DNA of 64,000 nucleotides. It comes from an uncultured Acidobacteriota bacterium. Lineage in GTDB: Bacteria; Acidobacteriota; Terriglobia; Terriglobales; Acidobacteriaceae. The DNA lies in contig CAVTLP010000012.1 of NCBI GenBank assembly GCA_963735555.1, forward strand, positions 90,504 to 154,503, in the 5' to 3' direction. Below, one piece after another: positions 1-64,000 of the stretch. The notes beneath the pieces are model-generated. The model had not been told where the DNA came from, ran no database searches, and was given only the letters and a program-made list of their open reading frames with translations. How positions within the stretch are numbered: position 1 is the stretch's first letter; every line of letters begins with the position of its first letter. A program made the translations under genes and the position numbers.

Positions 1-1200
1 GCCCACGAATGCCTCCCCGGAAGGCAGCGGATAGGTAGCCGCCATCTGCGGAGGCGTAGGGTTCTCCTGGCAGGAGCGCAGAATCCCGGGATCGGGCGTG
101 TCGACCGGGCCGGTTTGCAGAGGAGTGCCTGTCACCCTGCCCAGTTGCGGCTTGCTTCGGTCCAAAGCGAGCACGCCGCCATCCGGAAGGGCTGCCAGAC
201 GCCAGAAAGTGAACCCCGGAACCGCGAGCGTGAAGTCCGGCCAGCGGTCGCGCCGGTCTACCAGCACCAGGTCTCCGCCCGACCGCAACATAAAGGATGC
301 CGTCAAAGCCCATGACCAGGTCCGTAACCGCCTGTCCGGCCGGAGCTGCATAGATCGGCACTTCGCCAGGACCGCTTCCGCCCGCCATGACCTGAAGGCT
401 GATCGGGTCCCAGCGGGCATAATTGCCGAACGCGTCGCGCGCCATGGGCGCCGTCTCAACCAGATTGCTCGCAGCCGTGAAGGATTCCAGAGGCGGATTG
501 CCCAGCCGCATGCTCAGCAACTGCAGGCGATTCGTGATCGGGCAATAGTACAAAGTGTTGGAGGCGATGGGTGCGAATACCGGCTCACCGGCGGTGTACG
601 CGGCCGGCGTACTGCCCAAAACGCTGCGGGTCACAGTAAGGATCATTCCCGTCGGAGTCGACCTGTGTGACGATCAAATCCTCTGCGCCGATCTGCAAAA
701 AGACGCCTGCTGCTAGACCCGTTGCCGGGACCGGTGGTGGAAGTGCGGGCGTGGTTGTGGGGCTCGGTGTGGTCGTCGCTCCCGGCGGGGTAGTTCCCGG
801 AGCAGTCGTAGCCGGGGGATGTATGCGCCGCGACAATCGTGAGTTGCGTATCGGTGACGGCGGCGTCGGCTCGCAGAATCCCCACCGGTCCCAGGACCAG
901 CGCACCCGGTGGATGGTTCGTCGCCGTGGTGCCCCGTGCACCGCGTATCACTCCCAGCTGCAAGCCGGTCGCGTCGATTCCACTGACGCTCATCACCTCC
1001 GAATCGACCGAGATGAATTCCGGGGCGCCGCCGGGCAGCGCCACAAGCAGCACGATCTGCGTGTCGTCGACGCCCACATTCTGCGCCAGCGAGGACATAT
1101 TCGGAGCCGCGGCGGACGAGCCGGGAACCGCGGGCGGCGGCGGCACAGACCAATCCTGCTGCTTGCTCAGCATCCAGAATTTGAGGCCGTTGGCATCCAT
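1..1200 (-). CDS. eCIS phage-tail/baseplate-wedge-associated protein, N-terminal part (truncated by window edge; frameshifted)
   Basis: Starts MDANGLKFWMLSKQQDW just downstream of baseplate J. Continues across indels as ...LYYCPITNRLQLLSMRLG...MARDAFGNYARWDP...VTDLVMGFDGILYVAV. Function inferred from position in the eCIS operon. Confidence 0.6.
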
Positions 1201-1211
1201 GTCGAGTTCGC

Positions 1212-3421
1212 TCAGCACACGTTCGGGACAATCGGCACCGCAACCGAGTTGTCTGTTTGCACATCGGGGGTCAGGTTGCCCGGAGTGACGCCCGAGCCGT
1301 CGGTTCCCGGTGTCACCAATACCTGCAGCAGTTCCGGCAACTGCCAGCTTTCGAGCGTGAGTTCCGCATTGCCGCTGACCATCGGAAGTTTGTGGTAGCC
1401 TCCTCCGCTGAGGGGCGTGAAAAGCAGCAGGCCGTTGACCTCCACGACACCGGCCACCTGGCTGACGATCACTTCGAGCTCAAGGCTGCGCACAGTGCGG
1501 CCGAGAGGCCAGCCCTGGTTGCTGGCGCCGCCCGGGGGAACCGGCCACAGGTAAGTTCGCAAGGCCTGTTCCACCTGCTGGCTCACCTGCAGCAGGCCGA
1601 ACCCGCTGCGTACCTCCACCGCCACGCTCACCCCGACGCCGATATATTCGGTCCCGATCACGTACATTTCTGCCGCCACGGGGCGCTTTGGATTGAGATA
1701 GGCGTACACATTCTCAAGCAGAGGCCGCCCGGCGCGCGGACAAGGCGGCTGGAGATCGCTCTTGGGTGGAATCACCATGACCGAAACCACGCCTGGAACA
1801 TTCGTATCGCGCGTCTGAGGCTTGAAAAGTGGCAGAACCTCCACGCGCGCCACTCCTCCGCCGGGCATCTCCTGCACCAGGTTCTTGTAATCGTCCGCAG
1901 TCACCGCGCGTTCCTGGTGCCGGAGCGTGGCGGGAATGCGCTGCTCGGCCTGATCCAGCGTTTCGGAGTCCGTGCCCCCCGTAGTGTCAATGGGCTGCTG
2001 CACGGTAAGGCTTTGCGCCGGATTGCCGTGATGTCATTCGCCTGGATGGCGGTGAGCGTGCCGGCCGGCAGATTTCCCGCTGCCCCGCCGCCCGCGCGCA
2101 TCAACCGTGCCCGCATCCGGCGGCCGATCGGCGGGATCATGCCCTGCATCTGATTGCCGAAACTCACCGTGCCGGCTTCAGGGTCGAGCGTATAAGCTGG
2201 GCAGCGGCCCTTGCAGCACCGCAAGATCGTCCACAGACGTCCAGAGCTGGAAGCCGAGTCCCGGCATGTCCACGTCGAGTTGAAAGGTCGACGGATCGAT
2301 CTGGGTTTGCGACAGCGCGAATTGCTGATTGGCGGAGCCGTCGCTCACTCCGGCGATCACGTTGTTGATAGGTGGTGCGCTGGTCGATCTCGACCGCGTT
2401 GATCCCAGCCCAACTCAGCGTCAGCGCGCTCTGCACGTTGACGCGGATCCAGGCCACCAGCATGCTGTCGATATCGGGATCGTCGATGCGCGGCGGTTTC
2501 GGACCCACGCCCGCCTGCGTATCGCTGCGCACGTCGTTGGCGGGCGCGCCGATATCCGGACTTGCGGCAGCATCAGCTGCACGACGCCGGCCGTGGTCAG
2601 ACCCCTGCGTGGTATCGCTCGCGACGCTCAGCGGGTAATAGACGAGCGGCTTTCCCGCGGCCGTTGCTTCCGCTGATTTGCCAGGTCACCGGAATCGCCG
2701 CCTCGCGGTCCGAAATCGGCGAACGGGATCGGTGGCCGCCGAAGCCGGCGCAAAGCCAAGACTCAGGATGCGCTGTCCATTCTTTCCGCCCAGCGTGGCG
2801 CGAATCGCGCTCAGGTTGGCGGGTTTGCCGGCCAGCAAGCGCGATCCAGATGCACTGGTCGATGGTCCCGCCGTAGACATCCACGCCGTTCGGATCGGCC
2901 ATGTTAGTTGGCGAAGACCGGAGTCGTGGTATAGCCCGAGGGCAGGTTGGACATGCTGTAGAGGGACTGCAATCCCTGCAGCAACGGCATCGCGGCGTGT
3001 CTGCTGCGCCTGGGTGAGCGGAACTTTGATGTAAGCCTGCGCCGTCACCGGCAGCACGTCGAGTTCGGAGAGCGTTTCGAAGCCGGCGGACCGGGAATGG
3101 AAGCGCCCGAAGCCAGCGTCACCGCGGTGGTGACGGCGGGATCCGAGAAATATCGAGAGAATCCCGGTCGCCGCGGCCGCGGCTGGATGCAATGGCAGGC
3201 CGAGCAGCTTCAGGAACGCCAGCCGTCTGCCGTTCCGGAATCAGGTTGGCGCGGTACAGAATCGAATCGGCAAGCCAGGCGAAAAGCTCGATCAGCGTGC
3301 GGCCCGGATCGCCAGTCTGCTGAATGGTCCATTCCGGCGTATGCGCCGGAATGCTGTCCAGCATATCCTGCACCAGGTCGCTGTAGGAGCGGTCGTCAAG
3401 AGCTGGTGGTATCAGAGGCAC
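1212..3421 (-). CDS. eCIS baseplate J-like assembly protein (Afp11/Pvc11-like; frameshifted)
   Basis: N-terminus MPLIPPALDDRSYSDLV..IPAHTPEWT..GDPGRTLIELFAWL. Middle has YTLDPEAGTVSFGN..GMIPP. C-terminus GGTDSETLDQAEQRIPATLRHQERAVTADDY and GWPLGR. These are typical baseplate-J motifs. Confidence 0.9.
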
Positions 3422-3425
3422 AGTT

Positions 3426-3818
3426 CTATCCGCCTTGCATCGTCACGCCGATTTGCTGCACCGCGTTGGTGCGCAGCAAACGGTAGAAAATCTGAACGTG
3501 GATTTGTGAAGGAGCGCCGTCCACCGTTTCCACTTCCACGTTGTCTACGGCGATCCTCGTTTCATACGTCTGCAAGGCTGTTCACGATCGCCGTTTGAAT
3601 TTGCCGCCGGATCGCGACCGTATTGCCTTCGTCCAGGAAGTTTTGCAGCCCGGCGCCGAACAACGGCTGCATCAGTTGCTCGCCAGGGCGCGTGGTCAGG
3701 ATGATGCGGATCGAATCGCGCACGCTCTGCTCCAGCGTGGTCGTAACTCAACTGCCCGTTTTGCGGAACCGGCAAGAACGGCCAGGAAATCGGATCTTTG
3801 TAAGTTGCTCGCGGCCAT
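3426..3818 (-). CDS. GPW/gp25 family baseplate protein (frameshifted)
   Basis: Stitched translation EQSVRDSIRIILTTRPGEQLMQPLFGAGLQNFLDE...YETRIAVDNVEV..IFYRLLRTN matches the gp25 signature. TAATG overlap with the upstream gene. Confidence 0.9.
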
Positions 3819-5451
3819 TAGTCCTCTGTCGGCGCAGCGCTCGGCTGCCGGTATCGGAAACGGAATGCAGATCTTGATAAAGGCCATCCAGAAAAAAACA
3901 ATGTTCAGCAGCGAAAGAAAAATGTTCAACACAAAGAAGGCGCAGATGGTGATAAGCGGAATGCTGAAGCCGCAGATCCAGGTCAGGTTGATGCCGCCTC
4001 CGCCCGGAGGCAGGCGCTCCCGTTCGACAATCCCGTCAGGCTCGCGTTCTGCATCGCGTTCATCAAGGCTCGGCGGCACGGCGAATGACGACGTCTGCTT
4101 GGCGCTCTTCAACACGTTCTTGTCGAACGGATCGGGCAGCGGCACCGGCGCCGCCGCCCGGCCGCCGCTCTCGTACCAGGCGGCAATCCGGAATGGATCG
4201 CTGTAGCAACTCCAGACCAACTCAGGCGGACAGGCCGGCGCTTTCGCCCTTGATGCGGAAAAACAGCCGCACGCGATAGAGCCGCGAGGCGTCCTGAAAA
4301 CGCCCTTGCGGAGGAAACGCCGCCAGGCTGCGCGATTGCAGCAAAGGCCCCATCACGTCCGAGGATGTCGTTCTGGTCTTGCGTCGCTGAAGGAATCCCA
4401 CGCGTGCGGCATTTGAGAGATGGGGCGCCGACGGAGGCATTGGCGCGTTGGGATCGTAATCGATCAGCTTGGCGGCCGCCTCCTGGTAGAACGCGCCCAT
4501 GGGCTTGCTGCACGTGAATCCGGAGCCGTCTTTGGATCGTCACGTTGTGCCGGTTCAGAATGTTCAGCAGCGTTTGCGCGCCCGGCGATCCGTCGAATGC
4601 GCCGAATACCGTATAGAGCAGGCGCAGGGTCGCGGAGAAAGTCGCGAAGTCGGGAGCGCTTTTCGACTTCGCGTAGTCGTCGGACATGTACTTGTATGTC
4701 ACCGACTTGTCCGCCGCGGGAGCGTTGTGGCTGCCGGCCTTCAGCAGCGTCGGCAGAATCTTGAGCATCGTGTCGTTATCGACCCGCGGCACCGAGGGCG
4801 CCTGCTGCGTGCTGGCCTCGCTGCTGGCCGTGGGAATCAGCGCATAGACCAGCGTGCGGCCGGCGGCGTTGCAGACATCCGGCGCCGCGACAAACGCCGG
4901 CGTCGAGACTTCCGTCAATGCGATCGACAGAGCTCTGCGCCGCCAGCAACTGGTCGAGCGCCGGCTGCCCCGATTGAAGCTGCGGCCGCTGCACCGGGTC
5001 GGGATCGTCGTCCGGCGTCCAGGAGGCGGCGCTCTTCATCCATCCGAATTGCCCATTCGCGTCCTTCATCCACGGCCACGCCGTTCTGGCGCTTCCGAAA
5101 GTTCGCTGACGCCTCCCGTGCGCGGCACGCGCCGGATCACCAGCCCCGCCGATAGCACGCGCTTCGGGTCCAGCCTCGGATAGCCCACGCTCTCGCAGGC
5201 CAACTGCACCATGGCGACATGAACGACGCGCGCCACAGGTTGGTAGAGAGTGCCTGGGACCGAAGGGCCGGCAGTCACGATCTGGGCGCTCGAGAGCGGC
5301 GTTCCCTTTGCCCCGGGGTCCCCATAGCGCCCAAGTCGCGCAGGAACGCATTGGGGAAATCTTCCCGGTTCATCTGCAGCACCACCGGCTTGTTCAGCGG
5401 CGGCCCGCCGGTGAGCTGCACGCCGCTCACGACGATGTCGTGCCTTACCAT
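3818..5451 (-). CDS. eCIS hypothetical protein with hydrophobic C-terminal segment (frameshifted, about 540 aa)
   Basis: Stitched from ORFs 5275-5682, 5066-5278, 4109-4918, 4222-4500 and 3696-4220: MVRHDIV..LQMNREDFPNAFLRDL..LYQPVARVVHVAMV..GRFQDASRLYRVRLF..WICGFSIPLITICAFFVLNIFLSLLNIVFFWMAFIKICIPFP. Overlaps both neighbours. Confidence 0.75.
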
Positions 5452-6149
5452 ACGTTGCCGGCTCCCGGCGTGTAGACGGCCGAATCCACCGTGGTCGCGA
5501 TCAACGTCTGGCATTGGACGATGCCGCTGAAAGTGCTCATCGCGGCGTTCACCGTGACCGATGGGCGCGGTGACCGTGACTCGGCTCGCCGCGGTAATCT
5601 GCACCTGACCCGTAGGCGCGTTGATGGTGACGCCGCTCGAATCGATCCTGTACCGATGTATTTTCCGTATTGCTGAATTCAATCGAGCCGTCCTCGTCGG
5701 TGAGCGTTCCGGTGAGTCCGCCCGGCGTCGAAAACGTGATGGTGGCGCTGCTGGCGGGTTGTTCCACGATCGCGATACGCGTCCCGGCCTTGCCGGTGAT
5801 GGTCCAGCGGTCGACGCTCTGTCCCGAACCGCCGATCGTTTCCGGCGCCGAATCCTGGCCGTTCCAAAGGCTGCCGATTACGATAGCCGCGCGCGGATCG
5901 CCGCCCAGGAACGCCACCGCCACTTCGTCGCCTACGTCCGGAATGAAAAACGCGCCGCGATTGCCGCCCGCGAACGGCACCGCCACGCGCGCCCAAATGG
6001 GTCCATCCTGGTCCGTAACCCCGTCCGCGTTGTAGAGGCGCACCTGCACCCGGTTGCGGTTCTCCGGATCCTTGACGTTCACCACCGTGGCGAGGAACAG
6101 CGCCGGCCCCAACAACTGGTGAGCGCGTTTCGTGCAGCAACAGGCTCAT
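5445..6149 (-). CDS. Phage baseplate assembly protein V / Gp5 OB-fold spike (VgrG C-terminal-like; frameshifted)
   Basis: LATVVNVKDPENRNRVQV..WARVAVPFAGGNRGAFFIPDVGDEVAVAFLGGDPRAAIVIGSLWNG is the Gp5 OB-fold motif. It is followed by short beta-repeats and ends YTPGAGNVW*. Confidence 0.92.
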
Positions 6150-7242
6150 GAACCCGCCCCCAGGTAAGCGCACTCCGCGGTGAATTCCGTCGCATACCCT
6201 TTCTCAGTGTCGAAACGATGGACCGTCGCAGTCGTGTAGTAGGTGTTGGAAAATCTCGGGCCCAAACCCGTCAGCGTCAGGTATGTGCCCACGCGCAGCG
6301 CGGGGTTGCCTTCCGCCACGCCGCGCGCCACCACAAACTGGCGGCTCCGCTGCGCGAACTCGGCGTCGACCAGCGCCTGCGCGTCCGATTGATTCAGCGT
6401 GGCGTATTGCGCCAGTTGCTCCGATCGCGAAGCTCAAGGCCTGCGGCAGCCAATCCTTGCGCCGGTCTGCCCCGATCCCGGACCAAGCGAGGTGGTCTGG
6501 CTGGTCACCGAAATGGTTTGTCCCTGGTTGTAATCCCAGCCGGTGGCCGTAACTTGCGTCACCTGGTGCGCCAGATCGGCGAGAACGCGGACTTCGTGAA
6601 GCTGGCTGTTCATGTCCAGTTGAATCGCATTCCGCTGCGCCTGGCTCCTCGGCGTGGCGTGCAGTTCCGTCGCCGACCACCTGCAGATCGGCGTCGTAGC
6701 GCGCCAGCAGCCGGCGCAGGAAATGGAGATCGCTTTCGTTGAGCTGCTGTTCGGAACCGATGTGTCGCATCCAGTCCGCTGCGTCACCGGCGTCAGGCCC
6801 AGCCCGCTCGCAATCTGTCTGCACGATGTCCGAAAGCGAAGTGTTGTCCCAGTTCTTCGTGCGCCGCTTCATGCGCGCCGCCTGCAGCGCATCTTCTGCG
6901 AGCACCACCAACTCCGGAGGCCCGTCGCTGGGAAAGACGGCTTCAAGCGCCGTGATCTTGCCGCGGAAAATCTCGGTAGGCGAAGTGACCAGGCCCGCAT
7001 AGACCGTCAGGGCCGCGCCCAGCTTCAAGATCGTTCCGTCTTCGAATACCTGGTCGCCCAGCCCTCCGGCGAAGGAGCCGAAATTGCTGAAACGCAGCTC
7101 CAGATTCGACATCCCGCCTTCGTGCTCGCACATTTTCATGCCGAGCAACTGCGCGGTGACCTTGTCGTTCAACTGACCATCCACCTGTACCGTGGGGATG
7201 GCGCTGTATACGGCGGAAGTCGTGATTGGGGTCTGCAGGCAT
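6146..7242 (-). CDS. Phage late control D (GpD / gp27-like hub, VgrG N-terminal-like; frameshifted)
   Basis: EIFRGKITALE..ELVVLAEDALQAARMKRRTKNW..QLNESDLHFLRRLLARYD..QVTATGWD..ARGVAEGNPALRVG..LGPRFSNTYY..HRFD..GYATEF. Confidence 0.9.
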
Positions 7243-7247
7243 AGGTC

Positions 7248-7403
7248 CTAATCCGCTCGCAATCGAAGCTCGCGCTCGCGCAGCTTATCCAACTCTGCCT
7301 TGACGTCGAGCTTCGGCTGTTGCGCAGCGCCGGCCGCCGGCGCGTTTGGGGGCGCGGCAGAGGGCTGTGTTTCTACCTCTAAGTCGTCGATAGTTACAGA
7401 CAT
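7248..7403 (-). CDS. Small eCIS-associated protein (about 50 aa; frameshifted; not in the ORF track)
   Basis: ATG at 7403 reads MSVTIDDLEVETQP... and, after an indel, ...KLDVKAELDKLRERELRLRAD*. It fills the gap between flanking eCIS genes. Confidence 0.6.
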   Translation of the reverse strand: MSVTIDDLEVETQPSAAPPNAPAAGAAQQPKLDVKAELDKLRERELRLRAD

Positions 7404-7420
7404 AGTTCGTTCTTCCGCGA

Positions 7421-8658
7421 TTAATCGATATCGAACGTCAGCCCGTCGTTAAAACTGAATGTGGCGCCCACATTCGTGGAAAAGCCCGGACGGCGCCATG
7501 GCGACTCCGCCCAGGCCGAAACTGGCGTTGGCGCCGGCTGCGACATCCGATCCCACGGTCGCCGGCAGCATGCGCAGCGGATCGAGCTGCGCCGTGGTGC
7601 TGAGAGTGGCGCGGCCGACTTCGAGGCCCGCGAAGGCTCCCGCCGTCGCGGCACGCCCGCCGACGCTGGACGATCCGAACAGCGCCCCGCCCCCTGCCGC
7701 CAGCTGAAACCTGACCGCTGGCGCTGGTCGAAACACGCCCACTCCCACGGACGCGCCCGCGCCCGCCGAGAATCCAGCCCCGGCCGATATTCCCACGCCG
7801 GCCGATGCGCTTGCGCCGAAGCCGGCGCTGGCCGAGACGCCCAACTCCCGCGCCCGCCGAGAGACCCACCCCCGGCGCCCCGGATATCCCGATTCCCGCA
7901 CCGCGCTGGAAATGCCAAGTCCCGCGCCCGCCGAAGCGCTGGCGACAAAACCCACGGCGGCGTTCAACTGGATTCCGCCGCCCACTTCCAGGGCCGCTCC
8001 GCCCGTGAAGCGTGGATTCTCCAGCCCGTTGGCGCTGGCGAGCGCGCGCGTCGGCGTTGGGATCGCCGCCATGTGGCTCGCGGCGGCCGTCCGCCGCGCT
8101 TCCCGTCAGCCGGCGTCGGCACCAGGCTGCCGCGTCTGCGGACTTCGAATCCGGGAGCCCGCATCGAACACGTTGTCCTGCCGCGCCAGTCCGATGCTCA
8201 CCAGCGCGCGCAGCGGAATTCCATCGGCCGAGAAGAAATCGATCGTCTCCTTGAACGATTCCATGACCCCCTGGAAGTGATACACGCCCCAATCGAAACT
8301 GAGCACCGGAGGCGCCGGCGCGTTAGTCCCTTTGCTTTTGCGCCGCTGCCCGCCGTTGCTCGCCGCGGCCGGACGATTGCATGAAGAGCGCAATCGGCGT
8401 CGTAAACTGTCCGCACATCCGACCCCCGTGTCGGTAGTGTCGAATTGCAGATCCATGGTCAGCTTGCCCGTGAATTGCGCGGCAAATTGGCGTCGCCTCG
8501 GATCGCCCGCCCTGCTGTGGATTCGAATTCTCAACCGTGTAAACCAGAGAAGCCGGATTGAAATGCACGGGCATCGGCGTTCGCCGTTGGGCAGCGCCTT
8601 CAAGCGTCGCTTTGACGACTGTTGGAGCGGCTTGGTTATTGGAGTTGGGCTGGCTCAT
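7421..8658 (-). CDS. Contractile injection system tube-initiator protein (CIS_tube/Afp7-like) with Gly/Ala/Ser-repeat tail (frameshifted)
   Basis: PVHFNPASLVYTVEN..KLTMDLQFDTTDTG..APPVLSFDWGVYHFQGVMESFKETIDFFSADGIPLRALVSI, then LysM-like ARALASANGLENPR, then (GAGxGxSA)n. Confidence 0.85.
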
Positions 8659-8669
8659 CGAAATCTCTC

Positions 8670-9142
8670 TTAGACCGCGGAAAGGCCTTCGTGAACGAAG
8701 TGCAGTTCCTCGATGCCGACCTCCGTTCCCTTGGCGTTCAGATCCGCGAATTTGAACTTCACCGGCATCGCGTGAGCAAGCTGCCAGGCCATTACGGATT
8801 TCATTTTTCCGTCGAGCAGAGTGATGGTTACCTGCAGACGCGGCGCAAACTGTCCGCAACTGGTCTGCGTTGAAGATCTGCCACATGCTGCGATCCGTAC
8901 TCACGCCTCGCTTCAACACGACGGTGGCGAAGGTGACGCCGCCCGGCCGTTGCGCCGCGCCGTAATTGCGGCCGCCCTCCTTAATGACCTTGGGCTCCAT
9001 GGTGGCTTCGAGCCCGGTGCATTCCGCAAAGACCATCTCCGTGCGGTCGCCTTGCGGGCCGTTCGTCAGCGAATCGGCCGTGACGGCCACCCGAAATCGA
9101 AAAATGTGAAGCGGAACAATGCTGGGTATCTTTGGTCGCCAT
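8670..9142 (-). CDS. Phage tail tube protein, T4 gp19-like (tube 2; frameshifted)
   Basis: FAECTGLEATMEPKVIKEGGRNYG..VTFATVVLKRGV..AWQLAHAMPVKFKFADLNAKGTEVGIEELHFVHEGL. TGATG coupling to sheath 2. Confidence 0.9.
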
Positions 9143-10744
9143 CAGCTTGCCTCCGCCATGACTGCGATGCCCTGCGCGCTGGCTCCGCTGGTCTCGAGCG
9201 CCAGCGTGACGCGGATCAATTCGATGGTGGCCGCCGCGGTAAACGTCACCTGCGCGATGAGACGGCCGTTATCCAGGTCGTTTTGCGTCATGGTGCTGGC
9301 ATCGCAGCGCACCGAGAACGCCTCCTGAACGCGTGTCGCCATCGAGCGCATTCAGCGTCCAAAGCTGCGTGAGCAAATTGGCCCAGCGAGATTTCCACGG
9401 TTTGCCAGAGCGCCGGACCGTTCTGCTTGAAGACGATTCGTTCGCCCAACTGCCGCGAGCTCGCGAAATCACCGACACCAGCCGATGGACCCGCGCCGGC
9501 CGGTACGCTTCGCCGGGATAGGCGGTCACATCGGAGAGCAGCCGCAAGCCCGCGGGCGTGAATCCGAAAAGGCTCAGCCGAGTGATCAGCGGCTTCCACG
9601 AATTGCCACCCCAGACCAGCGGCGCCACCGGCACCGGAAGCTCCTGCGCAGGTAAAGACGGCCACAGATCGGAAATCTCGGCGGGAACGATCTTTGTGGC
9701 ATCCATGAAAGCGCCGCGCGTCAGCGCGTTGCGCGCCAGTAGCCCCACCAGCGCGCCGTCCGGCGGTTCCAGCGATTCGTTCAGGACGTGCGAGCCGGTC
9801 GTCGTCAGCCAGGGATAAGCGAGTTGCAGGAACGCGGTCGATAGACCCGGATCGGCGCGGCTGCGTGTCGACGCCGGGCGAATGTTCTCCGGCATCTGCT
9901 GGTGATGACGCTGTGGACATCCTGGGCAAGCACCGCGCTCGATGGATTTTGCGCGGCAGCGGCGGCGTCCAGATCCTGCGGCAAGCGGAAAAGCCGCCAC
10001 GAACTGAATCTCGCGGATGCCATTCTTCAGACAGGTACTCGAAGAACTGTCTGCACGCTCGGCGCCCATACGGTTCGCGTAATCGTCCGGCGTGAGCCGC
10101 GGGGCGGGTAGAGGGAATAGCGGAATGGGGGCGAGGATCGGTAGACGGCGGCGCACACTCCGCAAACCGCGAGGACCGGCGGCGACCGCCGAGACCACCG
10201 CCGCGGCGACTGTGGGCGCGGAAGCCGACAGCGCCGGAAGATCTGGCAGAGCGAGGAACGAGACGTCCGGCAGCCCGCCCAGATGCCCCGCGCCGTGCCA
10301 GCTTCGTCGATCGTCCACGGCGTATAGATTGCCCGGCAACAGCCTAGCCAGCTTTTGCGCCTTGCCGCTGCGCGCCATCTCGTTCGGTGAAATCGGATCG
10401 TCCATCCGCACGATGTAGCATCGTCTTCCGCCCTGAGCGAAGAACGAACGGACCGCCGCCGGCCAGATAGTCCGTGCCGTAACTCGCAAGGCGACCCGCC
10501 CGGGTCGAAGAGCGACGTAAATGTCGCATAGCTTTCGATCGGTATGGGAATATCGGTGAAGGGCGGATCAATGGAACGCGCCAGCGGCCCGTTTGTCCAG
10601 CCACGAACCTGCAGCCAGTTCTGGATCGCCAGGGGCAGAGCTGTGCCCGGTGACGCGAGCCAGTCCCACAAAGCAGGCGACATCGTTGCGCGCCGGGTCG
10701 GATTCGACCACCGGACGCGCTGAGTCAAATACGATGCGGCTCAT
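9142..10744 (-). CDS. Divergent phage tail sheath-like protein (sheath 2; frameshifted)
   Basis: RNDVACFVG..AVRSFFAQGGRRCYIVR..AYPWL..EPPDGALVGLLARNAL..GERIVFKQNGPALW..EAFSVRCDASTMTQNDLDNGRLIAQVTF, matching the sheath C-terminal domain. Confidence 0.8.
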
Positions 10745-10784
10745 GGCTCACTCTCTCGAAGACTCTCCATTTCCCGCTTCACGC

Positions 10785-11247
10785 TCAGGAAGCGAGACTG
10801 ATCTCGTACCCTTCGGCGGACAGCACCAGCTCTTCCATGGCGACCTCGCCGCCGCCTTTGCCCGCCAGCGTGGGGCCGGTATACTTCATGGGCACCACCT
10901 TGCGCAGCTTCCATTGCTGAATCGGAGTTGCCCGCCTCGTCGAGCAGCGTGATCACCACGTCGCGCTGCGCGGCAACGCCGGTCTTGCGGGTGGCCGTGA
11001 TCCAGGCCCACAAGTCCGACGAATTCACGACGCCGCGTTTCAGCGTGACGTCGCCCACTTTGTGCGACCCGGGAATCTTGCGCACATGCGGCTCGGCTTC
11101 GTTGCCGTCGCGGTATTCGGAGATGTGTATGTCGGTCTCCAGCCCCGAAACGTCCGAAAAGCCGCCCAGCGGTTTGATGCGGAGCCTCGCGGTCCACTCA
11201 GATCGACGATGATAGTTATAAGCCGGTAAAGGCGCGGTTCTGGGCAT
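10785..11247 (-). CDS. Phage tail tube protein, T4 gp19-like (tube 1; frameshifted)
   Basis: GGFSDVSGLETDIHISEYRDGNE..VRKIPGSHKVGDVTLKRGVV..LWAWI..RDVVITLLDEAG..KYTGPTL..EVAMEELVL. Confidence 0.95.
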
Positions 11248-11277
11248 TTCGATTCTCCTAGTCGGACTGGTTGCGGA

Positions 11278-13562
11278 CTAACTTTGCGCCAGAGCGGTCG
11301 TCTGGCCGATGCGGAAGATCACGAACTCGGCCGGCTTCAACACCGCCACGCCGATCAGACAGATCATGCGGCCATTGTCGAGATCGTTCTGCGTCATCGT
11401 GGTGCGGTCGCAGCGGACGAAATAAGCCTGGGACGGCGCTGTCTCCGAGTAAGTTGCCTTCGCGCGAATTCGTTATAGAGGAACGAGTCGATCGGCTTCC
11501 TTCACCCGGGACCACAGTGCCGGGCCGTTATTCTCGAACACTGCCCATTGCGTGCTGTTATCGATGGAGTGTTCGAGATAGATCATGTACCGGCGCACGT
11601 TGACGTACATGAACTCGGGATCGGAACTGGCCGTCCGTGCACCCCAGACGCGGAATCCTCGATACGGGAAGTAGCGCAGGCAGTTGATCCCCAGCGGATT
11701 CAGAACGCCCTGCTCGGCGAAGTTGATATCCCGCTCCAGCCGCGAGGCGCCCAGCAGGACTTCGTTGGCCGGAGCCTTGGAAACGCCGTTCTGCTCGTCG
11801 TTGCGCGCGTAGATGCCGGCGATGAAGCCGGTGGGCGGAACGGCGATCTCCGCTGCGATCGCCGAACCAGCGGTCGCCAGCGGATTGGGCGTAATCACCC
11901 ACGGCACATAGAGAGCCGCATAGCTGCTGTCGATCGCGGCGCGCACGCCTTCGTTATCGGACGCGAGTTGGTTCGGAGGCGTTTCCAGCATCGCGATGCG
12001 ATAGGCTCGCTGCTGGCTGACATGGGTAATCAGGCTGTTGATGATGTCCTGGCTGGAATTGACGAAGATGCCCGACCCCGGCGCGCCCACGATGGCGATA
12101 TCTTCGAGGGAAGTGAAAAGGGCAAGCGCGGCATCGTAGTTCGACGATTCCGGCGTCCAGGCCGTCGTCGCCGCCGCTCAGCGTGTAGGTCTGGACAGCA
12201 TTCGCGCTGGGTCCGGCCCAATTGGGGAAGATGATCGGAAGGAGGCTGGTGGAGCTGGTCAGATTTTGTCCGATGGTAAAGGCAATCTGATTTTGCAGCG
12301 CGTCGATGTGCCGTGGCGGAGTAGCTGCCAGCACCGTGCCGAGATAGTAGGGATGCGCCAGCTCGAAGCCCAATCCATCGAAGACCGCCGGCGATCCGGC
12401 CGCCGTCGCTGGCCGTCACCTGCATGGTCAGCACGTAGAGCCCCGGAGGAGTGACGGCGAGGCAGCGGCGTTGTGCCGCTCTGAAAGGAACCGGTCGTGC
12501 CGTTGGTGTAGAACGGATGGACGAAAACACTGGCGCGTTTGCATTGTGCGTTGCCCCGCTGCTGGCGCGGCGCAACGGTCACCACCGTGCCCGTCGAGTC
12601 GACCTGGGTTACGGCGAAGAATCTCTCCATCGATCTGGAGAAATCCCGGAACGCCGTTGGGCGGCTTGACCGCCGGGGGCCGCCGGAGCCGCAGTAGTCG
12701 TCGGAGCCACCGTGGTGGTCGTCGGACCGGCTGTCGTGGTCGTTGGCCCCCCCGTAGTCGTCGGAGCCGGCGTGGTGGTGGGCGGTGGAGTCACTGAAAT
12801 CGTCAATTGCGTCGCCGTGGCGTTGAGGCTAGAGAACAGCAACCCCACCGGTCCAAGGACCGCAGTCCCAGCCGCGTGCGCAGCGGGCGACCCGCCTCGA
12901 GTCACTGTCAGGTTCGTGCCGGTCGCGTCGACGCCGTGTCACTGTCATCGTTTCGGTGTCGATCAACACACTCGCAGGAGCGCCCCAGGGCAGTGGCGCG
13001 ATTCAGCGTGATGCTTCGTGTCGGACGATTGGACGGCGCGTTCGCCAGAGACGACGTGTTCGCCGCCGATGCCACCAGCGAGCCCGGCGGCAGGCTGCTC
13101 AGATTCTGCGTCCGCGTAGCCTTCAGCTTGACGGTGACGTTCTGATTCCCGCCGTTGACCGGCGAATTTCCGCTCATGCCGGGAAAGCGGGCCGATACGA
13201 CTACGTTCGAAGAGGAAGGAACGCCGCTGGTCGCGATGCCCGTGTCACTGCCGGGAGCGAAGACGCGCGAGACGTAGAGCTGCGAGCCTCCGTTATCGAA
13301 GAATGCCTTCACAGCCAGGGCCATGTAGTTAGTGTTCTTCGGGTCGGTTGTATCGCTATTGTTATTCAGCGTGAAAATTGTCATAACCGCCGTAGACATT
13401 CTGATAATCTCCAAAGCTGGTCAGCAGCTCCGGCGTCGTGTTGGTGGGCCCGGTTAAGGTTACGCCGGCGAAACCGGCAGTGCTGGTCCCAACGCCTTCA
13501 ATCGAAGGCGCCCGGAAACTGACTTCCTCTACGTAAACGCCTGGCGTTAAATATTCGGGCAT
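11278..13562 (-). CDS. Phage tail sheath protein (main sheath) with internal inserted module (frameshifted)
   Basis: MPEYLTPGVYVEEVSFRAPSIEGVGTSTAGFAG..AVKAFFDNGG..AALYVPW..VPPTGFIAGIYARND..KAPANE..LNPLGINCLR..RVWGART..YVNVRR..WAVFENN..PAEFVIFRIGQ. Confidence 0.95.
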
Positions 13563-13573
13563 TTTTCCTCCTA

Positions 13574-14477
13574 TCACATAGAAATCGTTAGTGCGACGAA
13601 AACCGTCTGGCCGGGACCAAGCTGCACCGGCTGCGACGCGCTCTTCCACGTCGGGCTTGGGCTTGCCAGCTGCAACAGAATGTCGTCCGGATTGGAAACC
13701 CATCCTTTTGGCTGGCCGAGAGTAGCAGGATCGAACACCGCGGTCACGGTTGCCGGAGTCGTAGCTTCCGTCACGGCGCCGGTGCTGCTGGAGCTTAGCT
13801 TCAATCCCAGTCCGGGCACCGCCAGCAATGCTTCGCCGTTCTCGTTGGTGAGCCCGGTCGCAGTCGGGTTGCCGCTGCTCGCCACCTGGATCACCGCCCA
13901 CGGCAAGGGCGCCGGCGGCGTGGCGTTGCTCACCACCGATACGCGGATCACAGCCCAGTTGGGCGCGACCGGCACAGCCGGCGTGGGATAGAGGACCACG
14001 CTTTGCGGCGTGGTCACGGGCGGAATGTCGCTGGCGGCGTGGGGCCCGGCGCAGAGGTGGTCGTCGTAGCGACCGGCGCACCCGTAGTCGTGGTTGGAGC
14101 GCCCGTGGTTGTCGTTGTCGGCGGGGCGTGGTGGTAGTGGTCGCGACTGTGCCCGGCGGGATCGGTGCCGGCAGCGGCTGCGGCGCTGCGATCGTCGCCC
14201 GCCGCGACAGATACCGCAAAGTCGGATCCTGAATCGTGATTTCGAACGTCGAAGGCGGTGGCCACGCACTGGGCGCTGTCGGTGCCAGAAACTGCGTCGT
14301 CAGTGCGTTAAGCGTCGGCGCGCCCTTCACATCCAACACCGCGAAGATCCCGCTGCTGTTGCGCCGAAGCACCAATGGCCCCGCCGTGACGGAGAGCGCC
14401 GACTCGATCGAACCGCTCGTGATGGCGTCCACGCAGCGGAATCCGGCCAGAACGCGGCGATCGACATTTTCGATCAT
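13574..14477 (-). CDS. eCIS accessory protein, carboxypeptidase-regulatory/Ig-like domains with Thr/Pro linker (frameshifted)
   Basis: MIENVDRRVLAGFRCVDAIT..RRNSSGIF..ITIQDPTLRYLSRR..(T/P-rich)..VVLYPTPAVPVAPNWAVIRVSV..GLTNENGEALLAVPGL. Lies between Pvc16 and the sheath. Confidence 0.65.
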
Positions 14478-15066
14478 TGCGCGACTCCCTTTTCGGAGAA
14501 CTGGAATCGGGTCGCCACCACCAGCGGCTCAGGCGTGGTGCCGATATCGATGCGCACTACGCGGGCGATGTAGGACACGCTCAAACGGTATTTCGGGCCC
14601 AGGGCGTCCCATATTCTCAGGATGTCTTCCAGGCTCAGATCCGCCGGCACCAGTTGAATGCTTTCCGTCGGGTCCCAGATGCTGCTCGGAGAGAGAATCG
14701 AATTGTCTAGGATGGGCACCAGACTGCAGCTGCGACATGGTCCAGCCCAGAATGGTCTGCTCGGCTTGAGGATCGGTGCCCCAGTAGGTGATCAGGTAGT
14801 GAAGATCCAGAAACAGTACCGGCGTCTTGTTGGGCTGGTTCTGGATGTGTGTGGCGGATCGGAAGTTTTCATTGATCGTGATGCGATGCAGGAAGATTGT
14901 GACCTTCTGGTCGAGGTTCGTCGTGTCCTCTTCGGCGATCTGCGAGCTGGATACCAGTTGAAACTTGACGCTGGGAAACTGGGTTTTCAGCTCGGGCGGA
15001 AAGCTGTTCCCCAGGAAACTGCGCCAGCGAGTTGCCCACCGAGTATATGGCCGTGTAATCAGCCAA
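14474..15066 (-). CDS. Pvc16/Afp16 (DUF4255) cap/terminator protein (frameshifted)
   Basis: TTG start after GAGGAGG. MADYTAIYSVGNSL..VTIFLHRITINENFR..LDLHYLITYW..EQTILGWTMSQL..LSLEDILRIWDALGPKYRLSVSYIARVV is the eCIS hallmark. Confidence 0.9.
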
Positions 15067-15180
15067 TCTGATCCTCCTCGTGGAGCACGCCCCAAATCCA
15101 TTTGACCCATTGCGCCTTCACGAACACCCTCGGGACATGACAAGGCGACCGGCACAGTCACGTCTCCGCGTGTCTGTATT

Positions 15181-15196
15181 AGCAATCTCCTTTCCA
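15181..15196 (-). promoter_or_regulatory. Possible sigma54 (-24/-12) promoter of the eCIS operon
   Basis: Minus strand reads TGGAAAGGAGATTGCT, a GG-N10-GC spacing with TTGCT, about 115 nt upstream of the Pvc16 start. The -24 element is imperfect. Confidence 0.3.
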
Positions 15197-15566
15197 AAAC
15201 GAACTAGCCAGTGAGCGCACCAAATCCCAAGCACTTGGCAATCGGAGCCGCTTTCGAAGTGCGGCGTTTCCACCGCAGGGCGAACCCGCTCGCACCCGTC
15301 CATGCGGAAATTTGGGTATCTACCAGGCTGAATCCCAAAGGCTTCGCGCGCTGCGACAAATTCGCCGCACCCCGGACTCGCGCCTTCCCGGTTCGGTACA
15401 CACTATGGCGGTTAGTCGAAGCGATTCATGCTAAGGCAGGGCTGGGCAGACGCTGCTTCAAAGGCGCATCAATCGTTGCCGGGTCAATCGGTTCAGCTGG
15501 CGCGCGGGGAGAATCCCGACGCCTCCATTGCCGCACAATATTGGGCGCAGGCGGCGATGACAACGG

Positions 15567-15875
15567 CTAGTGGATGAACTCGCGTTCCTGCGCCTTTTCG
15601 CCCAGCCAACCCAGGTTTGCGGCCTGCGCATCCGACATCGGCATCACAAATGGATACCAGTAGTCGCCTTCGCGCACCGACTGGGGAAGAATCATGTTGA
15701 CGTTTTCACCGCCCGGCAAAGCGCTATTCACTCGCTGGTTCATCAGAGCTTCGCTCTCGAAGTTCATCTCCGTTGCCAGACTGCCCGTACCACGGTTCTC
15801 CCAAACGTTAAGCGAATACTCATAGGTGCCATCCTTCCTGAGCTTCGCAAATACGGTGAGCGTGAAAGTCTTCAT
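15567..15875 (-). CDS. Hypothetical protein (about 102 aa)
   Basis: Intact ORF MKTFTLTVFAKLRKDGTYEYSLNVWE... with protein-like composition; no recognisable family. Confidence 0.55.
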   Translation of the reverse strand: MKTFTLTVFAKLRKDGTYEYSLNVWENRGTGSLATEMNFESEALMNQRVNSALPGGENVNMILPQSVREGDYWYPFVMPMSDAQAANLGWLGEKAQEREFIH

Positions 15876-16043
15876 GGAAAGAAGAATATTGCGCCCGCGC
15901 ATCTTCGCGAAATCCCCAAAAGAGGTTATCGCTAAAGACTTCCGGGCCAGCGGATCGCCTTCAGCTCCCGCCTATAACAGTGCGGTCCTGAAGTTATGTT
16001 GTGATGTTAGGGGGTGCGTTACCGATGCCGATGGGCGGCGGTC

Positions 16044-16346
16044 CTACCAATGCGACAAAGCAGTTCGCAGTAGCCCGGCACGTCTCTTTGTTGATTCCAA
16101 GGTGTACAAGGTCTGTTGGTTCAATTCGGCTAACTTCATCCAGGCAGCCTCGCGCGCTTCATCGTGGGGTTTGCATTGCTCCCACAAACGACTCATCTCG
16201 GCCGCGCCCGCCTCATTCAGCCTCGACGGGTCTGATTGAATCTCCACAATCTGCAGCAGCAGGGCCTCTGCCGCAAGTTCATGTTTAGCGATGATACTGA
16301 GAAGTTCTTGTTCGTCTTTGCTGGCAGTGTCGGGAATCCCGTGCAT
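16044..16346 (-). CDS. Hypothetical helical protein (100 aa)
   Basis: ATG preceded by GGGAG; amphipathic helical composition; no recognisable family. Confidence 0.5.
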   Translation of the reverse strand: MHGIPDTASKDEQELLSIIAKHELAAEALLLQIVEIQSDPSRLNEAGAAEMSRLWEQCKPHDEAREAAWMKLAELNQQTLYTLESTKRRAGLLRTALSHW

Positions 16347-16443
16347 AGTTACTATCTCCCGACTTAGAGGTTACTTCGAACCAGAGGCAGATGCAACAAT
16401 AAATTGTTGACTAATCGCTGGCCTAAGTCGGGAGCTAACCACG

Positions 16444-17790
16444 CTACTCCTTCAGACTAAGGACCGCGGATCCGGCCACCCCAGCCGCCACTGACGCAAG
16501 TAAGATGCCTATCTTCGCGACTTCGCGCAAATCGCCATCGCTGATAGATAGCGTCGCGATAAACAGCGACATGGTGAAACCGATCCCGCACAAACAGCCG
16601 GCTCCCGCCATCTGCCTCCAGGTCACGCCTTCCGGAGCGGACGCCAGCGACGACTTGACCGACAACCAGCCAAACAGAAATATGCCGATCGGCTTACCAA
16701 AGAAGAGTCCCAGAAATATCCCGATCGTGATCGGTTGAATCAGAGACATGCCTTGTCCACCCGAAATATGCACGCCCGCATTCGCCAGTGCAAACACCGG
16801 CATGATCCCAAATGTTACCCATGGTTGCAGCGCATGTTCGATCCTGTGCAAAGGTGATTGTACGAGCGCGCATTGACGTGCGAGGCCATAGATCAGGTTC
16901 CCCGGTTCACTCGAAGACGCCGCCGACTCCGAACGCGCCAGTGCTCGCAGCCTGTCCCAGATCGGCAGATTGTGTCTGAGGAACTCAACCGGGTTCACAA
17001 TTGTTTTGGCAGGAATCGTAAACGCCAGAAGAATTCCAGCCACCGTTGCGTGGACCCCCGATCGCAGCATGGCGAGCCAGACGAAGATTCCGATGATCGC
17101 GTACACCCCCCACGAGCGGACTCCCAGGCGGTTTGCAAGGAATGAGATTGCGACTCCGGCGAGCCCTGCTATCAGGCTGAAAAGTGAGAAGGCAGTCGTA
17201 TAAAAGAGGGCGATGATCAAAACCGCGATAATGTCATCCACGATTGCCAGCGCGGTTACAAATACTTTCAGCGTGATCGGAATGCGTTTGCCCAGTAACG
17301 CCAATGCCCCAAGAACAAACGCGATGTCGGTTGCGACTGGAATACCCCATCCGGGCCGTGCGGATGTGTGGTGCGTGACCGCGATGAAGATCACAGCCGG
17401 AAAGATCGCACCCCCCACAGCCGAAGCCAGTGGAAAGGCGGCCCGCTTGAGCGTCGATAGTTCGCCCGCCAGCAGTTCATGTTTGATCTCCAGTCCCACA
17501 AAGAAAAAGAAGACCGCCATCAATCCATCGTTGATGAAATGCTGCAGGCTTTCATTCAGTGCTGCCGGACCCACTCCGATGGTCAGATACAGATGCCAGA
17601 AGTGGCCATACGAATCCGCCCACGGCGAATTTGCCCACAGCAGCGCCGCGACTGTGCTGGACAACAACACCAGTCCGCCCGCTGCTTCGAGTTTCGCGAA
17701 TCGGACGAACGGAGAAATGATGCGCTGGATAGGCGTGCCGGACGCCGCCGGCGGGAGTTGCAGTGACTCAGAGAAATCGTCCGCGTGCAT
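16444..17790 (-). CDS. nhaA: Na+/H+ antiporter NhaA
   Basis: FINDGLMAVFFFFVGLEIKHE, GWGIPVATDIAF, LAIVDD, SGVHATVAG and GIGFTMSLFI motifs. Confidence 0.97.
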   Translation of the reverse strand: MHADDFSESLQLPPAASGTPIQRIISPFVRFAKLEAAGGLVLLSSTVAALLWANSPWADSYGHFWHLYLTIGVGPAALNESLQHFINDGLMAVFFFFVGLEIKHELLAGELSTLKRAAFPLASAVGGAIFPAVIFIAVTHHTSARPGWGIPVATDIAFVLGALALLGKRIPITLKVFVTALAIVDDIIAVLIIALFYTTAFSLFSLIAGLAGVAISFLANRLGVRSWGVYAIIGIFVWLAMLRSGVHATVAGILLAFTIPAKTIVNPVEFLRHNLPIWDRLRALARSESAASSSEPGNLIYGLARQCALVQSPLHRIEHALQPWVTFGIMPVFALANAGVHISGGQGMSLIQPITIGIFLGLFFGKPIGIFLFGWLSVKSSLASAPEGVTWRQMAGAGCLCGIGFTMSLFIATLSISDGDLREVAKIGILLASVAAGVAGSAVLSLKE

Positions 17791-18112
17791 TCAGCCCCCG
17801 GGGATAGTATTCAGTCCATCTTCGTTAGCGCGTTTCTGCGGTTAATAAGTCTTACCGGAGCGAACAGGCAAGGATCTCAATGTCAGACGCAACAATCCCG
17901 TGCGCCTGGTTAGGCGCCTCGCTGGCGACAGCAGAATACACCCGAAAATCGACCTCGCAAAGCTAGGAATTCTACTAGTACCAATCTTCTGCTTGCAGAA
18001 CTATAAAGATCGTCTAGACTCACAGTCGTGAGTTCTGGCCCTCTAATTCTTATTGGATTTATGGGGCGGGGGTATGTCGATGGGAAGAGATGCTGAGCCT
18101 CAAGGCGGTGAA

Positions 18113-19345
18113 ATGCGAATGAAGAATGCACGCCCGTGTAAGCGATCTGCGGTGCCGACTGCACACGCCCGATGGCTCGTCACGGCCCTGGCCCTTGGCC
18201 TGGCAACGATGTTGCTGACCGCCTGCGCAAAGAAGGAAGAGGCTCCCAAACCGGGCCCTCCCGAAGTCCTGGTTACGGATGTGGTCCAGCAGGATGTTCC
18301 AACCTACCAGGAATGGGTCGCCCAGCTGAATGGTCCGATTAACGCCGACATTACCCCGAAAGTGCAGGGTTACTTGCTGACGCAGAATTACCAGAACGGC
18401 TTCTTCGTCAAGAAGGGCCAGCTTATGTTTACGATAGATCCTCGACCCTTCGTGGCCGCGCTTGATCAGGCCAAGGCGCAGGTCGCGGTGGCTCAGGCGA
18501 ATCTTGTCGAGGCGCAGAACAACGTCGCCCGGGACACGCCGCTGGTTGCGCAGAACGCGATTCCGAAGAAGAATCTCGACACGGATCAGTCGACCGAGGC
18601 CGCGAACCTGGCGCAATTGGACGCCGCCAAAGCCCAGATGGTGACTGCCGAATTGAATCTCGAGTGGTGCAAGGTGTATTCGCCCATCGATGGCATCGCG
18701 GGCATCGCGAATTCACAAGTCGGCGATCTGGTGGGAACATCCACCAAGATGACGACGATCTCCCAGGTCAATCCGATCTGGGCATACTTCAACATCCCCG
18801 AGAGCGCATACCTCGCGAACGCCCAAAAAGTTGCCACGATCATCCGCGGCGAAGGCAGGCAATCGATACCACTGGAAATCGAATACATTCAGGCCAACGA
18901 TGTTAGCTATCCCGAGAAGGGAAAGATCATTTTCGTGAATCGCCAGATCGGTACTCAGACGGGGACAATTCAAATGGCCGCCGCGTTTCCCAATCCGGAT
19001 GCCGCGCTCCGGCCCGGCGGCTTCGGGCGAGTGCGGATTCGGACCGGCACCGCCAAGGACGCCCTGCTCGTTCCGCAGCCTGCCGTGGTCGAAGTGCAGT
19101 CGCAGTACATGGTCATTGTGCTCACGCCTGACAACAAGGCTAGATTTCAGCCCGTGAAGATGGGAGAGCGCGTGGGTCCGAATTGGATCGTCACCGAGGG
19201 ACTAAAACCGGGCGAGCGGGTTGTGGTCGAAGGCATCCAGAGGGTACAGATGTTTGCCGCTGCGGCACCGGAGATGGCGAAAGAAGGCGTTCCGGTTGTC
19301 GTTAAGCCTTACACGCCGCCCCCCGCAGCGCTCGGGGGCAACTGA
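18113..19345 (+). CDS. RND efflux periplasmic adaptor (MFP) lipoprotein
   Basis: Lipobox LLTAC, PKVQGYL..G.FVKKGQLMFTIDPRPF, SPIDG, FPNPDAALRPG. Start codon is approximate. Confidence 0.93.
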   Translation: MRMKNARPCKRSAVPTAHARWLVTALALGLATMLLTACAKKEEAPKPGPPEVLVTDVVQQDVPTYQEWVAQLNGPINADITPKVQGYLLTQNYQNGFFVKKGQLMFTIDPRPFVAALDQAKAQVAVAQANLVEAQNNVARDTPLVAQNAIPKKNLDTDQSTEAANLAQLDAAKAQMVTAELNLEWCKVYSPIDGIAGIANSQVGDLVGTSTKMTTISQVNPIWAYFNIPESAYLANAQKVATIIRGEGRQSIPLEIEYIQANDVSYPEKGKIIFVNRQIGTQTGTIQMAAAFPNPDAALRPGGFGRVRIRTGTAKDALLVPQPAVVEVQSQYMVIVLTPDNKARFQPVKMGERVGPNWIVTEGLKPGERVVVEGIQRVQMFAAAAPEMAKEGVPVVVKPYTPPPAALGGN

Positions 19346-19347
19346 CC

Positions 19348-22300
19348 ATGTCCAAGTTTTTCATCAATCGTCCCATCGTCGCGATGGTCATCGCAATTCT
19401 GATGGTACTGGCCGGCGGGGTCGCAATACTCGAGCTGCCTACCGCACAGTTCCCCAATATTGCCGACCCGATGATTCAGGTGAAAGCTACCTACCCCGGG
19501 GCGGACGCCCAGACGATCGCTGAGTCCGTTGCAACGCCGATAGAGCAGCAGATGTCGGGCGTCAGCGGCATGAACTACATGTACTCGCTGAGCGCGAGCT
19601 CCGGTGGCGGGATGTCGCTGTACGTTGACTTCGCGTTGGGAACCGATGTCAACACCGACCAGATTCTGGCGCAGATGCGGCAAGGGCAGGCCAATTCGCA
19701 ACTGCCCTCCGAGGTCACTCAGCAAGGCGTAATCGTGCAGCCGGGTACGACGGCGCCTTTTATGCTGCTTGACCTCTACTCGCCCAACGGCGCGTACGAC
19801 AGCATCTTCCTGGCGAATTACGCCACCATCAATCTGCAGTACGCGCTCACCCGTATCGCCGGCGTCGGCCAGGTTCAGATATTCGGTGCCGGACCGTACG
19901 CGATGCGTATATGGGTGAATCCAGACCGGCTGGCAAGCCTGGGCGTCACCGTCACTGACATTGCCAACGCGGTCAAGCTCCAGAACAAGGTCAATCCCGC
20001 CGGTCAGATCGGCGGCGAACCCGTACCTGCTGGTCAGCAGTTTACCTACAACGTTCGCGCTCCCGGTCGCCTGCCGACTGCCCAGGAGTTTGGTGACATT
20101 GTCGTTCGTGCCCAGTCCGACGGCTCGATCCTGCGCCTGAGAGACGTGGCGCGAATGGAACTCGGGTCTCAATATTATTCGTTCATTGCACGCTTGGGAG
20201 TGTCCGACGATAGCAAGCCTTCCCAGTCCGCGGCACTCATCGCGCTCTACCTCACTCCTGGAAGCAATGCTCTGACTACGCGAGCCAATGTTCTCAAAAT
20301 GATGGAGGAGGCGAAAGGGAGGTTCCCCCAGGGTCTGGCTTACATCACGGCGCTCGACACGACGCTCGCGGTCAGCGCAGGAATCGACGAAATCTATAAG
20401 ACCCTGGGAGAGGCGCTGCTTCTGGTCATCATCGTCGTCTACATCTTTCTCCAGGGCTTGAGAGCCACGCTGATTCCGCTGCTCGCAGTTCCTGTCTCTC
20501 TGATCGCGACCTTCATCGTCTTCCCCATGCTCGGATTTTCTATCAATACCCTGTCTCTCCTGGGTATGGTGCTGGCGATTGGACTGGTCGTCGACGATGC
20601 CATCGTCGTCGTGGAGGCGGTAGAACACAATATCGAGAACGGGCTGACGTCCGCACGATGCCACCGTCAAAGCGATGGAGGAAGTTTCGGGTCCTGTCAT
20701 CGCCATCGCGCTCATCCTGGCTGCGAGTCTTCGTTCCCACGGCCTTCATTCCCGGCATCACCGGTCAGCTTTACAAGCAATTCGCAGTCACCATCGCAAT
20801 ATCGGTTCTCTTTTCGGCATTCAACGCTCTCACCCTCAGCCCGGCTCTTTCCGCCATGCTGCTGCGGCCGAAAAAGCCTGTCCGAGGACCGCTCGGCGCC
20901 TTCTTCCGCGGGTTTAACCGTGTCTTCGGTCGCGCTACCGACGGGTACGTGAATGTCTGCAGACACCTGATCCACAAGGTCGCCCTTACGTTTCTCCTTC
21001 TCGCCGGGCTGACCGTCGGCGCGGGTTACTTCGGAAAACAGCTCCCGGGAAGCTTTCTCCCTGATGAGGATCAGGGATACCTATACGCCGGGTTGCAACT
21101 ACCGAATGCGTCGTCTCTGCAACGCGACGTCGGACGCGGCGCGCGAAGTCGAGAAGGTCATGATGGATACGCCCGGCGTTCAATACGTCAGCACGGTCAA
21201 CGGATACAGTATGTTGAGCGGCGTCGACGCCACCTACAGTTCATTCTTCTTCGTGTCACTCAAGCCATGGGACGATCGCAAGACGCCGGAGGAGAGCTAC
21301 GAAGGGATTAAAGCCCACCTTCAGCGCGAGCTTTCAAGGGTCGCTTCGAGGAATTGCATTCTCGTTTCCGCCGCCAGCCATTCCGGGCGTGGGCACCGCG
21401 GGCGGCGCTACTTTCATTCTTGAAGACCGCTCCGGCGGCGGCATTGACTTTCTCGCGAAAAAGACCCAGATCTTTATGGCCGCGGCACGAAAACAGAAGG
21501 AGCTCCGGAGCTGGCGGGACTCTTCACAACAGCCCTGTTCGGCGTTCCCCAGGTCGGGGTTAACGTGGACAACGCCAAGGCGATGACCCAGCAGATCCCG
21601 CTGAGCGACCTGTACCAGACGGTGCAGACGTTCATGGGCGGCTCGCTGATTAACTTCTTCAACCGCTTCGGCCTGCAATGGCAGGTATATGTTCAGGCGG
21701 ATGGCGACTACCGAACCCAGGCACAAAATCTCGGCAAGTTTTACGTCAGGAACACCGCCGGTGAGATGGTCCCCCTGAGTACGCTGACCACTACCGATGC
21801 GCGCAGTGGGGCCGAATTCGTCATGCGCTACAACCTCTTCAACTGCGTGCAGATCAATGCAGCCGCCGCGCCCGGATATAGTTCCGCGCAGGTCATGGCC
21901 GCCTTGGAAGATGTCTTCCACCAGACGATGCCTGGAGAGATGGGCTTCGATTACTCCGGTATGTCGTACCAGGAACAGAAGGCGGCGCAAGGCGTTTCCC
22001 CGTCGATCATTTTTGGCATGGCGTTGTTTGTGGTCTTCCTCATCATGGCCGCGCAATATGAGAGCTGGACGCTGCCTTTCAGCGTGTTGCTTGGCCTTCC
22101 CATCGCCGTCTTCGGCGCATTCTTGACGCTCTACCTTCGCCGCTTCGACAATAATGTGTACGCCCAGATCGGTCTGGTCATGCTGATCGGACTGTCGTCC
22201 AAGAATGCCATTCTCATCGTGGAATTTGCCAAGATTGAGTACGACAGCGGAAAGTCGCTCATCGATGCTACCCTGACCGGCGCCAGGGTGAGACTGCGGC

Positions 22301-22569
22301 CTATCCTGATGACTGCATTTGCCTTCATTCTTGGCTGCGTGCCGTTGTGGCGGGCATTCGGAGCCGGCGCGATTTCGCGCCAGGTGCTGGGAACGACGGT
22401 CATTGGGGGCATGCTCGCGTCCACCGTCATCGCGATTTTCTTTGTTCCGGTTTCCTTTGATGTCGTGGAGCGCTTCGGCAATCTATTCAGTAAAGAAAAG
22501 GAAAAGCCAAAACTGGAGCCGGAGCCGCCGCCTGCCCCCGACGGCTCGTCGAAAGGAGAGCACCCATGA
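19348..22569 (+). CDS. RND efflux permease, HAE1/AcrB family (frameshifted)
   Basis: MSKFFINRPIVAMVIAI, LAIGLVVDDAIVVVE, KNAILIVEFAK, RLRPILMTAFAFILG; several indels between 20.6 and 21.5 kb. Confidence 0.95.
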
Positions 22570-23969
22570 TCCCGGCGATGACTCGGACAAAAATCTCCAT
22601 CGGCGTTGTGTTATTGCTCTCGCTCGGCGGTTGCAAGGTGGGCCCGAACTACCAGCGTCCTCCTCTGGATGTCCCCGGACAATACCGCGGCACCGCGCCC
22701 AATCTGCCGCAGCAGCCGCCCGGCGGACCCTTCGCCGAAATGAAGTGGCCGGACGTCTACCAGGACCCGGTTCTGCAGGCGCTGCTCAAGGAAGCCCTCA
22801 CCAACAACTACGACATTCGCATCGCCGCCAGCCGCATTATGCAGGCGCAGGCTTCACTGGGAGTCACCCGCGCAAACCAGTTCCCCACGGTGGGTGGCTT
22901 CGGCAGTATCCAGAATGAGCAGTCCACGCCGCTTTTCACCGGCTCGCCCTGGGTCGATACCCTCGGCCTGCAAATGAACTACATCGTCGATTTCTGGGGG
23001 CAATATCGTCGTGCCACCGAAGCGGCGCGGGCCAACCTGCTGGCCAGCCAATACGCTCAGGATGTAGTCCGCATCACACTGATCAACGAAATAGCAACCG
23101 CCTACTTCCTGCTTCGCCAATATGATGCCCAGCTGGAGATTTCCCAGAAAACGGTGGCCGCCGACAATGAGATCCTCAAGTTAAACACCATCAACTTCAA
23201 AGGCGGCTATTACGCGATCACCGACGTCTATCAGGCTCAGGTGCTCGTGCAACAGGCCGAGGCGCAGGCTATCCAACTGCAACAATTGATTCCGCAGACT
23301 GAGAATGCGCTCAGCATTCTCGTCGGCAGAAATCCCGGACCGATCACGCGTGGCCTCGATCTTGTCGATCAGCCCCATTTGCCCGAAGTCCCCGTAGGCC
23401 TTCCTTCAGCGCTTCTGGAGCGGCGCCCCGATGTGCGGCAGGCGGAAGAAGCGCTGGTCGCAGCCAACGCAAATGTAGGAGTGGCCAAGGCTGCATTCTT
23501 CCCGCAGATATCGTTGACCGGCACCTTCGGCGCCTCCAGCACTGCCTTGACCAGCTTCCTGCAGGGCCCTGCTACTTTCTGGTCCGTGGGAAGCCAGCTC
23601 GCGCAACCCATCTACGAGGGCGGCAGGATCAGGAGCGGCTACCGGCTGGCCTGGGCGCAACGGGACCAGGCCGAACTGCAGTATAAGCAAACCGTGCAGA
23701 AGGCTTTCGGAGATGTAGCGAGCAGTCTCGTTGGCTATAACCAATCCCGGCTGTATCGCATGAAGATCGAAGAGCAGACGCACACTTATGCGGAAACCGC
23801 GCGCCTCGCAAATGTCAGGTTTACCGGCGGGTACGCCAGCTTTCTTGAAGTGCTGTACATCGAGCAGCAGTACTTCACCTCCGAATTGAACCTGGAGCAG
23901 GCCTGGTATTCAGAACTGCAAAATTACGATCAGCTCTACCAGGCCCTCGGCGGCGGCTGGGATAAATAG
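22566..23969 (+). CDS. RND outer-membrane factor lipoprotein (NodT/OprM family)
   Basis: LGGCKVGPNYQRP, GLPSALLERRPDVRQAE, AAFFPQISLTG, LYQALGGGW. Confidence 0.95.
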   Translation: MIPAMTRTKISIGVVLLLSLGGCKVGPNYQRPPLDVPGQYRGTAPNLPQQPPGGPFAEMKWPDVYQDPVLQALLKEALTNNYDIRIAASRIMQAQASLGVTRANQFPTVGGFGSIQNEQSTPLFTGSPWVDTLGLQMNYIVDFWGQYRRATEAARANLLASQYAQDVVRITLINEIATAYFLLRQYDAQLEISQKTVAADNEILKLNTINFKGGYYAITDVYQAQVLVQQAEAQAIQLQQLIPQTENALSILVGRNPGPITRGLDLVDQPHLPEVPVGLPSALLERRPDVRQAEEALVAANANVGVAKAAFFPQISLTGTFGASSTALTSFLQGPATFWSVGSQLAQPIYEGGRIRSGYRLAWAQRDQAELQYKQTVQKAFGDVASSLVGYNQSRLYRMKIEEQTHTYAETARLANVRFTGGYASFLEVLYIEQQYFTSELNLEQAWYSELQNYDQLYQALGGGWDK

Positions 23970-24142
23970 CAACTCGTCCGCAGATGGACAAACCAGGAGC
24001 GATAGGGCTCTTCCGCCCAGCACGGCGTACGAGCAGTTCAACGTTCTACACTAAGAGCAGCCACCAACCCAATCGGCTGGCCGTATACGGCTAACGATTC
24101 GCTCGAGTTGGAATAAACAACACCGGTAGTTCCCCCAAGACA

Positions 24143-26671
24143 ATGAGATTGAAGGAGCAGCTCTTGCGCGCGGAGAAGAATGCGTTTTACCGTCAGTCCC
24201 TCTCGATAGCCGCTTTCGGCATCGTATTGATCTCTTCGATCTTCGCCCCGTCAGCGCTCGGACAGGATTTCAAGAGACCGGATGGAAGCGTCCCTCTGCC
24301 TTTGGACTGGAGCAATCAGCACCTCATCTATACCGTAGGATTCACGGGCGAGCAGGCAACGAATATGCAGGGCGATCCGCGGTACTTCGCAGCGGCGCGC
24401 TCACACGGTAAAGCACTGGCTGATGCGAATGCTGTGCAAGGGTATCCAGCTTTCGATAGGTCGTCCGCCTTGAGACTAGGGCCTCAACCACCCCGGCGAT
24501 TTCCGATCAGCCCCAGAAGAAGGATTGGCTTGCCGTCGAATGAGATAAAAAAGGACTGGAGCGTATCCCTTGGTCCCACGGCCGGAGTCGCCACCGGCCA
24601 GTCGCCCGCGAAGTTTTCCTTCGACGTCAACGCGGCGCCGAGCTGCACCGCCGATTACGTGGTGTTTCCCGTCAATGCTTCGACCGGGTACACGCGAGCC
24701 AGTGTAGTCGGTACATTCAGCAACTCCAGCGGTAACGCGAGCGGGCAGACGGTTACGTTCACGGTAACCCCGACCGGCGGATCCTCGATACTGCTGACTT
24801 TGACCGCCAGCCTCACCGTTAACACAGGGCTGAACTTTCAGGTTTTCGCATCAGGAGGTTCGGCCAACGCGACCGCCTCTGCAACCAATCTGGCGGCCGC
24901 GATCAATCGCAATCTCAATGCCACATCCGCGGGCCGCATCGTGGCGATTGCATCGACCAACACCGTCACCGTCTATACGCTCACGCCGGGGAGCCGGGTA
25001 ACCCTGAGTCCCCCCAGTGAAAATGTGGCCAATTTCTCCTTTGGGAGTGTCTCTGCCGGTGCCAACGGCGCTCAGGCCAACATCGTCGGACTCAATAATC
25101 TGTACAGCGGGAGTGGAACACCCTTCTGCACGGGTAAGACCTTTCCAACGTTTATCTTTTCCTACGCCTCCGGCGCCGGAGCCGTTACCACCTCGCCCGT
25201 CATCTCGCTCGACGGCACCAAGACTGCCTATATCGAGAACGCTCCGTCCATCGGCACCATCCTGCACGTATTGACCTTTGGCAGCGGCTCCACCGAGTAT
25301 GGAACCTGCGCCAATAGCGGCACCGCCTTGCCGACCTGCGCAATCCATCCGGCCGTCCCGGGCAGCACCGCCGGAAGCACCGCGACGGATTTCATGGTTC
25401 CGCTGAGTTTACCCACCCTGGGCATTGCGGCAACAGATACCTACTCGGCTCCCTTCGTGAATTACGCCACCGATACCCTGTTTGTTGGAGACGATCAGGG
25501 ACACCTTTATTCCGTCACCGGAGTCTTCCAGGGCACGCCGGCGCTTGCAGCTTCGCCCTTTCCCGTCACGGTAAGCAGCGGCAACATCCTCAACTCTCCG
25601 GTGGTGGATGTAAGCGGCACCGGCGATATTTTCATTGGGGACAGCCTCTCGAATATTTTCGACTACTCTCCGGCAGGGGTTATCGTCGGAACCTCGCAAT
25701 CGATCGGCAATGGCACAAACGGGGGCATTCATGACGGCGCAATCGTTGACTCGACGAATGCGAAAGTCTATTTCACTACGAACTGCTCCGGCAGCGGTGG
25801 GAGCAGCGAACTGGCCCAGATTCCGTTCTCGGCTGCGGGCCTGGGAACTGCGATAAAGGGAAGTATCGACGGCCCGGGAGAAGGCTGCGCAGCTGGTGCC
25901 GGACCCCAGCACGTCGTCATCCCTGACAACCTGTACTACACCGTGGGAATCAGCTCGGCTACCGCCGCAAACAATGGCCACGTGGTCGTGTGCTACCAGG
26001 GTACCGGCAGCGTACGTCTGGCGCAGTGGGGATTTGTGTCAGGCAACCTTCAGACAACGGCTCAATTCGACAATAATTCCTTCCTTACCAGCGCCAGTTA
26101 CACTTGCTCGCCGCCCGTGGAGTTCTATGGCGCTACCGTGGCATACACCCCAACTGTACTGACGCAAAGCGGAACGACCGTGACTGTAACCACAGCGACA
26201 AACTCGTTTGACAGCGGACAGCTGGTTACAATCGCCGGCGTAGTTGCCGGCACGGGCGGCTGCACCGCCGCTGCGGCTGCTGCCATCAATGGGCAACAGA
26301 CCATTACGGTGCTAAGCGCAACGCGGTTTACCTTCACCAGCACGCTGTCCACGACAATCGCCAGCGGCGCTTGCACCCTGACTGGCTCATCAGCCACTGG
26401 CCCTACGCAGGATTACGTGTTCTTCGGAACTCCGCAACCGTCGGCATGGACCTTTACCTTGCCGCTTACGAGCAACGGCCAGGCTGCTCTCGCCACCAAC
26501 ACGACCAGCGTAACCGGCGGCACAAGCGGCATGATCGTGGATAACGATTCCAACAGTGGGCAGGCCTCGAGCCTTTACTTCGGCACACAGGCGACCTCAA
26601 CCACGCAGTGTGGAACAACCGCGGCCTATTGCGCGGTCAAGCTTACGCAGTCTGCAGCCGGGTTGCTGTGA
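24143..26671 (+). CDS. Large secreted Thr/Gly/Ser-rich protein, probable beta-propeller with inserted domains
   Basis: Intact 842-aa ORF with a signal peptide. Has repeated SP-V/I...xFxGD propeller-like blades (TSPVIS, SAPFVNY, NSPVVD, DGAIVD) and paired Cys. Confidence 0.75.
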   Translation: MRLKEQLLRAEKNAFYRQSLSIAAFGIVLISSIFAPSALGQDFKRPDGSVPLPLDWSNQHLIYTVGFTGEQATNMQGDPRYFAAARSHGKALADANAVQGYPAFDRSSALRLGPQPPRRFPISPRRRIGLPSNEIKKDWSVSLGPTAGVATGQSPAKFSFDVNAAPSCTADYVVFPVNASTGYTRASVVGTFSNSSGNASGQTVTFTVTPTGGSSILLTLTASLTVNTGLNFQVFASGGSANATASATNLAAAINRNLNATSAGRIVAIASTNTVTVYTLTPGSRVTLSPPSENVANFSFGSVSAGANGAQANIVGLNNLYSGSGTPFCTGKTFPTFIFSYASGAGAVTTSPVISLDGTKTAYIENAPSIGTILHVLTFGSGSTEYGTCANSGTALPTCAIHPAVPGSTAGSTATDFMVPLSLPTLGIAATDTYSAPFVNYATDTLFVGDDQGHLYSVTGVFQGTPALAASPFPVTVSSGNILNSPVVDVSGTGDIFIGDSLSNIFDYSPAGVIVGTSQSIGNGTNGGIHDGAIVDSTNAKVYFTTNCSGSGGSSELAQIPFSAAGLGTAIKGSIDGPGEGCAAGAGPQHVVIPDNLYYTVGISSATAANNGHVVVCYQGTGSVRLAQWGFVSGNLQTTAQFDNNSFLTSASYTCSPPVEFYGATVAYTPTVLTQSGTTVTVTTATNSFDSGQLVTIAGVVAGTGGCTAAAAAAINGQQTITVLSATRFTFTSTLSTTIASGACTLTGSSATGPTQDYVFFGTPQPSAWTFTLPLTSNGQAALATNTTSVTGGTSGMIVDNDSNSGQASSLYFGTQATSTTQCGTTAAYCAVKLTQSAAGLL

Positions 26672-26912
26672 TTCCCGCCCTCCCCGAGCCAGGTAGGGAA
26701 GGAGCACTGGGCGGAGATTGAGGCAGGAGATGTGCGCCGCAAGCTTCGGGGCTCTTATCTTCGCAAGTTGCCGTATAACACCAAACCGAGACACTGGCAC
26801 CCACAGGACACACCACGTTTCCAGAACCTGCCACCCTCGAAATGCGCTTTTGGCGATTTACTACTCGTCGAGAACAAGACCTGTCGCGATGGGTATGGGA
26901 AACGTTCGTGGG

Positions 26913-28649
26913 TCATTGTGTGGTGAACCCGCAGCGCTCAACCAGGGCGGCGAAACGGGAATCGGTTCGAAATTTGTCCCATTTCGGATCCACGTTAAGG
27001 AGCGCGAGGTGCACATCGTGGACGTCGAAGGCGTGGTCCAGCCAGCCCAGCGCTGTTTCCGCCTGCCCAAGGCCAGCGTGCACCAACGCTTTCGAGTACG
27101 GCGGTACATAGCGTTCCTGCGAAACCACCTCCAGCGCACTCAGGACTTCACGCGCCTCAGCGATGCGCCCAACCTTCGCAAGTATGTAGCCACGCAGCCC
27201 GATGACCTTGCTGTTTGCGCTGTTTACGGCGGCTTTCTGGAGTGCGTCCAGAGCCATATCGTTGTTACCCAGCTGCTCATACGCCATAGCGCGCTGGTAA
27301 TAACCCACCCAGAATTCGGGATTGAGAACATTCGCTCGACTCGCAAGTTCGAGTGCCGACGGGAAGTCCCGCGCGTTGAAAGCAACCTGGGCAGAGAGTG
27401 CGCAGTGGGTAGCGTCGAGAGGGTCCAGTTCTCGCGCGCGGCGGGCGGCGGCGAGACCCTCCCGGTGCCGGCCCATATGAGACAGGGCGACCCCGAGCAT
27501 GCGATGCCCCAGCGAATAGCTGGGGTCCAGCGCTATGGCTTTTTCGAGTGCCCGTTCCGCTGCTGGCCATTCCCAATCTAACCAGAATTTCATAAACCCA
27601 AATGATGTATGGGTGGCAGCGAGATCGGGGCCGGTACTGACGGCATGCGCGGCGGCTCCGCGGGCTCTCTCCCAGACCTGCTGTGGCGGAGCATCACCAT
27701 TGATGGGGCTTGCGGCAAGCGCATCCGCAAGTCCGGACCAGGCGAGAGCATATTTCGGGTCCAGCTCGGTCGCACGCGTGTACAGCTCAAGGGCTTTTCG
27801 TGTCGTCGGCGGGGAGAGCTGGTTCCAGAAATAACGCCCCCGAAGATAGAAATCGTAGGCTTCCTGATGGGACGTTTGGCGTTGCGCGAGCGCTCCTACC
27901 CGCTCAGGCGAGAGATGCAGCCGCACCTCCAGTGCAATCGCGGTACTGAGTTGACGTTGAAAGGCCAGCACGCTGGCCGGCTCACTGTCATACGATTCCC
28001 CCCAGATTTGAACCTGCTCCCTCGCGCGGATCAGCTTCGAGGTGATGCGTAACCGCACGTCCTCTGCGCGAACGGAGCTCTCCACCAAGAATGCGGCTCC
28101 AAGTTCACGTCCGATATCGGAAAGCGATTTCGTCGTTCGCTTGTAGGCCATCATGGTAGTCCGCCCAATCACGCTGATGTGTGCGGGATCGATCTGGCCG
28201 AGAGCTGCGATTACCTCCTCCGTCAACCCGTCGGCCAGATACTCGAGATCGGAACCGGCACCGAAGCTTTCGAAGGGCAACACGGCGAGGATCACGTGTG
28301 AGGCGTCTCGTAACTCCGCCCCGAGGGTCTCGACCGACGCGGTGAAGCGGTAACCGCGCTTCGAGACGGTTTCGATGACATTGGACGCGTTGGGCCCGTC
28401 ACGAAGAACCTTGCGAAGATGAGAGATCGCATGTGCGATTGCAACCTCTTCGACCATGCTGTCCTTCCACACTCGCGTCAGGAACTCTTGTTTCTCGAGC
28501 AGGCGGCCTCCGCTTTCCACCAGGAGCAACAAGGTATCGAATAGTTTCGGAGCAAGCTGTACCGGATGGCCGTCACGGAGCAATCGCTTGTCCGTCGGAA
28601 CGACGCAGAAGTTCCCGAATTTGTAGGAAACGGGTTGCGATTCTCCCAA
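26913..28649 (-). CDS. Winged-helix (CadC/OmpR-type DBD) - TolB-like - TPR transcriptional regulator
   Basis: YKFGNF..LAPKLFDTLLLLVE..ISHLRKVL..IETVSKRGYRF, LAVLPF..DGLTEEVI, EAYDFYLRGRYFW, then TPR repeats. Confidence 0.9.
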   Translation of the reverse strand: MGESQPVSYKFGNFCVVPTDKRLLRDGHPVQLAPKLFDTLLLLVESGGRLLEKQEFLTRVWKDSMVEEVAIAHAISHLRKVLRDGPNASNVIETVSKRGYRFTASVETLGAELRDASHVILAVLPFESFGAGSDLEYLADGLTEEVIAALGQIDPAHISVIGRTTMMAYKRTTKSLSDIGRELGAAFLVESSVRAEDVRLRITSKLIRAREQVQIWGESYDSEPASVLAFQRQLSTAIALEVRLHLSPERVGALAQRQTSHQEAYDFYLRGRYFWNQLSPPTTRKALELYTRATELDPKYALAWSGLADALAASPINGDAPPQQVWERARGAAAHAVSTGPDLAATHTSFGFMKFWLDWEWPAAERALEKAIALDPSYSLGHRMLGVALSHMGRHREGLAAARRARELDPLDATHCALSAQVAFNARDFPSALELASRANVLNPEFWVGYYQRAMAYEQLGNNDMALDALQKAAVNSANSKVIGLRGYILAKVGRIAEAREVLSALEVVSQERYVPPYSKALVHAGLGQAETALGWLDHAFDVHDVHLALLNVDPKWDKFRTDSRFAALVERCGFTTQ

Positions 28650-28802
28650 GTTTCCCGCCGTGGGTAGCCAGTATAGTAGCAGGTCAAATATAAGTCAGAA
28701 AACGCAACAATTTCGCTAAGACTTGGGACGAATACCGGTGCAACCATGGACATCGTCAATCGCCGAACTCGTACATAAGCCGGTCGACAGAAGGAATAAA
28801 CC

Positions 28803-29330
28803 ATGAAAGTAGTACGAAGAAGCTTTACAGCGGCCGTCGTGCCGCTGATCGCGCTCGCGGCCATGCTGTTTGGGGCGAGTTCAACCGCCGTTGCGCAGTC
28901 TGAGGAATCCGGCTATACCAGAGGCCTCGAAGGCACATGGCGCAACGGCCTCGAAGGGACATGGAATGCGCAGCTCACGGTCACCGACTGTAACAATCCG
29001 AACACGGTGATCAGGTCCTTCCCAGCCAAATTTGCGTACGCCAAAGGGGGCACGCTCACCGTCACGACCGCAGGACAACTCCCTTCGCTAAACACTGCCG
29101 GCCTGGGTGTCTGGAACCACTTGTACGGCCGCACGTACAGTGCGGTTTCCGAGGCCTTCATTTTTAACACCGCCGGAGCCTGGACGTCGACACAAAGGCT
29201 CACGCGCGTGATCGAGGTCAGTAGGGACGCGAAGACGTATACGGACATGGTTGCGCTTGAAATCCTCGACACCAAGGGAAACGTGCTGGTAACGGGCTGC
29301 GCGACGAGCGTCGCGAGTCGCCTCGAATAA
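28803..29330 (+). CDS. Hypothetical secreted beta-barrel (lipocalin-like) protein
   Basis: AAGGA RBS, signal peptide, LEGTW motif, GxW in the middle; divergent from the regulator. Confidence 0.75.
   Translation: MKVVRRSFTAAVVPLIALAAMLFGASSTAVAQSEESGYTRGLEGTWRNGLEGTWNAQLTVTDCNNPNTVIRSFPAKFAYAKGGTLTVTTAGQLPSLNTAGLGVWNHLYGRTYSAVSEAFIFNTAGAWTSTQRLTRVIEVSRDAKTYTDMVALEILDTKGNVLVTGCATSVASRLE
28923..28964 (+). repeat. 24-nt tandem duplication (GLEGTW x2)
   Basis: ggcctcgaaggcacatgg at 28923 and ggcctcgaagggacatgg at 28947. Confidence 0.85.
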
Positions 29331-29616
29331 GTGGGTGGAAGATTGGTCAGAGTGGAAGCCAATGAAATCAATGAAGGGGCGAGGTGGCTGGCCTCTTTTT
29401 TATTTCCACCAAGAGGACCGTTCGCATCATCAAGGTGTTTAGGTCGGTTGACTGGCAACCCAGAAGATCTGCTTCGTGTCTGAAAGGTCCCCGATTTGCG
29501 GTAGTTCGGCTCTCAGCCTGCATTACAGGCAAATTCACTCATTGAGGCGCGATCATGGCCCTGACCCGAGCTCCGAGCGTGCGGTCCCGACTGCTCGGAA
29601 GCGGACCCCTGATGAG

Positions 29617-29863
29617 TTGGCCGACTATTTCCCCCAATCCGCTACAATAGAAATAGAGACAAAAGCCCGCCACACACGGCGGGCTTTTCTTTGTTCCCAA
29701 AATGAGAGGGCCTCGTAGACCCTTCGAGTAACGCCTTTCTTATCTATTACTTGGGTAAAAGTACCTTGTTATGAATGAGTTGCAGATCAACCTCTCCACG
29801 AACCAGATGGAATGAATGGGTTAGGCAAAAGAGGGGGTAAAAAGGGGGAGGGGGGTGGGGGTC
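29617..29863 (+). repeat. Non-coding repeated element, copy A (promoter-like head, hairpin, 27-bp quasi-palindromes, G-run)
   Basis: 29617-29660 matches 59115-59158 at 38/44 nt. Hairpin 29661-29688; 27-mers at 29728, 29757 and 29798; G-tracts 29831-29862. Confidence 0.8.
29661..29694. terminator. Bidirectional intrinsic-terminator-like hairpin
   Basis: aaaagcccgcc-acacac-ggcgggctttt, an 11-bp stem with U-tracts on both strands. Confidence 0.75.
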
Positions 29864-29868
29864 CCAGC

Positions 29869-31590
29869 CTAACTGCTTTGCGAGGGCGAATCGCTGAGCT
29901 TTGCAAACGCCGATCGCGCATCGTGCAGACGCGGGAAGATCCACGCCGCACCGATCTCCTCCGTGAGGTGATGCCGATCCAGGTCGGCCTTCAGGTCCCA
30001 CTGAACGCGAGCGAACGCCAGCTCGACATTGCATGAAACCAGCTCCTGCTTCACACGCCGTACCACCCTTGAAGCGGTGTAGTCCACATGCGTAATGGCT
30101 TCGGCGTCGACCACCAGCCAGCGAACCTGTGCCGCCGACGGATCCACGAGGTCTCTCACCTCCTTCGCGAACTGGTTGGCGTTCGCGTAGAAGAGAGCCG
30201 CCCCGAAACGATAGATCACCAGTCCCGGCTCCGTGACGGCGCCCGGCACTGCCGGAATCAATTTCCACATCTTGCTCTCGCCGGGAATCATCACTCCGGT
30301 CGTCGGGCGATAGCTGTGGTGCACAATGCGGAGCAGCGACATCACCATCGCCAGCACGATCCCTTGCTCGACTCCCCAGAGCACGACCACGGAGGCGGTC
30401 GTCACCGCCAGCACGTACTCCCCCGGGCTCTCCAGTCGAATCGTCCGCAACCCCCGCAAATCGATCAGCCGGACCGCGATAAGGAAGACGATCGCTCCCA
30501 GCACGCAATGGGGAAGGTATTCGAGCGGCCTGGTCAGAAAGAGCAGCACCAGCGCTACGACCGCCGCGGTGGCGATCTGCGCCATCTGGCTCTGACCGCC
30601 CGAGCTCTCGACCATCGCCGTCTGCGTCGGACTTCCGTTCACCACGAACGTACCGCTCAGGGCCGCGACCGCATTGGCCGCCGAAAGGCCGACCAGGTCC
30701 CGGTTCTCGTCCAGCTCCTGATGATGGCGCTCCGCGTAGATCCGTGCCGTAGCCGCGCTCTGCGCAATGATCATCACCGCGCACGACGCCGACACCCCGA
30801 TCAGAGGCTCAGCTTCCTTCCATCCCACCCAGGCGAGGCCGAGGCGCGGCAGCCCCCCCGTCACTGGCCCGATCACGTCGATGCCATGCGCTGCGAAATG
30901 CCACCGGGCGCTCGCCGCCATCGCGGCCGCCACGGCAATGAGCGATGCCGGCATCCTCGGCCCTAGGCGCCTCAGAGCGAGGATGCCTCCCACGGTCAGC
31001 GCGGAAAGGGCCAGGGTGGGAAGTTGGACCTGGGGCAGGTGGTGAAAAATCTCCGCAAGTTGCACGATCGAATTCCGGGAATGCACCTGAATCCCCAGCA
31101 TCTCGCCGAGAACAGCGATCCCGACTTGAAATCCTACCCCGGTCAGGAACCCGACCAGCACCGTCTGCGAGAGGAAATCGGCGAGAAATCCCAGCCTCAG
31201 CAGCCTCGCCAGCAGCAGGAAGCAAGCGGTCAGAAGCGCAACCGTGGCCGCCAATGCCATGTATTTCGCACTTCCCGAGGGAGCCGTCCCGGAGATCCCG
31301 CCGGCAAGAATCGCTGCCGTTGCCGAGTCGGCGGCGACCACCAGGTACCGCGACGAACCGAACGTTGCGAACGCCACCAGCGGCAGCAGCAGAGTGTAGA
31401 GCCCGGTTACAACCGGTGTCCCGGCGATCCTGGTGTAACCAAGCGCCTGCGGAATATTGACCGCTGCCAGTTGTATCCCGGCGAGGGCGTCGCGGATCAC
31501 GCCCGCGCGGCTCAGTGGCCGCACGCTTTGGAAGAAGCCATCCCATGCGAACTTCCACCGGGACCCGTTTGTCTGCGTCCGATCGTCCAC
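29869..31590 (-). CDS. SulP family inorganic anion transporter with STAS domain
   Basis: DALAGI..NIPQALGY, GLYTLLLP, GFLTGVG, VVNGSPTQT; C-terminal STAS (YRFGAALFYANA, VVDAEAITHVD). Confidence 0.95.
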   Translation of the reverse strand: MDDRTQTNGSRWKFAWDGFFQSVRPLSRAGVIRDALAGIQLAAVNIPQALGYTRIAGTPVVTGLYTLLLPLVAFATFGSSRYLVVAADSATAAILAGGISGTAPSGSAKYMALAATVALLTACFLLLARLLRLGFLADFLSQTVLVGFLTGVGFQVGIAVLGEMLGIQVHSRNSIVQLAEIFHHLPQVQLPTLALSALTVGGILALRRLGPRMPASLIAVAAAMAASARWHFAAHGIDVIGPVTGGLPRLGLAWVGWKEAEPLIGVSASCAVMIIAQSAATARIYAERHHQELDENRDLVGLSAANAVAALSGTFVVNGSPTQTAMVESSGGQSQMAQIATAAVVALVLLFLTRPLEYLPHCVLGAIVFLIAVRLIDLRGLRTIRLESPGEYVLAVTTASVVVLWGVEQGIVLAMVMSLLRIVHHSYRPTTGVMIPGESKMWKLIPAVPGAVTEPGLVIYRFGAALFYANANQFAKEVRDLVDPSAAQVRWLVVDAEAITHVDYTASRVVRRVKQELVSCNVELAFARVQWDLKADLDRHHLTEEIGAAWIFPRLHDARSAFAKLSDSPSQSS

Positions 31591-31621
31591 TCGAAGAATT
31601 TAGCCCTCAGATATTGGCTTC

Positions 31622-32818
31622 TCAGATCTTGATAAAGATACGCCGGCGATACAGCACATACACAGGCAGCCAGCAGACGGCGACGAAGCCGAGCGAATAG
31701 AGCAACGACGCAAAGGCCGGATCGGGCACAACGCTGAGAATGGAGTGGTAGAGCCACTGCTGCACGTTGCCGCCCGAGCCAACATGAATATTGTCAATCG
31801 CCCCAGCCAGCAGCTCGGAGAAGACGTAGGCGGTGATCGCATTCGAACCGAAGACCAGCAGCGGCATGAAGCGGCGCGACCGACGCCCACGGTCCTCGCT
31901 GCTTGCCTCCGAACCCCGAATATCGACGATCCAGATCGAGAGGGCGAGCAGCAGCAGGCCAAACCCGGCAGCGAAAAGAACGAAGGAGCTGGTCCACAAC
32001 TTCTTATTGAGCGGGAACCAGAAATTCCAGAGACCGCCCAGCAGAACACCCGTTGCACCGGCGATGGCGAGGCCGCGCGCCTTCTGTGCGAGACTTCGAC
32101 CGGTGCGCAGCCAAATCCCGGCAAGTATCCCGAAAAGAGCAGTGCTTAATGCCGGAATCGTGCTGAGCAGACCCTCGGGGTCGCGCGTGCCTTCGTAAAG
32201 ATGAGAGGCTGAGAAGACTTGCCGATCGATCCATGCGGCCAGATTGCCGTCGCGGTCGAGGAAGGGAACATCGTGCCCGGGAAGTCCATACCCGGGAACC
32301 GGCACAAACCGCATCAGCGCCCAGTAAGCCACGAGCGCTGTTACCGCAAGCACAGCCTTGCTGCGCCACTTCGGGCTGAGGAGATAGAGCGTGGCCACCA
32401 CGAAGTAACAGATGGCGATGCGCGGAAGGACACCATAGTAGCGCAGGGTATGCAGGTTGAAATGCGGAAAGCTGTTCACCAGCAACCCAAGCAGGAAGAG
32501 GGTCAAGGCGCGACGCAGCGTATGCAAAAAGATCGACTGTTTGCTGGCTCCCTGGGCAAGGCGCGATTCCGTCGAAAAAACAGTGGAGATGCCAACGAGA
32601 AACAGAAATGTAGGGAAGACAAGATCGGTCGGCGTAAAGCCGTTCCAGTCGGCATGCTTGAGCGCCCAGTAAGCCCGCGATCCATCGCCGTTGTTATTGA
32701 CGAGAATCATGAAGCCGATATCCAGCCCGCGCAATACATCGAGCGAAAGCATCCGGCCTGGTCTGGTTGTGGCGGGCGACGGATTAGGCTGAGTGACGGT
32801 TGTGCTCGGCGCGCTCAT
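31622..32818 (-). CDS. Heparan-alpha-glucosaminide N-acetyltransferase-like membrane protein (DUF5009/NagX family)
   Basis: SLDVLRG..MILVNN..HADWNGFTPTDLVFPTFLFLVG, GVLPRIA, DPEGLLSTIPA, PLNKKLWTSSFVL. Confidence 0.9.
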   Translation of the reverse strand: MSAPSTTVTQPNPSPATTRPGRMLSLDVLRGLDIGFMILVNNNGDGSRAYWALKHADWNGFTPTDLVFPTFLFLVGISTVFSTESRLAQGASKQSIFLHTLRRALTLFLLGLLVNSFPHFNLHTLRYYGVLPRIAICYFVVATLYLLSPKWRSKAVLAVTALVAYWALMRFVPVPGYGLPGHDVPFLDRDGNLAAWIDRQVFSASHLYEGTRDPEGLLSTIPALSTALFGILAGIWLRTGRSLAQKARGLAIAGATGVLLGGLWNFWFPLNKKLWTSSFVLFAAGFGLLLLALSIWIVDIRGSEASSEDRGRRSRRFMPLLVFGSNAITAYVFSELLAGAIDNIHVGSGGNVQQWLYHSILSVVPDPAFASLLYSLGFVAVCWLPVYVLYRRRIFIKI

Positions 32819-32924
32819 TGTTTCGACTCCATGCCTGCCGATACGGCAAAGGCTTCGGTAACTTTACCTGACTTGCACCACGTATGCGAGAGGAGTCAGG
32901 CGAAGTGAGTTTGGAAAATAACTT

Positions 32925-33329
32925 TCAGTAACGTTTGACGCGCATGATCTTCCAGACGGGCTCGTTGTCGGCATAAATGCGCCATTCGGCAATGTGTTCG
33001 TCCCGGACAACGGCTTTCCAGGCTGCATTTATTCTCCAATAGTTCTCTGGAAGCAGCTTGCCCCCCACAAAGTAGGTGCCTTGTGCCGAGCCGAAGAGGG
33101 CGGCAACGGAATTGCTGCCGAGAGTGTCATCCACTGTAATCGAGTAGTCGGGGAACCAAGAGAAGTAAGCTCGCCATCCCCTTTCGATTTGTCTGCGACC
33201 GTAAACTTCCTGGCCCAGTCCGTCAACGAAAAGGTGATCTTCGGTCATCAGGGCGGACAAGCCGCGCACATCGTGAGAGTTGATCTGGTCGATAAAGGCC
33301 AGGGCGATGTCGATTGCAGCTTTCTTCAT
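32925..33329 (-). CDS. SnoaL/NTF2-like domain protein
   Basis: AFIDQINSHDVRGLSALMTEDHLFVD..W..YFSWFPDY..IAEWRIYADN. Confidence 0.8.
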   Translation of the reverse strand: MKKAAIDIALAFIDQINSHDVRGLSALMTEDHLFVDGLGQEVYGRRQIERGWRAYFSWFPDYSITVDDTLGSNSVAALFGSAQGTYFVGGKLLPENYWRINAAWKAVVRDEHIAEWRIYADNEPVWKIMRVKRY

Positions 33330-33407
33330 TGCTGAACTGCCTCTGCGAGATTCTACGTCTTTCTTGTCCTGGAAGCAGAGACCTTTCAAGCAAATCTGCG
33401 CTTGCTG

Positions 33408-35397
33408 CTACTCAGTATCAGGCCGCTTGTACGGCACCTGGAGGTAGTGGCGGGCTTCATTGAGTGCCCCCGCGGTATTGTCGTTGGTCTGGATGGCCTG
33501 CCGATATTCTGGGACCGCGCGATCGCGCTGGCCGGTAACGTCGAAGATTTTGCCGATCTGGACGTGACTCCAGACTTCCGTCCATTTGGGATCGTCGTCG
33601 CCGCGCAGGCAGTCGCGGTAGGCGTTGATGGCGGCCTGGTAGTTATGCTGCGTGAAGAAGATTTCTGCGATGCGATAGTTGGCGAGCGAGCTTTGCGGGT
33701 TGGCTTGGAGGGCCTTCTGGTACTCAGCGAGAGCGCCAGTGATGTCGCCCTGCGCTACTAGTTGCTGGCCTTTGAGAATGGCCACCCGAACCTGCATGCC
33801 CGGAGTCGATTTAAGGACCCAGTTGTCAGGATCGATCAGGACGTGGCGCGGCCGTCCAAACGTGTCGATCACATATTGCGAATCCGTTCCAACAACGGAG
33901 ATGCGCTTGTTTTCCGTCTTGCCGTCTGTTTCAATGCGCAGATCGACGGGCATATTGAAGAGATCGAGATCCTGCTGGATCTCCCCAATGGTGCGGAAGC
34001 CCTTGTTGTTGCCGAGGCGGTAAATGGCGTACTTGTTCGTGAATGTCGGAGCCCCGGTGCCGTCGAGCCACTGGGAGAAGAAGGGCGTGAGCTGCTGCTG
34101 CGATTGCGCTTCGGCTACCTTCTCGAAATCGGTGGTTCGAATGCCCTTGTCGGCATATTGCGAGAGTGCGGCGCGAAGAATCTTGATAAAGCTGTCATCG
34201 CCGACTTCCCAGCGAAGCATGTGAAAGACGATCGCTCCCTTTTCGAGCGTCATGGACTGGAATTCCGGCGAAAATACGCTCAGCCGGCCCGCGCTGGAGA
34301 GCGGGATGGTGTCATACGCCAGTGCTCCCGCGGACACATCGAGAATCGCGGCGTCCATCGCGGATCTGCCGGCGGCGTCTTCGAGGTACATCAGCTCGCC
34401 GTAGCGCGACATACCGTTCGTGATCCACGCATCGTTGAGCGTAGCTGGGCTCACCTGGCTGCCCCACCATTGATGCGCGATGGTGTTGGACAGGAGCCGA
34501 AAGTCGGTCTTGCCCCCGATGCGGTTGCCGGCTACGGCCGCGATTTCCGGCGCCCAGTATGAAGGCACCGTGTCATCGGGCAGCTCGACGACATTCATCG
34601 TGCTCGATTCCGGTAGCCCGAAGCTCGATGTGAAGTAGGCAAAAACGCGCAGCGTCGTCTGCGCATAATCGGCGGCTGCGGCCTTGTGCGCGTCAGTGGT
34701 ATAGACGTGGATATTCGGCGCTGGCGAGACCGGCGGGTTGAACTTGCCCGCTAGGATCGTGCCAGGGAAGCCGGGCTTCTTCCAGCTGAAGTCGTACTCG
34801 TTTTCGCCGTTCCCGGCCGGCTTGGAACTGCCCTTGCGATCCGCTGCCGATGACCTGGTAGCCCGTCGGGACCTTGACGTGAATATCGGCCGTGAAGCGG
34901 TCGGTCTGGTAGCCGACCATCGGGAACCACCGTCCGCCGTAGAGCAGATACGACGTCGGATCGCCGACGTAGGCAAGTTTGAGGCCCTCGACCGGGCCGC
35001 CGGCGTCGCTCTCAAGTGCTCCGGAATAGTAGAAGGTCCATGTATAGGTCTGGCCTTTGCTCAGCGGCTGCTGCGGAGTAATGCGTAGAGACGCCTCAGC
35101 TCCGCGCTCGCCATTGATCGGCAGGTTTTTCGCATCGGTGACCTTATCGACTTTGAGCGCGCCGTGGAGCTCGAACACTGCCGTCTCCATCGGCTCGAGC
35201 GCCGTGAAGGTGACGCGAGTGACCGCGGTCAGGATGTGACTCTGGGGCTTTAGCTCGGCGTCGATGTTGTAAGCGGTGATCTGAATCGGGAGCTTCTGCG
35301 CGCGGAGGTGCGGCGCGGCTACGAGAAGTGCAGCGAGGAGAACGAAGACGGTACGGGCAGGGAATGCGGGCCGGCGTGCAGAGCGGGATGTCGTCAT
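33408..35397 (-). CDS. M1 aminopeptidase-like protein with C-terminal TPR, degenerate active site (one frameshift near 34835)
   Basis: Signal peptide, M1 N-terminal beta domain, NTIAHQWWG..NDAWITNG, KGAIVFHMLR..FFSQWL, TPR tail. Confidence 0.85.
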
Positions 35398-35422
35398 GGC
35401 TTTCGAGTTATTTTTCCTGACG

Positions 35423-36622
35423 CTACTGGCTGATCCTAACGGTATTTTGGTGAAGCACTTCAAGTGTGATGCCTGCAACGCGGTCGATTGCGGATTCGCC
35501 GCCGCGATTGCCTTCGGCCTTGAGCATACCCGATATTTCGTGCAGGCTGGCGAGCATGCCCGCGCGAGGTCGCCCTTCGTCCAAAAGCGGTTGTAGCTGT
35601 GAGACGACATTTTCAGCCGTAAAGTCACCCTGGATAAGCTCAGGGACCGCGCGGCGTCCTGCAATAAGATTCACCATGGCAACATGCGGCACGTCAACGA
35701 CGCGCTTGGCGACGGCGTAGCTCAGCGGCGAAACCCGATAGACCACGACAAAGGGATTGCCGATGAGCGCAGCTTCGACCGTAGCCGTTCCGCTGGCCAC
35801 AATGCTGGCCCGGGCATGTTGGAGTGTCGCTCGGGCGTCATTCGTGATCGTGATGCGCGGTACTTCCGGAAGCATTGTCCGGACTTCGGCTTGTTGCGCT
35901 TCGGTCAGCGTTGGAGCGAGGGGGAGAAGAAATTCGTAGTCGCCCCCTTTCTTGAGGAGCGCCGCGGCGTGCAGCATTTCCGGCAGATTGAGGCGGATTT
36001 CCCTGGGACGACTGCCGGGGAGCAGGCCTATCCATTGCTTGTTCGGGTCCAAATCGTTGGACGGATCGAGGCCGCTTTCGCGAGCGAAGGCTTCACGCGA
36101 GATCGTAGGCGGGGGCAGATCGGCGAGCGGGTGACCAACATAGGTGGCCTGCACCTTGCGGTCGCGGTAGAACCCTTCTTCAAAAGGAAAGATCACGAGC
36201 ATGCGATCGACATAACGCTGGACTTCGCGGATGCGGTATTTCTTCCAGGCCCAGAGCTGCGGCGAAACAAAGTAGATCACCGGAACCCCTGCCCGCTTGA
36301 GGTGCCTGGCCAGAGACAGGTTCACATCGGGAAAGTCGATAAGGATCGCGACATCCGGTTTTTCGGCTGCAATCGAGGCTTTCAGCCGCCGGTACTCGCC
36401 ATAGATACGCGGCATGTGCCGGATGACTTCGGTGATGCCCATGACCGCCACATCCTCGGCGCGGACGATACGCCGGAATCCAAGGGCTTCCATCCGCTGT
36501 CCGCCCAGACCGAAGAACTCTGCGCTAGGGTCGAGCCGGCGGATGGCGGCGATAAGCGACGCACCGTAATGTTCGCCGCTGGCCTCTCCGGCGGAGAGAA
36601 AGATTCTGGGATTCGGGCTCAT
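35423..36622 (-). CDS. lpxB: Lipid-A-disaccharide synthase
   Basis: SAGEASGE, IDFPDVN, YFVSPQLWAW, IFPFE, YVGHPL, LLPGSR, SGTATVE, PELIQ. Confidence 0.97.
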   Translation of the reverse strand: MSPNPRIFLSAGEASGEHYGASLIAAIRRLDPSAEFFGLGGQRMEALGFRRIVRAEDVAVMGITEVIRHMPRIYGEYRRLKASIAAEKPDVAILIDFPDVNLSLARHLKRAGVPVIYFVSPQLWAWKKYRIREVQRYVDRMLVIFPFEEGFYRDRKVQATYVGHPLADLPPPTISREAFARESGLDPSNDLDPNKQWIGLLPGSRPREIRLNLPEMLHAAALLKKGGDYEFLLPLAPTLTEAQQAEVRTMLPEVPRITITNDARATLQHARASIVASGTATVEAALIGNPFVVVYRVSPLSYAVAKRVVDVPHVAMVNLIAGRRAVPELIQGDFTAENVVSQLQPLLDEGRPRAGMLASLHEISGMLKAEGNRGGESAIDRVAGITLEVLHQNTVRISQ

Positions 36623-36630
36623 CGCGTGAG

Positions 36631-36846
36631 CTAGCTGTCCTTGCGGTAGAGCAGGTCGCGGATCGCGTTTCGGCGGGCCTCATTCATTTCTTTCGGGGTG
36701 CGGTCGCCGCCATCTGCGCGGCTTGCGGTCGAATCTTCGGCCTCAGAGACGCTGCACTCCGGACAGCGGTTAGCGAAGCCGGGTTTGTCCGGCTTTAGTT
36801 CGAACTCCTCCGAGCATACGACGCATACTTTGATGGGGAACGGCAT
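36631..36846 (-). CDS. Small CxxC..CxxC zinc-ribbon protein
   Basis: MPFPIKVCVVCSEEFELKPDKPGFANRCPECS, directly upstream of lpxB. Confidence 0.65.
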   Translation of the reverse strand: MPFPIKVCVVCSEEFELKPDKPGFANRCPECSVSEAEDSTASRADGGDRTPKEMNEARRNAIRDLLYRKDS

Positions 36847-36991
36847 AACTCTTCCATGATAGGACTTTCCGTTCATCCGATCCACGATGGCCAGCCTCTC
36901 AGCGCAGGGCATATCACTTTATACTCATTACAAAAAGCGAGATCAGGTTCGCATCGTCGTTTCGGTGTCGATCCTGCCTTTTGAGGAGTTT

Positions 36992-37567
36992 ATGTCCGCA
37001 CTGATTGATGCCATCGATATCAAGCGCAAGGCGTATTTCGAGTTCGAGAGCGCACCCTACTACTGCCTGGAGGCGGACGTGTCCACGCCCACCGCTCGCG
37101 GCGGACAGACGCTGGTGCATCTGAAGATGCGCAACCTGCTTACCCAGGCTGTCTTTCAGAAGACGTTCAAGGCAGGCGACAAGTTAAAGGAGCCGGACCT
37201 CGAGATCGTCCCGGCCTCCTACCTGTATAGCGACGGCGATGGATCGCACTTCCTGGACCAGGAGAGCTTCGAGACCCTCACGCTGGACGAGGAGATGGTG
37301 GGCAATGCGCTCGATTTTCTGGTGGAGGGCGCGCTGATCCAGCTCCACAAATACAACGGCAATCCCATCGGCCTGCAGCTGCCTCTCTTTGTAGAGTTGA
37401 CGGTGACGTATGCAGAGCCGGGCGCGCGGGGGAACTCGTCGGGCGGAAGCGTCACCAAAACAGTCCGCCTGGAGACAGGACTCGAGATTGGTGTGCCCCT
37501 CTTCATCAAGGAAGGGGAGAAAGTTCGGGTCTCTACCGAGAATCGCGAGTTTGCCGGGCGAGCTTGA
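36992..37567 (+). CDS. efp: Elongation factor P-like protein (EfpL/YeiP-type loop)
   Basis: GAGGAG RBS. EF-P fold motifs YLYSDGD..FLDQESFE, EPG..G, LETG..VPLFIKEGE. Loop sequence is PTARGG. Confidence 0.88.
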   Translation: MSALIDAIDIKRKAYFEFESAPYYCLEADVSTPTARGGQTLVHLKMRNLLTQAVFQKTFKAGDKLKEPDLEIVPASYLYSDGDGSHFLDQESFETLTLDEEMVGNALDFLVEGALIQLHKYNGNPIGLQLPLFVELTVTYAEPGARGNSSGGSVTKTVRLETGLEIGVPLFIKEGEKVRVSTENREFAGRA

Positions 37568-37595
37568 GGGGCTGAACCTATGGGCGCGAATTGCT

Positions 37596-38013
37596 TCACG
37601 CTGAGATAAGGGACTGCAAGGCTTCACTTACGGAAATGATCCGGCAGCCTTCATATTCTGCCAGCATCAGCAAGGTGCGATCTCCCGTGACGATGAAGTC
37701 AGCCTTCGCGGCAAGCGCCGTGCCGATGACCACATCATCATCCGGATCGGGCGCAATGCGCGGCACTGGAATGGGACGCACCAGAGCAACCAGTTCGGAA
37801 TAGAGGTCAACCAACTGGTCAACTGAAAGCAGAGAAGCGGCAATCTTCTTCTCAAATTTAGATCGGGAAAGAATATCCGTCAGCTCAGCAAGCAGCGCCG
37901 CACTCGTAACAAACTGGACATCTTTGCGGCGTCCAACACGCAAGAGCTGCCTTGGGGCGCCGTCCCACAATAGAGCTGATGCGACAACATTTGTGTCCAG
38001 GACGACTTCGCAT
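37596..38013 (-). CDS. PIN-domain toxin (PIN_3 family; 1-nt indel after start)
   Basis: MR-VVLDTNVVASALLW..LAELTDIL..DPDDDVVIGTALAAKADFIVTGDRTLL. TAATG coupling to the antitoxin. Confidence 0.88.
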
Positions 38014-38258
38014 TAGCTGGGTTTGTGTGCACGTCTCCCAGAACGCATGGCTGCGATCTCTTCCGCAACTGCTTCGGGCGACATGATTGCCGGGTCGTCC
38101 ACGGCGCTCATACGCTCCATCGCTGAAAACAACTCATCGACACGTTGCGCTCTTAGGTGCTCGCGAAGCAGTTTCTCCAGAAACTCAGGGGATAACAGCC
38201 CGGCACGTTGCGCGTCTTGTGCTAGTTGGTCAGGCAATGTGATCTTGACAGTAGTCAT
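38013..38258 (-). CDS. Putative antitoxin
   Basis: 81 aa, MTTVKITLPDQLAQDAQRAGLL (RHH-like), directly upstream of the PIN toxin. Confidence 0.75.
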   Translation of the reverse strand: MTTVKITLPDQLAQDAQRAGLLSPEFLEKLLREHLRAQRVDELFSAMERMSAVDDPAIMSPEAVAEEIAAMRSGRRAHKPS

Positions 38259-38335
38259 TCTGTATTTCCTGAGGAATTGCTGCCTTCACCTTCATCGTAA
38301 CCGACCGGAAAGTGAAATGTCACAGCCGCCAGTTC

Positions 38336-40325
38336 CTAATCCGTCCCCAGCGCCAGCGACGGAGTCAGCCCGTCCTGTGGCAGCCCGAGTTCCTGGTCCT
38401 TATATTGCAGTTGATAGAGCTTCCAGTAGATGCCCCGTCGAGCCAGCAGCTCCTGGTGGCTGCCCATCTCGCGCAGTTGGCCTTTGTGCATCACGAGAAT
38501 GCTGTCGGCTTGCTGGATCGTGGACAGGCGATGCGCGATCACTACCGAGGTCCGCCCTCGGATCATCCGTTCGAGCGCCAGGCGAACGCGGAGTCTCGGT
38601 GTCGGTGTCGACCGAGGAGGTGGCTTCGTCGAGAATCAGAATACGCGGGTTGTGAGCCAGGGCTCGTGCAAAATTGATGAGCTGCTTTTGTCCGGTCGAA
38701 AGCGAGTTGCCCCGTTCGCGGAGCGCTTCGTCGTAGCCGCCCGGGAGCGACGTGATGAAGTCGTGAATGTTCACCTGCTCGGCTGCCGCGCGCATCTGTT
38801 CATCCGTGATCGAAGCCGTGCCCATGCGGATGTTGCTGCCGATCGTGCCGCTGAAGAGCACCGGGTCCTGCAGCACCACGCCGAAATGCTGGCGGAGTCT
38901 CAACAGGTCGTGCTCGCGAACATCGACGCCATCGATCAAAATCTGCCCGTGCTGAATGTCATAGAAGCGCATCATCAGGCTGATGATCGTCGATTTGCCC
39001 GCGCCCGTATGGCCGACGATCGCCGCCGTCTGGTCCGGGTCGATGGAGAACGACACGCCGCGCAGGATCCACTCGATATCGTGCATCGCAGCCAGTTCTT
39101 CCGGCGTCGAGCGCGCCACCCGCGCCCTGGTCTCTTCGTCGAGCCGCTGATAGGTGAACCAGACGTTCCGAAATTCGATGCTGCCGGAGTTGTCTGTCTG
39201 CTTTGCGTGTGCTGGCGAGACAATTTCCGGTTCGCGTATCGATGAGCTTGAAGACGCGCTCGCTGGCAGCCATGGCGGCCTGCAGAATGTTGTACTTCTC
39301 GCTGAGGTCCTGTATCGGACGGAAGAACCGTTGCGCGTACTGGATAAACGCAACCAGCACGCCGATTGAAACCGCGCCGCGCAGCACGCCGCGTCCGCCG
39401 ATCCAGATCACCATGCGCGATCGCGATCGAGCTGAGAATCTCGACTACCGGATAGTACAGCGCGTAGGCCAGGATCGAATCCTTGAAGGCGACCAGGTGC
39501 GTGCGGTTGACGGCTTCGAAGTCCTTGTAGGCGCGTTGCTGCCGGTTGAAGAGCTGTACCAGGCTCATGCCGGTAACGTGTTCCTGCGTGTAGCTGTTGA
39601 TCCGCGCAATTGCGGTGCGAATGCGCCGGTAGCGAATCCCGCACATACTTCCGGAAGATGCGCGTGGCGATGAGAATGAGCGGCAGCACCGAGAACGCCA
39701 GCAGCGCCAGCCACCACTTCATGCGCAGCATCACGAAGACGATCCCGGCGAGAACAAAGACGTCCTCAAAGATCGCGAAGACGCCCGAGGTGAACATCTC
39801 GTTGAGCGCGTCGACATCGCTCGTCAGTCGCGTGACCAGCCGGCCCGACCGGATTGCGGTCGTAGAAGCCGATGTGCATGCGCTGCAGGTGGCCGAAGAT
39901 CTGCCGCCGCATGTCGAACATGATCTTCTGGCCCGGTCCACTGCATCAGGTAGGTCTGAATAAACTCGAGCGCGAAACTCAGCAGCAGCGAGCCAAGGTA
40001 GATCAAGCACGATCTGCGTGATGCCCGCGCACCGGATCGCGGCTGAGCCACGCGCGCCAGAAATCGCGCCTGCGCGGCGTGGGCTTCGCCGTCATGTAGC
40101 GGTCGATGGCGACTTCCGTCAGATAGGGCCCGAGGACATCGCACGCAGCCTTGATGAGGATCGCCGCAAGCGAGATAAACGCCGCCCACTTGTAGGGATA
40201 GAGATAGGTAAGCAGACGGCGCATCAGACGGCCGTCATAGGCCTTGCCGATGACGTCTTCATCCTGCTGCCGCGGCCGGCTTTTTCTTTGCTCCTGCGGG
40301 CTTCTTTTTGTCTGAATCCGGCCAT
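38336..40325 (-). CDS. ABC exporter, fused permease/ATPase (MsbA/MdlB-like; frameshifted)
   Basis: [51 protein letters not shown]. Confidence 0.92.
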
Positions 40326-40410
40326 GAGCGCTGCTTCTATCTTAAATGGAGCGTGACTCCATGGGCATCATCGGATGCCCCTTTCGTCTCAAGTGCGAGA
40401 ATAATCGCAG

Positions 40411-41620
40411 ATGGAGCTCCCTCGGCCTCTACCTCTCGATTCCGTTCTGCAAATCGAAATGCACCTACTGCAACTTCGCCTCGGGAGTCTTCCCATCCAG
40501 CTATTTCGAGCGATACATCGCTCGGCCTCGAACAAGACCTCGCACCATCCGCGACGAACGCCGCTCACTGGAACGCCGCCCTCCCCAACGTCATCGACAC
40601 CATCTACCTCGGCGGCGGAACGCCCTCGCTTCTGCCCGCCGCAGCTGATCACGCGCCTCTTCGCCGCGATCCGCCGCGAATTTCATCGTTCTCCCGAATG
40701 CTGAGATCACCGTCGAGTGCGCCCCCGGCCAGCTCGACGATGCAACCCTCGCCGCCATGCTCGAATGCGGCGTCAACCGTATCAGCTTCGGCGTCCAGTC
40801 CTTCATCGACGACGAGGCAAAGCACACTGGCCGCCTCCACACTCGCGAGATCGCCCTGCGCGATATCGACCGCGTCCGCACGCGCTCGGCATCCCGCGCA
40901 TCAACGTCGATCTCATCGCCGGCCTGCCCGGACCAGACCGACGCCTCATGGCACCGAATCCCTCGACGTCCTCGCCGACACAGGCGTCGATCACGCCAGC
41001 GTCTACATGCTCGAAGTCGACGACGACTCGCGTCTCGGCCGCGAGATCAACTTCAGGCGGCCTGAAGTACTACGCGCCGCAGGTCCCGCCCGACGACGCC
41101 ATCGCCGACATGTACTCCGAGAGCCGTTGATTTCCTCGCCAACGCACGGCCTCGCCCAGTACGAAATCTCCAACTTCGCCCGGCCGGGAAGGGAATCGCT
41201 GCACAACCTGAAGTACTGGCGGCGCAAGCCCTACCTCGGCCTCGGTCTCGACGCACACTCCATGCTCCGCACCCGCTCCGGCTCCGCTCTCCGCTTCGCG
41301 ACCACCGACGAACTCGAGCCTTTCCTCGAATCGCCGGGCTGGAACGAAGTCCATCGGCTTCCGCGCGACGAAGAGCTCGAAGAGGCCTGGTTTCTCGGCC
41401 TCCGTCTCAATGCCGGCGTGAAGCCTCCTCGCCTCGCGCGACGAATTCGGCGCCGCCCGCAGTCGAGTCGCTTCGAGCCCGGCCTCACCGACCTCGAATG
41501 CGAGCGCCTGATCACCTGGACCGCCGAGCCAGATCGCCTTGACGCCGCGCGGACGCCTTGTGTCAAACGAAGTGTTCGAGCATTTTCTGGTCGAGACGGG
41601 TGCAGTTTACGAGACGCTAG
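40411..41620 (+). CDS. hemW: Radical SAM heme chaperone HemW (HemN-like; frameshifted)
   Basis: LYLSIPFCKSKCTYCNF, TIYLGGGTPS, NRISFGVQS, NVDLIAGLP, QYEISNFA..HNLKYW..YLGLG..AHS. End coordinate is approximate. Confidence 0.88.
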
Positions 41621-41630
41621 GAATTTCGTT

Positions 41631-42738
41631 ATGCCCTCGCCCCCATCCCGTCCTCTCGCCTGAGAACACCCTGCTGACTCCGACCCTCGAAGACTCGCGG
41701 TTCGACAACCATCGACCTGCGCAGCGACACGGTGACCAGGCCCACCCCCGCGATGCGCGCCGCCATGGCCGCAGCCGAGGTAGGAGACGACGTCTACGCC
41801 GAAGACCCCACCGTCAATCTCCTCGAAGCGCGCGCCGCTGAGATCTTCGGCCGCGAAGCCGCCATCTTCGTCCCCACCGGCACGATGGGCAACCAGATCG
41901 CGATCCGCCTGCACACCCATCACGGCCAGGAAGTCATCACCGAATCGCGCGCTCACGTCGTCGACTGGGAGATGGCCATGTCTGCCGCCTTCTCCGGCGT
42001 GCCAGCTCCGCACCGTCTTCGCCGACCGCGGCATCGTCACCTGGCAGCACATCGAGCAGATGTGCCGGAAAGCAGACTTCCACCGCGCCGGCACCGGCCT
42101 CATCACCCTCGAAAACACCCACAACATGGCCGGAGGCACCGTCACGCCTCTCGATATTTGCCGTGACATCTGGTCGTGCGCCACCGAGATTCGCATCCCC
42201 GTCCACCTCGACGGAGCCCGCATCTTCAACGCCGCCACCGCCCTTAACATCCCCGTCGCCGAGCTGACCTCCGGCTTCTCCAGCGTGATGTTCTGCCTCT
42301 CCAAGGGACTCTGCGCTCCCGTGGGCTCCATGCTCGTCGGCAGCCGCGACTTCATCGACCGCGCCCGCAACGTTCGCAAAATGTTAGGCGGAGGCATGCG
42401 CCAGGCAGGCAGTCCTCGCCGCCGCCGGCCTCATCGCCCTCGAAGAAATGCCCAGGCGCCTCGACGAAGACCACGCCAACGCCCGCTTCCTTGCCGAGAG
42501 CCTCGCCGATCTGCCTGAGGTTGAGATCGATCTCACCACCGTCCAGACCAACATCGTCATCTTCACTGTGCGCGGATACCCCGACCCCACGCCCATCCTC
42601 GACCAGCTCAAACAGCGTGGCGTCATCGCCGGCACCGCCGCCGATCATCAGATTCGCTTCGTGACCCACAACGATGTCGACCGTGCTGCCTGCGAAGAGG
42701 CTGCGCGCATCGCGTCCCACGTAATCGCAGAGTCTTGA
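41631..42738 (+). CDS. ltaE: Low-specificity L-threonine aldolase (frameshifted)
   Basis: [74 protein letters not shown]. Confidence 0.93.
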
Positions 42739-42827
42739 AGACACAAGTAACAACGGTGCCGCCGGGAGATACCAGAAAAGATTCCGAACCCCTGCGCGCC
42801 CTACGCAAGTCTATATAATCAGTAGAT

Positions 42828-43815
42828 ATGCCGAAGTATTCGATTGTCGTCCCCTTCCACAACGAAGAAGAAAACATAACCACCATGTACGACCGCCTCA
42901 AGGCCGTCATGGAGCAGAGTGGGAGACAGCTTCGAGCTGGTGCTCGTCGACGACGGATCGACCGACCGCAGTTACAAATTGCTGGAAGAAATCGCGGCGG
43001 TCGATAGCCGCGTCCTCGTCGTCAAACTGCGCCGCAACTTCGGACAGACCTCCGCACTCGCCGCCGGCTTCGACCACTCGCAGGGCGAGTTTATCCTCGC
43101 GATGGACGGCGATCTTCAGCATGACCCGCGCGAGATTCCCAACTTTCTCGAAAAGCTCGAAGAAGGCTACGACGTTGTCAGCGGCTGGCGCAAAGAGCGC
43201 ATTGATAATTTCGTAATGCGCCGCATTCCTTCGCGCTGCGCCAACTGGATGATGGCCAAACTCTCGGGCGTCGACATTCACGACTTCGGCACGACATTCA
43301 AGGCCTACCGCCGCGAAGTCATCCACAATATTCCGCTGTACGGAGAAATGCACCGCTTCATTCCCGCCCTTGCGGCGTGGTATGGCGCGAGTATCTGCGA
43401 GATTCCCATCAAGAACGTAAATCGCGAGCGCGGCAAATCACACTACGGAATCGGCCGCACCTTCCGTGTTTTCTTTGATCTGCTGACTATTCGATTTCTG
43501 TTGAAGTACATGATGCGCCCGCTCCACTTCTTCGGGCTCTTTGGCGCGCTAGGCATGCTGCTCGGTGGAGGAATCTCCGTCTTCCTTGCCGCCCTCAAGA
43601 TCTTCACGCATCAGCATGTCATGGACCAGCACGGGCCGCTCTTCGTCATAGCCGGTGTGCTGATTTTGGCCGGCATCCAGATGGTCGCGATTGGCCTGCT
43701 CGGCGAACTCCAGGTCCGGCACTATCACACCTCTTCGCAGCGCGCCCCGTACACCATCGACCGCCTTGTCCGCCTGCGCGCCTCCGGCGAACAAAGCCTG
43801 CTCCACGAAGACTAA
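42828..43815 (+). CDS. Glycosyltransferase family 2 (DPM1/ArnC-like polyprenol-phosphate glycosyltransferase; one frameshift)
   Basis: MPKYSIVVPFHNEEENI, VDDGSTD, RNFGQTSAL.AG, MDGDLQHDP, two C-terminal TM helices. Confidence 0.92.
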
Positions 43816-43865
43816 TTTCCAGACACAATTGAATCGCGTCTGTTAAATTTGGCATCTGCAAGCTT

Positions 43866-44834
43866 ATGAAAGCCATCCAGATCCAGCAGACCGGCGGCCC
43901 CGAGGTCCTCACCTTTGTCGACCTCCCCGTTCCCACCCCCGGACCCGGCGAAGTCCTCGTCAGGATCCATGCCTCGGGCATCAATTTCATCGACGTCTAC
44001 TATCGCGAAGGCCGCTATAAGACGGAGCTGCCCTTCATCGACGGACAGGAAGGCGCGGGCATCGTCGAGGCCGTGGGAGAGGGCGTGACTGACTTCAAGC
44101 CCGGCGACCCGGTGGCCTGGTGCCATGTCATGGGCAGCTATGCCGAGTATTCCGTGGTTCCTGCGACCATGCTGATCCATGTCCCTCCGCACCTTGACCT
44201 GAAACTCGCCGCCGCCGTCATGCTGCAGGGCATGACCGCCCACTACCTCTCGCGCTCCACCTTCCCGCTCAAGCCCGGAGACACCGCCCTCGTCCACGCC
44301 GCCGCCGGCGGAGTAGGCCTGCTCCTCACCCAGATGGCCTCGCAGATCGGAGCCCGCGTCATCGCCACCGTCTCCACCGAAGAAAAGGCCGCGCTCGCCC
44401 GCGAAGCCGGAGCCGCCGACGTCATCCTTTACACGCAGTGCGACTTCGAATCCGAGACCAAGCGTCTCACCGCCGGCCACGGCGTCGACGTAGTCTACGA
44501 TTCCGTCGGCAAGACTACCTTCGACAAGTCGCTGAACATCCTTCGCCCGCGCGGCATGATGGTTCTGTACGGCGGATCAAGCGGGCCAGTCCCGCCCTTC
44601 GATCTCATCGGCCTCTCGGCAAAGGGCTCGCTCTTCATCACCCGTCCCACGCTGAAGCACTACACCCTCACCCGGGATGAGTTGCTTGCCCGTGCTGAGG
44701 CCGTCCTCGAGGCAGTCGACGCCGGCAAGCTGAAGGTTCGCATGGAACACACCTATCCATTGAGTGAAGCCCGCCAAGCCCACATCGACCTCGAAGCCCG
44801 AAAAACCACCGGCAAGCTATTGTTGATTCCATAA
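43866..44834 (+). CDS. qor: NADPH:quinone oxidoreductase
   Basis: GGPEVL, GINFIDVYYREG, LQGMTAHYL, HAAAGGVG, VYDSVGK, KGSLFITRPTL, RKTTGK. Confidence 0.93.
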   Translation: MKAIQIQQTGGPEVLTFVDLPVPTPGPGEVLVRIHASGINFIDVYYREGRYKTELPFIDGQEGAGIVEAVGEGVTDFKPGDPVAWCHVMGSYAEYSVVPATMLIHVPPHLDLKLAAAVMLQGMTAHYLSRSTFPLKPGDTALVHAAAGGVGLLLTQMASQIGARVIATVSTEEKAALAREAGAADVILYTQCDFESETKRLTAGHGVDVVYDSVGKTTFDKSLNILRPRGMMVLYGGSSGPVPPFDLIGLSAKGSLFITRPTLKHYTLTRDELLARAEAVLEAVDAGKLKVRMEHTYPLSEARQAHIDLEARKTTGKLLLIP

Positions 44835-44862
44835 CTCTGAAGTTGGGGTCTCGAAGGAGTAG

Positions 44863-45342
44863 TTGATGACAGTTGCAGTGGTTCTCTTGTTTTGTTTGCT
44901 TCTGGGAGTCGCATGCGGACTCCGCTCTCTCACCCCGCCCGCCATAGTCTGCTGGGGTGCTCACCTCGGCTGGCTGGATTTGTCTGGTTCGGGGTTGGCA
45001 TTCCTCGCCAGTTCAATCGCTACCGGCATCTTCACGCTTCTGGCCATCGGAGAACTCATTGCAGATAAGACATCGAAGATCGGCCCTCGCAACGCGCCCG
45101 GCCCCTTCGGGGCCCGTATCGTCATGGGAGCCCTCTGCGGAGCGGCGCTGGCCATTGCCGGGCACGTCGGCATCGCATTCTGCGCAATCGCAGGGGGCGT
45201 TGGAGCTATAGCCGGCACACTCGCCGGATTCCGTATCCGCCGCGCTCTTACGGCGCCGGGAAAGCTGCCCGATTTGCCTGTCGCACTCGTCGAGGACCTG
45301 ATTACAATCGGCGGCAGCTTGTTTCTTGTTTCCCGCCTCTAG
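44863..45342 (+). CDS. DUF4126-like membrane protein
   Basis: GVACGLRSLTPPA, GELIADK, ALVEDLI. Confidence 0.75.
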   Translation: MMTVAVVLLFCLLLGVACGLRSLTPPAIVCWGAHLGWLDLSGSGLAFLASSIATGIFTLLAIGELIADKTSKIGPRNAPGPFGARIVMGALCGAALAIAGHVGIAFCAIAGGVGAIAGTLAGFRIRRALTAPGKLPDLPVALVEDLITIGGSLFLVSRL

Positions 45343-45378
45343 GATCGGCGCGTCAGAATACTCTCCAGGCAGGTCGAC

Positions 45379-46774
45379 ATGAACGAACGATTCGATGCCA
45401 TCCTCGTAGGCTCCGGACAAGCCGCGAACCCCCTCGCAGCGGCACTCGCTAAAGCAGGAAAGAAGACCGCCGTCATCGAGAGCAAGCACGTCGGCGGCAC
45501 CTGCATCAACGAAGGCTGCACGCCCACCAAGACCATGGTCGCCAGCGGCCGCGTGGCCTATCTCGCCCGGCGCGGCGCCGACTACGGAGTTGCAACCGGC
45601 CCCATCTCGATCGACCTGAAAAAAGTCCGCGAACGCAAGCGTGAAGTCGTCGAAAGTTTCCGCTCCGGCAACGAGAAGCGCCTTCGACCGGCCCCGAATC
45701 TCGAGCTCATTTACGGACTCGCCGACTTCACCGGCCCGAAGACCCTCCACATCGACCTGCGCGAAGGTGGCACAAGGACGCTTGAGGCTGACTGGATCTT
45801 CCTCAACACCGGCCTGCGCGCTGCCATGCCCGAAGATCGACGGCATCGACGATGTGCCCTTTCCTGACCAACGAATCCATCATGGAGCTCGACGCCGTCC
45901 CCGAACACCTCATCGTCATCGGCGGCGGCTACATCGGCCTCGAGTTCGGACAGATGTTCCGCCGCTTTGGCAGCAGGGTCACCGTCATCCACATCGGCAA
46001 ACAGCTCCTCGAGCATGAAGACGCCGATGTTGCGGAAGAAGTCAAGAAAATCCTCACCGAAGACGGCATCGAATTTCTCCTCGAAACGAAAACCACCGCC
46101 GCGCGAAAATCCGGAGACGCCATCGAACTGACCGTCAAGGTCGCAGGAGAATCCCGCACCGTCTCCGGCTCGCATCTCCTCGTCGCCGCCGGACGCACTC
46201 CCAACACCGACGCCCTCAACCTCCCCGCCGCCGGGGTCGCAGGTCGACGCACCACGGCTACATCAAGGTCAACGAGTATCTCGAAACCAACGTCCCCGGC
46301 ATCTACGCCCTGGGAGACGTCAAGGGCGGTCCCGCCTTCACCCACATCTCCTACGACGACTACCGCATCCTCCAGGCCAATCTCCTCCACGGCGAACACC
46401 GCAGCATCCGCGACCGCATCCTGCCCTACACCGTCTTCATCGACCCGCAGCTCGGCCGCATCGGCCTTACCGAATCCGAAGCCCGCAAGCAGGGCCTGAA
46501 GATTCGCGTCGCCAAAATGCCCATGACCAACGTTGCCCGCGCCATCGAGACCGCCGAGACCCGCGGCTTCATGAAGATCATCGTCGACCGCGACACCGAG
46601 CAGATCCTCGGCGCCGCCGTCCTCGGCATCGAGGGCGGAGAAGTTGCCACCATCGTCCAGATCGCTATGCAGGGCGGCCTCAAATACACGGCCCTGCGCG
46701 ACGGAATCTTCTCCCACCCCACCCTGGCCGAGTCGCTCAACAACGTCTTCTTCAGTTGGACCGACGAGCAGTAG
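45379..46774 (+). CDS. Pyridine nucleotide-disulfide oxidoreductase (mercuric-reductase-like/RclA family; frameshifted)
   Basis: [55 protein letters not shown]. Confidence 0.9.
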
Positions 46775-46896
46775 CGCACGTTGGACGAGGTTACCCCGCG
46801 TTCGCCGCTCGGCCAACCCGAGGGCGCGGTTCTCGGTGCAACTAGCCCGCGATTGTCTGCTCGGGAGCTATGCGCGGCCTCGCCTCGACGCACACT

Positions 46897-47469
46897 TCAG
46901 TTCAGGTCATCATCCTTCGAGTACTTGGTGCCCTTAGCGGTGATTTCCAGGGCTATTCCCTTGTCGGTAAGCTGATACATCCAGACACCCGGGGAAACCG
47001 AGGTCGCGCCCTGCAAGGATCCGCCTTTTTCAGGGCTGGTTTTGGCGGCGGCCGAAGCCTGTCCTCCGAACTCCCAGCCGGAATTCACAAAGTCGTCGAA
47101 CACCTTCTGGTTGTCGAAGATAAACACACACCGGAACTTCTTGACTCCGAAGCCAAGGCCGGCCTGGAGTTCCAACATCTTCATGAAGGTTTCTTTCTTG
47201 GTCTGGTTGCTGACGGCGAGGCCCTCACCTCTGCCGGAACCCCCTACAAGGATCTTGATTCCAGTGTTGCTGAAGACCGCGTACCCGTAAGCCTTCTGTA
47301 CGGCTGCTCGGGTGGCAGGCTCTGCTTTGTAAAGGCGCGCGAGCGTATCTTGGGACATCTGGCGAATTTCCGTCCGCTCTTTCTGGTTTTTTTGTTCATC
47401 ATCGGCGGCGAACGCTCCCACCGCAATTAGGCAAAGCAGTGATGCTATAAGGATCGGTTTGACTTTCAT
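46897..47469 (-). CDS. YSC84/SYLF lipid-binding domain periplasmic protein
   Basis: Signal peptide; AYGYAVFSN..GSGRGEG..AGLGFG..WEFGGQASAAA..YQLTDKGIALE..GTKY. Confidence 0.85.
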   Translation of the reverse strand: MKVKPILIASLLCLIAVGAFAADDEQKNQKERTEIRQMSQDTLARLYKAEPATRAAVQKAYGYAVFSNTGIKILVGGSGRGEGLAVSNQTKKETFMKMLELQAGLGFGVKKFRCVFIFDNQKVFDDFVNSGWEFGGQASAAAKTSPEKGGSLQGATSVSPGVWMYQLTDKGIALEITAKGTKYSKDDDLN

Positions 47470-47737
47470 TGGGGGAACCTCCCTTTTTCTTACCCCCACG
47501 AGTCTACTCGCGCGGTGCAAACGTGCGCAGGAACTTAGGACGTGGAGAGCATCGATTCGGGAACAAGTTGGCCGCGATCACAGGAAGGGTTGCCGTCACC
47601 GCTGCCCAGGTCAACCCAGCTAACACGGCCACTATCTGAAATTTCTTGCGATCCCGCCGGAATGAACTCACTATGTTCACAACGCAATCTTCCACCTCGC
47701 ATCACGTTGCGTCGTGGTAGCGTTAAAGTCATCAATA

Positions 47738-48458
47738 ATGTTTGGTTACGCACTGAAGTTCTGCCCTCTTCCTCGCAACCGCCCACCCAGGTTCGTAAGA
47801 GTAGGGGTCACGCTGCTCGCCGTGATCCTCATCGCAGGCGCTCCCGCGTGCCTGACCCTGAGCGCTCAGCAGCCTGATCCCGCACCCGTTGTAGTACAGC
47901 CGGGAGCGCCCGGGCAGCCGAGCAGGACTCTGCCTGCGTCCACGAGACCGAGCCTGCCGCCCCTTTCGCAGGCCGATGTGGAGTTCATGCAGGGCATGAT
48001 CATGCATCATTCGCAGGCGGTCGAGATGACGGCTCTGATTCCGTCGCACACCGAGAAGTAAGGATATCCGGACGCTGGGAGCGAAGATCAGCAGCTCACA
48101 ATCGGACGAGATCCGCTTTATGGAGCGGTGGCTGGCGGCCCGGGGCAAGCCAACATCAATGGCGATGCCGGGAATGCCGGATATGGATATGTCGGGCAAA
48201 CCCATGGCCCCCATGCCGGGGATGCTCACGCCGGAGCAGATGGCGGCGTTGCGCAAGGCGACCGGCGCGGAATTCGATGAGCTGTTTTTGACGGGCATGA
48301 TTCAGCACCACCAGGGTGCACTGGTGATGGTGAAGGACCTGTTCGATACGGCGGGCGCGGGGCAGGACGCCGACATTTTCAACTTCGCGACCGATGCAGA
48401 CAACACGCAACGGGCCGAGATCAAAATTATGCAAAACATGTTGGAGGAGAAACATTGA
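47738..48458 (+). CDS. DUF305 (ferritin-like, Met-rich) exported protein (frameshift near 48058)
   Basis: ADVEFMQGMIMHHSQAVEM..Q..EI..M..WL; MPGM repeats; FDELFLTGMIQHHQGALVM..QRAEI..M. Confidence 0.88.
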
Positions 48459-50508
48459 ATCGAAATAGCAAGGCAGGAGTAAAGATCGTTGCCGTCCGTC
48501 TGGCCGCCGTGGCCGCAGTTGTGTTGTGTTCCAGTGTAAGCCTGATGCAGGCGCAGGCACAGACGCCCGCACCCGCCGCCAAGGCGCCGGAAGCCGAGCA
48601 GAACCCGTTTGCGCCGACGCCGGCTCCGCCGCTGCCGCCGGGGATGACCGGGTCGGACACCAACGATCCTCGCTACAAGCTGACGCCGGGGCTGTATAAC
48701 GCCGGAGAAGCAGCCAATGGATTAAAGCATCTCGCGTTTGTGAAGAAGCCGGAAGCCTTCCAGCTCGCCGCAACTTCTCCCGACGATCCTCAGGTGCAAA
48801 AAACTCTTGGTCAGCTCGGCGTGAGTGACACCTCAAAGATGCCGAAGCCGATGCAGCTGGTGATCGCGCAGCTTGCGTTTGCAAATTCAGACCTTGCCTT
48901 TCAGGGGGACCATCTTTTCCAGGGAAACTTCTACGGCATCAACATCTACGACATCTCCGATCCGGCGAAGGCGGCGTTGTTGACCTCGTTGGTATGCCCG
49001 GGCGGCCAGGGCGATGTTTCGGTATACGGAAACCTGCTGTTCATGTCGGTAGAGATGCCGAATGGACGCCTGGATTGCGGCACGCAAGGCTTTCCCCCCG
49101 AGCCCCCGCCGCCCGCAGCGCCTAAACCAGCCGAGGGAGAGAAAGCTCCGGCTGGCGAGGAAAAAGAGAACGCCACATCCCGGCAGCGCAGAAGGATCGC
49201 TTCCGCGGCGTGAGGATCTTCGACATTTCGGACATCAGGAATCCGAAACAGGTAGCAGCGGTTCAGACCTGCCGTGGCTCTCACACGCATACGCTGGTGG
49301 TGGATCCGAACGATAAGGACAATGTCTATATCTACGTCTCGGGCACGTCATTTGTGCGCCAGCCGGAGGAGTTGGCCGGATGTTCGAACGAGGCTCCGGA
49401 CAAGGACCCCAACACCGCGCTCTTCCGCATCGAGGTGATCAAGGTTCCCATCGCCGCTCCACAGGATGCGAAGGTGGTATCGAGCCCGCGGGTGTTTATC
49501 GATCCGCGGACCGGCGCGCTGAACGGCCTGAACAACGGCGGCAGCCATGACAAAGGTGCCGAGAAGCCGGCTGACACCAACCAGTGCCACGACATTACGG
49601 TGTACTCGGCGATCGGGCTGGCGGCGGGCGCGTGCTCGGGCAACGGCATTCTGCTCGACATCAAGGACCCGGTGCATCCGAAGCGCGTGGATGCCGTGAA
49701 TGATCCGAACTACTCCTACTGGCATTCGGCGTCGTTCTCGAACGACGGATCGAAGGTGGTCTACACCGATGAGTGGGGCGGTGGGCTCGGAGCGCGCTGC
49801 CGTCCGAACGACCCCAACAAGTGGGGTGCCGATGCGATCTTCAACCTCAAGGACGACAAGCTGAGCCTCGCGGGTTACTACAAGCTGCCGGCAGCCCAGG
49901 GCGACACAGAGAACTGCGTGGCGCACAACGGATCGCTCGTCCCCGTTCCGGGGCGCGACATCGAGGTGCAGTCCTGGTACCAGGGCGGCATTTCGGTCAT
50001 GGACTTCACCGACGCGGCGCATCCCTTTGAGATTGCCTACTTCGATCGCGGTCCGATTGATCCGAAGACGCTGGTCCTGGGCGGCGACTGGTCGGCGTAT
50101 TGGTACAACGGTGCGATCTACGGCTCGGAAATTGCGCGCGGCCTCGACGTCTTTGAGCTGACGCCGACGAAGTATCTGACCCAGAACGAAATCGACGCGG
50201 CGAAGACAGTCAAGGTGTCAGAGCTGAACGTGCAGAACCAGCAGAAGATCGCGTGGCCTGCGCAATTAGTCGTGGCGAAGGCATACGTGGATCAGTTGCA
50301 GCGCTCGCAGGCTTTGCCCGCAAAACAAATCAACGATCTGCAGAAGGCGATCACCGGCGCGGAGAAGTCGCACATGAGCGAGAGCAAGGTGGCGAAGCTG
50401 AAAGGCATGGCGTCGTCTCTGGAAGCGAGCGCCTCCACTGCGAAGAGTCCGGCCGACTCGACGCGGTTGCGCGCGTTGGCGGATATCCTTAAGAATCCGT
50501 CCGCATAA
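48455..50508 (+). CDS. LVIVD-repeat secreted beta-propeller protein (frameshift near 49175)
   Basis: NSDLAFQG..FQGNFYGINIYDISDP..CPGGQGDVSVYGNLL; QTCRGSHTHT, QCHDITV, YWHSASF, NCVAHNG. Overlaps the DUF305 stop. Confidence 0.85.
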
Positions 50509-50518
50509 GTAGCAAACT

Positions 50519-50568
50519 AACCTGAACTCAGAACCTGAACTCAGAACAGGACGGGCTCCGGCCCGTCC
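50519..50568. terminator. 13-nt tandem repeat followed by terminator-like hairpin
   Basis: aacctgaactcag x2 (50519-50544), then ggacgggc-tccg-gcccgtcc, between convergent genes. Confidence 0.6.
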
Positions 50569-50609
50569 GTAAAACCGCTTGAGCGAATGTCAGGGGATCA
50601 GTCTTGCTG

Positions 50610-51839
50610 CTACTTCGCCGCCTGCATCTCACGGCTCACCCGCTCCACCTCGCCGAACACCCGCAGCAGGTTGCCGCCGAGAATCTTATGGCAGTCTTCC
50701 GCCGAATAGCCGCGCTCCAGCAGCGCCGCTGTAATCTTCGGAAGATCAGCGGCTGAATCGATCCCCGCAGGTAGCTGCCCGCTGACGCCATCGAAGTCGG
50801 AACCGAGACCGACATGATCGACACCGGCCACCTTCGCGATGTGATCGATGTGGTCGATCAGCGCGCTGAGGGGCGGCCTCGGAATGCGGTCCGCATATTG
50901 CCGCTGCAACTTTTCAAGATCTCCGTAGGTCACCTGCTTGCCTTCAGCCGCGAACTTCGCTTTCAGTTCCTCCGTGGCCTTGTTCACCTCCGGCTGCTGC
51001 GCGATAGAAGCATCGCGATAAGCCTGGCTGATGAACGCGGAGTAGTAATTCACCTGAACGACTCCGCCATTTTTGCCCACGGCCCGAAGCATATCGTCCG
51101 TCATATTGCGCGGCGCGTTGGAGATCGCCCGCACCGACGAGTGCGAAGCGATCACCGGCGCCTTCGTCGTCTTGATGGCCGCCCAGAAGGTGTCGTCGGC
51201 GACGTGCGAGATATCGACCATCATGCCCAGGCGGTTCATCTCCAGCACGACCTCTTTGCCAAAGGGAGTCAGTCCATCCGGATTGTGCGGTACTCCCGTC
51301 TTGCCCTCATCTCCCGACGAGTTGGCCCAGTCCAGCGAGTTCGACCACGTAAGCGTCATGTACCGGACACCCAGCCGGTAGTAATCCCGCAGCAGCGCAA
51401 GCGAATTTTCGATGGAGTGACCGCCCTCAATGCCCATCAACGCGGCCAGCTTGTGCTCGCGATGCGCGGCCTCGATATCCGCGGGAGAGTACGCCATCCG
51501 CATGCGGTCGGGATGCTTCGCCGCCTGTTGGTAGACCGCATCGATCAGCTCCAGCGTGCGCCGCGCATCGTGGCCCTTGTACAGATCCGGCTCGACCCAG
51601 ATGGAGAAGAACTCCGCGCCCAGGTTGCCCTTCTTGGCAGAGTCAAAATTGAGATTGCCGCCGTTAAGCTGATCGGCAAGGTCGTAGTTCTCGTCGACCA
51701 GCCGCTGCGTCGTGTCGGCATGCGTGTCGATAACGATAGCGGAGTTGTGTACGGCTTCAGCAGTCTTTGGATTCACAGGAGTGTTCTGAGCAGCGAGAGG
51801 TAGAGTAGCGGCGAGCAGGGAAGCAAGCAGTATCTTCAT
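50610..51839 (-). CDS. Membrane dipeptidase (peptidase M19)
   Basis: IDTHAD, GIEGGH, GVRYMTLTW, MMVDISH, VIASHS, RNMTD, GLGSDFDG, KILGGN. Confidence 0.95.
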   Translation of the reverse strand: MKILLASLLAATLPLAAQNTPVNPKTAEAVHNSAIVIDTHADTTQRLVDENYDLADQLNGGNLNFDSAKKGNLGAEFFSIWVEPDLYKGHDARRTLELIDAVYQQAAKHPDRMRMAYSPADIEAAHREHKLAALMGIEGGHSIENSLALLRDYYRLGVRYMTLTWSNSLDWANSSGDEGKTGVPHNPDGLTPFGKEVVLEMNRLGMMVDISHVADDTFWAAIKTTKAPVIASHSSVRAISNAPRNMTDDMLRAVGKNGGVVQVNYYSAFISQAYRDASIAQQPEVNKATEELKAKFAAEGKQVTYGDLEKLQRQYADRIPRPPLSALIDHIDHIAKVAGVDHVGLGSDFDGVSGQLPAGIDSAADLPKITAALLERGYSAEDCHKILGGNLLRVFGEVERVSREMQAAK

Positions 51840-51914
51840 GAGCGTGGGGGGATTGTAACAGTCCCACCATGCTTGACCAATACATCCGTGAACGCGGCCC
51901 GCGTTGAGGCCGTT

Positions 51915-52715
51915 CTACTTCGCTTCTGCAGTCCACTCGGTCACAGGCTCAATGGTGTTTACGAGATCCTCACGCCGTTTCCAGCTTGCGCGAAGATAAT
52001 CGCGGTTCATCGTCGCGATCACTCCCAGCGGAATCTCTTTTGGGCACACGCCTGTGCATTCGCCAATGTTGGTGCAGCTGCCGAAGGGTTCCGCATTCAT
52101 CTGCGCGACCATCCCCAGCGCTCGGTGGTCGCTCTCCACCTTGCCCTGAGGCAGGATGCTGAGATGCGCGATCTTTGCTCCGGTAAACAGCGCAGCCGAA
52201 GCGTTGGGGCAGGCCGCCACACAGGCTCCGCATCCGATGCATGCTGCCGCGTCCATCGCCCGGTCGGCGATATCCTTGCCCACGAGAATTGTGTTCCCGT
52301 CCGGCGCATTTCCTGTCGAGACCGAGATATACCCGCCCGCCGCGATAATCCGATCGAAGGCCCGCCTGTCGACCACCAGGTCCTTCATCGCCGGAAAAGC
52401 GCCCGCCCGCCATGGCTCGATCACCAGTTCCTGCCCGTCTTTGAAATGCCGCATCGTCAGCTGGCAGACAGTCGTGGCGCGCTCCGGACCATGTGCAACG
52501 CCGTTGATCATGAAGCCGCACGAACCGCAGATACCTTCGCGGCAGTCGTGCTCGAAGGCTACCGGCTCTTCGCCCTTTTCGATCAGCGTTTCGTTGAGCA
52601 CGTCGAGGCACTCCAGCATCGACATCTCGCCATTCACATCGTCCATCGAATAGCTCACGAATGCGCCCTTGGCTTTGGCACTCTTTTGCCGCCAGATTTT
52701 CAGCGTCAGTTTCAT
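51915..52715 (-). CDS. sdhB: Succinate dehydrogenase/fumarate reductase iron-sulfur subunit
   Basis: [40 protein letters not shown]. Confidence 0.95.
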
Positions 52716-54630
52716 TACTTGTAGCTCCTCTGGCTGGGATGAACGTAGTGAAAATCCAGCGGCTCCTTCGAGAACTCGGGACGATTGCCGGCACCGGTGT
52801 AGCCCCAGGCAGCGACATACGAATAGTGCTCGTCATCGCGCTGTGCTTCACCGTCCGGAGTCTGATACTCCTCGCGAAAGTGGCCTCCGCACGATTCATT
52901 GCGCTCGCGCGCATCGATGCACATCAATTCACCCAGCTCGAAGAAGTCCGCGACGCGGCCGGCCTTTTCCAGGCTCTGGTTCAGGTCATCGCCGCTGCCC
53001 GGAACATTCACGTTCTGCCAGTATTCCTCGCGCAGCGCGCGAATTTCCCCGATCGCCCCTTCCAGTCCCTGCGCCGTACGCGACATGCCGCAGTGGTCCC
53101 ACATGATCTTGCCCAGCTCGCGATGAAACGAATCGACCGTCCGCTTGCCCTTGATCGAAAGCAGTTTGTCCGTCATCTGCTGAACCGACGCCACGGCGCT
53201 CCGAGCCTCAGAGTTGCTCGCATCCACCTTGGCGAATTTGTTCGTCGCGAGATAGTTGCCTACCGTGTAGGGAATCACGAAGTATCCATCCGAGAGTCCC
53301 TGCATCAGCGCGCTTGCGCCCAGGCGATTCGCGCCGTGATCAGAAAAATTTGCCTCGCCCACGACGAAGAGGCCGGGAATCGTGCTCTGCAGGTTGTAGT
53401 CCACCCACAGACCCGCCCATCGTGTAATGAATCGCGGGATAGATGCGCATCGGCACCTTGTACGGATTCTCGTCCGTGATCCGCTGGTACATGTCGAAGA
53501 GGTTGCCGTACCGCTCGCGAATCGTATGCTCGCCCAGGCGTTTTATGGCGTCCGAGAAATCGAGATAGACCCCAAGCCCGCTCGGGCCGACTCCACGTCC
53601 CTCATCACAGACAGCCTTCGCGTTCCGTGATGCCACATCGCGCGGCACAAGATTGCCAAAGCTCGGATAGCGCCGCTCCAGATAATAATCGCGCTCGCTC
53701 TCCGGGATCTGATCCGGCGAACGCTTATCGCCCTTCGTCGCTGGCACCCAGATGCGGCCATCGTTGCGCAGCGATTCGCTCATGAGCGTCAGCTTCGACT
53801 GGTAGTCGCCCGAAACCGGAATGCACGTGGGATGGATCTGCGTGTAGCAGGGATTGGCGAACAGCGCCCCGCGTTTATGCGCCCGCCAGCTTGCCGTAAC
53901 ATTCGAGCCCTTGGCATTGGTCGAGAGATAGTAGACGTTCCCGTATCCGCCCGTGCCCAGAACCACCGCGTCGGCAAGATGCGTGCTGATTTCACCCGTA
54001 ACCAGGTGGCGAGTCACAATGCCGCGCGCCTGGCCGTCAATCACAATCAAATCCAGCATCTCGGTTCGCGGATACATCGTCGACCGTACCCGCATGCACC
54101 TGGCGTTCGAGGGCCTGGTATGCGCCCAGCAGAAGCTGCTGTCCCGTCTGTCCCCGCGCGTAAAAGGTTCGCGAAACCTGCGCGCCGCCGAAGGAGCGGT
54201 TCGTCAATGCGCCGCCGTACTCGCGGGCAAAAGGAACGCCCTGCGCCACGCACTGATCGATGATGTGAACGCTGATCTCCGCCAGCCGATACACATTTGC
54301 TTCGCGCGCGCGAAAGTCGCCGCCCTTCACCGTGTCATAGAAGAGGCGATATACGCTGTCGCCGTCGTTCTGATAATTCTTAGCCGCATTGATGCCGCCC
54401 TGCGCCGCAATCGAGTGGGCGCGCCGCGGCGAATCCTGAAAGCAGAAGCACTTCACGTTGTAGCCAAGCTCGCCCAGTGTCGCCGACGCCGACGCTCCCG
54501 CCAGCCCCGACCCAACGACGATGATCGTATGTTTGCGCTTATTCGCCGGATTCACCAGCTTTAGGTCGAAGCGCGTCTTTTCCCACGCTTTTTCAATCGG
54601 ACCGGAAGGGATTTTTGAGTCGAGTGTCAT
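52715..54630 (-). CDS. sdhA: Succinate dehydrogenase/fumarate reductase flavoprotein subunit (frameshifted)
   Basis: [63 protein letters not shown]. Confidence 0.95.
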
Positions 54631-55321
54631 TTATTTCACGAGCCCCAACAGAACGCTGATCGGGATGGAAATATATCCCAGAACGATGATGACTGCGATC
54701 CAGATCGCCGCGCTCTTCAACAACCGGCGTATAGCGCGGATGATTGAGGCCGACCGACTGAAACATGCTCCAGATGCCGTGCCGCAGGTGCACACCCAGC
54801 AGGCTCACCGCGAAGATATACCACACCGACACCCACCACACCTGGAACCCGGCGACGACATTGTGATACACATCGCCCTCGATATAGGCCGCATTCGGAT
54901 CGATGATGCCGGCCGTGAGATGCAGCAGGTGAAAGATGATGAACGCCAGAACGATCGGCCCGGACCAGTACATCGTTCGCGACGCATAGGAGGAGTTGAT
55001 CGCCTCTTTGCGCGAGTAGCCAACCGGCCGGGCCTTCTTGTTGCGAAGCGCCAGTTGCACCGTCGCTGTGATGTGCAACGCGACGGCCGTCAGCAGCACG
55101 ATGCGCTCCGCCCACAAAATCTCCCCCAGCGAGTGCAGGAAATGCCCGTAGGCATTCAGCCTCTCTGGACCATCGAAGACCTGTAGATTGCCCAGCATGT
55201 GCCCGGTCACAAACGCGAACAGGATCGCGCCCGTCACCGCCATCACGATCTTCTTGCCATTCGTGGATTGCCAGAAACTCACCGCGCGGTTTTCACGCAG
55301 GCTTACCGCAGTAGCGCTCAT
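54631..55321 (-). CDS. sdhC: Succinate dehydrogenase cytochrome b558 subunit (frameshift near C-terminus)
   Basis: KKIVMAVTG..HMLGNL, ASRTMYWSG..FIIFHLLH, HLRHGIWSMFQSVG. Confidence 0.93.
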
Positions 55322-55575
55322 TGAATTTGTCCAGCCTTTCGGCAAGATTCGACGCAGCGGGACTGCAAATCCTGCCGCGGGAGAGAGTGTGGATGCCTGA
55401 TCGTTTGTAGAAGCTGTGGATGTGTCAAAACTTATTATTGGTGTTGAGGAGAGTGAGCGTCAAGGAACGCCCGGCGCAATCCCTTCCAGAAACTCTGCAA
55501 TGAAATTCTGCTAAGAGAGGTATTCCCCCGCGTGCACGGATCGCTTTGCGCAGCGGACGTTGACATGGGTCACAT

Positions 55576-57432
55576 TCATGAACTCGCGAAGAGCTGGGAA
55601 TCAAGCTTGTTGAGCATCTTGCGCAGCTTTGCAATGCTTTCATTGGTTGTTCTTTCCCCGATAACTGCCATCTCATCAGCCCGAGTAAATTCCGATATAT
55701 CAAAAGAAGTCATGTCAGGAGCGACCACAAAGTCTGCCGGCTGCACCCCAACGGCCGTCATCTTGAAGTGTTGAATCATGTTCTGTCGCATGATCACCTG
55801 AATTGTCGAGAAGAAATGGTTCTTGCGCGAATTCCCGTTGGAGCGCATTCCGAGGAAGTCTTTTTCCAGCTTTGCCGTCACGCTCGATGCGATAACAAAG
55901 TTGCAGCCCTTGGCAACAAGCACGTTGGCAGGGATATTGTTGAGCAATCCGCCGTCCACCATTGCCCGGTCTGATTGAAAGATAGGAAGCGAAAGGGGCG
56001 GAAGATTGATGCTTTCCAGGATACTCATCGTCGCGTCGCCACCCTCGCTCACGACTGGTTCTCCTTCGAAGAGATCGACGGCAACCGTAAACACCGGAAG
56101 CTGCAATTGTTCCATCCTGGTTCTGCCTATGTATTTCCGCAGCATGGATTCGAACTTATTTCTTCTGTACTTGAAGAGCAGATACCAGTAGCCGCCACCG
56201 GGCAGCTGTCGAAATATCCAGGGTGGCTGTAATTCGGCCTTGAAGGACTGAGTAGCATACTCGGGATCTAAGCCAGCCGCGTAGACGGTGCCGGTCATCG
56301 CCCCTGCGCTCGTACCCGCCAACATGTCGACATAGATGCCATGCTGCTCAAGCGCTTTAAGCACACCAAGGTGAGCCATGCCGCGCGCGGCGCCGCCTCC
56401 CAGGGCCAAACCAATCTGAACGCCTCGCAAATGATGAACGATGCGCTCAAATCCGTGCTGAAGCAGACTTCCCTGATGTGCTTGAGGAGCCTCGTTTGAA
56501 AGCTTAAAGTCTCGTTTGGCGAGTTCATACAGCTGCGGTACATAGGGAGCGATTGGAGTGTTGTTGTCGAGTAGCCACACAATCCTGATCTTGTCCCGCC
56601 ATCCGGGTACACTCTTCACCAGTGACTCGAGCAGAAGTACCGCTGCAGGCGCATCCTGCGGCTGAACACACCAAAGCACTATGTCGACGTAACTCATAAA
56701 ACGCTTCATCATCTCTTCTGAATGATCGGCACGCATATCAAACAGAAGTCGCCTGTGTGAGGCCCAGTCGCTAATAAGGTCTTGTCGCTCCTCGACATCT
56801 CCCACAAGCAACCTAAAAGGGATGTCTTCATCGGGTTTCCATTGCTCGTCGTCACCGAGAATGCATGGAGACTCGCCCAACTCGCGGAGTCGATGTGCCA
56901 ATCGACGAACGAGTGGACGGCTCGCCGCAGTGTGATGCACGACACCCACGACGGATGGCTTCGGCAGCGAACGATTGACCATCACGTATCGTTTGAATAC
57001 GTTCGCTGACAAGCGAAACATAGCGAGTTGAAAGTCCGCATGCTTCGCTGTCAACTGAAGCAGGTTCGATAGTGTCAGCCGGACTGCTGTCGAAGGTTCA
57101 GTAGCCTGGACTTGCAAGTAAGAGCGATCCGATAAACCGAGGGAAAATAACCCGATGACAGCCCCTCGAACAAAAGTATCCTGCTGCATCTCCTTGCCCA
57201 GCGAATCGTAGAGCGTTGCCTTCATCCGGCCCGTGATGAGGAAATACACGTGGGCAATCTCTGATTCGACCTCAATGACCACTTCTTCCGCTTGAAACGA
57301 GACCCAGTCAGCCGCATTCGTAATCGCTGCCAACGTGTCCTCGTTCAGCTCTTTCGCCCATTCGAGCCGGCGAAGCTCTATCTGAAGTCGCTCAGTCGTT
57401 GGAGAAACTGGCTTTTCGTCGCTGCGATCCAT
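55576..57432 (-). CDS. cNMP-binding + patatin-like phospholipase (NTE family)
   Basis: AAGGAG RBS; N-terminal cNMP-binding-like domain; LALGGGAARG, GTSAG and DGG motifs. Confidence 0.88.
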   Translation of the reverse strand: MDRSDEKPVSPTTERLQIELRRLEWAKELNEDTLAAITNAADWVSFQAEEVVIEVESEIAHVYFLITGRMKATLYDSLGKEMQQDTFVRGAVIGLFSLGLSDRSYLQVQATEPSTAVRLTLSNLLQLTAKHADFQLAMFRLSANVFKRYVMVNRSLPKPSVVGVVHHTAASRPLVRRLAHRLRELGESPCILGDDEQWKPDEDIPFRLLVGDVEERQDLISDWASHRRLLFDMRADHSEEMMKRFMSYVDIVLWCVQPQDAPAAVLLLESLVKSVPGWRDKIRIVWLLDNNTPIAPYVPQLYELAKRDFKLSNEAPQAHQGSLLQHGFERIVHHLRGVQIGLALGGGAARGMAHLGVLKALEQHGIYVDMLAGTSAGAMTGTVYAAGLDPEYATQSFKAELQPPWIFRQLPGGGYWYLLFKYRRNKFESMLRKYIGRTRMEQLQLPVFTVAVDLFEGEPVVSEGGDATMSILESINLPPLSLPIFQSDRAMVDGGLLNNIPANVLVAKGCNFVIASSVTAKLEKDFLGMRSNGNSRKNHFFSTIQVIMRQNMIQHFKMTAVGVQPADFVVAPDMTSFDISEFTRADEMAVIGERTTNESIAKLRKMLNKLDSQLFASS

Positions 57433-57570
57433 CTCGTTCTCCTTGAACGGGGTAGAATCCAAGCCCGGCGACAGGCTTGTCGAGATGTGAGTCGAGGGTG
57501 TATCCGAGCAAAATCCCTCCGCTACAGTCACGGTCAATCATTATCCTCTAATTTCAAAGTAGGCGGCACA

Positions 57571-57712
57571 TCAGGCAAGATGCACGGCAAGCTGACGTCC
57601 CGTTTCGCCGCGCTCTGTACGTGCCGCGAAAGAGAAGGTCATGGCCACGCCGGAGATGAACAGGAAAGAAGGGAAGATCATGTCCGTCGGAGTCCAGCCG
57701 TTCCAGGGTGCA
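57571..57712 (-). pseudogene. Remnant of a DUF5009/HGSNAT-family gene
   Basis: Reads APWNGWTPTDMIFPSFLFISGVAMTFSFAARTERGETGRQLAVHLA*. Homologous to ADWNGFTPTDLVFPTFLFLVGISTVFS in 31622-32818; both ends are missing. Confidence 0.8.
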
Positions 57713-57751
57713 AGCAGAAGCGAACGCAGCGCCTGTGAACCGGACAAGGCT

Positions 57752-58834
57752 TTAGCCGATGAGGTATTTGCTCCCCGGCAGCAGCGAGAGCAGCTTGACT
57801 GCGAGATAAGTAATCACGAAGGTAACGACTGCGATCGTTGGTATGCGCAAAAACGCATTCTCAAGTATGGGCGCCAGGAGGGAGTGAATCGCGTTGAGCA
57901 CGATGATGTGCGCCAGATACATGCCATAGCTCATTCGCGAAAGATCCTCGATAAATCGCCATAAACGATTATTCCCGCGATCCCCATGAATATTACGGAA
58001 GAGGATGAATAGTCCTGCTGTCATGACCGCAACGTTCAGCGAGGCGTAGTTCCACGTCAACTCGAGGCTCTTTATTTGCTGCACGTAACGAAGTCTGTAG
58101 AGAAATCCTGCAACGGTAAAGGCGTAACCCGCAACAACCATGGCGATTGCGAAGCAATCGAGACGCAGCGAAGGCGCCATCAGGAATCGCTTGATGTAAA
58201 CGGCCAATACGACATAGCCAATGAAGCCTGAGAAGTAGTAGAGGGTTGGCGTCGGATTCCAAAAAGCCTCGCCCCACACCTCTGGGAAGAAGAGATGAAT
58301 GAAGGGCAGCAACAGGGTCATGCCCCACAGCAACAGGAAGAGTTCCATGCTCTTCCGGCTTGCCGAAATGATCCACGGCGAGAGCACAGGTGCGATGAGG
58401 TAGATGGCCATCAGCATATATACGAACCACAGATGGCCGACTTCGGTGCCGTAATTGACAGGGATTTTGGCGATATTGAGCAAAGTGGCGCGAAGTGAGA
58501 TCGTTCCTTGCGCGTAGTAATAGAACGCGTAGACCACGCACCAGACGAGGAAGGGAATCAACACTCGGGTAAAGCGCTTCCGGAAGAATTTGCGCTCGTC
58601 TTCGATGGGGAAAAGGAAGAATCCACTGATCATGACGAAGAGCGGCACGCAGGTGCGCAGGAGGGAGTTTGTCCATCCCACGGCCCAGGCCCCGGCGGTG
58701 TGCAGTACAGTTCCGTCTGTTGCTATGTATTCAAACTCACCCGTGTGGATCTGCATGACCATGTAAATCGCGATGACGCGCAAGAGATCGAAGCCGCGAT
58801 GGCGCGCGTGGGTGGGAGAAGCTGAGAGGTTCAC
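57752..58834 (-). CDS. Acyltransferase_3 family membrane O-acyltransferase
   Basis: FDLLRVIAIYMVMQIH, CVPLFVMISG, KRFTRVLIPF, HLWFVY, SYGMYLAH. GTG start is inferred. Confidence 0.9.
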   Translation of the reverse strand: MNLSASPTHARHRGFDLLRVIAIYMVMQIHTGEFEYIATDGTVLHTAGAWAVGWTNSLLRTCVPLFVMISGFFLFPIEDERKFFRKRFTRVLIPFLVWCVVYAFYYYAQGTISLRATLLNIAKIPVNYGTEVGHLWFVYMLMAIYLIAPVLSPWIISASRKSMELFLLLWGMTLLLPFIHLFFPEVWGEAFWNPTPTLYYFSGFIGYVVLAVYIKRFLMAPSLRLDCFAIAMVVAGYAFTVAGFLYRLRYVQQIKSLELTWNYASLNVAVMTAGLFILFRNIHGDRGNNRLWRFIEDLSRMSYGMYLAHIIVLNAIHSLLAPILENAFLRIPTIAVVTFVITYLAVKLLSLLPGSKYLIG

Positions 58835-58879
58835 GATATACGCTTTCCAGTCATGTGAAGATAGTAGCGAAAGGCGGGT

Positions 58880-59050
58880 GGCCCATCCCTTGATTTCTCT
58901 CGAACCAGCCACGAACGGGAGGGCCCCACGAGCGAACCGGGGTCCTCGGCAAGCCAGGTTTTTGCTCGCTGGAGTGGGAAAGCGAAGGAGGAAGGAACAG
59001 ATCGAGTTCCCGCGGGGCGTCTCTACATCTCGCTTCTGAGATGTGGGAAG
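58880..59050. repeat. Cluster of REP-like short palindromic elements
   Basis: gggtggcccatcc, ggggtcctcggcaagc..gctcgctggagtggg and the hairpin acatctc-gcttct-gagatgt(ggg), all intergenic. Confidence 0.45.
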
Positions 59051-59114
59051 ATGCGCAAGCCAAGCCGACCGCGTTCGAATCTTAAGTTGGCTAATCCCTA
59101 ATGGCTGCCTTTTT

Positions 59115-59416
59115 TTGGCCGACAATTTCGCCAAACCAGCTACAATGGAAATAGAGACGACAAAGAGCCTGGCTATAACTAGCCGGGCTCTTTGTCTTGA
59201 CACTCACAAATCACACAAAATAAATGACTTATTGTAAGTGATTGATTCTCTAGGTAACAGCTGTAAGTTACACAAAACAATGGTACAGCGACCGAGGTAT
59301 CCCGTAACCATTTTGAAATGAAACGGTTACGGGATCTACCAACCCGAGGTATGACTTAAACCATTTGTTATGAAACGATTACGAAAATGTATAAAAATGG
59401 GGGGAAGGGTACCCCC
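59115..59416 (+). repeat. Non-coding repeated element, copy B
   Basis: Head homologous to 29617-29660; 17-bp hairpin 59159-59196; 27-mers near 59206, 59234, 59263, 59304 and 59356; ends ggggggaagggtaccccc. Confidence 0.8.
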
Positions 59417-59442
59417 ATCCGCAAAAGCTGAGATGGACAGAG

Positions 59443-60066
59443 TTACCGCTGACGCTCGCGCATCCTTGCCACAAGAGCGCGCAGCGCCTTCCCGCGATGA
59501 CTGAGCCGATGTTTCGTAGCCAGGTCGATCTCGGCCATGGTCTTGCCTACCTCAGGTAGATAAAAGAGTGGATCGTATCCGAAGCCCCCTGCGCCTCGCG
59601 GAATGGTGACGATTTCGCCCTCTACCGTGCCTTCGGCGGTGACCAGGCAGTCTCCGTCGCGCGCGGCAGCCAGAACGCACCGATACCGCGCCCTGCGTTC
59701 CTCGCCGGACACGACCTTGAGCCGGCGAAGTAGATACAGATTGTTCCGCTCATCGGTATTTTCGTCCGTATGAGTTACGAAGCCCGCGTCATCGGCATAG
59801 CGGGCCGAACGGACACCCGGTTCGCCGCCCAGGGCATCGACTTCCAGCCCCGAATCATCTGCGAGGACAATCTCGCCGGGCAGGTATCGGCTGTAATAGG
59901 CAGCCTTCACCCGCGCATTGCCCTCGAAGTCGGGCTCGTCTTCGGCCGGAGCGGTAATATCTCTAAGCCCCGGCAGAGGATGAATGGCAACGCCTTCCGC
60001 CTCTGCCGCCACGGTGAAGTCACGTAGCTTGCCCGGATTCGTGGTGGCAACGTACAGGGTTGTCAA
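59443..60066 (-). CDS. rdgB: Non-canonical purine NTP pyrophosphatase (RdgB/HAM1)
   Basis: ATTNPGKLRD, FEGNARVKA, ADDSGLEVDALGGEPGVRSAR, GFGYDPLF, SHRGKAL. Confidence 0.96.
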   Translation of the reverse strand: MTTLYVATTNPGKLRDFTVAAEAEGVAIHPLPGLRDITAPAEDEPDFEGNARVKAAYYSRYLPGEIVLADDSGLEVDALGGEPGVRSARYADDAGFVTHTDENTDERNNLYLLRRLKVVSGEERRARYRCVLAAARDGDCLVTAEGTVEGEIVTIPRGAGGFGYDPLFYLPEVGKTMAEIDLATKHRLSHRGKALRALVARMRERQR

Positions 60067-60445
60067 GATTCCTTCTGGTCGCGCAACTGCCTCTTCCAGC
60101 CGAGCAGCTTAGCGCGCGTAGCCGCCGCTTCGGCTTCGGGGATATTTCCCTGGCGCTGGTAGAGGATCGAGAGGCTGGTGTGCGCGAGAACGTCGTCCGG
60201 GTGTGCGGCGATAAGGCTCCGCGCGACGGCGACGGCCTCGTCGAGTTGCCCGGCATCCTTCAGTGCATGCATCAGGCCATGCGCAGCGTCTGTATACTGC
60301 CGGGTCGGCAGCAAGACTTGCCCGGAAGCCGGAAATGGCGGTCGGGAAGATCGCCTGCAGCAAGGCCATCGACGGCCTGATGGTAGAGGACCTCGGCGAG
60401 AGACGGCGTGAGGCTGGCACTCTCCGGTGGTGAGATGGGAGCCAT
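60063..60445 (-). CDS. Small TPR protein (frameshifted)
   Basis: LYHQAVDGLAAGDL..AISGFRASLAADP.YTDAAHGL..GQLDEAV..PDDVLAHTSLSILYQRQG; overlaps the rdgB start. Confidence 0.75.
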
Positions 60446-60464
60446 TTGTCTCCCATCATAACCT

Positions 60465-61295
60465 TCAGTGATTAGCCGCCACAGGTGCTGCGCCGCTCGG
60501 GCGGACCGCTGCCTTTGCCGGCTCCGTTTGCGGCACGCCGTTGATATACGGCAGCACGATGATGTCCACGCGACGGTTCTGGCCCCGTCCCTCAGCCGTA
60601 TCGTTCCCCGCCACCGGGTGGTACTCGGCGTAACCGGCCGCAGCCAGACGCCCAGGCTGAAAGGCGAAACGCTCGATGAAGAGCCTTGCCATGTGGGTAG
60701 CGCGCCCGGTGGATAGCTCCCAGTTGGAGGCGAACTGGCCGGTGTGTATCGGAACGCTGTCGGTATGGCCCTCGATGCGGATGTCGTAAGGGGTGGGGCG
60801 CAGGATCGTGACGATGGAGTCGATGCTGCCGATCGAGCCCGGGTGGGGGCTGGTAGAACCGCTGTCGTAAAAACCGGCCTCCCGTAGCGAAATGACGAGG
60901 CCGTCCCTGCCGATGTGCAAGGCAACCACATGTTGGGCGATCTGGTTAGACAGCCTCGCCTCGAGCTCTCTGCGCATGCGTTCGAAGTCGGCTCTCACAG
61001 CGGCTGAGGGCGAGGCCGAGAGTTCATCGCCGAGGACAATGTTTATCGCAGAAACCGGTTCGTCGGTAGACGAAGCAAGGGATTTGGCGCGCGGGTCGGC
61101 TTTGTCGGGGGGAAACAGCCCGAGAGATTTGAAGGCCTGGTTGATGGCTCGCGCGACCTGGGCCTGCTTTCTTATATCCGTTTGCGAGCTGGCGTAGAGG
61201 ACGACGAAAAAGGCGAACATGAGTGTAATGAAGTCGGCATAAGAGATCAGCCAACGCTCGTGATTGGCGTGAAGTTTCCGTTTCTGCCGTTTCAT
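60465..61295 (-). CDS. motB: Flagellar motor stator protein MotB
   Basis: RWLISYADFITLMFAFFVVLYA; OmpA-like IEGHTD..SNWELS..RA..NRRVDI. Confidence 0.96.
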   Translation of the reverse strand: MKRQKRKLHANHERWLISYADFITLMFAFFVVLYASSQTDIRKQAQVARAINQAFKSLGLFPPDKADPRAKSLASSTDEPVSAINIVLGDELSASPSAAVRADFERMRRELEARLSNQIAQHVVALHIGRDGLVISLREAGFYDSGSTSPHPGSIGSIDSIVTILRPTPYDIRIEGHTDSVPIHTGQFASNWELSTGRATHMARLFIERFAFQPGRLAAAGYAEYHPVAGNDTAEGRGQNRRVDIIVLPYINGVPQTEPAKAAVRPSGAAPVAANH

Positions 61296-62083
61296 GCCGC
61301 GCCTTTTTTGACCTCAACCGGGCCTTTTCCTTTGGCACGAGGCGCAGCCAGGAAACTTTCGAGCTTGATCTCGATCATGCGCGGGTTCATGCCCTCGAGA
61401 ATAGAGACGACGCCTTCGAGCGTCATCTCCTTCAGCACCTGTTCTTCCCGGATGCGCAGGCGTAATTTGCCAGCTACGGGCAGAAAAAAGATATTGGCGG
61501 CGCCCACCCCATATATGGTTGCGACAAAGGCCACGGCGATACCTTTGCCGACCTCGTCCATATGGTCCAGGTGCTGCATCACCTGGATAAGACCCATGAC
61601 GGCGCCGATGATGCCGATGGTTGGCGAGAAGCCACCGGCGGATTCGAAGACGGCAGGGATTTTCTCCTCCAACTCGAATTGGTTCTCGATCTGCAGCTCC
61701 ATGATCTTGCGCAATTCGGTGGGTTCAGTTCCATCGACAGCCAGCATGATGGCCTGCTTGAGAAAGGCATCTTCAATAGACTGCAGATCCTGATCGAGCG
61801 AAATGATCCCACTGCGCCTCGCCTTGTTCGCGAAGTGAATCAGCTGCCGTACGGTGACTTCGCCGCTGCTGTCGCGGTGAAAGAAGGCGCGAAACAGCCG
61901 TTTGGCCGCTGCGCCGACAATCGCGAGCGGATACTGGAGCATGACAGCGCCAAGAGTACCGCCCAGGACAATCATGGCGGCCGTGGGCTGCAGAATCTGG
62001 CCGATGTGGCCACCCTCGAGCAGTAGACCGGCGAGAATTCCCGCCAGCGCCAGCAATATTCCAACAAGACTGCTTGTATCCAT
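61292..62083 (-). CDS. motA: Flagellar motor stator protein MotA
   Basis: AAMIVLGGT, ARRSGIISL, GGFSPTIGIIGAVMGL, AFVATIYG, GMNP. Confidence 0.96.
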   Translation of the reverse strand: MDTSSLVGILLALAGILAGLLLEGGHIGQILQPTAAMIVLGGTLGAVMLQYPLAIVGAAAKRLFRAFFHRDSSGEVTVRQLIHFANKARRSGIISLDQDLQSIEDAFLKQAIMLAVDGTEPTELRKIMELQIENQFELEEKIPAVFESAGGFSPTIGIIGAVMGLIQVMQHLDHMDEVGKGIAVAFVATIYGVGAANIFFLPVAGKLRLRIREEQVLKEMTLEGVVSILEGMNPRMIEIKLESFLAAPRAKGKGPVEVKKGAA

Positions 62084-62150
62084 TGCGCTTTATCCCCTGC
62101 GTTTCATCACATTCAGGATCAACATCTGCGTCAGCAATGCATCGGCGACT

Positions 62151-62477
62151 CTAGCTCTCCGTTCTGCGCCTGCGTGAGGCCACCGTCATGTTCGGTTCGA
62201 TCCGGTCGGAAGTTCCGCGCGCTGGAACTGCTACCGAGGTCCGCAGGGCGGATCCGGAAGCAAGGACTATGCCTCCCGGGCAATGTTTTGCCGCCTCGCC
62301 CATCAGCCGCGCGCGATAAGCAACGGTGAGGTCGATTACCTCCGCTGCACTTTCGCAAACCACTAACTTCTCGCCGTTGACGAGGGTGAGCGTGGTGTCC
62401 GGAGCAGACTCGGCATATTGAATAAGGTCGCTGTTGACGACCAGTGAAATCCCGTTGAGGCGTGTGAGTTCGATCAT
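62151..62477 (-). CDS. flbD: Flagellar FlbD family protein
   Basis: MIELTRLNG..VNSDLIQYAESAPDTTLTLVNGEKLVVCES. Confidence 0.92.
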   Translation of the reverse strand: MIELTRLNGISLVVNSDLIQYAESAPDTTLTLVNGEKLVVCESAAEVIDLTVAYRARLMGEAAKHCPGGIVLASGSALRTSVAVPARGTSDRIEPNMTVASRRRRTES

Positions 62478-62510
62478 TGTGTGTTCGTTTTGATTCTCTA
62501 GCTGATCTCT

Positions 62511-62537
62511 CTATCGGCGGGGAGAGGGAAAGGTTGA
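62511..62537 (-). promoter_or_regulatory. Sigma28 (FliA) promoter for flbD-motAB
   Basis: Minus strand TCAA-N15-GCCGATAG, compared with consensus TAAA-N15-GCCGATAA. Confidence 0.8.
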
Positions 62538-62621
62538 CAAAGCTTCAAGATGCAAAGACCGAACTGCTGTGACCCGGGGAAGACGGGCACGCACGCCGCT
62601 TGCCATACAGGGCGCCTTGAA

Positions 62622-62648
62622 TAAAGACGCCTGTGCACGCGCCGATGA
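62622..62648 (+). promoter_or_regulatory. Sigma28 (FliA) promoter for fliC
   Basis: TAAA-gacgcctgtgcacgc(15)-GCCGATGA. Confidence 0.85.
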
Positions 62649-62779
62649 AAGGGGTGTGTTAGACGGTTCCTTCTGCGGGACGACCCGGTCCTAAGCATCG
62701 TGCTTTCGCTGCCGGTACAACGCCTTAAGCAGGAATCAATCGATCGATCCACGATCAACTTCTAAAGGGAGCAAATCAA

Positions 62780-63667
62780 ATGTCTTTGGGTGTCCTGAAC
62801 AACATCGCAGCAGTTTACGCGGAAAATAATCTGAACTCGACGCAGGCCAGCCTGCAGAACACGCTCGAACAGCTCTCGTCTGGTTCGCGCATTAACTCCG
62901 GCGCGGACGACGCAGCCGGCCTTTCCATCGCCGACGGCCTGGGAGCAGCTTCCGCTGCTTTGACGCAGTCTGCCGATAACGCCACGCAAGGTGTTGGCCT
63001 TCTGCAAGTTGCCGACGGCGCGCTCTCGCAGGTGACGAACCTTCTGAACCGCGGAATTACGCTGGCGACGGAAGCCTCCAATGGGACCCTCAGTGTCTCG
63101 CAGGACGCGGCAGCCAACCAGGAATATCAGTCGATTCTGGCTGAAATCAACAATATCGGCGTGACCACCACCTTCAACGGCAACACAGTATTCTCCGGCG
63201 CGCCCGTCACCGTCTACTCCGGCGATGCGACCGCGACCGGCGGAGCCACCGACGCGCTGACCATCGCCGCTCTGACCTCGGCGAGTGTGGGCGATGTAGG
63301 GGGCACCGTCACTTCCGCCGGCACTGCCATTAGCTACACCGTGGGGACGGGCGAGGATCTCAGCGCGGATGTGCTCACCAGCGCAGTCGCTGCACAGACG
63401 GCGCTTACGGACACCAACTCTGCCATTACCGACGTGGCTGCACAGCGCGGCTACGTTGGCTCGCAGATCAATACGCTGAACGCCATCTCCAGCGTCGACT
63501 CGACCGAGCAGGAGAATGTGCTCTCGGCGCAGAACTCCATTCAGGCGACGGATTACGGCCAGGCAACTTCGAACCTGTCGAAGTTCGAGATTCTCAGCCA
63601 GACCGGCATCAGCGCTCTGGCTCAGGCCAACAGCGTAGAGCAGGAAGTCACCAAGCTGTTGCAGTAA
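62780..63667 (+). CDS. fliC: Flagellin
   Basis: LSSGSRINSGADDAAGLSIA, LQVADGAL, TFNG, RGYVGS, I.ATDY, ILSQTGISALAQAN..LLQ. Confidence 0.97.
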   Translation: MSLGVLNNIAAVYAENNLNSTQASLQNTLEQLSSGSRINSGADDAAGLSIADGLGAASAALTQSADNATQGVGLLQVADGALSQVTNLLNRGITLATEASNGTLSVSQDAAANQEYQSILAEINNIGVTTTFNGNTVFSGAPVTVYSGDATATGGATDALTIAALTSASVGDVGGTVTSAGTAISYTVGTGEDLSADVLTSAVAAQTALTDTNSAITDVAAQRGYVGSQINTLNAISSVDSTEQENVLSAQNSIQATDYGQATSNLSKFEILSQTGISALAQANSVEQEVTKLLQ

Positions 63668-63686
63668 CGATGCATCCATTCCTCCA

Positions 63687-63714
63687 GCGGGGAGCTTCGG
63701 CTCCCCGTATTTTT
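63687..63714 (+). terminator. Intrinsic terminator after fliC
   Basis: gcggggagc-ttcg-gctccccgt followed by attttt (cUUCGg tetraloop). Confidence 0.9.
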
Positions 63715-63830
63715 ATTGGAGGGTTCTCATCGCACGGCCCGATGTCGGGTGTTTGGCTTGCATGTCGGTGGCAAGGATTTGTTAGCGGGCTCTGGTTGAA
63801 GTCTCGCATGAGGATGACGATAAAGAACCC

Positions 63831-64000
63831 ATGGGAACAGTAGGGATTGCATTCGGTTCGCCGACGAGCGGCCAGGGGTTTGACGTAAGCAGCACGGTCA
63901 GTCAATTGGTCACGAATCTGCAGGCAGTGGAAACCCCCTGGAAGACGCAGCTTACATCGCTGCAGTCACAGGACACAGCGCTGACCTCGATCGGCACTGA
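63831..64000 (+). CDS. fliD: Flagellar filament cap FliD, N-terminus (truncated by window edge)
   Basis: MGTVGIAFGSPTSGQGFDVSSTVSQLVTNLQAVETPWKTQLTSLQSQDTALTSIG, directly after fliC. Confidence 0.8.
   Translation, partial: MGTVGIAFGSPTSGQGFDVSSTVSQLVTNLQAVETPWKTQLTSLQSQDTALTSIGT

What the first reader, a model, noticed from the sequence alone, without database searches (positions are those of the whole stretch)
570..13065. Same beta-domain / Thr-Pro stalk / beta-domain module inserted in both the eCIS sheath and the tail protein
Seen after correcting indels by eye. Sheath (about 13065-12520): NTSSLANAVQSSDTSITLNAPLPWGAPASVLIDTETMTVTGVDATGTNLTVTRGGSPAAHAAGTAVLGPVGLLFSSLNATATQLTI-[TPPPTTTPAPTTT..]-GFLQIDGEILAVTQVDSTGTVVTVAR..HNANAPVF. 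Tail protein (about 1105-570): NMSSLAQNVGVDDTQIVLLVALPGGAPEFISVDSEVMSVSGIDATGLQLGVIRGARGTTATNHPPGALVLGPVGILRADAAVTDTQLTI-[PATTAPGTTPPGATTT..]-VFLQIGAEDLIVTQVDSTGMILTVTR..YTAGEPVF. Each module is itself a tandem pair of an ID.E...V..VD.TG..L.V.R....H..G..V unit, with the Thr/Pro loop inside the second unit. Inference: a mobile decoration module was copied between two unrelated structural genes of one machine. It would be displayed in many copies along the sheath and at the baseplate, possibly for adhesion, bundling of particles into arrays, or shielding. I know of no described eCIS with this shared decoration.
Basis: partly seen in the sequence, partly recalled or inferred. Interest (0 to 1): 0.85.

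Follow-up and report, generated by a model that had tools for sequence, protein, structure and literature searches.

The report
Shared barrel coat on injection machine
A bacterial protein-injecting nanomachine carries the same small two-barrel add-on in both its sheath gene and its baseplate gene, likely copied from one to the other long ago and predicted to point outward, where it likely helps the particle cling to surfaces; the barrel itself is common on phage parts, so this is a new variant rather than a new kind of system.

Summary
With the Thr/Pro stretch removed, the sheath and wedge (Cis12/P2-gpI-like) modules share 64 of 126 residues (E 5.5e-31). The window's frameshifts look like assembly errors. 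The module is an insertion: relatives have empty sites (sheath 32 of 91 filled, wedge 15 of 65), and some loci carry it in a third gene, sheath 2. The Thr/Pro tract is an optional disordered loop inside barrel 2, not a stalk between domains. The unit is not a new fold: it is a 71-residue six-stranded beta-barrel matching parts of the JBD30 and Chi tail-tip proteins and the VP1 capsid (Z above 10). It is found in about 12,400 protein clusters, including pilins and tail fibres. T4-like cyanophages put the same barrel on their sheath, at a different site, and on other tail genes. The wedge pair most resembles the sheath pair of its own clade, in register, so an old intra-locus copy is likely. Function is untested: accessory adhesion is the best guess, bracing or shielding the rivals. 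Verdict: a new variant of known surface decoration; I found no paper on it in CIS.

The parts
11278..13562 (-). Sheath 1 gene of the CIS (broken by indels in this assembly)
   Evidence: Start motif at 13562; PF04984 and PF17482 on the 3' piece; intact homologues of 710-770 aa
12852..13060 (-). Sheath barrel unit 1
   Evidence: homologue model residues 162-228 at pLDDT 90-96
12525..12851 (-). Sheath barrel unit 2, containing the Thr/Pro loop
   Evidence: model strands before (231-247) and after (302-339) the loop
12647..12797 (-). Thr/Pro loop of about 50 aa inside sheath barrel 2
   Evidence: pLDDT 43-60 in the homologue model; absent in outer-clade sheaths
1..1200 (-). 5' part of the baseplate wedge gene (Cis12 / P2 gpI-like); runs off the window to G000 C12:87551
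   Evidence: Intact homologues carry PF09684 Tail_P2_I and match S. coelicolor CIS baseplate chain 9gtp_E; continuation
889..1101 (-). Wedge barrel unit 1 (unbroken; the folded query)
   Evidence: Model pLDDT 96.9, six strands; Z 10.4-10.7 to 8rk3, 9in6, 8vjh
575..888 (-). Wedge barrel unit 2, containing the Thr/Pro loop
705..834 (-). Thr/Pro loop of about 43 aa inside wedge barrel 2
   Evidence: short or absent in 9 of 15 wedge modules
9142..10744 (-). Sheath 2 gene: empty site here, but 11 of 90 testable relatives carry 1-2 barrels near its N-terminus
14026..14133 (-). Separate Thr/Pro tract in the gene upstream of the sheath (about 14477-13574), which has no barrel
14529..15197 (-). Pvc16-like cap gene (context)
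   Evidence: PF14065
10741..11247 (-). Tube gene (context)
   Evidence: PF06841; TIGR02241
5549..7184 (-). Hub/spike gene pieces (context)
   Evidence: PF05954, PF04717
1212..2003 (-). 3' part of the baseplate J gene (context)
   Evidence: PF04865

Best explanation
A pair of small six-stranded beta-barrels of a common phage/pilus type is inserted in this CIS sheath and its baseplate wedge; it likely entered the sheath first, was likely copied within the locus long ago, is predicted to face outward, and likely acts as a many-copy, low-affinity adhesion coat. Shown: the insertion, the empty sites in relatives, the third carrier gene, the optional loop, the family's breadth and purifying selection. 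Predicted: the fold and the disorder of the loop. Inferred: the order of events, the outward position (from where the site falls in solved relatives) and the function. The Thr/Pro loop is likely a later, separate addition in one clade that would add flexible bristles. Odds: anatomy about 0.9, intra-locus copy about 0.7, adhesion as the main job about 0.45.
For: Insertion: filled sites 32 of 91 (sheath 1), 11 of 90 (sheath 2), 15 of 65 (wedge); in the 51 loci where all three sites could be read, all 16 with a wedge or sheath-2 barrel also had a sheath-1 barrel. Copy in register: wedge unit 1 averages 0.47 identity to same-clade sheath unit 1 against 0.32-0.33 to outside units, and wedge unit 2 averages 0.44 to sheath unit 2 against 0.31-0.35; wedge unit 1 falls in a starred 39-row group with same-clade sheath unit 1. 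Old event: own-locus and other-locus identities are equal, 0.452 and 0.454. Outward position: the insert lies between strands of the beta-rich middle region, which falls in the unaligned middle of the closest solved sheaths 8bky and 9ezm, whose domain 3 is described as on the surface or most variable (PMC10066040, PMC11566945); the gp7-like wedge part is lateral and a re-engineering hotspot in AlgoCIS (PMC8894135). Adhesion context: of 44 hit proteins scanned, 9 are pilin-like (Tad, PilX_N, N_methyl), 2 are S74-chaperoned fibres and 2 are RTX proteins. The same wedge site holds an unrelated Trp-rich repeat in a 19-locus sister clade, with weak CBM5/12 and head-decoration matches. One domain working on three different host proteins in 1-3 copies suits a position-independent job. 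Kept by selection: pooled dN/dS about 0.15 (sheath) and 0.21 (wedge).
Against: No binding was tested. The barrel has few exposed-type aromatics (0.5 Trp/Tyr per unit), unlike classical sugar-binding modules. The best solved match is described as stabilising the JBD30 baseplate (PMC11445458). An independent import into the wedge followed by local duplication is not rejected (AU p 0.089), and 4 of 15 wedge units of each kind have their best match in another class. Unrelated proteins reach 40-54% best identity to these units, so about 50% between the two genes is less special than it looks. No sign of faster-than-flank diversification: dN 0.18 against 0.12-0.13 in flanks. The sheath model is poor at its C-terminal domain and no lattice model was made. 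21 of the 44 scanned hits had no Pfam family.
Confidence: 0.45

Rival explanations
1. The barrels are braces: they latch neighbouring sheath or wedge subunits and stabilise the particle, for instance against premature contraction.
For: [quoted passage not shown] The outer tube domain of YSD1 latches the ring (PMC7385642), and the homologous Mystique tube domain matches at Z 7.8, a middling score. Conserved residues are few and look structural: Glu35 in 152 of 152 units, Arg53, His63.
Against: A brace needs a matching partner surface, yet the same barrel sits on three unrelated sites in 0-3 copies and is missing from two loci nested inside the carrier clade. A 40-60-residue loop is tolerated in it.
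Confidence: 0.22
2. Barrels plus Thr/Pro bristles form a shield that protects released particles from proteases, adsorption or freezing; the Thr/Pro tracts may be O-glycosylated.
For: 4 of the 7 Thr/Pro tracts in the 3.34-Mb assembly lie in four genes of this locus. All 16 inner-clade loci over 19 kb have a tract, against 4 of 59 others. The window's three tracts share no 12-mer, so they are not recent copies.
Against: Many carriers have barrels without loops. No glycosyltransferase was seen among 24 flanking ORFs scanned (other ORFs only listed). CIS are assembled in the cytoplasm (PMC10066040), away from the usual bacterial O-glycosylation machinery (recalled).
Confidence: 0.17
3. The barrels bind each other and bundle particles into arrays.
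For: The gp7-like wedge part mediates superstructures in related systems (PMC8894135); the same domain on sheath and baseplate would allow side-to-side contacts.
Against: Nothing here shows self-binding; the barrel also occurs singly on free phage virions.
Confidence: 0.08
4. The barrels are harmless passengers, tolerated on exposed loops and conserved only because misfolding would hurt assembly.
For: Patchy presence and variable copy number; dN/dS similar to flanking surface regions.
Against: About 140-200 extra residues on a many-copy protein is costly (argument made for sheaths in PMC9230969); retained across distant loci and gained separately in cyanophage sheaths.
Confidence: 0.08

Closest known systems
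Small six-stranded beta-barrels of phage virions: JBD30 baseplate hub gp53 (8rk3, 480-555), Chi tail tip (8vjh, 489-575), Vibrio phage VP1 capsid (9in6, 64-143), phage GP4 chain 8jov_1
   Same: Same fold over the whole unit (Z 10.7, 10.4, 10.5, 9.2; rmsd 1.4-1.8 A over 69-71 residues); profile matches E 7e-6, 3e-6 and 0.06 for the first three.
   Different: Those are in non-contractile tail tips, a capsid or a podophage tail; here a tandem pair sits in CIS sheath and wedge, with a Thr/Pro loop.
T4-like cyanophage sheaths with two barrels (S-WAM1, P-RSM6, P-TIM40; S-SZBM1 by full-length match)
   Same: Tandem barrels in the sheath, absent from close relatives such as P-RSM1, and more barrels in other tail genes: gp15 of P-RSM6 and baseplate-region genes.
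   Different: Different insertion site (before the conserved Arg/Phe-Pro-Gly motif, not after it), so likely a separate gain; no Thr/Pro loop; a phage, not a CIS.
Additional outer domains of tail sheaths and mobile Ig-like phage domains (PMC9230969)
   Same: Extra surface domains on sheaths, proposed to aid adhesion or stability and to move between structural proteins (passages).
   Different: Those are described as Ig-like sandwiches; the word 'barrel' does not occur in that paper's main text.
Streptomyces coelicolor CIS (8bky, 9gtp), Halogeometricum CIS (9ezm), AlgoCIS
   Same: Closest solved sheaths (E 2e-88, 5e-88) and wedge core; outer sheath domain and lateral wedge part are variable.
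   Different: The unit profile hit no CIS chain in the PDB; this locus has two sheath genes and a wedge of 930-1190 aa.
Pfam PF23666 Rcc01698_C (GTA megatron-like C-terminal domain)
   Same: A unit from a J-like tail protein (L002) matches both PF23666 and the barrel profile; structural match to 8gtc_M at Z 6.2.
   Different: None of the other 68 aligned units matches PF23666.

Membership tests
eCIS-type contractile injection system (Afp/PVC/CISSc-like) | Sheath, tube, hub/spike, baseplate J, gp7/gpI-like wedge and Pvc16 cap in one cluster | tested here: met
eCIS-type contractile injection system (Afp/PVC/CISSc-like) | AAA ATPase and Cis13-like fibre genes downstream | tested here: met
   G000 C12:74592-72610 is 76% identical to an AAA protein of a related locus; Cis13-like N-termini match NF053767 below its cut-off
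eCIS-type contractile injection system (Afp/PVC/CISSc-like) | No capsid, portal or terminase genes | tested here: inconclusive
   None among the ORFs scanned, but no dedicated search was run
eCIS-type contractile injection system (Afp/PVC/CISSc-like) | Particles released from the cell (extracellular mode of action) | not testable with these tools
   The closest solved sheaths belong to a cytoplasmic and a T6SS-like system, so the mode is open
JBD30 domain-VI / Chi / VP1 type six-stranded barrel | Six-stranded barrel superposing over the whole domain | tested here: met
   Model pLDDT 96.9; Z 10.4-10.7, rmsd 1.4-1.8 A, 69-71 aligned; TM 0.82-0.83 for 8rk3 and 9in6
JBD30 domain-VI / Chi / VP1 type six-stranded barrel | Detectable sequence homology with the Glu...Arg-Gly...His pattern | tested here: met
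   hmmsearch E 2.7e-6 (8vjh_A), 7.1e-6 (8rk3_o), 0.059 (9in6_M)
JBD30 domain-VI / Chi / VP1 type six-stranded barrel | Bracing contact with a neighbouring domain | not testable with these tools
   Needs a lattice model or cryo-EM
Bacterial/phage Ig-like decoration domains (Big, Cadherin, FN3) | Pfam Ig-like family above its gathering score | tested here: not met
   Only Cadherin_5 on 2 of 69 members, best E 0.014
Bacterial/phage Ig-like decoration domains (Big, Cadherin, FN3) | Ig beta-sandwich fold | tested here: inconclusive
   The best matches are barrels; a family missing from the list is not excluded
PF23666 Rcc01698_C | Score above the Pfam gathering threshold | tested here: not met
   1 of 69 members matches, and it is the non-CIS unit from L002
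Carbohydrate-binding module CBM5/12 | Pfam match and conserved surface Trp/Tyr | tested here: not met
   No PF02839 match for the barrel; 0.5 Trp/Tyr per unit, none conserved. The alternative Trp-rich wedge insert matches PF02839 only below cut-off
   32 of 91 testable sheath sites are filled

The most novel reading that the evidence does not exclude
One CIS lineage wears a full surface coat: an unnamed, highly mobile barrel family (an Ig-like equivalent for contractile machines, gained separately by cyanophage tails) spread over sheath 1, sheath 2 and wedge, plus Thr/Pro bristles on four proteins that are O-glycosylated, giving a mucin-like, adhesive or stealth coat not yet seen on any CIS.
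Probability: 0.12. Interest if true: 0.85.

Novelty: new variant of a known kind. Interest (0 to 1): 0.5.

Why it matters
It shows one lineage of injection machines shuffling surface domains among its own structural genes: barrels (sheath 1, sheath 2, wedge), Big_3 Ig repeats (wedge, fibre) and Thr/Pro tracts (four genes). CIS targeting is usually credited to tail fibres, so a sheath-wide adhesive coat would add a second route to target or surface binding. The natural insertions also mark sites in sheath and wedge that tolerate 140-320 extra residues, which matters for CIS engineering as delivery tools. The barrel family is large (about 12,400 clusters at 50% identity) and has no Pfam model of its own, so it is worth naming. 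The general idea of extra surface domains on sheaths is already in print, which limits the surprise.

Tried and rejected
Recent copying or gene conversion between the window's two genes: rejected; DNA matches are short (best 22 of 25 and 41 of 55 nt) and each window unit is closest to the same unit of other loci (70-76%). Thr/Pro as an integral stalk: rejected. A named family for the unit: none in Pfam, none in NCBIfam for the two-barrel query; the ESM Atlas gave unnamed, mostly viral clusters at 0.90-0.91 and weak leads to gp15 and head-fibre families at 0.86. phmmer of the single window piece against the PDB found nothing; only the profile did. Foldseek on the PDB gave no match at E 0.001 or better. 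tblastn of a two-barrel module against annotated phages gave no match, although the profile finds barrels there. A donor could not be named: hosts G201 and G203 carry the barrel in a J-like tail gene, but J-like units are no closer (0.32-0.35) than other outside units; monophyly of the 97 CIS units is not rejected (p 0.80), which does not prove it. The complex predictor was not available, so self-binding of the barrels is untested. No RNA holder was listed for the sheath region. Folding the full sheath against viral structures returned generic sheaths. Three look-ups of earlier scan findings returned nothing. A viral-contig scan with the unit alignment could not be run (too few conserved columns). 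PMC11945409 passages gave nothing on this domain.
Full report
Setting. The window is G000:C12:90504-154503 of a 58%-complete, indel-rich assembly. On the - strand it holds a contractile injection system cluster: Pvc16 cap, sheath 1, tube, sheath 2, hub/spike, baseplate J and a wedge gene that runs off the window. Beyond the window lie Cis13-like fibre genes and an AAA ATPase. The 'tail protein' of the finding is the gp7/P2-gpI-like wedge: intact homologues carry Tail_P2_I at the C-terminus and match chain 9gtp_E of the S. coelicolor CIS baseplate. The host is likely an acidobacterium: two genomes of its family share match coordinates with loci whose records are titled Acidobacteriaceae and Acidobacteriota.

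Observation. Confirmed. Unbroken pieces already match (E 1.5e-5 against the whole assembly; 25 of 48 identical). Read through with X at the breaks and with the Thr/Pro tracts removed, the two modules share 64 of 126 residues, E 5.5e-31, score 247 against a shuffle maximum of 71. The assembly holds the unit only at these two places. Contigs of near-identical strains differ from the window by 1-2-base indels at about ten places of the sheath gene (3 of 7 listed runs laid), so the breaks are likely assembly errors.

It is an insertion, and in three genes. I fetched 160 loci with the spike gene as bait (the best 80 of 115 in genomes, the best 80 of 224 in metagenomes). Sites that could be read on both sides were filled in 32 of 91 sheath-1 genes, 11 of 90 sheath-2 genes and 15 of 65 wedge genes; duplicates are included, and divergent wedges drop out because the N-terminal probe is short. 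Empty sheath-1 sites are mostly 7-34 residues long and many empty wedge sites have no spacer at all. In the 51 loci with all three sites the unit counts (sheath 1, sheath 2, wedge) were 000 in 24, 200 in 11, 212 in 7, 202 in 5, and one each of 220, 210, 203 and a broken 112. On a tree of 48 distinct loci, wedge barrels are confined to one 15-locus clade (SH-aLRT 100), in 13 of 15 members; sheath-1 barrels reach further (25 rows, 2 changes); sheath-2 barrels need 4 changes (root on one long branch). Record titles of carriers span Bryobacterales, Acidobacteriaceae, a delta- and a gammaproteobacterium and Eremiobacterota, and strong two-barrel matches occur in only 3 of 401 genomes of the host's order, 0 of 7 others of its genus. 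The locus therefore likely moves between hosts.

What the unit is. A model of the unbroken 71-residue wedge unit has six strands and pLDDT 96.9. It superposes on the JBD30 baseplate hub 480-555 (Z 10.7), the VP1 capsid 64-143 (10.5), the Chi tail tip 489-575 (10.4) and GP4 chain 8jov_1 (9.2), then more weakly on the Mystique tube outer domain (7.8), the K1 lyase (7.1) and lambda gpJ (7.0). The first three were also found by sequence profile. The JBD30 paper calls a small six-stranded barrel in this protein 'domain VI' and says it stabilises the baseplate (PMC11445458, section 14 part 1 read). The profile finds 12,413 clusters at E 0.001 or better, 1,028 at 1e-10, with up to 35 copies per protein; I saw only the best 150, and 55 outside units that I aligned all keep the Glu and Arg. 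Of 44 hits chosen by moderate length, 9 are pilin-like, 2 are S74-chaperoned fibres, 2 are RTX proteins and 21 have no Pfam family. 59 of 69 units match PHROG 1101, a tail protein. No Pfam family covers the CIS units; PF23666 touches one outside unit.

The Thr/Pro tract. In a model of the intact L013 sheath, residues 161-250 and 291-350 have pLDDT 89-96 and residues 251-290 have 43-60; the first two strands of unit 2 precede the tract and the rest follow it. Loop-less homologues have a short turn there. So it is a loop in barrel 2. It is absent from 11 outer-clade sheath modules, short or absent in 9 of 15 wedge modules and from 5 of 18 wedge proteins found by search. Similar tracts occur in genes without barrels: 4 of the 7 tracts in the whole assembly lie in four genes of this locus, and all 16 inner-clade loci over 19 kb have one against 4 of 59 others. 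The window's tracts share no 12-mer. They look like a second, clade-specific surface trait that I cannot explain.

History. Wedge unit 1 is closest to sheath unit 1 of its own clade (mean 0.47 against 0.32-0.33 for outside units) and wedge unit 2 to sheath unit 2 (0.44 against 0.31-0.35); the best match falls in that class for 11 of 15 units each. In-register identity exceeds cross-register in 12 of 12 loci, by only 0.01 in two, and these loci are kin. Own-locus and other-locus identities are the same (0.452, 0.454), so this was one old event, not ongoing conversion. Against this: holding all wedge units as one clade is not rejected (AU p 0.089), the unit tree has only 71 columns, and unrelated proteins reach 40-54% best identity. 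The barrels are under purifying selection, pooled dN/dS 0.176/1.17 in 8 sheath pairs and 0.181/0.844 in 5 wedge pairs, against 0.038/0.878 and 0.067/0.784 for the cores (dS is near saturation in some pairs).

Position. The sheath insert lies inside the beta-rich middle region, between the two stretches that align to the closest solved sheaths. In those, domain 3 is on the sheath surface and flexible (PMC10066040, passages) or the most variable part (PMC11566945, passages; surface epitope in PMC12998442, passages). In AlgoCIS extra sheath domains extend outward and the gp7-like wedge part is lateral and a hotspot of re-engineering (PMC8894135, passages). The wedge site is indeed a display slot: a 19-locus sister clade has an unrelated Trp-rich repeat of 102-307 residues there, and the window's wedge has four Big_3 Ig-like repeats at a second site that also occur 11 times in its fibre gene. 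Outward display is inferred, not modelled.

A parallel in phages. S-WAM1, P-RSM6 and P-TIM40 have two barrels in the gp18 sheath; P-RSM1 has none there but three elsewhere. P-RSM6 also has barrels in gp15 and in baseplate-region genes, P-TIM40 in baseplate-region genes (the weakest of these hits have E 2e-4 to 3e-3). The phage site precedes the conserved motif that the CIS site follows, so the gains are likely separate.

How it likely works. I favour a many-copy, low-affinity adhesion coat (0.45), because the domain works on unrelated host proteins in variable number, shares its slot with other adhesion-like repeats, and recurs in pilins and fibres. Bracing (0.22) has the only precedent from a solved structure. 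Shielding (0.17) fits the Thr/Pro loops. Bundling and neutrality get 0.08 each. Few Trp/Tyr residues argue against a classical lectin. None of this was tested by experiment.

Novelty. Extra outer sheath domains, and their proposed roles in adhesion or stability, are in print (PMC9230969, passages), as is the exchange of Ig-like domains among phage proteins (quoted there; original paper recalled, not read). A survey of eCIS fibre domains does not discuss sheath or wedge inserts in the parts I read (bioRxiv 10.1101/2025.05.13.653841, part 1 of 6 and passages; its supplements were not seen and may list this fold). Ten full-text searches listed no paper on this barrel in a CIS or on CIS of these acidobacteria; none of the 25 papers listed contains 'Bryobacter'. 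The library lacks most subscription papers, and the structure papers on VP1, Chi and GP4 did not come up. PMC12013898 and PMC7385642 were read as passages. Verdict: a real, correctly spotted feature; a new variant of known surface decoration; interest 0.5.

Noticed in passing
L031:14975-15319, L036:14974-15894 and about 25 further loci: An unrelated Trp-rich repeat (102-320 aa) fills the same wedge site in a sister clade, mostly Terracidiphilus; weak CBM5/12 similarity, PHROG 20658 'head decoration' E 6e-8, no solved relative.
   Followed up: partly
G000 C12:90158-88970 and 85204-82154 (just outside the window): Big_3_5 Ig-like repeats are shared between the wedge (4 copies) and a Cis13-like fibre gene (11 copies) of the same locus; a related fibre has 16.
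   Followed up: partly
window 14026-14133; G000 C12:80470-80381: Thr/Pro tracts in two barrel-less genes of the locus (upstream of the sheath; a fibre-like gene).
   Followed up: partly
L172:2111-9809, L173:1518-9257: Two hosts carry a separate non-contractile tail cluster (DUF2460 x2, Phage-tail_3 J-like gene with one barrel, TIM-barrel NCTSP); many similar 1,290-1,310-aa proteins appear in the search.
   Followed up: partly
L051, L063, L065, L075 sheath 1 (and L063, L075 sheath 2): More distant CIS have a different 225-236-aa insert at the same sheath site, in two loci also a shorter related-looking insert in sheath 2: a second possible case of shared decoration.
   Followed up: no
L176:12008-17448; L177:15242-18999; L180, L181: DUF4157 (eCIS_core) genes flank the related loci; one is followed by a PoNi immunity gene, which suggests a PoNe-type nuclease cargo and bacterial targets.
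   Followed up: no
L079 sheath 2 site: A 256-aa insert of about seven degenerate repeats with a Trp-Leu core.
   Followed up: no
P0219, P0221: Phage head-tail adaptor-like proteins of about 355 aa appear to carry one barrel nested inside another.
   Followed up: no
window 16444-23969: NhaA antiporter and an RND efflux operon lie upstream of the CIS cluster; ordinary host genes.
   Followed up: no

Follow-up and report, generated by a model that had tools for sequence, protein, structure and literature searches.

Dispersed promoter-terminator cassettes with IHF-like arrays in Acidobacteriaceae as possible pac-like loading sites for the exchange of accessory DNA

Acidobacteria are abundant in soil and have large accessory genomes, and their routes of DNA exchange are largely unknown. 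Small, multicopy, intergenic repeats such as MITEs, Correia elements and REP-IHF units (BIME/RIB) often lie behind genes, some of them with an IHF site and a promoter; IHF sites are also usual in oriT, and in the small terminase TerS the usual DNA-binding domain is an HTH rather than a zinc finger. Several reports describe systems that come close to the locus presented here. T4-type phages carry PeSL cassettes, about 50 dispersed units of a sigma70-like promoter and a terminator that accompany variable genes and are shuffled by recombination (PMC2839356). Generalized transduction makes use of pseudo-pac sites, chance look-alikes of about 20 bp (PMC10996546), and gene transfer agents of the RcGTA type package at random and encode TerS within their cluster (PMC6854486). 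The oligomerization core of TerS is a helical hairpin (PMC9611059), and the IHF consensus is WATCARNNNNTTR (PMC8421141). Prophages and mobile elements have been reported in Acidobacteria, and the accessible part of PMC5900883 holds no cassette repeat. Our literature searches, whose coverage left out most subscription papers, returned no description of the cassette family presented below, and nothing relevant on homology-facilitated illegitimate recombination.

The window (the whole stretch of 64,000 nucleotides analysed here, from the source genome G000) holds two copies, A and B, of an element for which an original prediction had been made from the letters alone. The heads of the two copies match at 38 of 44 positions (29617-29660 against 59115-59158), and the hairpin, the three 27-mers and the G-tract described for copy A were all recovered. 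Copy B, which had been thought to preserve the pairing of the copy A hairpin with a changed sequence, instead has a different and longer hairpin. The features of both copies and their neighbours are as follows.

24143..29330, no strand assigned: head-side variable block of copy A, four ORFs including a TPR regulator, with a single other gene instead in G016
29617..29660, plus strand: head of copy A, conserved TTGGCCGA box and promoter-like region, truncated so that the TGTCAA left end is missing
29643..29648, plus strand: -10-like hexamer TACAAT of copy A
29661..29688, plus strand: G+C hairpin AAAAGCCCGCC..GGCGGGCTTTT of copy A, with an A-run on its 5' side and a T-run on its 3' side
29728..29754, plus strand: 27-mer site 1 of copy A (PWM score 19.3 bits)
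29757..29783, plus strand: 27-mer site 2 of copy A, TATGAATGAGTTG (22.4 bits; IHF-consensus-like)
29798..29824, plus strand: 27-mer site 3 of copy A, AATGAATGGGTTA (13.9 bits)
29833..29865, plus strand: tail of copy A, purine-rich G-tract (29833-29861 proper) and TCCC end
29869..31590, minus strand: SulP sulfate permease gene, conserved tail-side anchor whose stop adjoins tail A
59115..59158, plus strand: head of copy B, with -10-like TACAAT at 59141-59146 and without the TGTCAA left end
59159..59196, plus strand: hairpin of copy B, 17-bp stem
59304..59382, plus strand: strong 27-mer sites of copy B (59304-59330 and 59356-59382; a weak one at 59206-59232)
59399..59414, plus strand: G-tract and TACCC end of copy B, facing a third copy 7.2 kb off
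59443..60066, minus strand: Ham1/RdgB gene, whose stop adjoins tail B

The G-tract of copy A ends 7 nt from the stop of the SulP ORF, and its hairpin, with the flanking A-run and T-run, is likely a bidirectional terminator. Both copies have lost the TGTCAA left end, and the array of copy B does not align with that of copy A. The partner of copy B lies just outside the window (G000:C12:156794, minus strand), the two flanking rdgB-motAB. Just 5' of head A, a stretch of about 70 bp (29525-29601) that is single-copy in G000 has 79-82% identity to DNA upstream of non-orthologous heads in G016 and another relative. Short REP-like repeats are clustered at 58860-59100, between an acyltransferase gene and head B, with further copies upstream of other heads.

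An iterated profile of the head found 53 copies at E<0.01 in G000, which is 58% complete; two weaker ones were accepted by eye and two were dropped, and the family is counted at 55 copies; the reversed genome contained no head. The family is a dispersed non-coding one, as had been proposed, and further copies, looked for genome-wide and across Acidobacteriota, were found in genomes of the genus. Among the 34 genus genomes compared (the other G-numbered genomes are those of relatives), the head pattern was matched 22-80 times in 13, 7-8 times in 2 and 0-2 times in 19, and it was found in none of 300 other genomes of the phylum and in no viral contig. The 80 matches listed, of at least 105 among genome contigs, were titled Acidobacteriaceae or Acidobacteria; Silvibacterium, Alloacidobacterium and one Terriglobales were among the matches listed. 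The assertion that the element is neither CRISPR, a typical REP nor an IS held, and it belongs to no described Rfam family, with no Rfam match at gathering score in the 64-kb window. Terminal inverted repeats at both ends, as in a MITE or IS, were absent: the left end is TGTCAA, the right end is the G-tract/TACCC, and only the subterminal 27-mers are inverted.

Statistics on the anatomy were taken from 180 cassettes with a tail, in G000 and relatives. The head-to-tail length in G000 is mostly 197-357 bp, a G-tract was recovered by pattern in 51 of the 55 copies, and one cassette holds a 1.2-kb cargo gene inside. The predicted sigma70-like -10 box was borne out as TA[N]AAT at a fixed position in 163 of the 180 heads, as was the terminator-like hairpin that follows it, with a T-run in 154; the 84 nt after the -10 box have a median fold of -29 kcal/mol, compared with -19 for shuffled sequence. 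Promoter-like and terminator-like parts are, as far as can be read from the letters, present in most copies. Where tails were scored, 58 of 108 had TA-centred palindromic arms of at least 3 bp.

The array consists of 27-mers with the consensus gTAAgTCcttTgGAATCAATcAGTTAC, found at 656 sites as against about 6 in shuffles. Their spacings group at 29-30, 39-42 and 50-51 bp, which places the sites on one helical face; degenerate units so spaced do not form the identical repeats with constant-length spacers of a CRISPR array. In G000, 148 of the 156 top PWM sites were at cassettes, on which the PWM had been trained. The right half of the 27-mer resembles the IHF consensus: 63 of the 656 sites match the E. 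coli consensus exactly and 329 with at most one mismatch, the consensus C being replaced by G in 276, and with C or G allowed at position 4 there were 224 forward, 30 reverse and 3 shuffled matches. This frequent G in the conserved right half is a deviation from the E. coli IHF consensus. IHF-beta is present in the genus and passes the NCBIfam cut-off in G022. The original prediction of an array of dyad protein-binding sites thus stood in one part, as the phased spacing is binding-site-like, but not in the other, as the sites are asymmetric and IHF-consensus-like: in the three 27-mers of copy A, self-complementarity extends to no more than 8, 10 and 8 of the 27 positions, and the correlation of the family PWM with its own reverse complement was 0.28 (null 0.04 +/- 0.15).

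An intact left end, TGTCAA, lies 52-75 nt before the head, with nothing conserved beyond it, in 31 of 203 heads (18 of 55 in G000; the chance expectation is about 0.002 per cassette), and a reverse 27-mer stands at a fixed offset of 27-30 nt in 17 of these 31. We rejected TGTCAA as the -35 element of an outward promoter, a -10 partner at spacers of 12-22 being found in only 0-1 of the 31.

Some cassettes keep a C3H zinc-finger ORF, after the hairpin or after the G-tract, so that the full order is TGTCAA end, promoter, terminator, array, G-tract/TACCC and then, where kept, the C3H gene. Some copies carry this gene, and C3H loci have cassette parts upstream; the window elements are therefore gene-less derivatives, and the cassette is the upstream region, without the gene itself, of a C3H zinc-finger gene that is multicopy in Acidobacteriaceae. 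This gene family (2,208 clusters at 50% identity) was found in 33 of the 34 genus genomes, in 11 of 17 other genomes of the family and, weakly, in 1 of 103 other genomes of the class. Of 28 C3H loci in the genus, 21 had the promoter and hairpin, 20 had TGTCAA before the -10 and 24 had a 27-mer upstream; some of these loci are in genomes that the head pattern does not match and whose heads have another sequence. Outside the genus, a G-tract lay at most 350 nt upstream of the C3H gene in 17 of 29 loci, compared with 1 of 29 in the downstream control and 11 of 29 in a reverse-strand control that is inflated by the palindromic tail. Two copies of the long C3H gene, at G000:C29:129.0-130.1 kb and C12:62.6 kb (L260, L261), are not intact: one carries a frameshift and one an internal deletion. 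When full-length, this form includes a further Cys/His cluster, its second, and a helical block at the C terminus that is conserved.

Six C3H cassettes in G002/G021 are 90-96% identical from TGTCAA to a ragged point past the stop codon. These recently spread copies have a sharp TGTCAA end and neither array nor G-tract before the gene, which indicates that spreading without the tail is possible and that the tail is, to judge from these copies, not needed for it. An RBS and ATG follow the hairpin in gene-bearing copies. The G-tract as a mere ribosome site was rejected; it serves so in some gene-bearing copies, yet by eye it lies 60-150 nt before a separate start in others.

The model of the C3H protein (pLDDT 85) combines a zinc finger with a hairpin of two helices. 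When residues 45-135 were modelled in four copies, the score was 0.64, relative to 0.00 for the best control, with at least 64% agreement between runs and pLDDT of at least 62; among solved homo-pairs 20 of 30 attained the mark for self-association, and among single chains 1 of 23. In the predicted assembly each copy places its helix 2 against helix 1 of its neighbour, and the core is thereby predicted to self-associate head-to-tail like small terminases. We found no relatives of the C3H protein in viral contigs, nothing above weak scores and no TerS match in PHROGs, Pfam and NCBIfam, and no viral match at E<=0.001 with Foldseek; the best fold match had a non-specific Z of 6.8, and the fold searches returned only generic helical matches. 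All 30 matches in the ESM Atlas were unnamed Acidobacteriota clusters, and kinship with DUF5763 (0.80 in the ESM Atlas) is a lead only.

The placement of the cassettes is polar. The tail neighbour was a convergent gene in 37 of 50 cases, usually at most 40 nt from its stop (p = 0.0009, with genes called by a rough in-house caller). Adjacent cassettes less than 15 kb apart were convergent in 34 cases, divergent in 1 and on the same strand in 3. In G000, G016, G022 and G010, respectively, there were 9, 7, 10 and 8 convergent, 1, 0, 0 and 0 divergent, and 0, 1, 1 and 1 same-strand neighbours (strand shuffles, p <= 0.0004 each), the four counts not being independent, as several pairs recur as orthologues in more than one genome. 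The span of close pairs is mostly 5-15 kb. Our paper searches found no such orientation rule in any described repeat family. A KOPS/Ter-like replichore polarity was rejected upon inspection of a 1.6-Mb contig of G016, along which the strands are mixed, and an origin of the pairs from inversion by replicative transposition was rejected because one paired block keeps its order with both flanks in G000, G010 and G022. Mean gaps rise additively (33, 79 and 123 kb); a fixed headful of about 45 kb was nevertheless rejected, as the trend above 20 kb was weak in two of four genomes (rho 0.15, 0.48, 0.53 and 0.03), and we claim no size.

Conserved DNA meets variable DNA at the cassettes. The SulP gene of site A adjoins a different cassette in G016, where a single other gene stands instead of the 5.6-kb block of G000, and at site B three relatives (G016, G001 and G022) also carry cassettes. 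When 129 cassettes from relatives were compared with G000, the tail flank mapped there in 77 and the head flank in 28, a G000 cassette being also present at 37 of the 77 mapped tail flanks. None of the 37 cross-genome pairs with a common tail flank had bodies that aligned over more than 70% of their length, and 8 had a common head flank. Within genomes, the head flank was common to 21 paralog pairs and the tail flank to 1 (an IS481); gene conversion may contribute to these 21 pairs, because they come from few families of paralogous surface-protein genes. At two paralogous loci of G016, 2.2 kb of identity stops at the hairpin T-run, and recombination between copies shuffles modules. Empty sites exist, and no target duplication was seen by eye at four distinct ones, whose flanks are only 73-90% identical.

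Several neighbours of the cassettes were recorded. Large Ig-repeat surface-protein genes end about 10-35 nt before heads in G016 and G022 (L393, L395, L397-L404), and the C-terminal domains of these proteins are homogenised together with the adjoining cassette head in the same genomes. A repeat of about 1.1 kb upstream of several heads, considered as a transposase, proved to be the C-terminal domain of a surface protein. Two near-identical IS481-like elements (family assigned by eye) sit in cassette tails, within the G-tract/TACCC (L265 and L270; G016:C10 about 63.5-64.6 kb and C9 about 154.4-155.5 kb). Elements of about 2.4 kb with a tyrosine recombinase of about 305-325 aa occur at G000:C15:360-363 kb, C28:0-6.7 kb and C12:157.3 kb and in five copies in G002; they are 99-100% identical per genome, several lie on the head side of cassettes, and their ends are unrelated to TGTCAA. 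A primase-like ORF of 837 aa and its neighbours at G000:C24:51720-56021 are phage satellite- or island-like.

Our main reading is that the cassettes are dispersed pac-like loading sites that drive the exchange of accessory DNA; we give it a probability of roughly 40%, and its steps after the anatomy are inferred. In this model, IHF would bend the array, and the C3H protein would form a ring, as an analogue of the small terminase, and recruit a borrowed large terminase. The DNA would be cut near the G-tract, and packaging would run outward through the conserved block, the facing partner and the accessory DNA beyond, so that cassettes would load host DNA into phage or gene-transfer particles. 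In the recipient, the conserved block would be the homology arm, and the partner cassette and accessory DNA would replace the resident ones. A cassette would then spread only if a facing partner lay a few kb off, which would explain the pairing rule. The facing pairs, the conservation of the tail flank, the replacement of cassette bodies and the variability on the head side would all follow from this one scheme. It gives no account of how copies reach new sites. We can only tentatively suggest, further, that Acidobacteriaceae domesticated a phage packaging-start module into a chromosome-wide system, in which pac cassettes wrapped by IHF, dozens in number, would act with a ring-shaped zinc-finger adaptor. 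Through the facing arrangement each cassette would package its partner and the partner's accessory island behind a built-in homology arm, which would amount to a programmed, site-directed transduction of flexible DNA by borrowed phage or GTA motors.

The C3H gene occupies the position of terS relative to the G-tract and array. In viral contigs, the pattern of a G-tract plus 27-mer core gave 59 matches, in 25 sequence clusters, compared with 6 for a reversed-motif control. With only 1-3 ORFs scanned per cluster, terS or terL (PHROGs) lay just downstream in the same orientation in 6 of the 25 clusters (26 of the 59 loci), and 1 of 5 control clusters (L453) also had terL, such that the terminase link is not separated from the control at cluster level; terminase enrichment beyond the G-tract alone is unsupported, and the G-tract alone may mark such regions. 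The pattern was also seen at an att site (integrase/tRNA) and behind a capsid gene; other matches lay, by eye, at the ends of contigs or where gene blocks of opposite transcription meet. In viral loci L280-L301 and L413-L449, an IHF-like site followed by a G-tract was observed at terS/terL junctions, contig ends and transcription switch points, and this combination may be a general marker of phage genome termini.

A GTA-like cluster is present in 14 of the 34 genus genomes. PHROGs identified TerL and a head-tail adaptor in it, ORFs resembling portal, protease and capsid genes were assigned by eye, and no TerS was recognised; its capsid-like protein is 86-91% identical across the 14. At L486:1527-18377 (G004:C1) and L495 (G022:C22) this cluster is a conserved, single-copy, fixed locus that includes a HipA-like kinase. 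Two cassette-rich genomes that are 100% complete, G016 and G010, gave no match to the TerL and capsid of the genus, and neither did the 58% complete G000; we found no cassette at the GTA-like cluster and no C3H gene at the TerL cluster. This absence from cassette-rich genomes counts against the pac reading, as do the cluster-level terminase link (6 of 25 versus 1 of 5), the C3H family having no viral relative among the contigs searched, the zinc finger where TerS has an HTH, the recent G002/G021 copies that lack array and G-tract, and the within-genome paralogs with common head-side flanks (21 versus 1 tail-side), for which plain recombination between cassettes suffices.

The last two points fit a possible but less favoured explanation, in which the element is a one-ended, non-autonomous mobile regulatory cassette: TGTCAA and the inverted IHF-like site would be a transposon-type end moved in trans, copies behind genes would act as portable promoter/terminator pads, and accessory genes would be shuffled by recombination at such pads, much as with PeSL units in T4-type phages. 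The sharp TGTCAA end (31 of 203), which in 17 of the 31 is accompanied by a reverse 27-mer at constant distance, is consistent with this, as are the six G002/G021 copies that start at TGTCAA and end raggedly after the stop, the identity between two G016 loci that ends at the hairpin T-run, and the existence of empty sites. However, no matching second end and, by eye at empty sites, no target duplication were found, no cassette inspected contained an enzyme, and the tyrosine-recombinase elements have unrelated ends. In the 58% complete G000, a profile of the TGTCAA left end detected no transposase-linked copy. Mobility leaves the facing-only neighbours, the 3-5 phased sites and the G-tract unaccounted for. 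The mobile pad and the pac reading may both hold.

That the cassettes are chromosome insulators, in which the bidirectional terminator and an IHF-wrapped array fence short core operons from horizontally acquired DNA and selection maintains the pairs as domain boundaries, is unlikely. It would agree with the tails that adjoin the stop of a convergent gene (37 of 50, p = 0.0009), with sites conserved across species, with IHF-beta in G022 and with the concentration of top PWM sites at cassettes (148 of 156), but conserved sites carry unrelated bodies (0 of 37), the C3H gene to which the family is tied is mobile, and heads of this type number only 0-2 in 19 of the 34 genus genomes. We consider it more improbable still that the cassettes are relaxase or rolling-circle origins (oriT/oriIS mimics), with the palindromic GGGGTACCCC tail nicked and adjacent DNA moved one way; the polar behaviour and the TA-centred arms in 58 of 108 tails would suit such origins, whereas inspection of cassettes and their neighbours showed no HUH gene, the tail varies in sequence and the pairing rule is left without an explanation. 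Small RNAs of about 45 nt, from head promoter to hairpin, which the original prediction had offered as an sRNA cassette family, are very improbable despite the -10 box and terminator-like hairpin of most copies, as the hairpins vary in length and sequence, an RBS and ATG follow them in gene-bearing copies, and neither array, G-tract nor pairing is accounted for.

If the cassettes are packaging starts, they would represent a host-encoded, site-specific transduction between GTAs and lateral transduction, and about 60 predictable coordinates would be expected as start points of particle DNA. Under the mobile rival, too, they would be a cassette system for the shuffling of genes in a cellular genome that has not been described. 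MITEs, Correia elements and REP-IHF units differ from the cassettes, which have two unlike ends and a pairing rule, with no terminal inverted repeats, no target duplication seen and no cognate transposase found. PeSL cassettes share with them, at the level of sequence, the roughly 50 promoter and stem-loop copies and the shuffling by recombination; PeSL units, however, head a variable ORF in a T4-type phage, whereas the cassettes described here are chromosomal, usually face the stop of a conserved gene, and have the phased IHF-like array, G-tract, TGTCAA end, facing pairs and zinc-finger gene origin that PeSL lack. Pseudo-pac sites are far smaller than these modular cassettes of 200-350 bp, which have their own gene family and no linked cognate TerL. 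The resemblance to RcGTA lies in the conserved, single-copy cluster of head genes, TerL among them, that 14 of the 34 genus genomes have; the differences are that specific dispersed sites are proposed here and that several cassette-rich genomes yielded no such cluster. With pac/cos sites and TerS, the cassettes share an IHF-like site and G-tract before a small gene whose product has a predicted helical-hairpin core, a signature that also stands before viral terS/terL; TerS joins this core to an N-terminal HTH, and the C3H protein joins it to a zinc finger.
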